Source: Haliotis rufescens (lineage: Eukaryota). From it: 64,000 nucleotides of DNA. Position 1 is the first letter of the stretch; every line of letters starts with the position of its first letter. The position numbers and the translations under genes are program-made. The stretch is taken from the NCBI RefSeq assembly GCF_023055435.1, contig NW_025963890.1, positions 15,810,001 through 15,874,000 of the forward strand. The letters are read 5' to 3'. The notes beneath the pieces were generated by a model. The model did not search any database. It worked only from the letters and a program-made list of their open reading frames with translations, and had not been told where the DNA came from. Positions 1 through 64,000 of the stretch are shown here, one piece after another.

Positions 1-385
1 ATTGAAAAAACAAATCTAGTTATCCTTATTCATTCGAGTATGGTCCTGTTTCGCGTACACAAGATCGAACGAGATTCCAAGCGTGGAAGGCTAACTTAGA
101 GTCAAGCAGTGGAGGGTGGTTGTTGTTTGGATGGGTTATGGGGAGGATGTAGATGGCTTCTATCATGGGACGTAACTGAGTCGTCAAGAATGACATTAAT
201 GTCGTTGTTTGTCTGGTTTTCTGTCGAACATGTCAAGGACTAGTCTAGGATCCACAACACGGTTGTTCCAGTCGTATTCAGTATACTTCAATGTTTGAAG
301 TTGCCTACAGGGTCGCGCTTTAGAAAGAAAACTAGTGCTTTCAAATACTTTTTCTCTCTGCGGTGATGTGATCATTAAATACATA

Positions 386-1270
386 TTATCCTTGACACAC
401 TATTAAAGTGTTTGTTGCACACCATCGGTTATCATTGACACAATATGAACGTCTAGGTTGCATCGTGGGTTATCCTTGACACATTATGAAAGTCTAGGTT
501 GCACCGTGGGTTATCTTTGACACATAATAAACGTCTAGGTTGCAGCGTGGGTTATCCTTGACACATTATGAACGTCTAGGTTGCACCGTGGGTTATCCTT
601 GACACATAATAAACGTCTAGGTTGCAGCGTGGGTTATCTTTGACACATTATGAACGTCTAGGTTGCACCGTTGGTTATCCTTGACACATAATAATCGTCA
701 AGGTTGCACCGTGGGTTATCTTTGACACATTATGAAAGTCTAGGTTGCACCGTGGGTTATCTTTGACACACTATGAACGTCTAGGTTGCACCGTGGGTTA
801 TCTTTGACACACTATGAACGTCTAGGTTGCAGCGTGGGTTATCCTTGACACATTATGAACGTCTAGGTTGCACCGTGGGTTATCCTTGACACATAATAAA
901 CGTCTAGGTTGCAGCGTGGGTTATCCTTGACACATTATGAACGTCTAGGTTGCGCCGTGGGTTATCCTAGACACACCATGAGAGTCTATGTTGCACCGTG
1001 GGTTATCCTTGACACATAATAAACGTCTAGGTTGCAGCGTGGGTTATCCTTGACACACCATGCGAGTCTATGTTGCACCGTGGGTTATACTTGACACATT
1101 ATGAACGTCTAGGCTGCACCGTGGGTTATCTTTGACACATTATGAACGTCTAGGCTGCACCGTGGGTTATCTTTGACACAATATGAACGTCTAGGTTGCG
1201 CTGTGGGTTATACTTGACACACTTTGAACGTCTAGGCTGCACCTTAAGTTATCCTTGACATACTATGACA
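386..1270. repeat. 41-bp minisatellite, ~21 units
   Basis: Consensus GGTTATCCTTGACACATTATGAACGTCTAGGTTGCACCGTG; period 41 (427 to 468). Confidence 0.95.
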
Positions 1271-2995
1271 TACTATGGGTTGCTGAAGACCTATTCTACC
1301 CCGTAACTTCACGGGACTGATACCAGTGATCTATCTCTGAACAAATGTTGCACAAGAATACAGTTGCTGTCAGTTGATCTGTCCATGATAATTATCGCAT
1401 AAAAAGTTTCTTTTAGCCGTGAGCAATTCTGTTATTTGTAACCTCAATCAGTTCTCAAGAGACACGGAAGACAGACACACATTTGTTAAATCAGCATACT
1501 GTGGCAGTTTAAGTCCAGAGAGACGTCCTGAGGCAGGTTATGAATTTTTTAATGTTCCTAGCAGATAATTCCCATATGCCGTATAACACGGCCGGGATCC
1601 AACCGTCGACCTCAGGCTCTGTACTGTGGGACGGATGCCCTCCAGACGCAGATTGAAGCCGTTGACCATCTTGGTAAATGTATAACGATCCACGCAATGA
1701 CAATGATTAATGTTATGAATACTGTTTTGCCTTAAAATACTTACTACAGTTGTTTATGAAAATAAATGCGACTAACCCCTAAGTTTCCATATTCATAAGA
1801 AATCTCTGTCAAAAAAAGAGTCGATTGTTCAATTCCGACTATATCCCGAGCATGTGTTTATGAATCACAGAGCCACGGCCACGCAATGACAATGATTAAT
1901 GTTATGAATACTGTTTTGACTTTAAATAATAGCAATCATCATAGTCAACGGTCACTGCACAATAGACCGTGGCCGGAGAGTGGAAAGTCGGTGCTTCCAT
2001 CCCCGGCCGCGTTATACCACTAAAGAAAATACAAAAGATGTGCTTGTTGTTACCCTGCCTGGAGCTTGGCATTCAGGGGATAAAACAAGAACTGGACGAC
2101 TTAAGCTGCAGCATGATATCTTAGTGGTAAAGAACTATAAAACAACAACATATCTGTGATGTTCATAAGCGAGGACTCGCTCTAAACGTTATTCGTGAAC
2201 ACTCCAATGTTCGTATCTACTGAAGGAAGCGACCTGTGAAGATCCGGGGTCTTCAGCAACCCATGCTTGCCGTAAAAGGTGACTATGCTTGTCGTAAAAG
2301 GCGACTAACGGGATCGGGTGGTCAGACTCGCTGACTTGGTTGATGTATGTTATCGTATCCCAATTGCGTGGATCGATGCTCATGATGTCAATCACTGGAC
2401 TGTCTGGTCCAGACTCGATTATTTACAGACCGCCGTCATATTGCTGGAATATTGTTGACTGCGGCGTTAAACAAACAAACAAATAATGTAGACTTGGACA
2501 AACGAATTGACGTAACACTGCTGCGTTACGACTTTCAGTTTTATCCCGTGGGTCTACTGAATATTGGTACAGCGAACAGGGCTGTGGTTTGACAGATCAA
2601 CGTTTACGTGCGGAATTCGAGCACTCGATTAATTTAATGGATCATGTAGGGTGAGGGTACGTATCTCCACACAGCGACATGCGGCACCTTACACCACCAG
2701 TGTCTTGGACGAGTTTACCACATCCACGTGGAAAGTGTAATGAGTCCTCCGGTTAAATACTTTAGTCAATGTCTTTTATATTGCAACACAGTAAAATCTC
2801 TCATTGGTTATACACATAATCTGACAAGGAGTACATACCTTTAAAACAGAATATACAGAATATTGAGTACAAAGATGAAATTATTATGGCAAGAAATGAG
2901 AACAACATTACTATTCAAAGCCCGACAGGATATAATTAATAGCCGCTTAACGCCAAGCAGTGTCCCTACATGTATGTATAACAATTAAAACAGTT

Positions 2996-3680
2996 ATTGA
3001 AGCCTATAGTCAATAATATTGAAGCTTCATCCCAATGACCTGTAAGTATTGAAGCTTTAGGCCACTAATATTGAATCCTCATAACGATGACCTGTAAGTA
3101 CTGAAGCTTTAGGACACTAATATTGAATTTTCATCCCAATGACCTGTAAGAACTGAAGCTTTAGACCAATAATATTGAATCTTCATCACGATGACCTGTA
3201 AGTACTGAAGCTTTCGGCCACTAATATTGAATCTTCATCCCAGTGACCTGTAAGTATTGAAGCTTTAGGCAAATAATATTGAATCTTCATCACGATGACC
3301 TGTAAGTACTGAAGCTTTAGGCCAGTAATATTGAATCTTCATCACGATGACCTGTAAGTATTAAAGCTTTAGGCCAATAATATTGAATCTTCATCACGAT
3401 GACCTGTAAGTACTGAAGCTTTAGGCCACTAATATTGAATCTTCATCCCAGTGACCTGTAAGTATTGAAGCTTTAGGCAAATAATATTGAATCTTCATCA
3501 CGATGACCTGTAAGTACAGAAGCTTTAGGCCAGTTATATTGAATCTTCATCACGATGACCTGTAAGTATTAAAGCTTTAGGCCAATAATATTGAATCTTC
3601 ATCACGATGACCTTTAAGTACTGAAGCTTTAGGCAAATAATATTGAATCTTCATCCTAATGACCTTTACGTATTGAAGCC
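2996..3680. repeat. 52-bp minisatellite, ~13 units, downstream of TLR copy 1
   Basis: Consensus ATTGAATCTTCATCACGATGACCTGTAAGTACTGAAGCTTTAGGCCAATAAT; period 52 (3018, 3070 ... 3642). Confidence 0.95.
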
Positions 3681-3899
3681 TGGATCAGACAAAGGCGTCG
3701 GTTCGATGGCAGCCAAGAAACCAGTCAGAAGTCACAGGTCAATATCTTAATCGTCTCTTGTGAGGAACATGGATATTTGGGCTTATTCTGCTCTGGAATC
3801 TTCGCTGATTCACGGAATGGACTTAAGAATGTATATTTTACGTATAGTATGTATTAGACCAAACACAAATGGCACATAGTTCTTAAAAACATGATGTAG

Positions 3900-3905
3900 T
3901 TTATT
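3900..3905 (-). terminator. Candidate polyadenylation signal of TLR copy 1 (conserved in other copies)
   Basis: AATAAA on the minus strand ~100 nt after the stop codon. Confidence 0.45.
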
Positions 3906-4008
3906 GGTTGAGTGCAACTGAACCATTACCTACATCAGTAGGAATCACTATAACCGGCATTGATGTATTGATGAAACTCAAGTTTGTATCACAAGACAGG
4001 CACTACTT

Positions 4009-6077
4009 TTAAGCCATTATTTCAACTTGGCTCACAGATCGAGATCGAGAATTTTGAGATTTCTCCTCCTGAACTTCATGCGCGATCTTTTCGAACAAGT
4101 CGCAGTTGTCAGCATCTATATACTTCTTAAGTCTGAGAAAAGCGTTCAGGTAGCCATTGGTGGCAGTGGTGACGTTGTCGAGCCTGGCGACAATCACACG
4201 GCCGCGACGCTGTTTGACCATGATATTGTAGGTCTCCGTGAACTCGAACATCTTGGAGGGATTGTCCACATAGCTACTAGACAGCACAATGACAGCTGCG
4301 CGGCTTCTCTGGAGCGTCTTGATAACTTCATCAGTGATCACTGTCCCCGGGTCCATGTCCCGGAGCGGGAAGTACAGTCTGAGGTTGTGATTCTGCTCCA
4401 GTTCATTAAGCAGTTTCTTGGACCAGACTCGGTCAGACTCACTCTCTCCATCCACCGACACAAACAAATCGTACTCCGAGTCCTCATCGCTAGTTCGCTT
4501 CAGCTTTTTTGCACCCGTATGAAGAAGGTGCATCAATTCATACCGAAACACCACAACAAGGGCCACTAAAAGCACAAATATGACTGCAAATGTTCCCAAC
4601 AGGGCGCTGAATATCTTAGGAAAAGGACTGCGAATCTGACAGTTAAGTAACCTTTGGTCCGCTCGTACAAGCTGTACCGTATTGCCCGCTGGCATCAAGC
4701 AAGTGATGTCGGTGACGTTGTAGTTCCAAGGTTGGTATCTGAGCCACAGTGACATCCACGTGGAGGAACAGCTGCACACAAATGGGTTTCTGTTGATGTC
4801 TAGTTTAGAATAATGGATGTTCTGAACTCAAGACGATTGTCCGATAGGCCCAGAAATGCAACCCCATTTTGCAAAAGGTCAATTGCTGAAGGTGCAATAA
4901 TTTTAATATTATTTCTAGATACGTCAAGATATTTTGTTCTTTGCAAATAACCTACTGCTTCCAAGAAGGTAATGGAATTATCGCCAAAAAGCAGTTTTAA
5001 ATTACCGTCGGGAACCATGGACGGTAAACGTGTCAAGTTTCTACCACGGCAGTCAACCAACATCTGTTTTTTTGCTGGCTGATCCTGACATAAACATTCT
5101 TGAGGACATTTGTCCGTGACATTACACACAAACGCATCCAGTGGCAGACGTAGCACTTGCTTTCCTTTCAGATGAGCTGGACTGTCGCAGAGAACATTTA
5201 AGTAGTTCCTCCATATTACCGTATATAAATTCGATGACAGGTGGAGAAATTCATGAAAATTGCAATCACAGATCCACTTATTATGTCTGAAGTCAAACCC
5301 CCAATTATTTAATGTCCCACCAATTTTCCGATCACGAATTCCATAGATCTCCAATTCCTCTAAAACCCATGTCGTAAACAAATTGTGAGAAAAGCCTACC
5401 ATACCGGGTCCATAGTGTTTGGATTCATCCACTAACCAGTTTTCTTCGTTTGAAAAATGGGATATGTTATTGTGACTAAGGCCGAAAACACAGAATTGAT
5501 GGGTAATCCTTATCGGCCAGGCCTCAGACGCTGTCAGCTCGTTGTAGTCAAGATGAACCCTCATCAATCCATGTAAGTCTTCACTGAACACTCCTGGCTC
5601 AATAGTATGTATTTTGTTATAAGCAAGGTTGATGTATCTCAACCTTTCCAAACCAACGAACACACCCGTCTCAACAGATTTAACTTCCTGGTTGACAAGT
5701 ACCAGAGCTATCAAATTCTTCAGACAGCTAAGGCTGGGAATTGTTTCGATTTTACCGGTCACCGCACGTATGCTTGCAATGTTGGGATAATCACATATAT
5801 CCTCAGGGAGACGTGTGATGCACAGGTTTGAGAAGAAGAGTCGGAATGGGGATGTTTTGTTGGTGCCGGGTGGTAGGAGAAGGGTGACGTTGTCAGGCTG
5901 ACTGCAGTCGTAATTCAAGATGAGGTTCGGCAATCTGTCCTCTCTCATGTTAGTGCAACATATGTCATCTACAGAACACTGAAGGACGTCCTCCACGGTG
6001 ACACTGGTTCCGACAGACACACTGATCAAGACAATCGCGATGAGGAAAACCAAACGTAGTGACAGAGAAAACAGCAT
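4009..6077 (-). pseudogene. Toll-like receptor copy 1, frameshifted by a 16-bp deletion (pseudogene or truncated ectodomain-only allele)
   Basis: Split into ORF 4800..6173 (LRR ectodomain) and ORF 4009..4779 (LRRCT-TM-TIR). Relative to the other copies, GATTTTTTTCGGTAAA is missing between 4824 and 4825; ORF span 2165 vs 2181 nt. Confidence 0.9.
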
Positions 6078-6145
6078 TATTTGTGTCTTCCAAAATTGTC
6101 TGTTAAGAGATGGACACTCGTTTGTGTGTCTTTCAAATCTATCTG

Positions 6146-6276
6146 CTGAAAGACGAACACGAGTTTCTTTCAAACCTGTGTCGTCTGCTCGAAGATACTG
6201 ACATTGATCAAGGCCAACTCGACTCCAATAATACTGCCGTCTGCTAAAAGTGGCGCTGAATTAACATTCGACTCAC
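6146..6276 (-). other. Probable 5'-UTR intron of the TLR gene (in every unit)
   Basis: Consensus donor GAG|GTGAGT at 6276 and pyrimidine-rich acceptor GTTCGTCTTTCAG ending at 6146, upstream of the ATG at 6077. Confidence 0.5.
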
Positions 6277-6289
6277 CTCGCAAAACAAA

Positions 6290-6411
6290 CACTCTGAATC
6301 GCCCACTTCCTGATTTTTATATTTTAACTCCACGAGTCTTTGTCAGAGCATTTCAGTGCGTATGCTCAGCGTCCATTGGCTGAGAGTAGTAATGTAGAAG
6401 TTCAAAGGTCA
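6290..6411 (-). promoter_or_regulatory. Putative TLR core promoter (present in all five units)
   Basis: Minus strand: CCAAT 6375-6379, TATAAAAA 6314-6321, ETS-type CAGGAAGT 6305-6312 and Inr-like TCAG near 6295. DR1 motif AGTTCAAAGGTCA at 6399-6411 (+). Spacing fits a Pol II promoter. Confidence 0.55.
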
Positions 6412-6907
6412 AAAGTCGCACCTCACTGCGCACATAAACAGACGACAATATTTCCACCCGCAGTGAGGCAGTCTACGGTTGGCGTTCAGAAACGTGATCA
6501 CAGAGTGATCATGTCATTGTGTCACGTGTATTCTTACAACAAACCATTCAATTATAGACTATATGTATAACACCGTCCGGTTTATTGCATTCAGCAACAG
6601 TTCTACATACCTGTCAACTCTCATGCATCTCGCGTGAGTCTCACGCATTTATCACCTATGTCACGCCCACACGCAAGGTTGGGAAATTACGGCAAGCATG
6701 GGTTGCTGAAGATCTATTCTAACCCGGATCTTCACGGGTCCGTTATATGCTGTGAGATCAATACACAGGAACTCGTTATTGGTCAGTAAATAAAGATATA
6801 AACCATATCTACTTACAAATAGGGGGTATACATTATATTTATTGACCAATAACAAATTCCTGTGCATCAATATGACTTGACTCGTGCAGTCATGTGGATG
6901 TAAACTG

Positions 6908-7290
6908 TACGAGGCGCTGTTTAATATTTATTCCTGATTTGTTGATATCAATAATTCATTAATTGATAACACAAAATAGATTTTCGGATATCGATAAAAT
7001 CTATGTATGTTTGGATACCAATAAATGAAATTGTGATATCTAAAAACTTAACTTGTGACATCAATAATTCACTTCCTGGTTCATGAAAAGAACGAATTCT
7101 TCCTTGAGGTCACACCACAGTAAGCTACCAGTCAATGACATCACAAATTCGATTACATATGATATCATAAAGTGAATTCTGGATATTTAACTAAATCGAA
7201 CTTGTGATATCAATTAACCATTTTGTCATGTCACTAAATGAATTATTCAATTGATAAAATAAGTAATAAATAGTAAAACTACGCGTCATA
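6908..7290. mobile_element. MITE-like element with internal GATATC-rich subrepeats (in units 1-4)
   Basis: Imperfect terminal inverted repeats (TACGAGGCGCTGTTTAATATTTATT / AATAAATAGTAAAACTACGCGTCATA) around many TTGTGATATCA-type repeats. Confidence 0.45.
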
Positions 7291-7897
7291 AAACACTATG
7301 CAGCAGCTTTTAGCGCTAAATTTGGTAGTGGGTCGTTTACATATGTTAACATTTACAATGTTAAAAATTTCAAGATAAGTACTACGAAGTTTGTAAAGGT
7401 TTTTTATGGCAATTGAAGTGTAAAGGGTTCACTACCATGTAGAGCTGGCTACTTAATATATACTTTTTAATGCTGCAACGTGATTTAACCGATCACTTCG
7501 TCAAATATTGATAATTGAAAAAACAAATCTAGTTATCCTTATTCATTCGAGTATGGTCCTGTTTCGCGTACACAAGATCGAACGAGATTCCAAGCGTGGA
7601 AGGCTAACTTAGAGTCAAGCAGTGGAGGGTGGTTGTTGTTTGGATGGGTTATGGGGAGGATGTGGATGACTTCTATCATGGGACGTAACTGAGTCGTCAG
7701 GAATGACATTAATTTCGTTTTTGTCTGGTTTTCTGTCGAACATGTCAAGGACTAGTCTAGGATTCACAACACGGTTGTTCCAATCGTATTCCGTATACTT
7801 CAATGTTTGAAGTTGCCTACAGGGTCGCGCTTTAGAAAGAAAACTAGTGCTTTCAAATACTTTTTTTCTCTGCGGTGATGTGATCATTAAATACATA

Positions 7898-8782
7898 TTA
7901 TCCTTGACACACTATTAAAGTGTTTGTTGCACACCATCGGTTATCATTGACACAATATGAACGTCTAGGTTGCATCGTGGGTTATCCTTGACACATTATG
8001 AAAGTCTAGGTTGCACCGTGGGTTATCTTTGACACATAATAAACGTCTAGGTTGCAGCGTGGGTTATCCTTGACACATTATGAACGTCTAGGTTGCACCG
8101 TGGGTTATCCTTGACACATAATAAACGTCTAGGTTGCAGCGTGGGTTATCCTTGACACATTATGAACGTCTAGGTTGCACCGTGGGTTATCCTTGACACA
8201 TAATAAACGTCAAGGTTGCACCGTGGGTTATCTTTGACACATTATGAACGTCTAGGTTGCACCGTGGGTTATCTTTGACACACTATGAACGTCTAGGTTG
8301 CACCGTGGGTTATCTTTGACACACTATGAACGTCTAGGTTGCAGCGTGGGTTATCCTTGACACATTATGAACGTCTAGGTTGCACCGTGGGTTATCCTTG
8401 ACACATAATAAACGTCTAGGTTGCAGCGTGGGTTATCCTTGACACATTATGAACGTCTAGGTTGCGCCGTGGGTTATCCTAGACACACCATGAGAGTCTA
8501 TGTTGCACCGTGGGTTATCCTTGACACATAATAAACGTCTAGGTTGCAGCGTGGGTTATCCTTGACACACCATGCGAGTCTATGTTGCACCGTGGGTTAT
8601 ACTTGACACATTATGAACGTCTAGGCTGCACCGTGGGTTATCTTTGACACATTATGAACGTCTAGGCTGCACCGTGGGTTATCTTTGACACAATATGAAC
8701 GTCTAGGTTGCGCTGTGGGTTATACTTGACACACTTTGAACGTCTAGGCTGCACCTTAAGTTATCCTTGACATACTATGACA
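7898..8782. repeat. 41-bp minisatellite, ~21 units
   Basis: Same consensus and length as the first array. Confidence 0.95.
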
Positions 8783-9742
8783 TACTATGGGTTGCTGAAG
8801 ACCTATTCTACCCCGTATCTTCACGGGACTGATACCAGTGATCTATCTCTGAACAAATGTTGCACAAGAATACAGTTGCTGTCAGTTGATCTGTCCATGA
8901 TAATTATCGCATAAAAAGTTTCTTTTAGCCGTGAGCATTTCTGTTATTTGTAACCTCAATCAGTTCTCAAGAGACACGGAAGACAGACACACATTTGTTA
9001 AATCAGCATACTGTGGCAGTTTAAGTCCAGAGAGACGTCCTGAGGCAGGTTATGAATTTTTTAATGTTCCTAGCAGATAATTCCCATATGCCGTATAACA
9101 CGGCCGGGATCCAACCATCGACCTCAGGCTCTGTACTGTGGGACGGATGCCCTCCAGACGCAGATTGAAGCCGTTGACCATCTTGGTAAATGTATAACGA
9201 TCCACGCAATGACAATGATTAATGTTATGAATACTGTTTTGCCTTAAAATACTTACTACAGTTGTTTATGAAAATAAATGCGACGAACCCCTAAGTTTCC
9301 ATATTCATAAGAAATCTCTGTCAAAAAAAGAGTCGATTGTTCAATTCCGACTATATCCCGAGCATGTGTTTATGAATCACAGAGCCACGGCCACGCAATG
9401 ACAATGATTAATGTTATGAATACTGTTTTGACTTTAAATAATAGCAATCATCATAGTCAACGGTCACTGCACAATAGACCGTGGCCGGAGAGTGGAAAGT
9501 CGGTGCTTCCATCCCCGGCCGCGTTATACCACTAAAGAAAATACAAAAGATGTGCTTGTTGTTACCCTGCCTGGAGCTTGGCATTCAGGGGATAAAACAA
9601 GAACTGGACGACTTAAGCTGCGGCATGGTATCTTAGTGGTAAAGAACTATAAAACAACAACATATCTGTGATGTTCATAAGCGAGGACTCGCTCTAAACG
9701 TTATTCGTGAACACTCCAATGTTCGTATCTACTGAAGGAAGC

Positions 9743-9998
9743 GACCTGTGAAGATCCGGGGTCTTCAGCAACCCATGCTTGCCGTAAAAGGTGACTATGC
9801 TTGTCGTAAAAGGCGACTAACGGGATCGGGTGGTCAGGCTCGCTGACTTGGTTGATGTATGTTATCGTATCCCAATTGCGTGGATCGATGCTCATGATGT
9901 CAATCACTGGACTGTCTGGTCCAGACTCGATTATTTACAGACCGACGTCATGTAGCTGGAATATTGCTGAATGCGGCGTAAACAACAAATAAAACAAC
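9743..9998 (+). mobile_element. SINE-like interspersed repeat family A (head GACCYGTGAAGATCCGGG, tail GCGGCGTAAAC(AAAC)n)
   Basis: Copies in both orientations: ~2231-2483, 11208-11412, 18184-18440, 27060-27264, 34036-34290, 35500-35700, 61685-61780 (+); ~41242-41375, 42510-42628, 47975-48115, 58250-58350, 63890-64000 (-). Simple-repeat tail. Confidence 0.75.
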
Positions 9999-10424
9999 CA
10001 CCTAAAGGAAGCATATATATCTCTCCAGCAACGTCGAAAGAACATAGTCATAGTAAGCTCTGACTGATAAATAAAACTGAAGGAAAATCCCAGTGAGATC
10101 CAGTAACATGGAGATAGTCGTAACAAGGAAGTGTCGGATCCGTCATCCGCGGAGACCTCAACCCTCATTATCCCCAACCCCTGACCCACTTCCCCGTCTG
10201 ACGTAAACAAACATGCAATGAAACACCCGCAGCGATATTGGCTCTGTTTCATGTGCTTGATGACTGTTGACAATGCATCGTTGTTTGGGGTCACTTTGAC
10301 CTACACGACTGTTATATACAAAGCCTCAAGTAGGCTTAATCTTGGGATTGCCGAGGTCACAGTGACACTCATTCGCAACTAGAAGGCGAACAACAGGTAC
10401 AGGTACATAACAGCATTGGGCAGT

Positions 10425-10720
10425 GGTGTTAATAGGGGTTTAACGTCGCATACAAGATAATTGTACTTGTATAGCGACGTGCATGCAGGCGTATGTGGCT
10501 GCTTGTACTAGTCCGGTCTAATGCTGGTTTAATAGTTCTTGACCACTGAGATACCATGCCGTAGTTTAAGTCAACCAATCCTTGTTTTAGCCCCCTTAAT
10601 GCAAGCTTTCGGCAGGGTAACAACAGGATCCATTTTGAAGTTTTTTGGTATACCGCGCCCGGGGATCGAAGCACCGACTTTCCTCTCTCGGGCCAGACCA
10701 CGGGGGCGGTCTATTGAACA
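10425..10720 (-). mobile_element. tRNA-derived SINE family B (resembles MetaSINE-type central domain)
   Basis: B-box-like GCTTCGATCCC followed by ATACCAAAAAACTTCAAAATGG...TTACCCTGCC...GCATTAAGGGG. Related + copies at ~1960-2145 and 9472-9657, 3' part at ~45921-46120. Family name from recollection only. Confidence 0.55.
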
Positions 10721-11924
10721 GTGACCACGTGTGTATGTATGTGTGTGCATGTTTGTGTACATGTGTGTGTGCATTTGTGTGTGTGCCATTGCGTGCGTGC
10801 GTGACTATATGCCGGTTACTTAGTGCTAGCCGCCCACTAAAGTGACATGCCACTGGAATATGCCAACACATAAACTGGCAGTTTGAAAGGTTGATATGAC
10901 TAGCAAACAAGAGAATCTACGGCAAAACCAACAAAACATAATCATTATTATTAATGATTTTATTTATCGACGCGTACAAAAACACTTAACATCGCCTGAA
11001 ACTGTTTCATAATTCCATAGACAATATATATGCATCAGGCCATGCAGCATGGCCCCCGTCTAGCTACATTGGGGCAGGAATAGCATGTAACAATTGTATA
11101 ATGAACATGACATATGAAAAGAAATATCTCTTACAAAATTCTAGAAAATCCCAATGCCTCTGACAGGGATATGGGCCTCGGTGCATCCTCACATCAAGTA
11201 GACTTGGGCCCCGTGAAGATCCGGGTTAGGATATAGGTCTTCAGCAACCTATGCTTGTCGTAAGTGGCGACTAACTGGATCGAGTAGTCCGGCCTGCTGA
11301 TGCTTACCATCCTATCCCAATCACTGGATTTTCTGGTTCAGACTCGATTATTTACAGACCGCCGTCATATTGCTGGATTATTGTTGACTGCGGCGTTAAA
11401 CAAACAAACAAATAATGTAGACTTGGACAAACGAATTGACGTAACACTGCTGCGTTACGACTTTCAGTTTTATCCCGTGGGTCTACTGAATGTTGGTACA
11501 GCGAACATGGCGGTGGTTTGACAGATCAACGTTTACGTGCGGAATTCGAGCACTCGATTAATTTAATGGATCATGTAGGGTGAGGGTACGTATCTCCACA
11601 CAGCGACATGCGGCACCTTACACCACCAGTGTCTTGGACGAGTTTACCACATCCACGTGGAAAGTGTAATGAGTCCTCCGGTTAAATACTTTAGTCAATG
11701 TCTTTTATATTGCAACACAGTAAAATCTCTCATTGGTTATACACATAATCTGACAAGGAGTACATACCTTTAAAACAGAATATACAGAATACTGAGTACA
11801 AAGATGAAATTATTATGGCAAGAAATGGGAACAACATTACTATTCAAAGCCCGACAGGGTATAATTAATAGCCGCTTAACGCCAAGCAGTGTCCCTACAT
11901 GTATGTATAACAATTAAAACAGTT

Positions 11925-12141
11925 ATTGAAGCCTAAAGTCAATAACATTGAAGCTTCATCCCAATGACCTGTAAGTATTGAAGCTCTAGGCCAATAATAT
12001 TGAATCTTCATCACAATGACCTGTAAGAACTGAAGCTTTAGGCCAATAATATTGAATCTTCATCACGATTACCTGTAAGTACTGAAGCCTTAGGCCAATA
12101 ATATTGAATCCTCATAACGATGACCTGTAAGTATTGAAGCC
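11925..12141. repeat. 52-bp minisatellite, 4 units (also 19495-19711 and 27777-27993)
   Basis: Same consensus; unit starts 11947 to 12103. Confidence 0.9.
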
Positions 12142-12469
12142 TGGATCATACAAAGGCGTCGGTTCGATGGCAGCCAAGAAACCAGTCAGAAGTCACAGGT
12201 CAATATCTTAATCGTCTCTTGCGAGGAACATGGATATTTGGGCTTATTCTGCTCTGGAATCTTCGCTGATTCACGGAATGGACTTAAGAATGTATATTTT
12301 ACGTATAGTATGTATTAGACGAAACACAAATGGCACATAGTTCTTAGAAACATGATGTAGTTTATTGGTTGAGTGCAACTGAACCATTACCTACATCAAT
12401 AGGAATCACTATAACCGGCATTGATGTATTGATGAAACTCAAGTTTGTATCACAAGACAGGCACTACTT

Positions 12470-14554
12470 TTAAGCCATTATTTCAACTTGGCTCACAGAT
12501 CGAGATCGAGAATTTTGAGATTTCTCCTCCTGAACCTCATGCACGATCTTTTCGAACAAGTCGCAGTTGTCAGCATCTATATACTTCTTGAGTCTTAGAA
12601 AAGCGTTCAGATAGCCATTGGTGGCAGTGGTGACGTTGTCGAGCCTGGCGACAATCACACGGCCGCGACGCTGTTTGACCATGATATTGTAGGTCTCCGT
12701 GAACTCGAACATCTTGGAGGGATTGTCCACATAGCTACTAGACAGCACAATGACAGCTGCGCGGCTTCTCTGGAGCGTCTTGATAACTTCATCAGTGATC
12801 ACTGTCCCCGGGTCCATGTCCCGGAGCGGGAAGTACAGTCTGAGGTTGTGATTCTGCTCCAGTTCATTAAGCAGTTTCTTGGACCAGACTCGGTCAGACT
12901 CACTCTCTCCATCCACCGACACAAACAAATCGTACTCCGAGTCCTCATCGCTAGTTCGCTTCAGCTTTTTTGCACCCGTATGAAGAAGGTGCATCAATTC
13001 ATACCGAAACACCACAACAAGGACCACCAAAAGCACAAATATGACTGCAAATGTTCCCAACAGGGCGCTGAATATCTTAGGAAAAGGACTGCGAATCTGA
13101 CAGTTAAGTAACCTTTGGTCCGCTCGTACAAGCTGTACCGTATTGCCCGCTGGCATCAAGCAAGTGATGTCGGTGACGTTGTAGTTCCGAGGTTGGTATC
13201 TGAGCCACAGTGACATCCACGTGGAGGAACAGCTGCACACAAATGGGTTTCTGTTGATGTCTAGTTTAGAATAATGGATGTTCTGGATTTTTTTCGGTAA
13301 AAACTCAAGACGATTGTCCGATAGGCCCAGAAATGCAACCCCATTTTGCAAAAGGTCAATTGCTGAAGGTGCAATAATTTTAATATTATTTCTAGATACG
13401 TCAAGATATTTTGTTCTTTGCAAATAACCTACTGCTTCCAAGAAGGTAATGGAATTATCGCCAAAAAGCAGTTTTAAATTACCGTCGGGAACCATGGACG
13501 GTAAACGTGTCAAGTTTCTACCACGGCAGTCAACCAACATCTGTTTTTTAGCTGGCTGATCCTGACATAAACATTCTTGAGGACATTTGTCCGTGACATT
13601 ACACACAAACGCATCCAGTGGCAGACGTAGCACTTGCTTTCCTTTCAGATGAGCTGGACTGTCGCAGAGAACATTGAAGTAGTTCCTCCATATTACCATA
13701 TATAAATTTGATGACAGGTGGAGAAATTCATGAAAATTGCAATCACAGATCCACTTATTATGTCTGAAGTCAAACCCCCAATTATCAAATGTCCCACTAA
13801 TTTTCCGTTTACGAATTCCATAGATCTCCAATTCCTCTAAAACCAATGTCGTAAACAAATTGTGAGAAAAGCCTACCATACCGGGTCCATAGTGTTTGGA
13901 TTCATCCACTAACCAGTTTTCTTCGTTTGAAAAATGGGATATGTTATTGTGACTAAGGCCGAAAACACAGAATTGATGGGTAATCCTTATCGGCCAGGCC
14001 TCAGACGCTGTCAGCTCGTTGTAGTCAAGATGAACCCTCATCAATCCATGTAAGTCTTCACTGAACACTCCTGGCTCAATAGTATGTATTTTGTTATAAG
14101 CAAGGTTGATGTATCTCAACCTTTCCAAACCAACGAACACACCCGTCTCAACAGATTTAACTTCCTGGTTGACAAGTACCAGAGCTATCAAATTCTTCAG
14201 ACAGCTAAGGCTGGGAATTGTTTCGATTTTACCGGTCACCGCAAGTATACTTGCAATGTTGGGATAATCACATATATCCTCAGGGAGACGTGTGATGCAC
14301 AGGTTTGAGAAGAAGAGTCGGAATGGGGATGTTTTGTTGGTGCCGGGTGGTAGGAGAAGGGTGACGTTGTCAGGCTGACTGCAGTCGTAATTCAAGATGA
14401 GGTTCGGCAATCTGTCCTCTGTCATGTTAGTGCAACATATGTCATCTACAGAACACTGAAGGACGTCCTCCACGGTGACACTGGTTCCGACAGACACACT
14501 GATCAAGACAATCGCGATGAGGAAAACCAAACGTAGTGACAGAGAAAACAGCAT
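12470..14554 (-). CDS. Toll-like receptor copy 2 (multiple-cysteine-cluster, protostome-type), 694 aa, intronless CDS
   Basis: First ATG at 14554 gives signal peptide MLFSLSLRLVFLIAIVLISVSVG. LRRs (LRYINLAYNKI), LRRCT NKWICDC, LRRNT CPQECLC, second LRRCT NPFVCSC, TM ALLGTFAVIFVLLVVLVVVF, TIR box 1 YDLFVS and BB loop RDMDPG. The ORF track start at 14650 is a TTG. Confidence 0.95.
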   Translation of the reverse strand: MLFSLSLRLVFLIAIVLISVSVGTSVTVEDVLQCSVDDICCTNMTEDRLPNLILNYDCSQPDNVTLLLPPGTNKTSPFRLFFSNLCITRLPEDICDYPNIASILAVTGKIETIPSLSCLKNLIALVLVNQEVKSVETGVFVGLERLRYINLAYNKIHTIEPGVFSEDLHGLMRVHLDYNELTASEAWPIRITHQFCVFGLSHNNISHFSNEENWLVDESKHYGPGMVGFSHNLFTTLVLEELEIYGIRKRKISGTFDNWGFDFRHNKWICDCNFHEFLHLSSNLYMVIWRNYFNVLCDSPAHLKGKQVLRLPLDAFVCNVTDKCPQECLCQDQPAKKQMLVDCRGRNLTRLPSMVPDGNLKLLFGDNSITFLEAVGYLQRTKYLDVSRNNIKIIAPSAIDLLQNGVAFLGLSDNRLEFLPKKIQNIHYSKLDINRNPFVCSCSSTWMSLWLRYQPRNYNVTDITCLMPAGNTVQLVRADQRLLNCQIRSPFPKIFSALLGTFAVIFVLLVVLVVVFRYELMHLLHTGAKKLKRTSDEDSEYDLFVSVDGESESDRVWSKKLLNELEQNHNLRLYFPLRDMDPGTVITDEVIKTLQRSRAAVIVLSSSYVDNPSKMFEFTETYNIMVKQRRGRVIVARLDNVTTATNGYLNAFLRLKKYIDADNCDLFEKIVHEVQEEKSQNSRSRSVSQVEIMA

Positions 14555-16380
14555 TATTTGTGTCTTCCAAAATTGTCTGTTAAGAGATGGACACTCGTTT
14601 GTGTGTCTTTCAAATCTATCTGCTGAAAGACGAACACGAGTTTCTTTCAAACCTGTGTCGTCTGCTCGAAGATACTGACATTGATCAAGGCCAACTCGAC
14701 TCCAATAATACTGCCGTCTGCTAAAAGTGGCGCTGAATTAACATTCGACTCACCTCGCAAAACAAACACTCTGAATCGCCCACTTCCTGATTTTTATATT
14801 TTAACTCCACGAGTCTTTGTCAGAGCATTTCAGTGCGTATGCTCAGCGTCCATTGGCTGAGAGTAGTAATGTAGAAGTTCAAAGGTCAAAAGTCGCACCT
14901 CACTGCGCGCATAAACAGACGACAATATTTCCACCCGCAGTGAGGCAGTCTACGGTTGGCGTTCAGAAACGTGATCACAGAGTGATCATGTCATTGTGTC
15001 ACGTGTATTCTTACAACAAACCATTCAATTATAGACTATATGTATAACACCGTCCTGTTTATTGCATTCAGCAACAGTTCTACATACCTGTCAACTCTCA
15101 CGCATCTCGCGTGAGTCTCACGCATTTATCACCTATGTCACGCCCACACGCAAGGTTGGGAAATTACGGCAAGCATGGGTTGCTGAAGATCTATTCTAAC
15201 CCGGATCTTCACGGGTCCGTTATATGCTGTGAGATCAATACACAGGAACTCGTTATTGGTCAGTAAATAAAGATATAAACCATATCTACTTACAAATAGG
15301 GGGTATACATTATATTTATTGACCAATAAGAAATTCCTGTGCATCAATATGACTTGACTCGTGCAGTCATGTGGATGTAAACTGTACGAGGCGCTGTTTA
15401 ATATTTATTCCTGATTTGTTGATATCAATAATTCATTAATTGATAACACAAAATAGATTTTCGGATATCGATAAAATCTATGTATGTTTGGATACCAATA
15501 AATGAAATTGTGATATCTAAAAACTTAACTTGTGACATCAATAATTCACTTCCTGGTTCATGAAAAGAACGAATTCTTCCTTGAGGTCACACCACAGTAA
15601 GCTACCAGTCAATGACATCACAAATTCGATTACATATGATATGATAAAGTGAATTCTGGATATTTAACTAAATCGAACTTGTGATATCAATTAACCATTT
15701 TGTCATGTCACTAAATGAATTATTCAATTGATAAAATAAGTAATAAATAGTAAAACTACGCGTCATAAAACACTATGCAGCAGCTTTCAGCACTAAATTT
15801 GGTAGTGGGTCGTTTACATTATTATGTTAACATTTACAATGTTAAAAACTTCAAGATAAGTACTACGAAGTTTGTAAAGGTTTTTTATGGCAATTGAAGT
15901 GTAAAGGTTTCACTGCCATGTAGAGCTGGCCACTTAATATATACTTTTTAATGCTGCAACGTGATTTAACCGATCACTTCGTCAAATATTGATAATTGAA
16001 AAAACAAATCTAGTTATCCTTATTCATTCGAGTATGGTCCTGTTTCGCGTACACAAGATCGATCGAGATTCCAAGCGTGGAAGGCTAACTTAGATTCAAG
16101 CAGTGGATGCGTGGTTGTTGTTTGGATGGGTTATAGGGAGGGTGTGGATGGCTTCTATCATGGGACGTAACTGAGTCGTCAGGAATGACATTAATTTCGT
16201 AGTTTGTCTGGTTTTCTGTCGAACATGTCAAGGACTAGTCTAGGATCCACAACACGGTAGTTCCAATCGTATTCAGTATACTTCAATGTTTGAAGTTGCC
16301 TACAGGGTCGCGCTTTAGAAAGAAAACTAGTGCTTTCAAATACTTTTTTTCTCTGCGGTGATGTGATCATTAAATACATA

Positions 16381-17225
16381 TTATCCTTGACACACTATTA
16401 AAGTGTTTGTTGCACACCATCGGTTATCATTGACACAATATGAACGTCTAGGTTGCATCGTGGGTTATCCTTGACACATTATGAAAGTCTAGGTTGCACC
16501 GTGGGTTATCTTTGACACATAATAAACGTCTAGGTTGCACCGTGGGTTATCCTTGACACATTATGAACGTCTAGGTTGCAGCGTGGTTTATCCTTGACAC
16601 ATAATAAACGTCTAGGTTGCAGCGTGGGTTATCTTTGACACATTATGAACGTCTAGGTTGCACCGTGGGTTATCCTTGACACATAATAAACGTCAAGGTT
16701 GCACCGTGGGTTATCTTTGACACATTATGAAAGTCTAGGTTGCACCGTGGGTTATCTTTGACACACTATGAACGTCTAGGTTGCAGCGTGGGTTATCCTT
16801 GACACATTATGAACGTCTAGGTTGCACCGTGGGTTATCCTTGACACATAATAAACGTCTAGGTTGCAGCGTGGGTTATCCTTGACACATTATGAACGTCT
16901 AGGTTGCGCCGTGGGTTATCCTAGACACACCATGAGAGTCTATGTTGCACCGTGGGTTATCCTTGACACATAATAAACGTCTAGGTTGCAGCGTGGGTTA
17001 TCCTTGACACACCATGCGAGTCTATGTTGCACCGTGGGTTATACTTGACACATTATGAACGTCTAGGCTGCGCCGTGGGTTATCTTTGACACATTATGAA
17101 CGTCTAGGCTGCACCGTGGGTTATCTTTGACACAATATGAACGTCTGGGTTGCGCTGTGGGTTATACTTGACACACTTTGAACGTCTAGGCTGCACCTTA
17201 AGTTATCCTTGACATACTATGACAT
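16381..17225. repeat. 41-bp minisatellite, ~20 units
   Basis: One unit shorter than the first array, from flanking-marker spacing (1083 vs 1125). Confidence 0.95.
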
Positions 17226-20039
17226 ACTATGGGTTGCTGAAGACCTATCCTCCCCGTATCTTCACGGGACTGATACCAGTGATCTATCTCTGAACAAATG
17301 TTGCACAAGAATACAGTTGCTGTCAGTTGATCTGTCCATGATAATTATCGCATAAAAAGTTTCTTTTAGCCGTGAGCATTTCTGTTATTTGTAACCTCAA
17401 TCAGTTCTCAAGAGACACGGAAGACAGACACACATTTGTTAAATCAGCATACTGTGGCAGTTTAAGTCCAGAGAGACGTCCTGAGGCAGGTTATGAATTT
17501 TTTAATGTTCCTAGCAGATAATTCCCATATGCCGTATAACACGGCCGGGATCCAACCATCGACCTCAGGCTCTGTACTGTGGGACGGATGCCCTCCAGAC
17601 GCAGATTGAAGCCGTTGACCATCTTGGTAAATGTATAACGATCCACGCAATGACAATGATTAATGTTATGAATACTGTTTTGCCTTAAAATACTTACTAC
17701 AGTTGTTTATGAAAATAAATGCGACGAACCCCTAAGTTTCCATATTCATAAGAAATCTCTGTAAAAAAAAGAGTCGATTGTTCAATTCCGACTATATCCC
17801 GAGCATGTGTTTATGAATCACAGAGCCACGGCCACGCAATGACAATGATTAATGTTATGAATACTGTTTTGACTTTAAATAATAGCAATCATCATAGTCA
17901 ACGGTCACTGCACAATAGACCGTGGCCGGAGAGTGGAAAGTCGGTGCTTCCATCCCCGGCCGCGTTATACCACTAAAGAAAATACAAAAGATGTGCTTGT
18001 TGTTACCCTGCCTGGAGCTTGGCATTCAGGGGATAAAACAAGAACTGGACGACTTAAGGTGCGGCATGATATCTTAGAGGTAAAGAACTATAAAACAACA
18101 ACATATCTGTGATGTTCATAAGCGAGGACTCGCTCTAAACGTTATTCGTGAACACTCCAATGTTCGTATCTACTGAAGGAAGCGACCTGTGAAGATCCGG
18201 GGTCTTCAGCAACCCATGCTTGCCGTAAAAGGTGACTATGCTTGTCGTAAAAGGCGACTAACGGGATCGGATGGCCAGGCTCGCTGACTTGGTTGATGTA
18301 TGTTATCGTATCCCAATTGCGTGGATCGATGCTCGTGATGTCAATCACTGGACTGTCTGGTCCAGACTCGATTATTAACAGACCGACGTCATGTAGCTGG
18401 AATATTGCTGAATGCGGCGTAAACGACAAATAAACCAACCACCTAAAGGAAGCATATATATCTCTCCAGCAACGTCGAAAGAACATAGTCATAGTAAGCT
18501 CTGACTGATAAATAAAACTGAAGGAAAATCCCAGTGAGATCCAGTAACATGGAGATAGTCGTAACAAGGAAGTGTCGGATCCGTCATCCGCGGAGACCTC
18601 AACCCTCATTATCCCCAACCCCTGACCCACTTCCCCGTCTGACGTAAACAAACATGCAATGAAACACCCGCAGCGATATTGGCTCTATTTCATGTGCTTG
18701 ATGACTGTTGACAATGCATCGTTGTTTGGGGTCACTTTGACCTACACGACTGTTATATGTACAAGCCTCAAGTAGGCTTCATCTTGGGATTGCCGAGGTC
18801 ACAGTGACACTCATTCGCAACTAGAAGGCGAACAACAGGTACAGGTACATAACAGCATTGGGCAGTGGTGTTAATAGGGGTTTAACGTCGCATACAAGAT
18901 AATTGTACTTGTATAGCGACGTGCATGCAGGCGTATGTGGCTGCTTGTACTAGTCCGGTCTAATGCTGGTTTAATAGTTCTTGACCACTGAGATACCATG
19001 CCGTAGTTTAAGTCAACCAATCCTTGTTTTAGCCCCCTTAATGCAAGCTTTCGGCAGGGTAACAACAGGATCCATTTTGAAGTTTTTTGGTATACCGCGC
19101 CCGGGGATCGAAGCACCGACTTTCCTCTCTCGGGCCAGACCACGGGGGCGGTCTATTGAACAGTGGCCATGTGTGTATGTATGTGTGTGCATGTTTGTGT
19201 ACATGTGTGTGTGCATTAGTGTGTGTGCCATTGCGTGCGTGCCTGACTATATGCCGGTTACATAGTGCTAGCCGCCCACTAAAGTGACAGTAAAATCTCT
19301 CATTGGTTATACACATAATCTGACAAGGAGTACATACCTTTAAAACAGAATATACAGAATACTGAGTACAAAGATGAAATTATTATGGCAAGAAATGGGA
19401 ACAACATTACTATTCAAAGCCCGACAGGGTATAATTAATAGCCGCTTAACGCCAAGCAGTGTCCCTACATGTATGTATAACAATTAAAACAGTTATTGAA
19501 GCCTAAAATCAATAACATTGAAGCTTCATCCCAATGACCTGTAAGTATTGAAGCTCTAGGCCAATAATATTGAAGCTTCATCACAATGACCTGTAAGAAC
19601 TGAAGCTTTAGGCCAATAATATTGAATCTTCATCACGATTACCTGTAAGTACTGAAGCCTTAGGCCAATAATATTGAATCCTCATAACGATGACCTGTAA
19701 GTATTGAAGCCTGGATCATACAAAGGCGTCGGTTCGATGGCAGCCAAGAAACCAGTCAGAAGTCACAGGTCAATATCTTAATCGTCTCTTGCGAGGAACA
19801 TGGATATTTGGGCTTATTCTGCTCTGGAATCTTCGCTGATTCACGGAATGGACTTAAGAATGTATATTTTACGTATAGTATGTATTTGACGAAACACAAA
19901 TGGCACATAGTTCTTAGAAACATGATGTAGTTTATTGGTTGAGTGCAACTGAACCATTACCTACATCAATAGGAATCACTATAACCGGCATTGATGTATT
20001 GATGAAACTCAAGTTTGTATCACAAGACAGGCACTACTT

Positions 20040-22124
20040 TTAAGCCATTATTTCAACTTGGCTCACAGATCGAGATCGAGAATTTTGAGATTTCTCCTCC
20101 TGAACCTCATGCACGATCTTTTCGAACAAGTCGCAGTTGTCAGCATCTATATACTTCTTGAGTCTTAGAAAAGCGTTCAGATAGCCATTGGTGGCAGTGG
20201 TGACGTTGTCGAGCCTGGCGACAATCACACGGCCGCGACGCTGTTTGACCATGATATTGTAGGTCTCCGTGAACTCGAACATCTTGGAGGGATTGTCCAC
20301 ATAGCTACTAGATAGCACAATGACAGCTGCGCGGCTTCTCTGGAGCGTCTTGATAACTTTATCAGTGATCACTGTCCCCGGGTCCATGTCCCGGAGCGGG
20401 AAGTACAGTCTGAGGTTGTGATTCTGCTCCAGTCCATTAAGCAGTTTCTTGGACCAGACTCGGTCAGACTCACTCTCTCCATCCACCGACACAAACAAAT
20501 CGTACTCCGAGTCCTCATCGCTAGTTCGCTTCAGCTTTTTTGCACCCGTATGAAGAAGGTGCATCAATTCATACCGAAACACCACAACAAGGGCCACCAA
20601 AAGCACAAATATGACTGCAAATGTTCCCAACAGGGCGCTGAATATCTTAGGAAAAGGACTGCGAATCTGACAGTTAAGTAACCTTTGGTCCGCTCGTACA
20701 AGCTGTACCGTATTGCCCGCTGGCATCAAGCAAGTGATGTCGGTGACGTTGTAGTTCCGAGGTTGGTATCTGAGCCACAGTGACATCCACGTGGAGGAAC
20801 AGCTGCACACAAATGGGTTTCTGTTGATGTCTAGTTTAGAATAATGGATGTTCTGGATTTTTTTCGGTAAAAACTCAAGACGATTGTCCGATAGGCCCAG
20901 AAATGCAACCCCATTTTGCAAAAGGTCAATTGCTGAAGGTGCAATAATTTTAATATTATTTCTAGATACGTCAAGATATTTTGTTCTTTGCAAATAACCT
21001 ACTGCTTCCAAGAAGGTTATGGAATTATCGCCAAAAAGCAGTTTTAAATTACCGTCGGGAACCATGGACGGTAAACGTGTCAAGTTTCTACCACGGCAGT
21101 CAACCAACATCTGTTTTTTTGCTGGCTGATCCTGACATAAACATTCTTGAGGACATTTGTCCGTGACATTACACACAAACGCATCCAGTGGCAGACGTAG
21201 CACTTGCTTTCCTTTCAGATGAGCTGGACTGTCGCAGAGAACATTTAAGTAGTTCCTCCATATTACCGTATATAAATTCGATGACAGGTGGAGAAATTCA
21301 TGAAAATTGCAATCACAGATCCACTTATTATGTCTGAAGTCAAACTCCCAATTATCAAATGTCCCACTAATTTTCCGTTTACGAATTCCATAGATCTCCA
21401 ATTCCTCTAAAACCCATGTCGTAAACAAATTGTGAGAAAAGCCTACCATACCGGGTCCATAGTGTTTGGATTCATCCACTAACCAGTTTTCTTCGTTTGA
21501 AAAGTGGGATATGTTATTGTGACTAAGGCCGAAAACACAGAATTCATGGGTAATCCTTATCGGCCAGGCCTCAGACGCTGTCAGCTCGTTGTAGTCAAGA
21601 TGAACCCTCATCAATCCATGTAAGTCTTCACTGAACACTCCTGGCTCAATAGTATGTATTTTGTTATAAGCAAGGTCGATGTATCTCAACCTTTCCAAAC
21701 CAACGAACACACCCGTCTCAACAGATTTAACTTCCTGGTTGACAAGTACCAGAGCTATCAAATTCTTCAGACAGCTAAGGCTGGGAATTGTTTCGATTTT
21801 ACCGGTCACCGCACGTATGCTTGCAATGTTGGGATAATCACATATATCCTCAGGGAGACGTGTGATGCACAGGTTTGAGAAGAAGAGTCGGAATGGGGAT
21901 GTTTTGTTGGTGCCGGGTGGTAGGAGAAGGGTGACGTTGTCAGGCTGACTGCAGTCGTAATTCAAGATGAGGTTCGGCAATCTGTCCTCTGTCATGTTAG
22001 TGCAACATATGTCATCTACAGAACACTGAAGGACGTCCTCCACGGTGACACTGGTTCCGACAGACACACTGATCAAGACAATCGCGATGAGGAAAACCAA
22101 ACGTAGTGACAGAGAAAACAGCAT
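20040..22124 (-). CDS. Toll-like receptor copy 3, 694 aa
   Basis: Same SP-LRR-TM-TIR architecture, intact ORF. Private residues IDLAY, WEFDF, LNGL, TDKV. Confidence 0.95.
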   Translation of the reverse strand: MLFSLSLRLVFLIAIVLISVSVGTSVTVEDVLQCSVDDICCTNMTEDRLPNLILNYDCSQPDNVTLLLPPGTNKTSPFRLFFSNLCITRLPEDICDYPNIASIRAVTGKIETIPSLSCLKNLIALVLVNQEVKSVETGVFVGLERLRYIDLAYNKIHTIEPGVFSEDLHGLMRVHLDYNELTASEAWPIRITHEFCVFGLSHNNISHFSNEENWLVDESKHYGPGMVGFSHNLFTTWVLEELEIYGIRKRKISGTFDNWEFDFRHNKWICDCNFHEFLHLSSNLYTVIWRNYLNVLCDSPAHLKGKQVLRLPLDAFVCNVTDKCPQECLCQDQPAKKQMLVDCRGRNLTRLPSMVPDGNLKLLFGDNSITFLEAVGYLQRTKYLDVSRNNIKIIAPSAIDLLQNGVAFLGLSDNRLEFLPKKIQNIHYSKLDINRNPFVCSCSSTWMSLWLRYQPRNYNVTDITCLMPAGNTVQLVRADQRLLNCQIRSPFPKIFSALLGTFAVIFVLLVALVVVFRYELMHLLHTGAKKLKRTSDEDSEYDLFVSVDGESESDRVWSKKLLNGLEQNHNLRLYFPLRDMDPGTVITDKVIKTLQRSRAAVIVLSSSYVDNPSKMFEFTETYNIMVKQRRGRVIVARLDNVTTATNGYLNAFLRLKKYIDADNCDLFEKIVHEVQEEKSQNSRSRSVSQVEIMA

Positions 22125-23944
22125 TATTTGTGTCTTCCAAAATTGTCTGTTAAGAGATGGACACTCGTTTGTGTGTCTTTCAAATCTATCTGCTGAAAGA
22201 CGAACACGAGTTTCTTTCAAACCTGTGTCGTCTGCTCGAAGATACTGACATTGATCAAGGCCAACTCGACTCCAATAATACTGCCGTCTGCTAAAAGTGG
22301 CGCTGAATTAACATTCGACTCACCTCGCAAAACAAACACTCTGAATCGCCCACTTCCTGATTTTTATATTTTAACTCCACGAGTCTTTGTCAGAGCATTT
22401 CAGTGCGTATGCTCAGCGTCCATTGGCTGAGAGTAGTAATGTAGAAGTTCAAAGGTCAAAAGTCGCACCTCACTGCGCACATAAACAGACGACAATATTT
22501 CCACCCGCAGTGAGGCAGTCTACGGTTGGCGTTCAGAAACGTGATCACAGAGTGATCATGTCATTGTGTCACGTGTATTCTTACAACAAACCATTCAATT
22601 ATAGACTATATGTATAACACCGTCCTGTTTATTGCATTCAGCAACAGTTCTACATACCTGTCAACTCTCACGCATCTCGCGTGAGTCTCACGCATTTATC
22701 ACCTATGTCACGCCCACACGCAAGGTTGGGAAATTACGGCAAGCATGGGTTGCTGAAGATCTATTCTAACCCGGATCTTCACGGGTCCGTTATATGCTGT
22801 GAGATCAATACACAGGAACTCGTTATTGGTCAGTAAATAAAGATATAAACCATATCTACTTACAAATAGGGGGTATACATTATATTTATTGACCAATAAC
22901 AAATTCCTGTGCATCAATATGACTTGACTCGTGCAGTCATGTGGATGTAAACTGTACGAGGCGCTGTTTAATATTTATTCCTGATTTGTTGATATCAATA
23001 ATTCATTAATTGATAACACAAAATAGATTTTCGGATATCGATAAAATCTATGTATGTTTGGATACCAATAAATGAAATTGTGATATCTAAAAACTTAACT
23101 TGTGACATCAATAATTCACTTCCTGGTTCATGAAAAGAACGAATTCTTCCTTGAGGTCACACCACAGTAAGCTACCAGTCAATGACATCACAAATTCGAT
23201 TACATATGATATCATAAAGTGAATTCTGGATATTTAACTAAATCGAACTTGTGATATCAATTAACCATTTTGTCATGTCACTAAATGAATTATTCAATTG
23301 ATAAAATAAGTAATAAATAGTAAAACTACGCGTCATAAAACACTATGCAGCAGCTTTTAGGGCTAAATTTGGTAGTGGGTCGTTTACATATGTTAACATT
23401 TACAATGTTAAAAATTTCAAGATAAGTACTACGAAGTTTGTAAAGGTTTTTTATGGCAATTGAAGTGTAAAGGGTTCACTACCATGTAGAGCTGGCTACT
23501 TAATATATACTTTTTAATGCTGCAACGTGATTTAACCGATCACTTCGTCAAATATTGATAATTGAAAAAACAAATCTAGTTATCCTTATTCATTCGAGTA
23601 TGGTCCTGTTTCGCGTACACAAGATCGAACGAGATTCCAAGCGTGGAAGGCTAACTTAGAGTCAAGCAGTGGAGGGTGGTTGTTGTTTGGATGGGTTATG
23701 GGGAGGATGTGGATGACTTCTATCATGGGACGTAACTGAGTCGTCAGGAATGACATTAATTTCGTTTTTGTCTGGTTTTCTGTCGAACATGTCAAGGACT
23801 AGTCTAGGATCCACAACACGGTTGTTCCAATCGTATTCAGTATACTTCAATGTTTGAAGTTGCCTACAGGGTCGCGCTTTAGAAAGAAAACTAGTGCTTT
23901 CAAATACTTTTTTTCTCTGCGGTGATGTGATCATTAAATACATA

Positions 23945-25075
23945 TTATCCTTGACACACTATTAAAGTGTTTGTTGCACACCATCGGTTATCATTGACAC
24001 AATATGAACGTCTAGGTTGCATCGTGGCTTATCCTTGACTCATTATGAAAGTCTAGGTTGCACCGTGGGTTATCTTTGACACATAATAAACGTCTAGGTT
24101 GCAGCGTGGGTTATCCTTGACACATTATGAACGTCTAGGTTGCACCGTGGGTTATCCTTGACACATAATAAACGTCTAGGTTGCAGCGTGGGTTATCTTT
24201 GACACATTATGAACGTCTAGGTTGCACCGTTGGTTATCCTTGACACATAATAAACGTCAAGGTTGCACCGTGGGTTATCTTTGACACATTATGAAAGTCT
24301 AGGTTGCACCGTGGGTTATCTTTGACACACTATGAACGTCTAGGTTGCACCGTGGGTTATCTTTGACACACTATGAACGTCTAGGTTGCAGCGTGGGTTA
24401 TCCTTGACACATTATGAACGTCTAGGTTGCAGCGTGGGTTATCCTTGACACATTATGAACGTCTAGGTTGCAGCGTGGGTTATCCTTGACACATTATGAA
24501 CGTCTAGGTTGCAGCGTGGGTTATCCTTGACACATTATGAACGTCTAGGTTGCGCCGTGGGTTATCCTAGACACACCATGAGAGTCTATGTTGCACCGTG
24601 GGTTATCCTTGACACATAATAAACGTCTAGGTTGCAGCGTGGGTTATCCTTGACACATTATGAACGTCTAGGTTGCAGCGTGGGTTATCCTTGACACATT
24701 ATGAACGTCTAGGTTGCAGCGTGGGTTATCCTTGACACATTATGAACGTCTAGGTTGCGCCGTGGGTTATCCTAGACACACCATGAGAGTCTATGTTGCA
24801 CCGTGGGTTATCCTTGACACATAATAAACGTCTAGGTTGCAGCGTGGGTTATCCTTGACACACCATGCGAGTCTATGTTGCACCGTGGGTTATACTTGAC
24901 ACATTATGAACGTCTAGGCTGCACCGTGGGTTATCTTTGACACATTATGAACGTCTAGGCTGCACCGTGGGTTATCTTTGACACAATATGAACGTCTAGG
25001 TTGCGCTGTGGGTTATCATTGACACACTTTGAACGTCTAGGCTGCACCTTAAGTTATCCTTGACATACTATGACA
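23945..25075. repeat. 41-bp minisatellite, ~27 units
   Basis: 246 bp (6 x 41) longer than the first array. Confidence 0.95.
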
Positions 25076-28000
25076 TACTATGGGTTGCTGAAGACCTATT
25101 CTACCCCGTATCTTCACGGGACTGATACCAGTGATCTATCTCTGAACAAATGTTGCACAAGAATACAGTTGCTGTCAGTTGATCTGTCCATGATAATTAT
25201 CGCATAAAAAGTTTCTTTTAGCCGTGAGCATTTCTGTTATTTGTAACCTCAATCAGTTCTCAAGAGACACGGAAGACAGACACACATTTGTTAAATCAGC
25301 ATACTGTGGCAGTTTAAGTCCAGAGAGACGTCCTGAGGCAGGTTATGAATTTTTTAATGTTCCTAGCAGATAATTCCCATATGCCGTATAACACGGCCGG
25401 GATCCAACCATCGACCTCAGGCTCTGCACTGTGGGACGGATGCCCTCCAGACGCAGATTGAAGCCGTTGACCATCTTGGTAAATGTATAACGATCCACGC
25501 AATGACAATGATTAATGTTATGAATACTGTTTTGCCTTAAAATACTTACTACAGTTGTTTATGAAAATAAATGCGACGAACCCCTAAGTTTCCATATTCA
25601 TAAGAAATCTCTGTAAAAAAAAGAGTCGATTGTTCAATTCCGACTATATCCCGAGCATGTGTTTATGAACCACAGAGCCACGGCCACTGGCTCGCTGACT
25701 TGGTTGATGTATGTTATCGTATCCCAATTGCGTGGATCGATGCTCATGATGTCAATCACTGGACTGTCTGGTCCAGACTCGATTATTTACAGACCGACGT
25801 CATGTAGCTGGAATATTGCTGAATGCGGCGTAAACAACAAATAAAACAACCACCTAAAGGAAGCATATATATCTCTCCAGCAACGTCGAAAGAACATAAT
25901 CATAGTAAGCTCTGACTGATAAATAAAACTGAAGGAAAATCCCAGTGAGATCCAGTAACATGGAGAGAGTCGTAACAAGGAAGTGTCGGATCCGTCATCC
26001 GCGGAGACCTCAACCCTCATTATCCCCAACCCCTGACCCACTTCCCCGTCTGACGTAAACAAACATGCAATGAAACACCCGCAGCGATATTGGCTCTGTT
26101 TCATGTGCTTGATGACTGTTGACAATGCATCGTTGTTTGGGGTCACTTTGACCTACACGACTGTTATATACAAAGCCTCAAGTAGGCTTAATCTTGGGAT
26201 TGCCGAGGTCACAGTGACACTCATTCGCAACTAGAAGGCGAACAACAGGTACAGGTACATAACAGCATTGGGCAGTGGTGTTAATAGGGGTTTAACGTCG
26301 CATACAAGATAATTGTACTTGTATAGCGACGTGCATGCAGGCGTATGTGGCTGCTTGTACTAGTCCGGTCTAATGCTGGTTTAATAGTTCTTGACCACTG
26401 AGATACCATGCCGTAGTTTAAGTCAACCAATCCTTGTTTTAGCCCCCTTAATGCAAGCTTTCGGCAGGGTAACAACAGGATCCATTTTGAAGTTTTTTGG
26501 TATACCGCGCCCGGGGATCGAAGCACCGACTTTCCTCTCTCGGGCCAGACCACGGGGGCGGTCTATTGAACAGTGACCACGTGTGTATGTATGTGTGTGC
26601 ATGTTTGTGTACATGTGTGTGTGCATTTGTGTGTGTGCCATTGCGTGCGTGCGTGACTATATGCCGGTTACTTAGTGCTAGCCGCCCACTAAAGTGACAT
26701 GCCACTGGAATATGCCAACACATAAACTGGCAGTTTGAAAGGTTGATATGACTAGCAAACAAGAGAATCTACGGCAAAACCAACAAAACATAATCATTAT
26801 TATTAATGATTTTATTTATCGACGCGTACAAAAACACTTAACATCGCCTGAAACTGTTTCATAATTCCATAGACAATATATATGCATCAGGCCATGCAGC
26901 ATGGCCCCCGTCTAGCTACATTGGGGCAGGAATAGCATGTAACAATTGTATAATGAACATGACATATGAAAAGAAATATCTCTTACAAAATTCTAGAAAA
27001 TCCCAATGCCTCTGACAGGGATATGGGCCTCGGTGCATCCTCACATCAAGTAGACTTGGGCCCCGTGAAGATCCGGGTTAGGATATAGGTCTTCAGCAAC
27101 CTATGCTTGTCGTAAGTGGCGACTAACTGGATCGAGTAGTCCGGCCTGCTGATGCTTACCATCCTATCCCAATCACTGGATTTTCTGGTTCAGACTCGAT
27201 TATTTACAGACCGCCGTCATATTGCTGGATTATTGTTGACTGCGGCGTTAAACAAACAAACAAATAATGTAGACTTGGACAAACGAATTGACGTAACACT
27301 GCTGCGTTACGACTTTCAGTTTTATCCCGTGGGTCTACTGAATGTTGGTACAGCGAACATGGCGGTGGTTTGACAGATCAACGTTTACGTGCGGAATTCG
27401 AGCACTCGATTAATTTAATGGATCATGTAGGGTGAGGGTACGTATCTCCACACAGCGACATGCGGCACCTTACACCACCAGTGTCTTGGACGAGTTTACC
27501 ACATCCACGTGGAAAGTGTAATGAGTCCTCCGGTTAAATACTTTAGTCAATGTCTTTTATATTGCAACACAGTAAAATCTCTCATTGGTTATACACATAA
27601 TCTGACAAGGAGTACATACCTTTAAAACAGAATATACAGAATACTGAGTACAAAGATGAAATTATTATGGCAAGAAATGGGAACAACATTACTATTCAAA
27701 GCCCGACAGGGTATAATTAATAGCCGCTTAACGCCAAGCAGTGTCCCTACATGTATGTATAACAATTAAAACAGTTATTGAAGCCTAAAGTCAATAACAT
27801 TGAAGCTTCATCCCAATGACCTGTAAGTATTGAAGCTCTAGGCCAATAATATTGAATCTTCATCACAATGACCTGTAAGAACTGAAGCTTTAGGCCAATA
27901 ATATTGAATCTTCATCACGATTACCTGTAAGTACTGAAGCCTTAGGCCAATAATATTGAATCCTCATAACGATGACCTGTAAGTATTGAAGCCTGGATCA

Positions 28001-28321
28001 TACAAAGGCGTCGGTTCGATGGCAGCCAAGAAACCAGTCAGAAGTCACAGGTCAATATCTTAATCGTCTCTTGCGAGGAACATGGATATTTGGGCTTATT
28101 CTGCTCTGGAATCTTCGCTGATTCACGGAATGGACTTAAGAATGTATATTTTACGTATAGTATGTATTAGACGAAACACAAATGGCACATAGTTCTTAGA
28201 AACATGATGTAGTTTATTGGTTGAGTGCAACTGAACCATTACCTACATCAATAGGAATCACTATAACCGGCATTGATGTATTGATGAAACTCAAGTTTGT
28301 ATCACAAGACAGGCACTACTT

Positions 28322-30406
28322 TTAAGCCATTATTTCAACTTGGCTCACAGATCGAGATCGAGAATTTTGAGATTTCTCCTCCTGAACCTCATGCACGATC
28401 TTTTCGAACAAGTCGCAGTTGTCAGCATCTATATACTTCTTGAGTCTTAGAAAAGCGTTCAGATAGCCATTGGTGGCAGTGGTGACGTTGTCGAGCCTGG
28501 CGACAATCACACGGCCGCGACGCTGTTTGACCATGATATTGTAGGTCTCCGTGAACTCGAACATCTTGGAGGGATTGTCCACATAGCTACTAGACAGCAC
28601 AATGACAGCTGCGCGGCTTCTCTGGAGCGTCTTGATAACTTCATCAGTGATCACTGTCCCCGGGTCCATGTCCCGGAGCGGGAAGTACAGTCTGAGGTTG
28701 TGATTCTGCTCCAGTTCATTAAGCAGTTTCTTGGACCAGACTCGGTCAGACTCACTCTCTCCATCCACCGACACAAACAAATCGTACTCCGAGTCCTCAT
28801 CGCTAGTTCGCTTCAGCTTTTTTGCACCCGTATGAAGAAGGTGCATCAATTCATACCGAAACACCACAACAAGGACCACCAAAAGCACAAATATGACTGC
28901 AAATGTTCCCAACAGGGCGCTGAATATCTTAGGAAAAGGACTGCGAATCTGACAGTTAAGTAACCTTTGGTCCGCTCGTACAAGCTGTACCGTATTGCCC
29001 GCTGGCATCAAGCAAGTGATGTCGGTGACGTTGTAGTTCCGAGGTTGGTATCTGAGCCACAGTGACATCCACGTGGAGGAACAGCTGCACACAAATGGGT
29101 TTCTGTTGATGTCTAGTTTAGAATAATGGATGTTCTGGATTTTTTTCGGTAAAAACTCAAGACGATTGTCCGATAGGCCCAGAAATGCAACCCCATTTTG
29201 CAAAAGGTCAATTGCTGAAGGTGCAATAATTTTAATATTATTTCTAGATACGTCAAGATATTTTGTTCTTTGCAAATAACCTACTGCTTCCAAGAAGGTA
29301 ATGGAATTATCGCCAAAAAGCAGTTTTAAATTACCGTCGGGAACCATGGACGGTAAACGTGTCAAGTTTCTACCACGGCAGTCAACCAACATCTGTTTTT
29401 TTGCTGGCTGATCCTGACATAAACATTCTTGAGGACATTTGTCCGTGACATTACACACAAACGCATCCAGTGGCAGACGTAGCACTTGCTTTCCTTTCAG
29501 ATGAGCTGGACTGTCGCAGAGAACATTGAAGTAGTTCCTCCATATTACCATATATAAATTTGATGACAGGTGGAGAAATTCATGAAAATTGCAATCACAG
29601 ATCCACTTATTATGTCTGAAGTCAAACCCCCAATTATCAAATGTCCCACTAATTTTCCGTTTACGAATTCCATAGATCTCCAATTCCTCTAAAACCAATG
29701 TCGTAAACAAATTGTGAGAAAAGCCTACCATACCGGGTCCATAGTGTTTGGATTCATCCACTAACCAGTTTTCTTCGTTTGAAAAATGGGATATGTTATT
29801 GTGACTAAGGCCGAAAACACAGAATTGATGGGTAATCCTTATCGGCCAGGCCTCAGACGCTGTCAGCTCGTTGTAGTCAAGATGAACCCTCATCAATCCA
29901 TGTAAGTCTTCACTGAACACTCCTGGCTCAATAGTATGTATTTTGTTATAAGCAAGGTTGATGTATCTCAACCTTTCCAAACCAACGAACACACCCGTCT
30001 CAACAGATTTAACTTCCTGGTTGACAAGTACCAGAGCTATCAAATTCTTCAGACAGCTAAGGCTGGGAATTGTTTCGATTTTACCGGTCACCGCAAGTAT
30101 ACTTGCAATGTTGGGATAATCACATATATCCTCAGGGAGACGTGTGATGCACAGGTTTGAGAAGAAGAGTCGGAATGGGGATGTTTTGTTGGTGCCGGGT
30201 GGTAGGAGAAGGGTGACGTTGTCAGGCTGACTGCAGTCGTAATTCAAGATGAGGTTCGGCAATCTGTCCTCTGTCATGTTAGTGCAACATATGTCATCTA
30301 CAGAACACTGAAGGACGTCCTCCACGGTGACACTGGTTCCGACAGACACACTGATCAAGACAATCGCGATGAGGAAAACCAAACGTAGTGACAGAGAAAA
30401 CAGCAT
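28322..30406 (-). CDS. Toll-like receptor copy 4, 694 aa (protein identical to copy 2)
   Basis: Intact ORF; translation matches copy 2 at an offset of 15852. Confidence 0.95.
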   Translation of the reverse strand: MLFSLSLRLVFLIAIVLISVSVGTSVTVEDVLQCSVDDICCTNMTEDRLPNLILNYDCSQPDNVTLLLPPGTNKTSPFRLFFSNLCITRLPEDICDYPNIASILAVTGKIETIPSLSCLKNLIALVLVNQEVKSVETGVFVGLERLRYINLAYNKIHTIEPGVFSEDLHGLMRVHLDYNELTASEAWPIRITHQFCVFGLSHNNISHFSNEENWLVDESKHYGPGMVGFSHNLFTTLVLEELEIYGIRKRKISGTFDNWGFDFRHNKWICDCNFHEFLHLSSNLYMVIWRNYFNVLCDSPAHLKGKQVLRLPLDAFVCNVTDKCPQECLCQDQPAKKQMLVDCRGRNLTRLPSMVPDGNLKLLFGDNSITFLEAVGYLQRTKYLDVSRNNIKIIAPSAIDLLQNGVAFLGLSDNRLEFLPKKIQNIHYSKLDINRNPFVCSCSSTWMSLWLRYQPRNYNVTDITCLMPAGNTVQLVRADQRLLNCQIRSPFPKIFSALLGTFAVIFVLLVVLVVVFRYELMHLLHTGAKKLKRTSDEDSEYDLFVSVDGESESDRVWSKKLLNELEQNHNLRLYFPLRDMDPGTVITDEVIKTLQRSRAAVIVLSSSYVDNPSKMFEFTETYNIMVKQRRGRVIVARLDNVTTATNGYLNAFLRLKKYIDADNCDLFEKIVHEVQEEKSQNSRSRSVSQVEIMA

Positions 30407-32232
30407 TATTTGTGTCTTCCAAAATTGTCTGTTAAGAGATGGACACTCGTTTGTGTGTCTTTCAAATCTATCTGCTGAAAGACGAACACGAGTTTCTTTC
30501 AAACCTGTGTCGTCTGCTCGAAGATACTGACATTGATCAAGGCCAACTCGACTCCAATAATACTGCCGTCTGCTAAAAGTGGCGCTGAATTAACATTCGA
30601 CTCACCTCGCAAAACAAACACTCTGAATCGCCCACTTCCTGATTTTTATATTTTAACTCCACGAGTCTTTGTCAGAGCATTTCAGTGCGTATGCTCAGCG
30701 TCCATTGGCTGAGAGTAGTAATGTAGAAGTTCAAAGGTCAAAAGTCGCACCTCACTGCGCGCATAAACAGACGACAATATTTCCACCCGCAGTGAGGCAG
30801 TCTACGGTTGGCGTTCAGAAACGTGATCACAGAGTGATCATGTCATTGTGTCACGTGTATTCTTACAACAAACCATTCAATTATAGACTATATGTATAAC
30901 ACCGTCCTGTTTATTGCATTCAGCAACAGTTCTACATACCTGTCAACTCTCACGCATCTCGCGTGAGTCTCACGCATTTATCACCTATGTCACGCCCACA
31001 CGCAAGGTTGGGAAATTACGGCAAGCATGGGTTGCTGAAGATCTATTCTAACCCGGATCTTCACGGGTCCGTTATATGCTGTGAGATCAATACACAGGAA
31101 CTCGTTATTGGTCAGTAAATAAAGATATAAACCATATCTACTTACAAATAGGGGGTATACATTATATTTATTGACCAATAACAAATTCCTGTGCATCAAT
31201 ATGACTTGACTCGTGCAGTCATGTGGATGTAAACTGTACGAGGCGCTGTTTAATATTTATTCCTGATTTGTTGATATCAATAATTCATTAATTGATAACA
31301 CAAAATAGATTTTCGGATATCGATAAAATCTATGTATGTTTGGATACCAATAAATGAAATTGTGATATCTAAAAACTTAACTTGTGACATCAATAATTCA
31401 CTTCCTGGTTCATGAAAAGAACGAATTCTTCCTTGAGGTCACACCACAGTAAGCTACCAGTCAATGACATCACAAATTCGATTACATATGATATGATAAA
31501 GTGAATTCTGGATATTTAACTAAATCGAACTTGTGATATCAATTAACCATTTTGTCATGTCACTAAATGAATTATTCAATTGATAAAATAAGTAATAAAT
31601 AGTAAAACTACGCGTCATAAAACACTATGCAGCAGCTTTCAGCACTAAATTTGGTAGTGGGTCGTTTACATTATTATGTTAACATTTACAATGTTAAAAA
31701 CTTCAAGATAAGTACTACGAAGTTTGTAAAGGTTTTTTATGGCAATTGAAGTGTAAAGGTTTCACTGCCATGTAGAGCTGGCCACTTAATATATACTTTT
31801 TAATGCTGCAACGTGATTTAACCGATCACTTCGTCAAATATTGATAATTGAAAAAACAAATCTAGTTATCCTTATTCATTCGAGTATGGTCCTGTTTCGC
31901 GTACACAAGATCGATCGAGATTCCAAGCGTGGAAGGCTAACTTAGATTCAAGCAGTGGATGCGTGGTTGTTGTTTGGATGGGTTATAGGGAGGGTGTGGA
32001 TGGCTTCTATCATGGGACGTAACTGAGTCGTCAGGAATGACATTAATTTCGTAGTTTGTCTGGTTTTCTGTCGAACATGTCAAGGACTAGTCTAGGATCC
32101 ACAACACGGTAGTTCCAATCGTATTCAGTATACTTCAATGTTTGAAGTTGCCTACAGGGTCGCGCTTTAGAAAGAAAACTAGTGCTTTCAAATACTTTTT
32201 TTCTCTGCGGTGATGTGATCATTAAATACATA

Positions 32233-33075
32233 TTATCCTTGACACACTATTAAAGTGTTTGTTGCACACCATCGGTTATCATTGACACAATATGAACGTC
32301 TAGGTTGCATCGTGGGTTATCCTTGACACATTATGAAAGTCTAGGTTGCACCGTGGGTTATCTTTGACACATAATAAACGTCTAGGTTGCAGCGTGGGTT
32401 ATCCTTGACACATTATGAACGTCTAGGTTGCAGCGTGGTTTATCCTTGACACATAATAAACGTCTAGGTTGCAGCGTGGGTTATCTTTGACACATTATGA
32501 ACGTCTAGGTTGCACCGTGGGTTATCCTTGACACATAATAAACGTCAAGGTTGCACCGTGGGTTATCTTTGACACATTATGAAAGTCTAGGTTGCACCGT
32601 GGGTTATCTTTGACACACTATGAACGTCTAGGTTGCAGCGTGGGTTATCCTTGACACATTATGAACGTCTAGGTTGCACCGTGGGTTATCCTTGACACAT
32701 AATAAACGTCTAGGTTGCAGCGTGGGTTATCCTTGACACATTATGAACGTCTAGGTTGCGCCGTGGGTTATCCTAGACACACCATGAGAGTCTATGTTGC
32801 ACCGTGGGTTATCCTTGACACATAATAAACGTCTAGGTTGCAGCGTGGGTTATCCTTGACACACCATGCGAGTCTATGTTGCACCGTGGGTTATACTTGA
32901 CACATTATGAACGTCTAGGCTGCGCCGTGGGTTATCTTTGACACATTATGAACGTCTAGGCTGCACCGTGGGTTATCTTTGACACAATATGAACGTCTGG
33001 GTTGCGCTGTGGGTTATACTTGACACACTTTGAACGTCTAGGCTGCACCTTAAGTTATCCTTGACATACTATGAC
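32233..33075. repeat. 41-bp minisatellite, ~20 units
   Basis: Same length as the array at 16381. Confidence 0.95.
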
Positions 33076-36000
33076 ATACTATGGGTTGCTGAAGACCTAT
33101 CCTCCCCGTATCTTCACGGGACTGATACCAGTGATCTATCTCTGAACAAATGTTGCACAAGAATACAGTTGCTGTCAGTTGATCTGTCCATGATAATTAT
33201 CGCATAAAAAGTTTCTTTTAGCCGTGAGCATTTCTGTTATTTGTAACCTCAATCAGTTCTCAAGAGACACGGAAGACAGACACACATTTGTTAAATCAGC
33301 ATACTGTGGCAGTTTAAGTCCAGAGAGACGTCCTGAGGCAGGTTATGAATTTTTTAATGTTCCTAGCAGATAATTCCCATATGCCGTATAACACGGCCGG
33401 GATCCAACCATCGACCTCAGGCTCTGTACTGTGGGACGGATGCCCTCCAGACGCAGATTGAAGCCGTTGACCATCTTGGTAAATGTATAACGATCCACGC
33501 AATGACAATGATTAATGTTATGAATACTGTTTTGCCTTAAAATACTTACTACAGTTGTTTATGAAAATAAATGCGACGAACCCCTAAGTTTCCATATTCA
33601 TAAGAAATCTCTGTAAAAAAAAGAGTCGATTGTTCAATTCCGACTATATCCCGAGCATGTGTTTATGAATCACAGAGCCACGGCCACGCAATGACAATGA
33701 TTAATGTTATGAATACTGTTTTGACTTTAAATAATAGCAATCATCATAGTCAACGGTCACTGCACAATAGACCGTGGCCGGAGAGTGGAAAGTCGGTGCT
33801 TCCATCCCCGGCCGCGTTATACCACTAAAGAAAATACAAAAGATGTGCTTGTTGTTACCCTGCCTGGAGCTTGGCATTCAGGGGATAAAACAAGAACTGG
33901 ACGACTTAAGGTGCGGCATGATATCTTAGAGGTAAAGAACTATAAAACAACAACATATCTGTGATGTTCATAAGCGAGGACTCGCTCTAAACGTTATTCG
34001 TGAACACTCCAATGTTCGTATCTACTGAAGGAAGCGACCTGTGAAGATCCGGGGTCTTCAGCAACCCATGCTTGCCGTAAAAGGTGACTATGCTTGTCGT
34101 AAAAGGCGACTAACGGGATCGGATGGCCAGGCTCGCTGACTTGGTTGATGTATGTTATCGTATCCCAATTGCGTGGATCGATGCTCGTGATGTCAATCAC
34201 TGGACTGTCTGGTCCAGACTCGATTATTTACAGACCGACGTCATGTAGCTGGAATATTGCTGAATGCGGCGTAAACAACAAATAAACCAACCACCTAAAG
34301 GAAGCATATATATCTCTCCAGCAACGTCGAAAGAACATAGTCATAGTAAGCTCTGACTGATAAATAAAACTGAAGGAAAATCCCAGTGAGATCCAGTAAC
34401 ATGGAGATAGTCGTAACAAGGAAGTGTCGGATCCGTCATCCGCGGAGACCTCAACCCTCATTATCCCCAACCCCTGACCCACTTCCCCGTCTGACGTAAA
34501 CAAACATGCAATGAAACACCCGCAGCGATATTGGCTCTGTTTCATGTGCTTGATGACTGTTGACAATGCATCGTTGTTTGGGGTCACTTTGACCTACACG
34601 ACTGTTATATACAAAGCCTCAAGTAGGCTTAATCTTGGGATTGCCGAGGTCACAGTGACACTCATTCGCAACTAGAAGGCGAACAACAGGTACAGGTACA
34701 TAACAGCATTGGGCAGTGGTGTTAATAGGGGTTTAACGTCGCATACAAGATAATTGTACTTGTATAGCGACGTGCATGCAGGCGTATGTGGCTGCTTGTA
34801 CTAGTCCGGTCTAATGCTGGTTTAATAGTTCTTGACCACTGAGATACCATGCCGTAGTTTAAGTCAACCAATCCTTGTTTTAGCCCCCTTAATGCAAGCT
34901 TTCGGCAGGGTAACAACAGGATCCATTTTGAAGTTTTTTGGTATACCGCGCCCGGGGATCGAAGCACCGACTTTCCTCTCTCGGGCCAGACCACGGGGGC
35001 GGTCTATTGAACAGTGACCACGTGTGTATGTATGTGTGTGCATGTTTGTGTACATGTGTGTGTGCATTTGTGTGTGTGCCATTGCGTGCGTGCGTGACTA
35101 TATGCCGGTTACTTAGTGCTAGCCGCCCACTAAAGTGACATGCCACTGGAATATGCCAACACATAAACTGGCAGTTTGAAGGTTGATATGACTAGCAAAC
35201 AAGAGAATCTACGGCAAAACCAACAAAACATAATCATTATTATTAATGATTTTATTTATCGACGCGTACAAAAACACTTAACATCGCCTGAAAGTCTTTC
35301 ATAATTCCATAGACAATATATATGCATCAGGCAATGCAGCATGGCCCCCGTCTAGCTACATTGGGGCAAGAATAGCATGTAACAATTGTATAATGAACAT
35401 GACATATGAAAATTAATATCTCTTACAAAATTCTAGAAAATTCCAATGCCTCTGACAGGGATATGGGCCTCGGTGCATCCTAACATCAAGTAGACTTGGG
35501 CCCCATGAAGATCCGGGTTAGGATATAGGTCTTCAGCAACCTATGCTTGTCGTAAGTGGCGACTGGATCGAGTAGTCCGGCCTGCTGATGCATACCATCC
35601 TATCCCAATCACTGGATTTTCTGGTTCAGACTCGATTATTTACATACCGCCGTCATATTGCTGGATTATTGTTGACTGCGGCGTTAAACAAACAAACAAA
35701 TAATGTAGACTTGGACAAACGAATTGACGTAACACTGCTGCGTTACGACTTTCAGTTTTATCCCGTGGGTCTACTGAATGATGGTACAGCGAACAGGGCT
35801 GTGGTTTGACAGATCAACGTTTACGTGCGGAATTCGAGCACTCGATTAATTTAATGGATCATGTAGGGTGAGGGTACGTATCTCCACACAGCGACATGCG
35901 GCACCTTACACCACCAGTGCCTTGGACGAGTTTACCACATCCACGTGGAAAGTGTAATGAGTCCTCCGGTTAAATACTTTAGTCAATGTCTTTTATATTG

Positions 36001-36212
36001 CAACACAGTAAAATCTCTCATTGGTTATACACATAATCTGACAAGGAGTACATACCTTTAAAACAGAATATACAGAATACTGAGTACAAAGATGAAATTA
36101 TTATGGCAAGAAATGGGAACAACATTACTATTCAAAGCCCGACAGGGTATAATTAATAGCCGCTTAACGCCAAGCAGTGTCCCTACATGTATGTATAACA
36201 ATTAAAACAGTT

Positions 36213-36949
36213 ATTGAAGCCTAAAGTCAATAACATTGAAGCTTCATCCCAATGACCTGTAAGTATTGAAGCTCTAGGCCAATAATATTGAATCTTCATC
36301 ACAATGACCTGTAAGAACTGAAGCTTTAGGCCAATAATATTGAATCTTCATCACGATTACCTGTAAGTACTGAAGCCTTAGGCCAATAATATTGAATCTT
36401 CATCACAATGACCTGTAAGAACTGAAGCTTTAGGCCAATAATATTGAATCTTCATCACGATTACCTGTAAGTACTGAAGCCTTAGGCCAATAATATTGAA
36501 TCTTCATCACAATGACCTGTAAGAACTGAAGCTTTAGGCCAATAATATTGAATCTTCATCACGATTACCTGTAAGAACTGAAGCTTTAGGCCAATAATAT
36601 TGAATCTTCATCACGATTACCTGTAAGTACTGAAGCCTTAGGCCAATAATATTGAATCTTCATCACAATGACCTGTAAGAACTGAAGCTTTAGGCCAATA
36701 ATATTGAATCTTCATCACGATTACCTGTAAGTACTGAAGCCTTAGGCCAATAATATTGAATCTTCATCACAATGACCTGTAAGAACTGAAGCTTTAGGCC
36801 AATAATATTGAATCTTCATCACGATTACCTGTAAGAACTGAAGCTTTAGGCCAATAATATTGAATCTTCATCACGATTACCTGTAAGTACTGAAGCCTTA
36901 GGCCAATAATATTGAATCCTCATAACGATGACCTGTAAGTATTGAAGCC
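36213..36949. repeat. 52-bp minisatellite, ~14 units, downstream of TLR copy 5
   Basis: Unit starts 36235 to 36911. Confidence 0.95.
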
Positions 36950-37271
36950 TGGATCATACAAAGGCGTCGGTTCGATGGCAGCCAAGAAACCAGTCAGAAG
37001 TCACAGGTCAATATCTTAATCGTCTCTTGCGAGGAACATGGATATTTGGGCTTATTCTGCTCTGGAATCTTCGCTGATTCACGGAATGGACTTAAGAATG
37101 TATATTTTACGTATAGTATGTATTAGACGAAACACAAATGGCACATAGTTCTTAGAAACATGATGTAGTTTATTGGTTGAGTGCAACTGAACCATTACCT
37201 ACATCAATATGAATCACTATAACCGGCATTGATGTATTGATGAAACTCAAGTTTGTATCACAAGACAGGCA

Positions 37272-39365
37272 CTACTTTAAAGCCATTATTTCAACTTGGC
37301 TCACAGATCGAGATCGAGAATTTTGAGATTTCTCCTCCTGAACCTCATGCACGATCTTTTCGAACAAGTCGCAGTTGTCAGCATCTATATACTTCTTGAG
37401 TCTTAGAAAAGCGTTCAGATAGCCATTGGTGGCAGTGGTGACGTTGTCGAGCCTGGCGACAATCACACGGCCGCGACGCTGTTTGACCATGATATTGTAG
37501 GTCTCCGTGAACTCGAACATCTTGGAGGGATTGTCCACATAGCTACTAGACAGCACAATGACAGCTGCGCGGCTTCTCTGGAGCGTCTTGATAACTTCAT
37601 CAGTGATCACTGTCCCCGGGTCCATGTCCCGGAGCGGGAAGTACAGTCTGAGGTTGTGATTCTGCTCCAGTTCATTAAGCAGTTTCTTGGACCAGACTCG
37701 GTCAGACTCACTCTCTCCATCCACCGACACAAACAAATCGTACTCCGAGTCCTCATCGCTAGTTCGCTTCAGCTTTTTTGCACCCGTATGAAGAAGGTGC
37801 ATCAATTCATACCGAAACACCACAACAAGGGCCACCAAAAGCACAAATATGACTGCAAATGTTCCCAACAGGGCGCTGAATATCTTAGGAAAAGGACTGC
37901 GAATCTGACAGTTAAGTAACCTTTGGTCCGCTCGTACAAGCTGTACCGTATTGCCCGCTGGCATCAAGCAAGTGATGTCGGTGACGTTGTAGTTCCGAGG
38001 TTGGTATCTGAGCCACAGTGACATCCACGTGGAGGAACAGCTGCACACAAATGGGTTTCTGTTGATGTCTAGTTTAGAATAATGGATGTTCTGGATTTTT
38101 TTCGGTAAAAACTCAAGACGATTGTCCGATAGGCCCAGAAATGCAACCCCATTTTGCAAAAGGTCAATTGCTGAAGGTGCAATAATTTTAATATTATTTC
38201 TAGATACGTCAAGATATTTTGTTCTTTGCAAATAACCTACTGCTTCCAAGAAGGTAATGGAATTATCGCCAAAAAGCAGTTTTAAATTACCGTCGGGAAC
38301 CATGGACGGTAAACGTGTCAAGTTTCTACCACGGCAGTCAACCAACATCTGTTTTTTTGCTGGCTGATCCTGACATAAACATTCTTGAGGACATTTGTCC
38401 GTGACATTACACACAAACGCATCCAGTGGCAGACGTAGCACTTGCTTTCCTTTCAGATGAGCTGGACTGTCGCAGAGAATATTTAAGTAGTTCCTCCATA
38501 TTACCGTATATAAATTCGATGACAGGTGGAGAAATTCATGAAAATTGCAATCACAGATCCACTTATTATATCTGAAGTCAAACCCCCAATTATTAAATGT
38601 CCCACCAATTTTCCGATCACGAATTCCATAGATCTCCAATTCCTCTAAAACCCATGTCGTAAACAAATTGTGAGAAAAGCCTACCATACCGGGTCCATAG
38701 TGTTTGGATTCATCCACTAACCAGTTTTCTTCGTTTGAAAAATGGGATATGTTATTGTGACTAAGGCCGAAAACACAGAATTCATGGGTAATCCTTATCG
38801 GCCAGGCCTCAGACGCTGTCAGCTCGTTGTAGTCAAGATGAACCCTCATCAATCCATGTAAGTCTTCACTGAACACTCCTGGCTCAATAGTATGTATTTT
38901 GTTATAAGCAAGGTTGATGTATCTCAACCTTTCCAAACCAACGAACACACCCGTCTCAACAGATTTAACTTCCTGGTTGACAAGTACCAGAGCTATCAAA
39001 TTCTTCAGACAGCTAAGGCTGGGAATTGTTTCGATTTTACCGGTCACCGCACGTATGCTTGCAATGTTGGGATAATCACATATATCCTCAGGGAGACGTG
39101 TGATGCACAGGTTTGAGAAGAAGAGTCGGAATGGGGATGTTTTGTTGGTGCCGGGTGGTAGGAGAAGGGTGACGTTGTCAGGCTGACTGCAGTCGTAATT
39201 CAAGATGAGGTTCGGCAATCTGTCCTCTGTCATGTTAGTGCAACACATCATGTCATCTACAGAACACTGAAGGACGTCCTCCACGGTGACACTGGTTCCG
39301 ACAGACACACTGATCAAGACAATCGCGATGAGGAAAACCAAACGTAGTGACAGAGAAAACAGCAT
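37272..39365 (-). CDS. Toll-like receptor copy 5, 697 aa
   Basis: Intact ORF with a 1-codon insertion (DDMMCC) and a TAA>TTA stop change adding C-terminal LK. Confidence 0.95.
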   Translation of the reverse strand: MLFSLSLRLVFLIAIVLISVSVGTSVTVEDVLQCSVDDMMCCTNMTEDRLPNLILNYDCSQPDNVTLLLPPGTNKTSPFRLFFSNLCITRLPEDICDYPNIASIRAVTGKIETIPSLSCLKNLIALVLVNQEVKSVETGVFVGLERLRYINLAYNKIHTIEPGVFSEDLHGLMRVHLDYNELTASEAWPIRITHEFCVFGLSHNNISHFSNEENWLVDESKHYGPGMVGFSHNLFTTWVLEELEIYGIRDRKIGGTFNNWGFDFRYNKWICDCNFHEFLHLSSNLYTVIWRNYLNILCDSPAHLKGKQVLRLPLDAFVCNVTDKCPQECLCQDQPAKKQMLVDCRGRNLTRLPSMVPDGNLKLLFGDNSITFLEAVGYLQRTKYLDVSRNNIKIIAPSAIDLLQNGVAFLGLSDNRLEFLPKKIQNIHYSKLDINRNPFVCSCSSTWMSLWLRYQPRNYNVTDITCLMPAGNTVQLVRADQRLLNCQIRSPFPKIFSALLGTFAVIFVLLVALVVVFRYELMHLLHTGAKKLKRTSDEDSEYDLFVSVDGESESDRVWSKKLLNELEQNHNLRLYFPLRDMDPGTVITDEVIKTLQRSRAAVIVLSSSYVDNPSKMFEFTETYNIMVKQRRGRVIVARLDNVTTATNGYLNAFLRLKKYIDADNCDLFEKIVHEVQEEKSQNSRSRSVSQVEIMALK

Positions 39366-39915
39366 TATTTGTGTCTTCCAAAATTGTCTGTTAAGAGATG
39401 GACACTCGTTTGTGTGTCTTTCAAATCTATCTGCTGAAAGACGAACACGAGTTTCTTTCAAACCTGTGTCGTCTGCTCGAAGATACTGACATTGATCAAG
39501 GCCAACTCGACTCCAATAATACTGCCGTCTGCTAAAAGTGGCGCTGAATTAACATTCGACTCACCTCGCAAGACAAACACTCTGAATCGCCCACTTCCTG
39601 ATTTTTATATTTTAACTCCACGAGTCTGTGTCAGAGCATTTCAGTGCGTATGCTCAGCGTTCATTGGCTGAGAGTAGTAATGTAGAAGTTCAAAGGTCAA
39701 AAGTCGCACCTCACTGCGCACATAAACAGGACAATATTTCCAACAGCAGTGAGGCAGTCTACGGTTGGCGTTCAGAAACGTGATCACATGCTGATTATGT
39801 CATTGTGTCACGTGTATTCTTACCAACAGCTGTTTGTGTCGCGATCGATAGCGATCGATAGTCCTGTTTATTGCATTCAGCAACAGTTCTACATACCTGT
39901 CAACTCTCACGCATC

Positions 39916-40473
39916 CCCATTTCTGGTGTCCCCCGACGTGATATTGCTGGAATATGGCTGAAAGCGGTGTCAAGTCCAACTCACTCACACACATGGGTGC
40001 AATGTGTGAAGCCCATTTCTGGTGTCCCCCGACGTGATATTGCTGGAATGTGGCTGAAAGCGGTGTCAAGTCCAACTCACTCACACACATGGGTGCAATG
40101 TGTGAAGCCCATTTCTGGTGTCCCCCGACGTGATATTGCTGGAATATATCTGAAAGCGGTGTCAAGTCCAACTCACTCACACACATGGGTGCAATGTGTG
40201 AAGCCCATTTCTGGTGTCCCCCGACGTGATATTGCTGGAATATATCTGAAAGCGGTGTCAAGTCCAACTCACTCACACACATGGGTGCAATGTGTGAAGC
40301 CCATTTCTGGTGTCCCCCGACGTGATATTGCTGGAATATGGCTGAAAGCGGTGTCAAGTCCAACTCACTCACACACATGGGTGCAATGTGTGAAGCCCAT
40401 TTCTGGTGTCCCCCGACGTGATAATGCTGGAATATTGCTGAAAGCGGTGTCAAGTCCAAGTCACTCACACACA
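39916..40473 (+). repeat. 96-bp tandem repeat (~6 units) derived from the 3' half of SINE family C
   Basis: Unit starts 39916, 40012, 40108, 40204, 40300, 40396. The unit matches the SINE body and tail at 46390-46482. Confidence 0.92.
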
Positions 40474-40532
40474 CTCCTTAGGAGGCATTGACTGAATGTT
40501 GTTGTGCCACTTCCATGTAACCAGGGTATATA

Positions 40533-40760
40533 CACTGTCGGACAAAAGAAAGTATACACTTGAAAATTGGATGTGACCAAAACATTACAAACGTTATCAG
40601 GCTGAAGGCATTCACCGAAACCCTACAAAGTTACCGCCCCAAACACAACTACGATACCCGTATTAAATACATCACCATCCAATAACCATTTCTTGTTTGT
40701 TTCATTTTAAACCAAACAAACTCATCAAACATGTGTGTATACTTTCTTTTCCCCGCAGTT
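40533..40760. mobile_element. Tc1/mariner-type MITE
   Basis: TIRs CACTGTCGGACAAAAGAAAGTATACAC / GTGTATACTTTCTTTTCCCCGCAGTT, flanked by TA on both sides. Confidence 0.7.
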
Positions 40761-42043
40761 TATATAAGATGATAAACTCCCTGCTGAAACTCAACCTAAA
40801 CCTCGTTGTTTGTCATCAACTAAAAAGGATGGAGGTTATATCATAAAAATAATAACACAAATAATATCATAAGACGGGGATCTACAGCAAAAGAATATAT
40901 TTCTGCAGCCTTAATCAAATTATTTGTGCATTTGATTTTTCTTTTACTGACATCAGATTACAAAGGGAAATTCCATTTTAACTAAAATTTAACACTTGTG
41001 TTAAAAGAATAGTTAAAAACTATTAATATTAACAGCTCTTACACGCATAACGCCAGTGAAAATCCCCAATATTACTTTTAGATTTCAAGTTTTAAGGGCA
41101 GTACCTTATTAGACAGCTTTATGTGACTTTACAACTACTTTTTACAGTCATAGGTTTTGGTACAGTAGGTAATTTAGTAACACATTTTGTACAGCACCCT
41201 GTCAATGATAAAATAGGTACCAAAATAAAATCAAAAGTTTTAGGTTGGTTGGTTGGTTGATTAACGCCGCACACAGCAATATTCCAAGCTATATGACGGC
41301 GGTCTGTAAATAATCAAGTCTGGACCAGACAATACAGTGATAAATATCAAGAGCATCGATCCACGCAATTGGGACAAAAGTTTTAGGAAAAAGATTAAGA
41401 AAAAGAACATTTGCGGAAAGTGTAAATGTGTAGGAAAAAACATACGAGAAAGTTAAATATATACCATTTGATACAACGTGTGAATCAGATCAAGCCTTCT
41501 GTGAAATCAGAACATATCCCATCAAGAATCCTTCGCGAGTTTACATTGGACCAGTCTTAGGCGCCTCGGGCCACTGTGCAGAGTTGCGTCCCTTAGGCAT
41601 GCCAGCATCCTATGACCGTGGGTTTGAATGCTGGATTCGCCCTAATTATATTTCTAGGTTTGTCAGCGTGGACAAAACAACATAACCCTGTTTGGAATCC
41701 TAAATCCATTCCAGAATAAGGTGGGTTGACCCTAATCGAACACTTGTTTATATGGGGCACCAGCGTGTCTTCCCAGATGTGGCAGCTGCTTATGAACTAC
41801 ATGTTTGATCACCATGCCTTAGTCCAGAACATCGCCATAAACTAGCAGACCAAATGAGCAAATGAAAACACAACCAAAATTTGTAACAAATAACGTGTTT
41901 TATTACCAAAAAGAAAACAATAAAACAAATAAAGGTAAAATTTATGTATTTCCCAAATATTGTAACAAATGCCTCAACAGTCTTAAAATGATTCATAAAT
42001 GTTTTGTATATAAGTATATACATATGTGTTCAGAGTTCACTGC

Positions 42044-43813
42044 CTAATCATCCTTCTTCTTAAACACACTCTTGACTCTTCTGAAGAAGTTGGCCACCCT
42101 GGATAGCAAGGCCTTCAGGAAGGAGTGGGTTGGCTGGATGATCTCCTCGTCCACGAGATCTACTTCAACAAAGTCAGTGTCGTCCACGATGTACTGACCA
42201 GCGATAGTGAGGGACACAGAAGGGACAGTGCTGGGGCGAAGGGTCTGTGGGACGGGCAGGTGAGACAAGTGGGCAGGGATGGTCAGGGACTTTGAAGTAG
42301 GTTGCTATAGATAGGGAGGTAGTGGAAAGAATGGAATGTGAGGAAAGAATATTACTAGAAAAAGTTATTCAATCTTTGAATTTTATTGTAGCAAATAAAA
42401 CATCATGGTGGTAAAGACAGAAAAGGTGTGAAAAAAGAAACAAGGTAAATAAAGATGATATATATTATATAGTAAAAACTGAAAGGTAGATGATGCCAAG
42501 GGAAGGTAGATTGTTTGTTTGCTTGCTGTTTGATGCCTCACTCAGCAATATTCCAGCTATATAATGGCGGTCTGTAAATAATCGAGTCGACCAGACAATT
42601 CAGTGATTGACATCATGAGCATTGATCGTAAAGATGATGACATGAAGGATATTCTTGGAAATACAAATGTGACAAACTTTACAGAATTACTGAAGTCTTT
42701 GAACCAAAGTACTCTCAACATTCATAATAGGACTTTATTAATTGCAAACTGTTGGTTTCTAAGGTAGGAAAACAGTATAAACATTCAGTTACAGCTTTAT
42801 GAAAACAGGGACCAGTACACAGAGGTGTTCAACATATCGGTCGAAACTCATGGAAGTGCTAAACAGGCGTTGTTAAAGACAACCCTTTATGACACCTACA
42901 TGGCAAGGGGCAGGATAAGTCAGTTGGGACAGAGGCTCGAGGAACCAGATCATCCGATCAACTGTGGGGAAATAGAAGAATAAACATACAGGGTATTAAA
43001 AGCCAAGAATGTATGTTGCTGGACCCTAACCTTTGGCTGGTGACTAGTAAATAATATATCATTTTGCAGTTTATAAATTATTTGTGCTGACAGATAGGTG
43101 GTATATCGCTAAGCTTTTAGGGGTTCCCCTTTTCCAAAATGTTCCAGTTTTATGTTGGATAAAGGGTTATGGTAATAACCAAGGGCAGCTGGCCTAGACA
43201 CTGCAAAGTATATCTCCCTGTTACTTTATAACTTGAAAACTTCAGACAAAATATGGGATAATAAGTTACAGTTTACCTTTCACTGCTAAACTAATTCTAT
43301 TTGATAAAATACAAGGGATTCAGCCTAACCATACAATATTGATTTGAGCTCAGACTGCTGTGTCAGTTGAGAGTTTATAAGAAATCATGGGCAGATCCAG
43401 GTTTATAAAAAAGGGATGGGGGGCAGGGGTGTGTTCCACTCAAGTACGGGCACTTCTCACCCAAAACACTTCCCCAAGACTCACAAACACTTCATGTAAA
43501 CCACTGATAATAAATTAACGGAATTCATTTTACAACCAAATCAACATGTTACCATGGTAGGAAAGGCGCATAAAGAATGTCAATGAGATGTAAAAAAACC
43601 CAGAGAACCCACATTTTCAAATAATGTTTACAAGTTCAAAGTACACATGGGCCCTGCATTGAACATCTAAGCCCCTAAAGCATGCAGTGTTTGAAGATCA
43701 GTACAGGAGCCATGATACACTATGCCTCATCACACTAAAATACCAACGTGTAGGTACGGAATCTACTGAAGCGTAATTAGAATTGTACCTTGAACATACG
43801 TGCTCGCATTCAT
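42044..43813 (-). CDS. Uncharacterised 115-aa protein, three coding exons, copy A
   Basis: Exons 43813-43789 (gtcaccATG...CAAG|gtacaa), 42961-42900 (ttccccacag|...|gtaggt) and 42304-42044 (polypyrimidine-tag|...TAG) join in frame (phases 1, 0). AATAAA at 41899-41904. Confidence 0.8.
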
Positions 43814-44340
43814 GGTGACAGGTTCAGGAATTGCAATAAAGGATAGGAAAATAACGCTTTCAGGACAGCAAAGTGCAGATGTAGCATCAAAATGGCGTCG
43901 ATGTAACATCAAAGTGAGAACTGTCGTCAAGGAAGACATGAAGTCTCGTAAAATCACGCGATATTACAAAATAAAGTTAACCTGGCTCCCGACTTCATTT
44001 GCGCTTGCACTGGGGTGTAAGAGACGGAGCTCGGCTGTATTTACAGGAGAGAAGTTAAGTCGCGCCATCATATAAATGGAGCAAAATTAATTATGAGCTG
44101 AATTAATTCCTTCAGTCACGATTCTGGGTGTTACTAGTTACTATTCAACCGGCAGCTTATAAGGGTCCGTCAAATTTAAGGTACGACAGTGACTATAATC
44201 ATACTGTGACTATTTTCACAACCAGCAATATGAAGGGTGCTAGGGATTTATTCTGACCGGGACCTCACGGGGACTGGTATATCGAGATGACAGGTACCAT
44301 CAGCCGACCCTGCATGGTTGGTACACTAGTTTCAGGTCAT

Positions 44341-44505
44341 GAGTGAGTGAGTATGGTTTTACACCACTTTTAGCAATATTCCAGCAATATCACGGCGGGG
44401 GACAACAGAAATGGGCTTCACACATTGTGCCAATGTTGGGTATCGACCCCGGGTCTTCAACGTGACGAGCCAACGCTTTAACCACTAGGCTACCCGACCG
44501 CCCCC
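44341..44505 (-). mobile_element. tRNA-derived SINE family C with (ACTC)n tail
   Basis: A box TAGCCTAGTGG, B-box-like GGGTCGATACCC, body TGTGTGAAGCCCATTTCTG. Other copies ~46324-46482 (+), 51074-51238 (-), 53034-53190 (+), 57426-57588 (-), 59144-59312 (-). Confidence 0.85.
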
Positions 44506-44783
44506 TCAGGTAACGATCAGGTCATGACCAGGGGCATGTTCAACAATACTTGTCTAATGGAGTACACTGACTTGCTTGAACAGGATTGACATGACCTTAC
44601 CCGAACAAAGCTCTTAAAACATTAAGTAGAAGACAGCTTTCATATTAGCTTATTCCATTAAAGAAAAGATATTACATGGGAAAAAATATCATGATATGAA
44701 TATTTCAGTTTAAGAAATATAAATTAATGTTGAAGCTTCGTTAAAAATTCAAAACTGGTAATCAATGATCGATAAGTAATTAG

Positions 44784-45920
44784 AACAAGAGGCCCATAGG
44801 GCCTGTATCGCTCTCCTGGATATTGACGCAATCATGACAAAATATACATTTGCATTGTACATGTATATAATACTCCAAATACTTCGTAATTTTGATTCTG
44901 TCAGCATTCAATATGGGTGGATGGCAAATCTGACAGCATGAACGTGTATTTATCTAGATACAAATGTGGCATAAAGATCTGAACCGTTTCCATGTTATGA
45001 TCCAGGATAAATCATATTAAAAGTATTATTCTCTTCATAACAAACAAATGTATACAATGTATCTGTTTATTATAGGGTGGGGATAATATCGGGTTGCAAG
45101 TTAAGGTCAAGATTCTAACTCCTTTGGGAGTGCCGGACAGATGAACTGAAGGGCCAGTCCTTGTAGCATATGTGCATTCCTCTCATTATACTCTCAATTG
45201 TACATATGGTATACGGTGGGGATCTTAACTGTGTCCAAGTTATAAACTCTTTTTAGCCCCGGCCCTTAGTTTCCGGGGGTAGGGGTAGGGTTAAGCCCCT
45301 CCATTTCTCCAATTTGAATCCCCACCATTGGAGAATGCTTCCATCCAAATATGGTTGATAACTATCTCTTAGTTCCAGAGAGGAAGTGGTCTGAAGCAAT
45401 ATAGCCAATATTTCGCCCCACCCCTCAGCCTCTTGGGGGGTGATCAGCCCTTCCTTTTGTACAATTTTGAATTCTCACCACCCGAGAATGCTTCCAACAA
45501 TATATGGTTGATATCTATCTCTCAGTTCAAGAGAAGAAGTCGTTGAAAACAATAACGCCTATTTGACCACGCCCATAAGCCACTTAGGGGGTGATCAGCC
45601 CCTCCATTTGTACAATTTTGAATTCTCACCTGCCGAGAATGCTTCCAAACCAACTATGGTTGATATCTATCTCTTAGTTCCAGAGAAGAAGTCGTTTAAA
45701 GCAATAAAGCCAAATTACCCCTATTTAGCCCCGCCCCTCAGCAGTTTTGGGGGGTCGGCCCAACCATTTGTACAATTTTGAATACCCACCACCTAGGGAT
45801 GCTTCCAGTCTAATTTTGTTAATTTCCAACAAGTGGTTTAGAAGAAGTCGTTTGAATAAATTGTTGACGAATGATATGATAGACGGACGACGGACGCCAC
45901 GGTATGGTATAAGCTCACCT
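44784..45920 (+). mobile_element. Non-autonomous Helentron-associated (HINE/pearl-like) element with internal tandem subrepeats
   Basis: 5' AACAAGAGGCCCATAGGGCCTGTATCGCTCTCCT with a short palindrome; ~4 internal repeats of ~150-170 bp; (GACG)n microsatellite; subterminal GCTCACCT. Matches the layout of molluscan HINEs as I recall it. Confidence 0.6.
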
Positions 45921-47157
45921 TGGTCGGGTTGTCGACTGGTCGGCTCGGAGTAAGTAAAACCGTGTCTGAATGGGGTGTCAATGTTAAACTGCGGCATGTT
46001 ATCTCAGTGGACTAGCACTGTAAAACCGGCTAGTTCAAGCAGCCACGCACGCACGCACACACGTGCATGAACGTCGCCGTATGCTCGACGTTAAACCCAT
46101 TTCACCTCATCTCACCTTACCTCGCCAAGGTGATATCCATGTTGAAATGTATGGATGAAATATGATAGGCGTTGCATCATAACCGTTTAGCCGAGTCCTT
46201 GCATCTATACCAATCAATGTCATGATGTTATGACAAAATGTTGCCAAGCCTCCAAATATTATTGTCCACACTGAAACATGAACCCAGCCAGACCGCCAGA
46301 GATGGATACTCTCCTTCTCAACAGGGGGCGGTGGGTAGCCTATTGGGTTAAAGGGTTAGCTCACGCCGAAGACCAAGGTTCAATTGCCTACATGAGTACA
46401 TGTGTGAAGCGCAATTCTGGTGTCCCCCGCACTGATATTCGTGGAATATTGCTGAAAACGGCGTAACACCGTACTCACTCATTCGTTTTAAATTCATTTT
46501 AAATGTTTGATTTGTATCCTGGACCTATCAGGTGTAGCCTGGTTGTCCAAGATGAAACATATTGCAACTGTACCAAAATGTAGACCATTTACTCAACAAG
46601 AAATGTTGCAACCAGAGGATTTATTCATCTTCGTCACTCTGTTCATGGTACAGTGCGTGCGTGCGTGCGTGCGTGTAACAATTGTTTGGAACCTTGGAAA
46701 TACAATGCTGTGGGGCCATGACATTAATCCAGTGTCGGAAAGAACTCGACAAAATGATTTGTGGTACAACGTCTGCCACACTCCATGCATTAATTTCCCA
46801 TGGTGGTCAGAAGGTATGTATTGTTCGTGGTACAACTTTCTACTTAATGATTTGATTATTACCAAACATTTTGCAAGTAATATATTTCCTAAATATTGTT
46901 ACAAATGCGTCAAGAGTCCTAAAGGAGGCCTCACTAATTCATGAGTTTCACATATTTATTATCCTAAAAACACTTGTGTGAAGATTAAGTGATGTACATG
47001 TAAACTGCTCAGTATGTGAGTGGATGTGACGTTTGGAATGTTAATTTCTTTCCAGAATTAAATAGGTTAAACACCTGTTCAGATGGTGCACCTGCGTGCC
47101 GTCCCAGATGTAGCAGCTGTTTATGGACTACATGTGTAATCACCATGCGTTAGTCTA

Positions 47158-47420
47158 GAGTGAGTGAGTGAGTGAGTGAGTTGGGTTTAACGCCGCTTTA
47201 AACAGTATTCCAGTTATATCACGGCGTGTGAGCTTAATGTGGGAGGAAAGCCCGAAGTGATGCAGGTCTGAGACGTTTACCACTTCGGTGAAACCCACGA
47301 GCACAGGTATGGTGCTGACAAACCTAGAAACATAATCGGGGCGAACCGGGATTCGAACAAACAATCATAGATTTCTGGCGTGCCCAAGGGGCGCAACTCT
47401 GCGCATCGAATCGCGGCGCC
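47158..47420 (-). mobile_element. SINE family D (B box GTTCGAATCCC), sharing the 3' tail of families A and C
   Basis: Related segments at ~41560-41670, 60825-60910 and 61975-62168; (ACTC)n tail. Confidence 0.6.
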
Positions 47421-48775
47421 TTAGTAGACGACTGTGCCACCCGTGCCCTCCGGCAGTTTATATAAGATTATAAACTCCCTGCTGAAACTCAACCTAAACC
47501 TTGTCGTTTGTAATCAGCTAAAAAGGGGTGGAGGTGTTATCATAAAAATAATAACACAAATAAAATCATAAGACGGGGATTTACAGCAAAAGAATATATT
47601 TCTGCAGCCTTAAACAAATTATTTGTGCATTTGATTTTTCTTTTACTGACATCAGATTACCAAATGAAATTCTATTTTAACTACATATTAACACTTGTGT
47701 TAAAGAATAATAAAAAACTTAGATATTTATATCTTGGCAAATAATTTTAATATTAACTGCTCTATAACTTACTAGCGTAACGCCAGTGAAAAGGCACAAT
47801 ATTACTTTTAGATTTCAAGTTTTAAGGGCAGAACCTTATTAGACAGCTTTATGTGACTTTACAAATACTTTTTACAGCCATAGGTTTTGGTACAGTAGGT
47901 AATTTAGGCACACATTTTATACAGCACCCTGTCAATGATAAAATAAGTACCAAAATAAAATCAAAAGTGTTAGTTTGGTTAGTTGGTTGGTTTGTTGTTT
48001 CACGCCGCACTCAGCAATATTCCAAGCTATATGACGGCGATCTGTAAATAATCAAGTCTGGACCAGACAATACAGTGATTAATATCATGAGCATCGATCC
48101 ACGCAATTGGGACAAAAGTTTTAGGAAGAAGATAAAGAACTTTTGCGGAAAGTGTAAATGTGTAGAAAAAACATATGAGAAAGTTAAATATATACCATTT
48201 GATACAACGTGTGAATCAGATCAAGCCTTCTGTGAAATCAGAACATATCCCATCAAGAATCCTTAGCGAGTTTACATTGGACCAGTCTTAGGCGCCTCAG
48301 GTCACTGTGCAGAGTTGTATCCCTTAGGCATGCCAGCATCCTATGACCGTGGGTTTGAATGCTGGATTCGCCCTAATTATATTTCTAGGTTTGTCAGCGT
48401 GGACAAAACAACACAACCCTGTTTGGAATCCTAATTCCATTCCAGAATAAGGTGGGTTGACCCTAATCGAACACTTGTTTATATGGGGCACCAGCGTGTC
48501 TTCCCAGATGTGGCAGCTGCTTATGAACTACATGTTTGATCACCATGCCTTAGTCCAGAACATCGCCATAAACTAGCAGACCAAATGAGCAAATGAAAAC
48601 ACAACCATAATTTGTAACAAATAACGTGTTTTATTACCAAAAAGAAAACAATAAAACAAATAAAGGTAAAATTTATGTATTTCCCAAATATTGTAACAAA
48701 TGCCTCAATAGTCCCAAAAATGATTCATAAATGTTTTGTATATAAGTATATACATATGTGTTCAGAGTTCACTGC

Positions 48776-50546
48776 CTAATCATCCTTCTTCTTAAACACA
48801 CTCTTGACTCTTCTGAAGAAGTTGGCCACCCTGGATAGCAAGGCCTTCAGGAAGGAGTGGGTTGGCTGGATGATCTCCTCATCCACGAGATCTACTTCAA
48901 CAAAGTCAGTGTCGTCCACGATGTACTGACCAGCGATAGTGAGGGACACAGAAGGGACAGTGCTGGGGCGAAGGGTCTGTGGGACGGGCAGGTAGGACAA
49001 GTGGGCAGGGATGGTCAGGGACTTTGAAGTAGGTTGCTATAGATAGGGAGGTAGTGGAAAGAATGGGGTGTGAGGAAAGAATATTACTAGAAAAAGTTAT
49101 TCAATCTTTGAATTTTATTGTAGCAAATAAAACATCGTGGTGGTAAAGACAGAAAAGGTGTGAAAAAAGAAACAAGGTAAATAAAGATGATATATATTAT
49201 ATAGTAAATACTGAAAGGTAGATGATGCCAAGGGAAGGTAGATTGTTTGTTTGTTTGCTTGCTGTTTGATGCCTCACTCAGCAATATTCCAGCTATATAA
49301 TGGCGGTCTGTAAATAATCGAGTCGACCAGACAATTCAGTGATTGACATCATGAGCATTGATCGTAAAGATGATGACATGAAGGATATTCTTGGAAATAC
49401 AAATGTGACAAACTTTACAGAATTACCGAAGTCTCTGAACCAAAGTACTCTAAACATTCATAATAGGACTTTATAAATTGCATACTGTTGGTTTCTAAGG
49501 TAGGAAAACAGTATAAACATTCAGTTACAGCTTTATGAAAACAGGGACCAGTACACAGAGGTGTTCAACATATCGGTCGAAACTCATGGAAGTGCTAAAC
49601 AGGCGTTGTTAAAGACAACCCTTTATGACACCTACATGGCAAGGGGCAGGATAAGTCAGTTGGGACAGAGGCTGGAGGAACCAGATCATCCGATCAACTG
49701 TGAGGAAACAGAAGAATAAACATACAGGGTATTAAAAGCCCAGAATGTATGTTGCTGGACCCTAACCTTTGGCTGGTGACTAGTAAATAATATATCATTT
49801 TGCAGTTTATAAATCATTTGTGCTGACAGATAGGTGGTATATCGCTAAGCTTTTAGGGGTTCCCCTTTTCCAAAATGTTCCAGTTTTATGTTGGATAAAG
49901 GGTAATGGTAATAACCAAGGGCAGCTGGCCTAGACACTGCAAAGTATATCTCCCTGTTACTTTATAACTTGAAAACTTCAGACAAAATATGGGATAATAA
50001 GTTACAGTTTACCTTTAACTGCTAAACTAATTCTATTTGATAAAATACAAGGGATTCAGCCTAACCATACAATATTGATTTGAGCTCAGACTGCTGTGTC
50101 AGTTAAGAGTTTATAAGAAATCATGGGCAGATCCAGGTTTATAAAAATGGGATGGGGGGCAGGGGTGTGTTCCGCTCAAGTACGGGCACTTCTCACCCAA
50201 AACACTTCCCCAAGACTCACAAACACTTCATGTAAACCACTGATAATAAATTAACGGAATTCATTTTACAACCAAATCAACATGTTACCATGGTAGGAAA
50301 GGCGCATAAAGAATGTCAATGAGATATAAAAAACCCCAGAGAACCCACATTTTCAAATAATGTTTACAAGTTCAAAGTACACATAGGCCCTGCATTGAAC
50401 ATCTAAGCCCCTAAAGCATGCAGTGTTTGAAGATCAGTACAGCCATGATACACTATGCCTCATCACACTAAAATACAAACATGTAGGTACGGAATCTACT
50501 GAAGCGTAATTAGAATTGTACCTTGAACATACGTGCTCGCATTCAT
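48776..50546 (-). CDS. Uncharacterised 115-aa protein, copy B
   Basis: Exons 50546-50522, 49697-49636 and 49036-48776; splice sites and frame intact; E>Q and H>Y relative to copy A. Confidence 0.8.
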
Positions 50547-51515
50547 GGTGACAGGTTCAGGAATTGCAATAAAGGATAGGAAAATAACGCTTTCAGAACA
50601 GCAAAGTGCAGATGTAGCATCAAAATGGCGTCGATGTAACATCAAAGTGAGAACCGTCGTCAAGGAAGACATGAAGTCTCGTAAAATCACGCGATATTAC
50701 AAAATAAAGTTAAACTGGCTCCCGACTTTATTTGCGCTTGCACTGGGGTGTAAGAGACGGAGCTCGGCTGTATTTACAGGAGAGAAGTTAAGTCGCGCCA
50801 TCATATAAATGGAGCAAAATTAATTATGAGCTGAATTAATTCCTTCAGTCACGATTCTGGGTGTTACTAGTTACTATTCAACCAGCAGCTTATAAGGGTC
50901 CGTCAAATTTAAGGTACGACAGTGACTATAATCATACTATGACTATTTTCACAACCAGCAATATGAAGGGTGCTAGGGATTTATTCTGACCGGGACCTCA
51001 CGGGGACTGGTATATCGAGATGACAGGTACCATCAGCCGACCCTGCATGGTTGGTACACTAGTTTCAGGTCATGAGTGAGTGAGTATGGTTTTACGCCAC
51101 TTTTAGCAATATTCCAGCAATATCACGGCGGGGGACAACAGAAATGGGCTTCACACATTGTGCCAATGTTGGGTATCGACCCCGGGTCTTCAACGTGACG
51201 AGCCAACGCTTTAACCACTAGGCTACCCGACCGCCCCCTCAGGTAACGATCAGGTCATGACCAGGGGCATGTTCAACAATACTTGTCTAATGGAGTACAC
51301 TGACTTGCTTGAACAGGATTGACATGACCTTACCCGAACAAAGCACTTAAAACATTAAGTAGAAGACAGCTTTCATATTAGCTTATTCCATTAAAGAAAA
51401 GATATTACATGGGAACAAATATCATGATATGAATATTTCAGTTTAAGAAATATAAATTAATGTTGAAGCTTCGTTAAAAATTCAAAACTGAAATCAATGA
51501 TCGATAAGTAATTAG

Positions 51516-52653
51516 AACAAGAGGCCCATATGGCCTGTATCGCTCTCCTGGATATTGACGCAATCATGACAAAATATACATTTGCATTGTACATGTATAT
51601 AATACTCCAAATACTTCGTAATTTGGATTCTGTCAGCATTCAATATGGGTGGATGGCAAACCTGACAGCATGAACGTGTATTTATCTAGATACAAATGTG
51701 GCATAAAGATCTGAACCGTTTCCATGTTATGATACAGGATAAATCATATTAAAAGTATTATTCTCTTCATAACAAACAAATGTATACAATGTATCTGTTT
51801 ATTATAGAGTGGGGATAATATCGGTTTGCAAGTTATGGTCAAGATTCTAACTCCTTTGGGTGTGCCGGACTGATGAACAGAAGGGCCAGTCCTTGTAGCA
51901 TATGTGCATTCCTCTCATTATACTCTCAATTGTACATATGGTTATACGGTGGGGATCTTAACTGTGTCCAAGTTATAAACTCTTTTTAGCCCCGGCCCTT
52001 AGTCCCCGGGGGTAGGGGTAGGGTTCAGCCCTCCATTTCTCCAATTTGAATCCCCACCACTGGAGAATGATTCCATCCAAATATGGTTGATAACTATCTC
52101 TTAGTACCAGAGAGGAAGTGGTCTGAAGCAATATAGCCAAATTACCCCTATTTCGCCCCGCCCCTCAGCCTCTTGGGGGGTGATCAGCCCTTCCTTTTGT
52201 ACAATTTTGAATTCTCACCACCCGAGAATGCTTCCAACAATATATGGTTGATATCTATCTCTCAGTTCAAGAGAAGAAGTCGTTGAAAACAATAACGCCA
52301 AATTACTCCTATTTGGCCACGCCCATAAGCCCCTTGGGGTGTGATCAGCCCCTCCATTTGTACAATTTTGAATTCTCACCACCGAAGAATGCTTCCAACC
52401 AAATATGGTCGATATCTAACTCTTAGTTCCAGAGAAGAAGTCGTTTAAAGCAATATAGACAATTTACCCCTATTTAGCCCCGCCCCCTCAGCCCAACCAT
52501 TTGTACAATTTTGAATACCCACCACCTAGGGATGCTTCCAGTCTAATTTTGTTAATTTCCAACAAGTGGTTTAGAAGAAGTCGTTTGAATAAATTGTTGA
52601 CGGATGATATGATAGACGGACGACGGACGCCACGGTATGGTATAAGCTCACCT
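51516..52653 (+). mobile_element. HINE-like element, duplicate copy
   Basis: Duplicate of 44784-45920 with indels in the internal repeats. Confidence 0.6.
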
Positions 52654-53983
52654 TGGTCGGGTTGTCGACTGGTCGGCTCGGAGTAAGTAAAACCGTGTCT
52701 GAATGGGGTGTCAATGTTATACTGCGGCATGTTATCTCAGTGGACTAGCACTGTAAAACCGGCTCGTTCAAGCAGCCACGCACGCACACACACACATGCA
52801 CTAACGTATGCGCGACGTTAAACCTCACCTCACCTCACCAAGGTGATATCCATGTTGAAATGTATGGATGAAATATGATAGGCGTTGCATCATAACAGTT
52901 TAGCCGAGTTCTTGCATCTATTCCAATCAATGTCATGATGTTATGACAAAATGTTGCCAAGCCTCCAAATATTATTGTCCACACTGAAACATGAACCCAG
53001 CCAGACCAGAGATGGATACTCTCCTTCTCAACAGGGGGCGGTGGGTAGCCTATTGGTTAAAGGGTTAGCTCACGCCGAAGACCAAGGTTCAATTGCCTAC
53101 ATGAGTACATGTGTGAAGCGCATTTTTGGTGTCCCCCGCACTGATATTCGTGGAATATTGCTGAAAACGGCGTAACATCATACTCACTCATTCGTTTTAA
53201 ATTCATTTTAAATGTTTGATTTGTATCCTAGGCCTACCAGGAATAGCCTTGTTGTCAAAGATGAAACATATTGCAACTGTACCAAAATGTAGACAATTTA
53301 CTCAACAAGAAATGTTACAACCAGAGGATTTATTCATCTTCGTCACTCTGTTCATGGTACAGTGCGTGCGTGCGTGCGTGTAACATTTGTTTGGAGCCTT
53401 GGAAATACAATGCTGTGGGGCCATGACATTAATCCAGTGTCGGAAAGAACTCGACAAAATGATTTGTGGTACAACGTCTGCCACACTCCATGCATTAATT
53501 TCCCATGGTGGTCAGAAGGTATGTATTGTTCGTGGTACAACTTTCTACTCCATGATTTGATTATTACCAAACATTTTGCAAGTAATATATTTCCTAAATA
53601 TTGTTACAAATGCGTCAAGAATCCTAAAGGAGGACTCACTCACATATTCATGAGTTTCACATATTTATTATCCTAAAAACACTTGTGTGAAGATTAAGTA
53701 ATGTACATGTAAACTGCTCAGTATGTGAGTGGATGTGACGTTTGGAATGTTAATTTCTCTCCAGAATTAAACACCTGTTCAGATGGTGCACCTGCGTGCA
53801 GTCCCAGATGTAGCAGCTGTTTATGGACTACATGTGTGATCACCATACGTTAGTCTAGAGTGAGTGAGTGAGTATTCCAGTTATATCACGGCGTGGGAGG
53901 AAAGCCGAAGTTTCTGGCGTGCCCAAGGGACGCAACTCTGCACATCGAATCGCGGCGCCTTAGTACACGACTGAGCCACCCGT

Positions 53984-54086
53984 ATATTGTAACAAATGCC
54001 TCAACAGTCCTAGAATGATTCATAAATGTTGTGTATGTAAGTATATACATATGTGTTCATAGTTCACTGCCTTATCATCCTTCTTC
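53984..54086 (-). pseudogene. Remnant (last codons plus part of 3' UTR) of a fourth copy of the 115-aa gene
   Basis: Matches 41957-42059 and is fused directly to downstream-flank sequence. Confidence 0.6.
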
Positions 54087-54587
54087 AAGAATCCTTAGCG
54101 GGTTTACATGGGACCAGTCTTAGGCGCCTCAGGTCACTGTGCAGAGTTGCGTCCCTTAGGCATGCCAGCAACCAAAGACCGTGTGTTTCAATGCTGGATT
54201 CGCCCTACTTATATTTCTAGGTTTGTCAGTGTGGACAAAACACCAATTCCATTCCAGAATAAGGTGGGTTGACCCTAATCGAACACTTGTTTATATGGTG
54301 CACCAGCGTGTCTTCCCAGATGTGGCAGCTGCTTATGAACTACATGTTTGATCACCATGCCTTAGTCCAGAACATCGCCATAAACTAGCAGACCAAATGA
54401 GCAAATAAAAACACAACCAAAATTTGTAACAAATAACGTGTTTTATTACCAAAAAGAAAACAATAAAACAAATAAAGGTAAAATTTATGTATTTCCCAAA
54501 TATTGTAACAAATGCCTCAAGAGTCCCAAAAATGGTTCATAAATGTTTTGTATATAAGTATATATTTTTGTGTTCAGAGTTCACTGC

Positions 54588-57031
54588 CTAATCATCCTTC
54601 TTCTTAAACACACTCTTGACTCTTCTGAAGAAGTTGGCCACCCTGGATAGCAAGGCCTTCAGGAAGGAGTGGGTTGGCTGGATGATTTCCTCATCCACGA
54701 GATCAACTTCAACAAAGTCAGTGTCGTCCACGATGTACTGACCAGCGATAGTGAGGGACACAGAGGGGACAGTGCTGGGGCGAAGGGTCTGTGGGACGGG
54801 CAGGTGAGACAAGTGGGCAGGGATGGTCAGGAACTTCGAAGTTGGGTGCTATTAGAGAGGGAGGTAGTGGAAAGAATGGGACGTGAGGAAAGAATATTAT
54901 GTTGAAGAAAAAGTTATTCAATTATTGAATTATATTGTAGCAAATATGAAATTTTGTCGGTAGAGCCAGAAAAGTGATGAAGGTATGAGTGAAAAAGTCT
55001 ATAGGTGGTTATAATTAAGAATTAAATCTGTACATGAAGTAAACAAAAATGATATTATTTTATATAGTAGATAATGAATGACGGTAAAAGGCTGATGTGA
55101 GGTACAGACAAAGGTAAAGCAGATATGACGTGAATGACCGAATGGTCTATTGCAGTATTGGAAATATGTATATTGAGAGCTGAGATTCTTTCTGTGAGAA
55201 ACCATAGACAGTGTGATCCAGGCAGAAGATTTGTATTGTTACAAGTACACATTCAATAATGAGAGGTGGAGATTACATAATCAAAAATAGACATCATGAA
55301 GGGATTTTCTAGGAAATACCAAGAATGATACCATAATGAAGTATATACCAGGCCAAGTATAATGGTAAGCAGTTAATAGTCATACATCCAGTTGGTAGAA
55401 TTTGCCTTAAACTGCTTGTTTAGGACCAGAATATATAATAATGTTTGTTGGTTTTCTTTTAGTTTGGGAAGTATGTCATATTTAGTGTAATGTTTAGGAT
55501 GTTAAATTTCAACCAGTATATTAATGTTTTCCACATGTAAGTGATACTGAAAACACAATATCATATTATATGCAGAGCTAAACACTAAGAATATACATAA
55601 TAACAGGCCCCTATACCACCTACTGGAGAAGGGGCAGGAAAAGGCAGGGGGGACAGAGGCAGGGGGAACCAGATCATCCGATCAACTGTGAGGGAATGGA
55701 AGGGTAAGACATTGAGTACAAGCCACTTCAGAGGGTAAATCGAAAAGTTTGTTGCCTCACATAGAAAATCGTTCAGAATCAAAATTATTTTTCCAATGTA
55801 TATTTCCTTTGATACACTTGGCCCAGCAATGCTTTCTCAAAGCCAGATACAATTATTTGTTTGTAGCTTGATGTGTCATAATCCAAGAGATGTTCTCCTT
55901 CATACACCTTCTGTGATACCTCCCATGTGACCAGAACATTTCGATTTACCCTCATACATATACTAACCTATGAGAACATAATGTCTATCATTGTAAAATG
56001 TTTAATTTCATTTCAAACTCAGGGATGCTTATTTAGGAGACTGGACTCATCTTTAACCCTCTGGATGTCATTTGGACATATATGTCCCTACACAAAACAC
56101 AGTTGCTGTGCCAGAGGGACATATATGTCCTTCTGAAACAACATGTTAAAAGAATTGAATAAATACAGCGATAGTACACAGGCTATTTTTAGGTGGCAGC
56201 CAGAGGGTTAAGACACATTGCAGTCCAGCTGGTCATGTGACTATGTTACCATTTCGACACAAACAGACACAGGTGAGTTCATGTAAAACGTTGGGTAGAA
56301 TGTGAGGCCGAATGCATTTTAAAAAAGTCTATCCTATGCTGTATGATTATGGACTGAGGGCACCAGTTGTTGGTAATTTCGCAATTGACCAATGGCAGAG
56401 ACGGTTGTAGGTCTAAAAGGATCTTCATCAAGTGAAGGGACAAACGACATGTGTGTCTCCCTACACGTCATTGGCAGGATTGCGGTATATACCGATACCG
56501 TATGCCATTTTTGGAACAGATTTGCACGAGCTCCTTTCTTTGCCGCTCTAACGGTTTCCAAGTTTTTCAGACGTGTTTTGGGGTCAGTTTATGGTTAACA
56601 TCAGAGAAATCGGTAGTTTCTAGTGTGGGTTGATGTATAGGCCTGCCTCCTTTATATGTAATATGTAAATATATTTATATAGACATTTAGCCTTGATACA
56701 ACAGGCTGCTAATCTCTCAAACTCACGCTCGAAATTATGGGGCTATTCCCACGTATTTTTTTCAACAAAAAATCGAAACCCTGGGGAAGAAATCACTGGG
56801 GTAGGCTCGGCCTATAGCTCTACGGTCGATGTTGGGGTCATTGTCGGCACAGGTACTGGACAACTGTACCCCAGGTATATTTACGTATACAGAAACGTAT
56901 CCAAGCTTGGCAATATTATATTAGATACTGTCACTTCACATTGTCTAATAGTAATAGGCTAATGTTACAGGATCATAAAGACATGGAAACAAAGTCAGAA
57001 TTGTACCTTGAACATACGTGCTCGCATTCAT
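54588..57031 (-). CDS. Uncharacterised 115-aa protein, copy C (diverged introns)
   Basis: Exons 57031-57007, 55685-55624 and 54848-54588 have the same lengths (25/62/261 nt) and splice sites as A and B, although the introns barely align. Confidence 0.82.
56057..56207. mobile_element. piggyBac-type MITE in intron 1 of copy C
   Basis: TTAA target duplication; TIRs CCCTCTGGATGTCA / TGGCAGCCAGAGGG; internal GGACATATATGTCC palindrome twice. Confidence 0.75.
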
Positions 57032-57425
57032 GGTGACGGGTTCAAGAAATGCAAGACAGGATAGCAAGATAACGCTTTCAGAAAAGCAAAGTGCAGATGT
57101 AACAACAACAATGGCGTCGATGTGACATCAAAGTGACAACGGTCGTCAAGGACGACATTCAAAGTAACAGTCACGCGAGATTTAAAAAGAGTGTTGACTG
57201 GTTCCTGGCTTCTTTCGCGCTTTCAATATTTTAGATCTGTAAAGACTGAGCTCAGTTTGTATATAAAAATTATGTTGCGAAAAAACGTCAAGTTCACTGT
57301 GGAAATTTATTTTAAAAATAATTTGTAGGGGGACACCAAAAACTATCTTGTTGGAATTTGTTAAGAGTTAAAAACAATATGATTTATTTTGAGGAGCACA
57401 TACAGAGTCTTCATACTTTACTCGG

Positions 57426-57588
57426 GTGAGTGAGTATGGTTTTACGCCGCTTTTAGCAATATTTCAGCAATATCCCTGCGGGGGACACCGAAAAATGGGC
57501 TTCACACATTGTATGCATGTGGGGAATCGAACCCGGGCCTTCGACGTGACGAGCCAACGCTTTAACCACTAAGCTACCCCACCGCCCC
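57426..57588 (-). mobile_element. tRNA-derived SINE family C, near full length
   Basis: GGGGCGGTGGGGTAGCTTAGTGG head, B box GGTTCGATTCC, ACTCACTCAC tail. Confidence 0.85.
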
Positions 57589-58154
57589 ATATACTTTACT
57601 CGAAAAAATATAAATCGTTATTAACAAAGTGCATGAAATGGTCTATCTTATTATATTGATTACCGTTGTTTAATGAGTTCAAAGTCATTGAGCCCCCTAT
57701 TATAATCGGGTGACCGCAATAATACTAATAGAGGCCATTTACAGATATGGCATTATGTAATATGTCTCCAGCCACTAGGGCTGGGACGGGTAACTCGGGT
57801 ACTCGAGTCGGGTGGTTCCTGAGTAGGACCCGGGTACCCACAGTACTACCCGGACCCGTGGTTTGTCACGTGACATATTGTTTAATGACAAAAACTCACC
57901 AGAACTCAGTGATTACACTACAAGTCACTGTTGTTCCCATTTCTTTATGATGATGCACACATTCCTTTTGACTTATATGTGTTTGAGTAAAGATAAAGCT
58001 TCAGTCAACTACAGTGTACGCATGATTTGATCGTTTCGTAAGAGACCATATATCTATTATATGGTCTCTGGTTTCATACATGTATCTAACAGTTTTTGCC
58101 AGGGCTACAGTTAAACTATTCATGAGACCTACAGTCCCAGCCCTACCAGCCAGG

Positions 58155-58255
58155 TTGAATACATCTTCCCGAGGCAAGAGAGTTAACTGACTATAAAAGT
58201 CCAAACTGGACTTTTAAAGTCAGTTAACTCTCTTGCCTCGGGAAGATGTATTCAA
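58155..58255. repeat. Near-perfect palindrome, 49-bp arms with a 3-nt loop
   Basis: 58155-58203 is the reverse complement of 58207-58255 with one mismatch. Confidence 0.92.
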
Positions 58256-59776
58256 GCTATATGACGGCAGTCTGTAAAAACCTGTAAAAAGTCTGGACCA
58301 GACAATCCAGTGATCGACATCATGAACATGGATCTACGCAATTGGGATACATATAAAAAAAACCCAGGGGGAGCAATTTGGTAGTTAATAATTTGGTAAT
58401 TTACATATGTTAAAATAAGTACTACGAAGTTTGTAAAAGTTTTTTTGTATGGCAATTCAAGTGTAAAGGGTTCACTACCATGTAGAGCTGGCTACTTAAT
58501 ATATACTTTTTAATGCTGCAACGTGATTTAACTCGCGCAGTTATGTAGATACTATACTAAAAAACCTCATCCAGCTTTACTTGGTAGAACCCTTCGCCAA
58601 TGGACCCTTTGGTTGCGTGGTTAGAGTTACGTCCCTTGGATTTTTAACAGCAGGAAAGTCGGTCGTCGGCTATTTCGCCAAGCCTTGATAATAGACTGCA
58701 TGCTTGCTCCGTCTGTTGGCAAGTTGAACGACACAAACGTTTCGAGGTAAGAAGTCTTTTCCCGGGAACTATAAAATATGTATTCTCGACACTGTAAGAC
58801 GAACTTGTGTAATGAAATGGTATGGCTAGTGCTGCACTCATACTTTTGTAACGGTCTAGTCTTACAGTAGATCTAACGGCGTTATAATAGACTTACGTCT
58901 ACTAATTTAAGGGATTTCCTTAGTGTTCATTCAAAGCCGTGAGAAGATCCAGTGCGCGAGGCAGGCTTTTGTCTTGACTGTTGGACCCCATCACCTCATG
59001 AAGGTGAAATATTGGTTACTCAGACGAAGACATGCAGGTGTTGTTTTAGGTGATTCACTGATTGAAGCACAGGACCATGTGACTAGGCCTAATATTCAAT
59101 ACTAACATAGCTCTAGAATATATGTACATGGTCCTGTAATTGAAGTGAGTAAGTGAGTATGGTTTTATGCCGCTATTAGCAATATTCCAGCAATATCACA
59201 GCGAGGGACACCACAAACAGACAAATGGGCTTCACACATTGTACCCATGTCGGGAATCGAACCCGGGTCGAATGCTTTAACAGGTTACCCTTTGATCACA
59301 AGGCTACCCGGGCCCTTAATTGGAGTTAGGTTATTGTCTATAGATATTGTAATAAGTGATACCTTTTTAACATTGACATAGGAATTAACATAGGAATTTA
59401 AGTTGTAAAAGTTTTTTTATGGTAATTCAAGTGTAAACTGAGCTCAACTTACCAGCGTACGTTTTACATAGATTGTCATCCTTGCTCAGGAAACACCATA
59501 TCTGTGCTTATCGGTTTTACCAAAGTGGTAATTGTTTCATTAGGGAGGTGGCAGCAGAACGTGTTACACTAATGCCCAATCCCATTGTCTTTTTAGACAA
59601 AAAAATATGTTTAAATTAAACTATCCTCCCACATTAAGGCTGACAAACTGGGACACGATAGAAATACTTCTTAAAACAATGTTAGACTAACTCACTTTCC
59701 ATACTTATGGGATAATTTATTTTCAGTTTACAAGAATGGAAGAAAGAGGTTGAGGGGAGAAGTCTCGGATGTCATC

Positions 59777-62700
59777 ATGGATCATTCTAGCCATACTACA
59801 GGAAAGAATGGAGACAATCACATCATTCTCCAAGTAAATGAAACTCGAATAAAATGTAAAAAACATGTTCTTATTGCAAAAAGTGACTATTTCCAAGGAA
59901 TGTTTGCAAGTAACATGAAAGAAAGTTCATCAGATGTAATTGAGTTAAAAGGAGCCAAAGCTGACGTGATTCAATTGTTAGTGAAATCTTTGGACTCTCC
60001 TCTGCTCATAACAGAAGACAATGTGTATGATTTGACAGAAGCTTCTGTAGTGTACCAATTCCAAGAAGTACTGGAATCGTGTTGTGAGTTCCTGGACCAT
60101 TCCTTGGATCATTCCAACTGTCTGACTGTCATGACAATGGCTGACATGTTCTCGCTGTCAGAGTTGTTCCATAAGGCAAAGACACACTCTTTGTGGTACT
60201 TTGAAGATGTTGCCCGAGAATTGGAACTCTACGACCTGCCAGAGCCTCAGCTCATTGCCTACCTTTCCCATAATGCTCTCCACTGCACTGATGAATGGCT
60301 GGTGTTTGATGTGTTATGCAAGTGGTACACACAGAATATCTCTTGCAATTCTGATCCTCTTGCTGATTCCTTACATTCAAATGGCGAAAATAATGTGAAT
60401 GAGATGGACCAGTGCAGTTCCTCTCCAGACAATCATTTCAATGATATGAACACTGATCCCAAAGAGCTGATACAGGATTCCAGCATGCCTATTTCTGTGA
60501 AAGATTGTACTTCTGTTGTGGTCAGTGTTGTTGCTCCAGGTCAGTTCACTGACCGTCACACTTCAAACAATGCGGCAGCAGTTCCCAGTACCAAGTTCTG
60601 TGAGCTGTTGAAGAAGTGTGTGTATTTTGACATGCTGTGTGAGCAGCAGATACAGAAACTACTTCAGCATCCTCTGGTGGCTGCTGACGAAGATGCTAGG
60701 CAACTAGTGTCAGATGCTGCTGCATTAAGGAAACTGCATCTTCGAACAAGACCAGCTGCCCAGGTATGTACATTTGATACTGATATTAGGGACATGGGTG
60801 CCCCAGACGTTGCAATTTGCTGGGCAGAGTTGCCTCCCTTAGGCATGCCAGTAACCTATGTTTGTGGGTATGAATCCCGGGTTTCCCTGATTATGTTTCT
60901 TGGTTATAAATCCGTGGCAATTATGGTAATGGTGATTTATGTTGCATAACTTACTTCGCTGCTCTGGAGCCTTGCTTTATGTCATCATGTTATTAGTAAT
61001 TATATGATTTCTTGTTCTGCATGTTCAGGTATCTAAGAGAAAGTCTCCAACTGCCATCATGTGTTTTGGCGGCCATGTTTGTTCATCGTTAACATGTGTG
61101 AAACCTGACCAGTGTGAGGGCAACTCCGCCTCGAGGGACATGCTGTGGTTCTCACAAGACACGTGTTCCTTCTCTGTCGAAGCTCTCACAAAAGATGACA
61201 ACTCAGAGCTTGGTGAAAATGCTCTCAAGGTGATAGGGTGTCAAGTTACACTTGTTGGTGGGTATCTTGTACTATCATAGTATTTACAATGGAATCTTTG
61301 GTTCTCTGCATTACCAAGATAACAGGTTTTAAAATATTGAACACTAACTAATAGAAATAATGATATTTGTTTTACATTTGTTTTAAGATGAACATTTTAT
61401 CCATATTTGGTTAAATATTTTAAAGATAAATACTACTAGTTATGCTTTTATGCAGAAGTGTTTTCTCAGCGATCGTTTTGTGTCATGTTTCTTGCATACT
61501 AATTTAGGAATTTGTTGTGATAGCAATAGAATAAACTTTAACCATGCTAAACACCTTATTTTTTTTTGGAAACTTACATATAAAAGTTTGAAAATATTTA
61601 TCTTTGATAAAGTTAAATATTCTAAATAAAAATCAGCAGACTTCCTGAAGAAATGTGCAATTGAAAATATTAATATACAGCAAATATCAATGACTGGATT
61701 GTCTGGTCCAGAATCGATTATTAAACAGACCAGCATCATATATCTGGAACATTGCTGAGTGTGGCATTAAACAACAAACAATGATTGCGTAATTACGTAT
61801 AATAGGAATTCTCATCTTCTATCAGAGCCAGAATAATCCATTCATGAGATACATGATGTGCCAATGTCAAACATTATTCCTGTCTCCAGGGGCACAGGTG
61901 GCCCAGTCGTCTGAGGTGCTGGGTATTCCAGATTTGAGTCCCATAGTCTTGTCAGACATACCAGAAACCTTTGATGGTTGGTTCAAATCCTGGTTTGCCC
62001 TGATTATGATTTTAGGTTTGTCAGCTCCATACCTGTTCTCAGGGGTTTCACCAAAGTTGTAAACGTCCATCGTCCTACATCACTTTGGACTTTGAAGCTG
62101 ACATGTCGTGATGTAACCGAAATACTGTTCAAAGTGGTCTTACACCGAACTCACCCACTCACTCACTGACCATTGCGACCACTGTTTCAGACAAGGAGGT
62201 GTTCGTCTCTGGTGGGGAGGCGGTCCTGGGGAGGAACACGTGGCAGATGACAATGATGGCGTTCAACTGTTTCACCCGTAGATGGTGCTGCAAGAAGGTT
62301 CTCCGACAGCCCCGGAGACACCATGGAGCATGTGCCGTGGACCGCAGACACTTGTTTCTAATTGGAGGGTTTGGGCGCTTCCGGAAGATACTCAATGTTG
62401 TTGAAAGCTTTGACGTTGAAACAGGTGACCTAAACTTATTTATTAGACTAGTGGCTAAGTCTCTGATTGATAGGTACATCCCGACATTCAGGCGAACCAG
62501 TGATTTGTGCCTTGCAAGCAAGAATAAACAAAAAATGTTATATCATGATATGTGCCAAAGATTTTGTTCAAACAATAGTTAGACTAAACATAAAAAAATG
62601 ATGTTTGTTGGATAGGAACCAAAGCGATTTGATAATGTTGAAAATGAATTTTAATTCATCAAGTGAAACTCATTATAAATTTCCCCTGGGTATAATAATG

Positions 62701-63303
62701 TTTTTCAAGAATCTATGACAGGCGTTCTGGGGTATAACTTAGGTGCTACTCTTATTACCTGAAGTATATTACACAGGCAGCTAAGCACTGGGATCCTTAT
62801 CATCTACATTCACTCTCCATCCTATTTCAGATGAATGGTCAGACCATCCTCCCTTGCTTCAGCCTGAGTTCTCTGCCGCAGTCGCTGTCTGTAACAACAA
62901 AATCTACGTCTTTAAAACACAGATTCAGCAGTACTGTCTCACAACTCGTGAATGGTCATTCATCACCATAAGCCAACCAATCAGCTCCAATGTCAACTTT
63001 GCCTTGACCTTTGGCAGCAGCATCTACCTGTGCTGCAAGTTCACCAAGAATCTGAGAATGTTTAACCCAGAAACAAGAGACTGCAAGGAATTGGGCCATT
63101 TCCAGACAGAGTGTATGGGATGTGTCCTGCTCCATGGGAAGGTTTACTGGTTCGAGGATTTCTCCAACAGCCCGACAGTGGAGTGTTTTGATCCTAGGGA
63201 CAAATCTTTTGAAATTGTGGGTAAAATAAAGAACTGTTTCTTGGCTGGCGAAATTATCTCAGTCCCGAAATACCCTGTCTTTTCTCCATCTGCTTTGACA
63301 TAA
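59777..63303 (+). CDS. Kelch-like BTB-BACK-Kelch protein (Cullin-3 adaptor family), ~640 aa, four coding exons
   Basis: Exons 59777-60763, 61029-61257, 62191-62424 and 62831-63303 join in frame at GT-AG sites (phases 0, 1, 1). BTB motif HVLIAKSDYFQGMFASNMKES, BACK motif DEWLVFDVLCKW, Kelch repeats VFVSGG, LFLIGGF, VESFDVETDEW, VECFDP. Likely upstream exon ending 58746 (GAG|GTAAGA) and acceptor at 59726, so the N-terminus could extend. Confidence 0.88.
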
Positions 63304-64000
63304 GGAATGTCATTATGTGGATGGATTTTACAATGAAACCTTGTTTACTTGAAGTGTCTTTCTGTTAGTTTAAGGATCATCAGATCTCAGGGATCAGTGA
63401 AGCTGGGAGATGACTGAGGGTGGCTGTGTTACAAGCTATGCCGTATGAACATTTGAAACCTATGTTACAATAGTGGTTTTCAGCACATATGAAATAACTG
63501 GGAATACTGATTGCAGAAATCTTTTAAGAATTACATTGGTCAGTTGTAAAATTACAATTATTAACATTTGAAAAATGTACAGAAAACTGAGCAGTTGAAA
63601 AACTCAGCAGACATTTTATCTTTTATGGTACGAGGCATAAGGCACTTGTATAAGGCACACGTGGCACTCCCTGCGGAGTTGTTTCTGTTAGATCAGCTGC
63701 TAAAATTTGAGAATTGAAATAGTTGAATATTGGCCACAACAGTTCAATGAGGTATTTAGGAGATAAACACACTGTGTTTTCAGTGTAGCGCTAAGTTACC
63801 TGTAGATTTAACTCTCCTTAATTAAGTTTGGAACCGACTATACTCAGACTTTTCTTTCTGAATAATTGTTGGTTAGATTCCAGTTTCCAGTTTGTTTGTT
63901 TGTTGTTTAACACTACACTCAGCAATATCCCAGCTATATCCCAGTGATTGACATCATGAGCATTGGTAAACACAATTGGGATACAATGACATGCATCAAC

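What the first reader, a model, noticed from the sequence alone, without database searches (positions are those of the whole stretch)
42044..57031. Hidden triplicated three-exon gene encoding a 115-aa orphan protein beside the TLR array
Seen: three ORF-track fragments that look unrelated are exons of one gene. Copy A splices to MNASTYVQV-DRMIWFLEPLSQLTYPAPCH-QPTSKSLTIPAHLSHLPVPQTLRPSTVPSVSLTIAGQYIVDDTDFVEVDLVDEEIIQPTHSFLKALLSRVANFFRRVKSVFKKKDD. All three copies keep a Kozak-like accATG, exon sizes 25/62/261, GT-AG sites, phases and an AATAAA. In copy C the exons are conserved islands in largely unalignable introns. Over the last 80 codons, A and C differ at 4 sites, all synonymous. I recognise no family. 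Inference: a real, lineage-restricted, amplified small-protein gene in an immune locus.
Basis: partly seen in the sequence, partly recalled or inferred. Interest (0 to 1): 0.9.

Follow-up and report, generated by a model that had tools for sequence, protein, structure and literature searches.

The report
Abalone-only small protein gene family
Three neighbouring copies of a small three-exon gene are real members of a large gene family found only in abalones. The family is already predicted in public annotations but has never been studied, its protein is mostly disordered with one membrane-seeking helix, and its position beside immune-receptor genes looks accidental.

Summary
Three minus-strand copies (A, B, C) each have exons of 25/62/261 nt, GT-AG introns, A at -3 of the ATG, and an AATAAA 140 nt after the stop. 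Each encodes 115 aa.

It is neither an orphan nor merely triplicated. The genome is Haliotis rufescens. RefSeq already carries 95-118-aa 'uncharacterized protein' models of this family in four Haliotis species, one of them a single residue different from copy A. The exact A, B and C proteins were not among the cluster members read, so these three copies may be unannotated.

The genome holds at least 57 open exon-3 copies on 14 contigs. They fall into four or five deeply diverged subfamilies. The four mapped here, including the window's, share the three-exon plan.

A profile search of 1.84 billion proteins found only Haliotis, plus two anonymous short contigs. Pfam, PDB and the ESM Atlas gave nothing.

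The protein is predicted disordered except for a C-terminal cationic amphipathic helix. An acidic motif, F-[VI]-[ED]-[VI]-x-L, sits just before the helix. Selection on exon 3 is purifying.

Only this one of about 20 family sites lies beside TLR genes. I obtained no RNA evidence. Function is inferred: a membrane-associated adaptor, with a membrane-active peptide precursor as the rival.

The parts
43789..43813 (-). Copy A exon 1 (ATG plus 8 codons and 1 nt; donor GT)
   Evidence: 100% identical in B and C
42900..42961 (-). Copy A exon 2 (62 nt; AG acceptor, GT donor)
42044..42304 (-). Copy A exon 3 (86 codons plus TAG). Encodes a Pro-rich linker, the acidic F-V-E-V-D-L motif and the C-terminal amphipathic helix
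41899..41904 (-). Copy A AATAAA, 140 nt after the stop
43814..44009 (-). Copy A 5' UTR / putative promoter, 83% conserved with copy C (57032-57225)
50522..50546 (-). Copy B exon 1
49636..49697 (-). Copy B exon 2 (E17Q relative to A)
48776..49036 (-). Copy B exon 3 (H44Y relative to A)
48630..48635 (-). Copy B AATAAA
57007..57031 (-). Copy C exon 1
55624..55685 (-). Copy C exon 2 (Pro-rich variant; 9 non-synonymous and 2 synonymous changes relative to A)
54588..54848 (-). Copy C exon 3
54442..54447 (-). Copy C AATAAA
54085..54974 (-). Block homogenised between A (41522-42425) and C. It spans the end of intron 2, exon 3 and 520 nt of 3' flank at 86-97% identity
53984..54086 (-). Orphan fragment: a second copy of the last 16 coding nt plus 87 nt of 3' UTR, directly downstream of copy C's block. 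A remnant of unequal exchange
   Evidence: 94% to 41957-42059
42507..42627 (.). Dispersed repeat inside intron 2 of copy A (also in B). Not part of the gene
   Evidence: many copies in the window; word depth >100,000

Best explanation
WHAT IT IS (shown). Copies A, B and C are three tandem paralogues of a protein-coding, three-exon gene family that exists only in abalones (Haliotis).

- The window is from the H. rufescens assembly.
- The family has at least 57 open exon-3 copies here, mostly in tandem arrays with a 6-7 kb period, and four or five deeply diverged subfamilies.
- RefSeq already models many members as 'uncharacterized protein' of 95-118 aa.
- Copies evolve in concert: species-specific substitutions in exon 3 are shared between paralogue types, and a 900-bp block is homogenised between A and C. 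The protein is nonetheless under purifying selection.

WHAT THE PROTEIN LOOKS LIKE (shown by prediction and alignment).
- No signal peptide or transmembrane segment.
- Disordered and Pro-rich over the first ~88 residues.
- A short conserved N-terminal motif, M-x-S-x-Y-V-Q.
- A conserved hydrophobic-acidic motif, F-[VI]-[ED]-[VI]-x-L, in an acidic tract. F74 and L79 are invariant.
- About 10 residues further on, one 24-residue cationic amphipathic helix (hydrophobic moment 0.70, charge +6) with invariant S90, S97, R98 and R105.
- Net charge of the whole protein is about 0.

HOW IT MOST LIKELY WORKS (inferred, about 35%). It is a cytosolic, peripherally membrane-bound adaptor. The C-terminal helix lies on an acidic membrane surface, and the acidic F-x-x-[VI] motif recruits a partner. 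The motif has the form of an Atg8-interacting (LIR/AIM) motif. In the free state the acidic tract may mask the helix.

The neighbouring TLR array is a coincidence of tandem-duplication-prone DNA, not a functional unit.
For: Gene model: exon sizes, phases, GT-AG and AATAAA are the same in all three copies.

Independent models: 11 cluster representatives from H. cracherodii, H. rubra, H. rufescens and H. asinina, E down to 4e-46, with the same spliced N-terminus. P0012 (H. rufescens LOC124138760 / LOC124146547) differs from copy A only at residue 17.

Genome identity: the lengths of contigs C135 and C490 equal those carrying H. rufescens LOC models, and paralogue-specific substitutions match.

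Family size: 57 exon-3 matches, none with an internal stop.

Conserved exon plan in the three other subfamilies mapped (the C490, C135 and C66/C312 types), besides the window's own: RefSeq proteins map as exon 1 ending ...Q plus 1 nt, exon 2 of about 20 codons, and exon 3 of 77-86 codons. Exon 2 has AG/GT in 19 of the 20 close copies.

Selection: dN/dS is 0.17-0.57 for deep pairs. There are 0 non-synonymous changes where 8.4 are expected in the last 80 codons of A versus C. Whole-gene identity to the 17.5-Mb array is 84-90%, against 97-99% for exon 3.

Restriction: the profile search found only Haliotis, plus two anonymous ENA contigs.

Structure: AlphaFold2 with the family alignment gives one helix, residues 90-113 (pLDDT about 83 at its start), and the rest has no secondary structure. 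The hydrophobic moment is 0.70 against 0.40 for shuffles.

No TE domains in the spacer ORFs.

TLR genes are adjacent at this site only.
Against: No transcript or protein evidence was obtained. The runs laid were short contigs covering exons and introns alike, and no splice joint appeared among those listed. Whether the RefSeq models have RNA support could not be checked.

The mechanism rests on motif form and a predicted helix only. F-x-x-[VI] motifs in acidic disordered regions are common and often not functional. The exon-3 similarity is partly due to gene conversion. Recent paralogue pairs show noisy dN/dS, up to 1.5.
Confidence: 0.6

Rival explanations
1. Precursor of a membrane-active (antimicrobial or cytolytic) peptide. 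The cationic amphipathic C-terminal helix is the active part. The acidic tract neutralises it until proteolysis releases it. In the main and the C66/C57 subfamilies the motif reads V-E-V-D or V-E-I-D, the form of a caspase site, directly upstream. Tandem amplification and concerted evolution would then be those of an immune effector family.
For: The helix has charge +6, hydrophobic moment 0.70 and about half hydrophobic residues. Net charge of the whole protein is 0 to -1 in four of the six members measured (-3 and -5 in the two anonymous ENA contigs). The family is large, lineage-restricted and tandemly arrayed. This is analogous to multigenic linear cationic peptide families of mussels (myticalins, PMC5577615, listed; known to me, not read here).
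Against: No signal peptide: the N-terminus carries D and R and is Pro-rich in every subfamily. There is no dibasic processing site before the helix. The Asp at the would-be P1 position is not conserved in the C13, C490 and C135 subfamilies. No activity data exist.
Confidence: 0.18
2. A functional partner of the neighbouring TLR genes (for example a regulator or sorting adaptor), kept beside them by selection.
For: Copies lie on both sides of the TLR array (L016 at C112:15792510, and A, B, C after it), on the same strand as the TLRs.
Against: About 20 other family sites on 14 contigs have no TLR of this kind nearby. The only other contig with both (C13) has them 2.9 Mb apart. There is no TIR, death or other signalling domain. 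The TLR repeat units contain no remnant of the small gene, only a shared dispersed repeat.
Confidence: 0.05
3. Not a functional protein gene: a repeated ORF carried along by segmental or satellite-like amplification or by a mobile element, modelled by annotation pipelines but not translated or not needed.
For: High copy number. Truncated and fragmentary copies exist: L021 cut by a repeat insertion, L038 short, fragments beside L029 and L040, and 53984-54086 in the window. No RNA evidence here. No homologue outside one genus.
Against: Splice sites, phases and the stop position are kept across subfamilies whose synonymous sites are saturated (dS about 1) with dN/dS 0.26-0.57. All 57 exon-3 matches are open. 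Introns diverge freely while exons do not. No transposase or RT domain in the spacers. The family is conserved between Haliotis species as distant as H. asinina and H. rufescens.
Confidence: 0.1

Closest known systems
RefSeq 'uncharacterized protein' models of Haliotis (e.g. H. rufescens LOC124138760, LOC124138761, LOC124138764, LOC125382021; H. cracherodii XP_071119556)
   Same: Same family and same three-exon model. 97-99% identity to copies A and B. The copy-C exon-2 variant is present in H. cracherodii (P0002).
   Different: The exact A, B and C proteins are not among the cluster members read, so these three loci seem unmodelled. None of the models has a name, domain or publication.
LIR/AIM-bearing selective-autophagy adaptors with a membrane-binding helix (LIR core [WFY]-x-x-[LIV] in an acidic context; established knowledge)
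   Same: An invariant F and [VI] at +3. Acidic residues before and after the core. Disordered context. An amphipathic helix close by.
   Different: No sequence homology to any such adaptor. Binding to Atg8 is not shown. The extra invariant L at +5 is not part of the LIR definition.
Multigenic linear cationic peptide precursors of molluscs (myticalins of Mytilus, PMC5577615)
   Same: Lineage-restricted. Many tandem paralogues. A cationic segment paired with an anionic segment.
   Different: Those have a signal peptide, a processing site and the anionic part after the peptide. Here there is no signal peptide and the order is reversed.
FITZAP / sp6 of abalone sperm (PMC6952181)
   Same: An abalone-specific, small, disordered, charged protein.
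   Different: FITZAP has two exons, a signal peptide, an N-terminal poly-Asp run and is about 6 kDa. Our family has three exons, no signal peptide and a cationic helix. No relation.

Membership tests
Haliotis RefSeq uncharacterized 95-118-aa family | Significant sequence similarity over exon 3 | tested here: met
   E 4e-46 to 7e-25, 72-97% identity, 92-100% coverage
Haliotis RefSeq uncharacterized 95-118-aa family | Same spliced N-terminus / three-exon plan | tested here: met
   The in-script translation of A differs from P0012 at one residue. The exon plan also holds in the diverged subfamilies.
Haliotis RefSeq uncharacterized 95-118-aa family | Conserved F-x-x-x-x-L motif and S/R-striped C-terminal helix | tested here: met
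   Invariant F74, L79, S90, S97, R98, R105 in 25 sequences
LIR/AIM Atg8-interacting proteins | Core [WFY]-x-x-[LIV] with acidic neighbours in a disordered region | tested here: met
   F-[VI]-[ED]-[VI] in all subfamilies, flanked by D/E. No predicted secondary structure outside the helix.
LIR/AIM Atg8-interacting proteins | Physical binding to Atg8/GABARAP through the motif | not testable with these tools
   Needs a pull-down or ITC with motif mutants. See Tried and rejected.
Secreted linear cationic antimicrobial peptide precursors | N-terminal signal peptide | tested here: not met
   By inspection, no uninterrupted hydrophobic core. D, R, Q and P interrupt the N-terminus in every subfamily. 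No signal-peptide predictor was available.
Secreted linear cationic antimicrobial peptide precursors | Cationic amphipathic helix | tested here: met
   Hydrophobic moment 0.57-0.79, charge +3 to +6. Helix 90-113.
Secreted linear cationic antimicrobial peptide precursors | Dibasic or other defined processing site next to the peptide | tested here: not met
   The residues before the helix are Q-P-T-H-S or P-P-Q-S.
FITZAP / sp6 | Two exons, signal peptide, N-terminal poly-Asp | tested here: not met
   Description in PMC6952181 compared
BH3-only proteins | L-x-x-x-[GAS]-D in an amphipathic helix | tested here: not met
   The position of the invariant Asp is N, R, G or K in the subfamilies.
Transposable-element-borne ORF | TE protein domains or terminal repeats bounding each copy | tested here: not met
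   No Pfam domain in 7 spacer ORFs. Copies are in head-to-tail arrays with diverged introns. Terminal repeats were not searched for systematically.

The most novel reading that the evidence does not exclude
A genus-specific, massively amplified family of switchable membrane effectors. The acidic F-V-E-[VI]-D motif would act as an Atg8-docking site or a caspase cleavage site (V-E-V-D / V-E-I-D). It would control the release of a cationic amphipathic helix onto membranes. That would be a new kind of small innate-immunity or cell-death effector that arose de novo within abalones.
Probability: 0.1. Interest if true: 0.7.

Novelty: new member of a known kind. Interest (0 to 1): 0.38.

Why it matters
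The family is one of the larger taxonomically restricted gene families in a commercially and ecologically important mollusc. It has at least 57 loci in red abalone and dozens of models in black abalone, and nothing is known about it.

It is a clean case for studying how a young, disordered, motif-plus-helix protein is born, amplified in tandem arrays and homogenised by gene conversion.

If the motif and helix prove functional, in membrane recruitment, autophagy or a membrane-active peptide, it would add an abalone-specific layer to stress or immune biology. That would bear on disease work in abalone aquaculture and conservation.

For annotation, the window seems to hold three intact members (plus a fourth just outside it) that are missing from the protein sets.

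Tried and rejected
1. Read laying on 41400-44400 with four runs from four studies. All were short assembled contigs that also cover the introns, for example pieces spanning 42077-42333 and 42874-43099. The joints listed were all between dispersed repeats. Higher depth on exons could be pile-up from about 20 paralogues. This is no evidence for or against splicing.

Neighbours and DNA of the orthologues in other Haliotis species could not be fetched, and the origin of the anonymous ENA contigs (P0030, P0033) stays unknown.

3. Complex prediction of a GABARAP-like protein (P0174, species not identified, 95% identical to the abalone middle exon) with exon-3 residues 27-61 returned no verdict: score 0.17 against a mark of 0.34, controls not run. 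This is not evidence either way.

4. ESM Atlas, twice: no usable hit. Pfam at E up to 10: only sub-threshold noise. PDB profile search: best E 0.18, a transferrin receptor, noise.

5. Jellyfish (Rhopilema esculentum) giant repeat proteins P0031 and P0032 reached E 7e-15 and 4e-7. They did so only by summing 7-16 repeats of about 3 bits each. Not accepted as homologues.

6. FITZAP/sp6 rejected. A BH3 motif and a KKXX tail were rejected as not conserved across subfamilies.

7. Literature search for six LOC identifiers: no paper.

Searches used exon 3 by reference or database proteins. Joined translations were made only inside scripts, for counting.

9. Fold search was not run, because the model is low-confidence outside the helix.


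Full report
**The observation.**
Reading the minus strand of 42000-44000 and locating the equivalents by BLAST gave three copies with identical architecture.

- Each has a 25-nt exon 1 beginning 'cacc-ATG', a GT donor, a 62-nt exon 2 between AG and GT, and a 261-nt exon 3 after AG ending in TAG.
- Introns are 827/595 nt (A), 824/599 nt (B) and 1321/775 nt (C).
- An AATAAA lies 140-141 nt after the stop in all three.
- A and B are 98.2% identical across 3 kb including introns. They count as one observation.

**A versus C.**
Copy C is informative.

- Exon 1 is 100% and exon 2 is 82% identical to A, inside introns that do not align (about 50%).
- Exon 3 is not an isolated island. The last 120 nt of intron 2 (86%), exon 3 (96.9%) and the 3' flank out to +520 (95.3-95.6%) form one homogenised block. 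It extends far beyond the poly(A) signal and then ends abruptly (39%).
- H. cracherodii models P0001 and P0002 carry the two exon-2 types. They share that species' own exon-3 substitutions.
- So exon 3 and its flank evolve in concert between paralogue types.
- Against the flank's 4.6% divergence, about 8.4 non-synonymous differences are expected in the last 80 codons and none is seen (P = 2e-4). Purifying selection is still indicated.
- Exon 2 behaves differently: 9 non-synonymous and 2 synonymous changes.

**It is a known predicted family, in red abalone.**
Exon 3, searched by reference, found 11 cluster representatives. All are NCBI 'uncharacterized protein' models of 95-118 aa from H. cracherodii, H. 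rubra, H. rufescens and H. asinina. They have the same N-terminus across both splice junctions.

- Cluster listings name H. rufescens LOC124138760, LOC124138761, LOC124138763, LOC124138764, LOC124146547, LOC125382034, LOC125382035 and others.
- P0012 differs from copy A only by E17Q, and from copy B only by H44Y.
- The lengths of contigs C135 and C490 of the window's genome equal those of the contigs carrying H. rufescens models. Paralogue-specific substitutions match individual models.
- The genome is therefore the H. rufescens assembly.
- The exact proteins of A, B and C (and the C-type in H. rufescens) are not among the members of the two relevant 90% clusters. These loci are probably unmodelled.

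**Family size and structure.**
Searching the whole genome with exon 3 gave 57 matches, none with an internal stop.

- About 20 are 82-100% identical to A. They lie at three C112 sites, including a seven-copy array at 17.48-17.54 Mb, and on C223, C390, C323 and C612.
- A fourth local copy, L016, lies at C112:15792510, on the other side of the TLR array. It is C-type and 92% identical to copy C over 2 kb.
- The rest are 40-59% identical and sit in their own tandem arrays with a period of about 7 kb, on C13, C57, C66, C312, C135 and C490.
- Mapping RefSeq proteins of three further subfamilies (the C490, C135 and C66/C312 types) onto these loci shows the same plan as in the window's subfamily. Exon 1 encodes M-x-S-x-Y/C-V/T-Q plus one base. 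Exon 2 has about 20 codons. Exon 3 has 77-86 codons with the stop at the same place.
- Exon 2 has AG/GT in 19 of the 20 close copies.
- For deep pairs dS is saturated (about 1) and dN/dS is 0.26-0.57. For intermediate pairs it is 0.17-0.54. Very recent pairs are noisy.
- Whole-gene identity of A to the 17.5-Mb array is 84-90%, against 97-99% for exon 3.
- Together with the cross-species models, this makes a real coding family very likely (about 0.85).

**Restriction.**
A profile of 25 members (A1) was scored against 1.84 billion representatives. It found eight proteins:

- Haliotis subfamily representatives;
- two anonymous ENA ORFs on contigs of 503 and 846 bp;
- two giant jellyfish repeat proteins, whose score is a sum of about 3 bits per repeat, which I do not accept as homologues.

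Pfam, PDB sequences and the ESM Atlas gave nothing. No paper mentions the LOC identifiers.

**The protein.**
- AlphaFold2 with the alignment predicts no structure except a helix at residues 90-113. pLDDT is 83 at its start and the overall mean is 59.
- The helix has a hydrophobic moment of 0.70, against 0.40 for shuffles, and charge +6. All subfamilies have the same kind of helix.
- Invariant columns are F74 and L79, in F-[VI]-[ED]-[VI]-x-L within an acidic tract, and S90, S97, R98 and R105, roughly one stripe of the helix.
- The whole protein is about neutral.
- The N-terminus is not a signal peptide by inspection.

**Mechanism.**
My preferred reading is a cytosolic, peripherally membrane-bound adaptor. 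Its acidic F-x-x-[VI] motif has the form of an Atg8-interacting motif and would recruit a partner. I put this at about 35%.

The main rival is a masked membrane-active peptide precursor, at about 18%. In two subfamilies it might be released at a caspase-like V-E-[VI]-D site. Neither reading was tested successfully here.

**Context.**
- The five-to-seven-copy TLR array (LRR plus TIR) occupies C112:15806477-15849461.
- Of about 20 family sites, only this one is next to TLR genes. On C13 the two families are 2.9 Mb apart.
- The spacers between A, B and C hold no recognisable gene or TE domain.
- I therefore regard the immune neighbourhood as incidental.

**Expression.**
- No run on record as RNA held the stretch.
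- The four runs laid were short contigs that also cover introns and show no listed splice joint.
- Expression therefore remains untested here.

**Verdict.**
- The gene is real and lineage-restricted.
- It belongs to an already predicted, large, uncharacterised abalone family. It is not a hidden orphan tied to immunity.
- It is of moderate interest as a young, amplified, concertedly evolving motif-plus-helix protein family.

Noticed in passing
window 297-1375, 7809-8900 and equivalents in each TLR repeat unit: A 41-nt tandem satellite of about 25 units recurs once per ~7.5-8 kb TLR unit. There are 104 register-shifted matches in the window.
   Followed up: no
window 39800-40491: A 96-nt tandem repeat, open in both strands (224- and 206-aa pseudo-ORFs). 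It is built from the same sequence as the dispersed element at 44340-44436.
   Followed up: partly
window 57519-57577 (-), and 44340-44500, 46329-46484, 53039-53193, 59146-59310: A tRNA-like match (Rfam RF00005, 30.8 bits) inside a highly repeated element lying about 500 nt upstream of each small-gene copy. Probably a tRNA-derived SINE. Word depth in public runs exceeds 500,000.
   Followed up: partly
window 4009-6173 (= C112:15814006-15816173): One TLR copy is split into two frames with stops. The other copies are 98% identical to the 729-aa copy at 37272-39461.
   Followed up: partly
window 59750-60949 (+): A BTB plus BACK domain ORF of 399 aa, on the opposite strand, just beyond copy C.
   Followed up: no
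L021 (G000:C556:18573406-18573579): A family member whose helix-coding end is replaced by the dispersed repeat also found in intron 2 of copies A and B. A pseudogene created by insertion.
   Followed up: no
L040:1016-1181, L029:255-383, L030:266-399: Frameshifted or degenerate second exon-3 fragments about 1 kb downstream of intact genes in the C490 and C66/C312 arrays. Debris of unequal exchange, like 53984-54086 in the window.
   Followed up: no
P0031, P0032, P0061 (Rhopilema esculentum LOC135694323 and an anonymous ENA protein): Giant jellyfish proteins made of ~189-aa repeats. Each repeat has an acidic 'S-T-D-F-x-F-E-D-L' stretch and, about 80 residues later, a cationic helix-like stretch resembling the abalone module. 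Per-repeat scores are insignificant. Convergence or chance is likelier than homology.
   Followed up: partly
G000:C112:15792510-15792764 (L016): A fourth intact local copy (C-type) lies on the far side of the TLR array, 17.5 kb before the window start. The TLR array therefore sits inside a small-gene cluster.
   Followed up: partly

Follow-up and report, generated by a model that had tools for sequence, protein, structure and literature searches.

The window, by which we mean the whole stretch of 64,000 nucleotides of Haliotis rufescens DNA analysed here, carries three tandem copies of a predicted gene of three exons and 115 codons. The gene belongs to a well-defined orphan family, whose mechanism can be described at candidate level. 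Its proteins combine a short acidic motif with a C-terminal cationic amphipathic helix, a pair that we call the module. Judging from sequence and structure prediction, the explanation that we prefer, tentatively and with less than even confidence, is that these proteins may be disordered cytosolic adaptors, held on membranes by the helix and presenting a motif of the ATG8-binding type.

On the minus strand, the stretch 42047-42184 codes for DDTDFVEV...SFLKALLSRVANFFRRVKSVFKKKDD and forms the end of exon 3 (Table 1). An earlier note on this DNA had located the peptide correctly: DDTDFVEV is at 42184..42161 of the minus strand, and the helix and tail reach 42047. All three copies have canonical GT-AG introns, and each translation is 115 aa long. 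Exon 3 of copy 1 has 97-100% identity with the corresponding exon of annotated 115-aa proteins of Haliotis, and exon 3 of copy 2 differs from that of copy 1 by a single residue (H to Y), upstream of the module. A long alternative N-terminus (model P0033) was rejected: the matching frame in the window hits a stop before exon 2.

Table 1. Positions in the window of the features of the three gene copies
Feature	Position	Strand	Details
Copy 1, candidate AATAAA polyadenylation signal	41899..41904	-	about 140 nt past the stop; from sequence only
Copy 1, exon 3	42047..42304	-	86 codons, QPTSKS...KKKDD; stop 42044-42046; acceptor AG 42306-42305
Copy 1, C-terminal cationic amphipathic helix (predicted)	42056..42124	-	residues 90-112, SFLKALLSRVANFFRRVKSVFKK; AlphaFold2 and hydrophobic moment
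Copy 1, acidic motif DDTDFVEVDL	42155..42184	-	protein residues 70-79
Copy 1, exon 2	42900..42961	-	codes (V)DRMIWFLEPLSQLTYPAPCH; acceptor AG 42963-42962; donor GT 42899-42898
Copy 1, exon 1, coding part	43789..43813	-	ATG...MNASTYVQ and first base of V codon; donor GT 43788-43787
Copy 2, exon 3	48779..49036	-	motif 48887-48916; helix 48788-48856
Copy 2, exon 2	49636..49697	-	
Copy 2, exon 1, coding part	50522..50546	-	
Copy 3, exon 3	54591..54848	-	motif 54699-54728; helix 54600-54668; module residues as in copy 1
Copy 3, exon 2	55624..55685	-	7 of 21 residues differ from copy 1
Copy 3, exon 1, coding part	57007..57031	-	

The earlier note had stressed that the motif and helix residues are identical in the three copies, and the translations bear this out: from TIPAHLS to the C-terminus the residues are the same throughout, except for H/Y at one upstream position. 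A 50-nt stretch of the module occurs exactly three times in the window (42048, 48780 and 54592), with no occurrence expected from 100 shuffles. At the nucleotide level, the module region shows 1-3 differences per pair of copies, and its 3 variable sites in total are all synonymous. However, this sameness hardly exceeds the level of a recent duplication and says little, because the non-coding flanks are themselves 95.4-97.9% identical 3′ of the gene and 85-98% identical towards the intron. The conservation that carries meaning, as read from the sequences, is the one seen in divergent paralogues and in other species of abalone.

Exon 3 is found at 57 loci in this genome, all of which were analysed, with identity down to 40%. 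The proteins of the family are 95-129 aa long, and their genes have three exons and lie in tandem arrays. Could these loci have no protein function at all, as prediction artefacts or as unexpressed or decaying copies in tandem segmental duplications, with the motif arising by chance? We regard this as very improbable. The window copies are indeed recent duplicates, and the named database relatives, all from Haliotis, are without exception automatic models labelled "uncharacterized protein". Moreover, the short contigs from sequencing sets X1, X3, X5 and X7 cover exons and introns alike, and no splice joint was found among the 15 of their 72 joints that were listed; among the sequencing runs listed as containing the stretch, none is recorded as RNA. 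Several observations argue the other way. First, the exon-3 frame is intact through the helix at 56 of the 57 loci, and only L015 is clearly broken. Second, in subfamily A, the window's own (20 loci), codon positions 1 and 2 show 0.12 parsimony changes per site in the helix and 0.18 in the motif, as against 0.52 and 0.36 at codon position 3, and the UTR and intron alongside reach 1.18-1.75; changes at positions 1 and 2 are 2-4 times rarer than those at position 3 and 5-10 times rarer than those in the flanks. Third, the module persists at loci with as little as 40% identity, and it occurs in four named Haliotis species, H. asinina among them. Finally, a relative from ENA, P0013, lies on a contig of 503 nt that holds a complete frame of 102 aa and looks like a spliced transcript.

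The family appears to be restricted to abalones, judging from homology searches that started either from exon 3 by itself or from proteins already in the databases. A phmmer search with exon 3 against 1.84 billion representative sequences gave 5 matches, 4 of them family members; the fifth, the Calx-beta repeat protein P0012, was taken as a compositional match and set aside. Two profile searches gave 16 and 25 matches, in each case all from Haliotis except P0013. Pfam-A, searched with 15 members, returned no meaningful match (none for the first member, and two chance-level matches, each in 1 of the 15). In the PDB, the motif region (32 aa) and the family profile were used as sequence queries and yielded nothing beyond one match at E = 1.3, the ESM Atlas search had no usable match, and a scan of viral contigs produced no relative of the family. 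A full-text literature search by the LOC identifiers of six family members retrieved no paper, and a search on amphipathic or antimicrobial orphan peptides of Haliotis listed general reviews of antimicrobial peptides; neither brought up anything in print on this family.

Across the family, the acidic motif takes the form D-x-[DH]-F-[VI]-[ED]-[VI]-x-L and lies about 15 residues ahead of the helix. F74, E76 and L79 are invariant in a 15-sequence alignment (A1), and F-[VI]-[ED]-[VI]-x-L is retained at 56 of the 57 loci. Conservation in homologues had been set beforehand in the earlier note as a test of its LIR reading, and the motif came through it. The core LIR pattern [W/F/Y]-x-x-[L/I/V] is present at 56 of the 57 loci, as FVEV in all window copies, the sole miss being the broken copy L015 with FTDT; [FW][VI]x[VI] is likewise present at 56, and L at +5 is found at all 57. 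The strict GIM, [W/F]-[V/I]-x-V as defined in PMC5538626, occurs at 21 loci, among which are all three window copies. Acidic residues precede the aromatic residue, DDTD in the window and at least two D/E among the four upstream residues at 44 of the 57 loci; the other 13 have DAPH-type sequences and, in one case, DDVT. The core pattern is common by chance, and the 115-aa protein contains two further matches to [FWY]xx[LIV], YVQV and FRRV. ATG8-family genes are present in this genome.

The window hexapeptide TDFVEV fails both the cLIR and the xLIR regular expressions (PMC5119064) at position 1, because it has T there, and the xLIR pattern, which like cLIR was derived from 26-27 examples, is matched at 3 of the 57 loci. 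The validated LIR of influenza A M2 is likewise not an xLIR (PMC5640201), and the M2 tail is among the closest parallels for our reading. PMC3991421 describes LC3 binding by the M2 peptide DADDGHFVSIELE, which is lost with F91S, V92S and I94S. M2 is short and pairs a membrane-binding amphipathic helix with an acidic motif of the F type that lies in a predicted strand; the abalone protein offers the same pairing, with a putative membrane-binding helix. The M2 peptide, whose LIR is FVSI, has F-V-x-[VI]-x-L in common with DDTDFVEVDL of the window and H-F-V-x-I-x-L in common with the subfamily sequences DDSHFVEILL and DAPHFVDINL. However, M2 is a viral protein with an ion-channel helix that spans the membrane, its LIR comes after the amphipathic helix whereas the abalone motif comes first, and no sequence homology between the two was found in PDB, Pfam or the viral contigs. 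Among cellular proteins, ATG13 DDFVMI is listed as a verified LIR (PMC5119064), and PMC3991421 gives an FVxI core for optineurin and ATG13. The F-type LIR/GIM motifs of ULK1, ATG13, optineurin and PLEKHM1 resemble the abalone motif in having [W/F]-[V/I]-x-V or -I after acidic residues. In contrast, these are large multidomain proteins of single-copy genes, and the abalone protein is a 115-aa orphan with at least 57 copies and T at position 1.

A conserved strand-type motif of this kind may also serve another partner. It is possible, and in our view only a little less likely than the ATG8 reading, that the same architecture binds a protein or complex other than ATG8, perhaps an abalone-specific one, and that the helix is a protein-protein interface instead of a membrane anchor. 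The failure of the window copies under cLIR and xLIR is in keeping with this, as is the conservation of residues that neither ATG8 nor membrane binding needs: L79 at all 57 loci, and S90, S97, R98, R105 and K111, which are invariant or nearly so. The subfamilies also have a conserved N-terminal segment, SY.Q..D..I[RW]FPL, in common. Taken with the invariant 'RRV' of the helix, the leucine at +5, S90 and S97/R98 go beyond generic ATG8 and membrane requirements and hint at a specific partner. Of the alternative partner motifs, FFAT-like, SIM and AP/GAE-type patterns fit worse by inspection than LIR/GIM, and the SIM-like VDLV with its DEE is confined to subfamily A and not conserved in the others. 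Two further candidate signals were rejected as limited to subfamily A: a 14-3-3-like RPSTVP, and a KKxx-type C-terminus (KKDD, KKDL), in place of which the other subfamilies end in K-x-D-A.

The second half of the module is the helix. AlphaFold2, run with 15 and with 40 sequences, predicts a single helix of 23-25 residues, at 90-112 and 90-114, respectively, with pLDDT of about 70-85, and coil over residues 1-89 with pLDDT of 50-66, so that the motif is predicted to lie in an accessible, disordered segment. The hydrophobic periodicity of 3-4 residues described earlier is real: over residues 95-112 the hydrophobic moment (Eisenberg scale) is 0.70, and when these 18 residues were shuffled 5000 times, 44 of the shuffles attained that value. 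Six family proteins drawn from several subfamilies were tested, and a cationic amphipathic helix is present in each, with moments of 0.57-0.76. Their last 30 residues carry a charge of +3 to +6 and the preceding 20 residues one of -6 to -8; in the window protein the helix charge is +6, and the count of eight K/R in the module was right (5 K and 3 R). In agreement with the earlier note, no signal peptide is visible in any of 40 family proteins by a hydrophobicity heuristic (not SignalP): within the first 40 residues no hydrophobic run exceeds 5, and Kyte-Doolittle means over 10 residues peak at 1.59 or lower. Nor do any of the 40 contain a TM-like stretch, the one borderline value falling in an aberrant extended tail. 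The cytosolic ATG8-membrane adaptor proposed in that note is partly supported: the lack of a signal peptide and TM segment, the predicted coil around the motif, the match to the core LIR and GIM and the closeness to the M2 LIR fit it, and the failure under cLIR and xLIR speaks against it.

The same note had offered a membranolytic peptide masked by an acidic segment as its other reading, and the conserved charge pairing speaks for it. Cationic alpha-helical antimicrobial peptide precursors have an anionic pro-region, a signal peptide and a processing site. The abalone proteins are like them in that an anionic segment precedes an amphipathic, cationic helix some 24 residues long, but differ in having no signal peptide (0 of 40), no dibasic site and a strongly conserved helix sequence, and a secreted antimicrobial peptide is disfavoured. 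A leaderless form of this reading, which we hold to be unlikely, is that of a self-masked membrane-active helix, antimicrobial or organelle-permeabilising, inhibited by the acidic segment and freed either by proteolysis, as by a caspase cutting behind VE[VI]D, or when damaged cells release it by an unconventional route. The charge pairing and moments conserved in the six proteins agree with it, and VE[VI]D stands directly ahead of the invariant L at 33 of the 57 loci. At the remaining 24, however, the P1 aspartate is absent (N, L, P or S in its place) while F, E/D and L are kept, and a conserved caspase site of the VExD type was rejected since the P1 aspartate is not family-wide. Besides the missing signal peptides, no subfamily has a dibasic site, or any K/R pair, separating the helix from the acidic segment (...DEEIIQPTHSF...), and the strict conservation of the helix, with LSR kept at 52 of the 57 loci, is atypical where amphipathicity alone suffices.

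Tandem expansion and adjacency to immune genes are often seen for immune effectors. The family is a large tandem expansion, and within the window it flanks a Toll-like receptor array on both sides, which speaks for the self-masked helix. Linkage to Toll-like receptors was rejected as a general rule: among the matches listed, only this locus directly adjoins TIR matches, three other arrays of the family lie 93-148 kb from a TIR match, and the rest are without one.

Returning to the ATG8 adaptor, the following mechanism may be envisaged. The helix would rest in the plane of an anionic membrane; off the membrane, the acidic segment next to it might neutralise it. The acidic strand F-V-x-V/I-x-L, being exposed, could dock a partner by beta-augmentation, for which the best candidate would be an ATG8-family protein of the GABARAP type. 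The protein would in this way be a minimal adaptor, receptor or decoy for ATG8 that is tethered to the membrane. BNIP3/NIX and FUNDC1 are small receptors with a disordered acidic LIR segment and a C-terminal transmembrane anchor, and are conserved across animals. The abalone protein resembles them in its predicted disordered segment with an acidic LIR-type motif, followed by a candidate C-terminal anchor; unlike their true TM helices, however, its anchor is a putative in-plane helix, the family is abalone-restricted where theirs is animal-wide, and no homology was detected.

At least 57 copies would be an unusual number for an autophagy adaptor. A bolder version of the idea, to which we give little credence, is that abalones evolved and amplified, to at least 57 copies in at least 5 subfamilies, lineage-specific minimal membrane-tethered ATG8 binders as host-encoded counterparts of the M2 tail. 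They might form an expandable set of ATG8 decoys or of receptors for xenophagy or antiviral defence; alternatively, caspase cleavage at VE[VI]D might turn them into helices that are free and membrane-active. If the helix were membranolytic instead, the family would represent an unusual leaderless, self-masked effector. If the motif does bind ATG8 and the helix does bind membranes, the family would be a set of taxonomically restricted and highly amplified minimal autophagy adaptors in a mollusc, each a compact natural ATG8-membrane tether with motif and anchor within about 60 residues. It would mean that the wiring of selective autophagy can arise and expand within one genus, possibly for immunity.

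The minus-strand frame at 42047-42184 encodes the last 46 residues of a predicted protein, ending ...IAGQYIVDDTDFVEVDLVDEEIIQPTHSFLKALLSRVANFFRRVKSVFKKKDD before a stop at 42044-42046. The window contains exactly three occurrences of a 50-nt piece of this frame (at 42048, 48780 and 54592; zero expected from 100 shuffles). The peptide described in the earlier note is confirmed. Tblastn with an annotated abalone protein, combined with splice-site inspection, gave the same three-exon structure in all three copies, with GT-AG introns throughout and 115 residues translated from each; the joined exons were used for the frame check only. The copies lie in a tandem duplication (40752-47173 versus 47450-53873, 95.5% identity) and in a third, more diverged unit (~900 bp alignable, 92% identity). 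In the region encoding the motif and helix, any two copies differ by 1-3 nt, and the three variable sites are all synonymous; DDTDFVEV and the helix are identical in the three copies, as had been claimed. Flank identity is 95.4-97.9% on the 3' side and 85-98% on the intron side. As the copies are young, duplication by itself would be expected to leave peptides nearly this alike, and the three-copy identity carries little meaning. Exon 2 of copy 3 (55624-55685) differs from that of copy 1 (42900-42961) in 7 of 21 residues (FPLPLSPLPFPAPSP versus FLEPLSQLTYPAPCH), a variant that agrees with other annotated abalone proteins (P0002); despite this divergence the exon-3 modules are identical.

Coordinates of the family gene and of other features in the window
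Feature	Coordinates	Strand	Remarks
Exon 1, coding part			25 nt in each of three copies; ATG...MNASTYVQ plus one base
Exon 2			62 nt in each of three copies
Exon 3			258 nt in each of three copies
Copy 1 gene	43813-43789, 42961-42900, 42304-42047	-	
TLR open frames	12470-14650, 20040-22220, 28322-30502, 37272-39461	-	726-729 aa; LRR_8, LRRNT/LRRCT, TIR
Split TLR copy	4009-4779 and 4800-6173		longer piece without TIR match
Minisatellite, offset ~41 bp	386-1268, 7898-8780, 16381-17222, 23945-25073, 32233-33074		
Minisatellite, offset ~52 bp	2995-3679 and 36212-36950		
Minisatellite, offset 96 bp	39916-40473		
BTB-BACK frame	59750-60949	+	399 aa; E = 4e-14 and 2e-12
Interspersed repeat	41501-41702, 42511-42712, 44329-44400		second interval in intron 2 of copy 1

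A six-frame search with exon 3 in the window's own genome yielded 57 matches with identities between 40% and 100%; most of them belong to tandem arrays, spread over a dozen contigs. Database relatives are "uncharacterized proteins" of 95-129 aa from Haliotis only (H. cracherodii, H. rufescens, H. rubra and H. asinina), besides one unnamed ENA protein. All 11 matches of a single-sequence search were in Haliotis, and a pair of profile searches yielded 16 and 25 matches, respectively. Exhaustive phmmer with exon 3 against 1.84 billion representatives returned five matches, four of them family members; the fifth, a Calx-beta repeat protein, is regarded as spurious. Searches of Pfam, PDB sequences, the ESM Atlas and viral contigs found no relative. 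These proteins therefore form an orphan family of narrow taxonomic range, apparently confined to abalones. The N-terminus is kept across subfamilies as M-[NSQ]-x-S-Y-x-Q...D-x-[VM]-I-[RW]-F-P-L (P0032, P0014, P0015, P0048-P0055), and 31 of 40 family proteins start with MN, MQ or ME. The C-terminus is KKDD or KKDL (di-lysine-like) in subfamily A, that of the window, and K-x-D-A in the others.

Conservation of the motif in homologues, proposed earlier as a check, was counted over all 57 translated exon-3 loci. Both [FWY]xx[LIV] and [FW][VI]x[VI] are kept in 56, the sole miss of the former being L015, in which the helix is destroyed; the strict form [W/F]-[V/I]-x-V is kept in 21, L at +5 in all 57, at least two D/E among the four preceding residues in 44, and LSR in the helix in 52. 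Protein alignments, one set of 15 sequences and one of 40, show F74, L79, S90 and S97 to be invariant; R98 is invariant among the 15 and, together with V75, R105 and K111, at least 90% conserved among the 40. Parsimony changes per site in the window's subfamily (20 loci) were 0.12 at codon positions 1+2 and 0.52 at position 3 for the helix, 0.18 and 0.36 for the motif segment, and 1.18 and 1.75 in flanking UTR and intron, the flank figures being inflated by alignments with the three most diverged members. In the other two subfamilies region labels are approximate and the change counts small and less clear. This pattern points to purifying selection on the protein, strongest on the motif-helix module singled out in the earlier note. 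L015 (G000:C556:18573406-18573579) is the only clearly decayed member: its motif now reads DFTDTDL, and its frame exits the helix after SFLKV into repeat-like sequence.

As to expression, none of the sequencing runs listed as containing the stretch is registered as RNA. Contigs from four runs covered introns and exons alike, with no splice joint among the 15 joints listed of 72. A complete 102-aa frame on a 503-nt contig (P0013, the ENA relative) and a 25-nt first coding exon in the automatic annotation suggest that a spliced transcript may exist. That these genes have no function at all seems very improbable beside the constraint on the module.

AlphaFold2 with 15 and 40 family sequences predicted a single helix (residues 90-112 and 90-114; block pLDDT 69-85), the remainder being coil (pLDDT 50-66; pTM 0.2 in both runs). 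The helix proved strongly amphipathic, as the earlier note supposed: the hydrophobic moment of the 18 residues 95-112, from Eisenberg scale values, is 0.70, reached by 44 of 5000 shuffles, and is 0.57-0.76 in six family proteins from several subfamilies. Hydrophobic runs within the first 40 residues do not exceed 5 in any of 40 family proteins, in line with the claim that no signal peptide is visible. TM-like 19-residue windows are likewise absent from these proteins, save in the aberrant read-through tail of one model. These features argue that the protein is most likely disordered and located in the cytosol, with a predicted C-terminal in-plane amphipathic helix; they speak against a secreted antimicrobial-peptide precursor of the classical kind. 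The charge over the final 30 residues is +3 to +6 in each of the six proteins tested, and that over the 20 preceding them -6 to -8. A membrane-active peptide masked by its own acidic segment could be pictured from this layout, and we consider it unlikely.

FVEV of the window matches the LIR core and also the GABARAP interaction motif, given in PMC5538626 as [W/F]-[V/I]-X2-V. The window hexapeptide TDFVEV departs from the cLIR and xLIR expressions of PMC5119064 at position 1, where it has T; no more than 3 of the 57 loci match xLIR. Failing xLIR would not exclude function, because the experimentally validated LIR of influenza M2 (FVSI) is likewise described in PMC5640201 as matching "WxxL" only, and its PSSM score there is low. 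According to PMC3991421, the M2 C-terminal peptide DADDGHFVSIELE bound LC3, and the F91S, V92S and I94S mutants failed to bind. This peptide, as given there, has F-V-x-[VI]-x-L in common with the window motif, and H-F-V-x-I-x-L in common with two of the abalone subfamilies; the same M2 tail also carries a membrane-proximal amphipathic helix. Among known systems M2 comes nearest in its principle of action, without being a relative. By motif fit and this analogy, a cytosolic adaptor joining an ATG8-type motif to a membrane-binding helix is tentatively the best available mechanism. Close behind stands the doubtful alternative that the same conserved motif binds a partner other than ATG8.

In window positions 1-40000, Toll-like receptor genes with LRR and TIR domains form a minus-strand tandem array with a period of ~8 kb, whose units are 96-99.8% identical. 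TIR matches span C112:15806630 to 15847742, and family copies lie at 15792510 on one side and 15852047-15864591 on the other. The former is a fourth exon-3 copy (G000:C112:15792510-15792764, 98% identity), 17.5 kb before the window start, so that family members flank the array on both sides. Three other family arrays lie 93-148 kb from a TIR match, and the remaining ones have none among the 150 matches listed; the link is loose outside this locus. Minisatellites (self-alignment identity 83-98%) lie within the TLR units, and a BTB-BACK frame adjoins the third copy. A very high-copy interspersed repeat has a summed contig word depth of 10^4-10^6 in each of the four runs, versus 10-400 in the sequence around it, and its borders show numerous loose ends and false joints.

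The module is the core that is conserved in a genuine family, under constraint and found in abalones only. What it offers is a clean orphan family that lends itself to testing, not a new mechanism already demonstrated.
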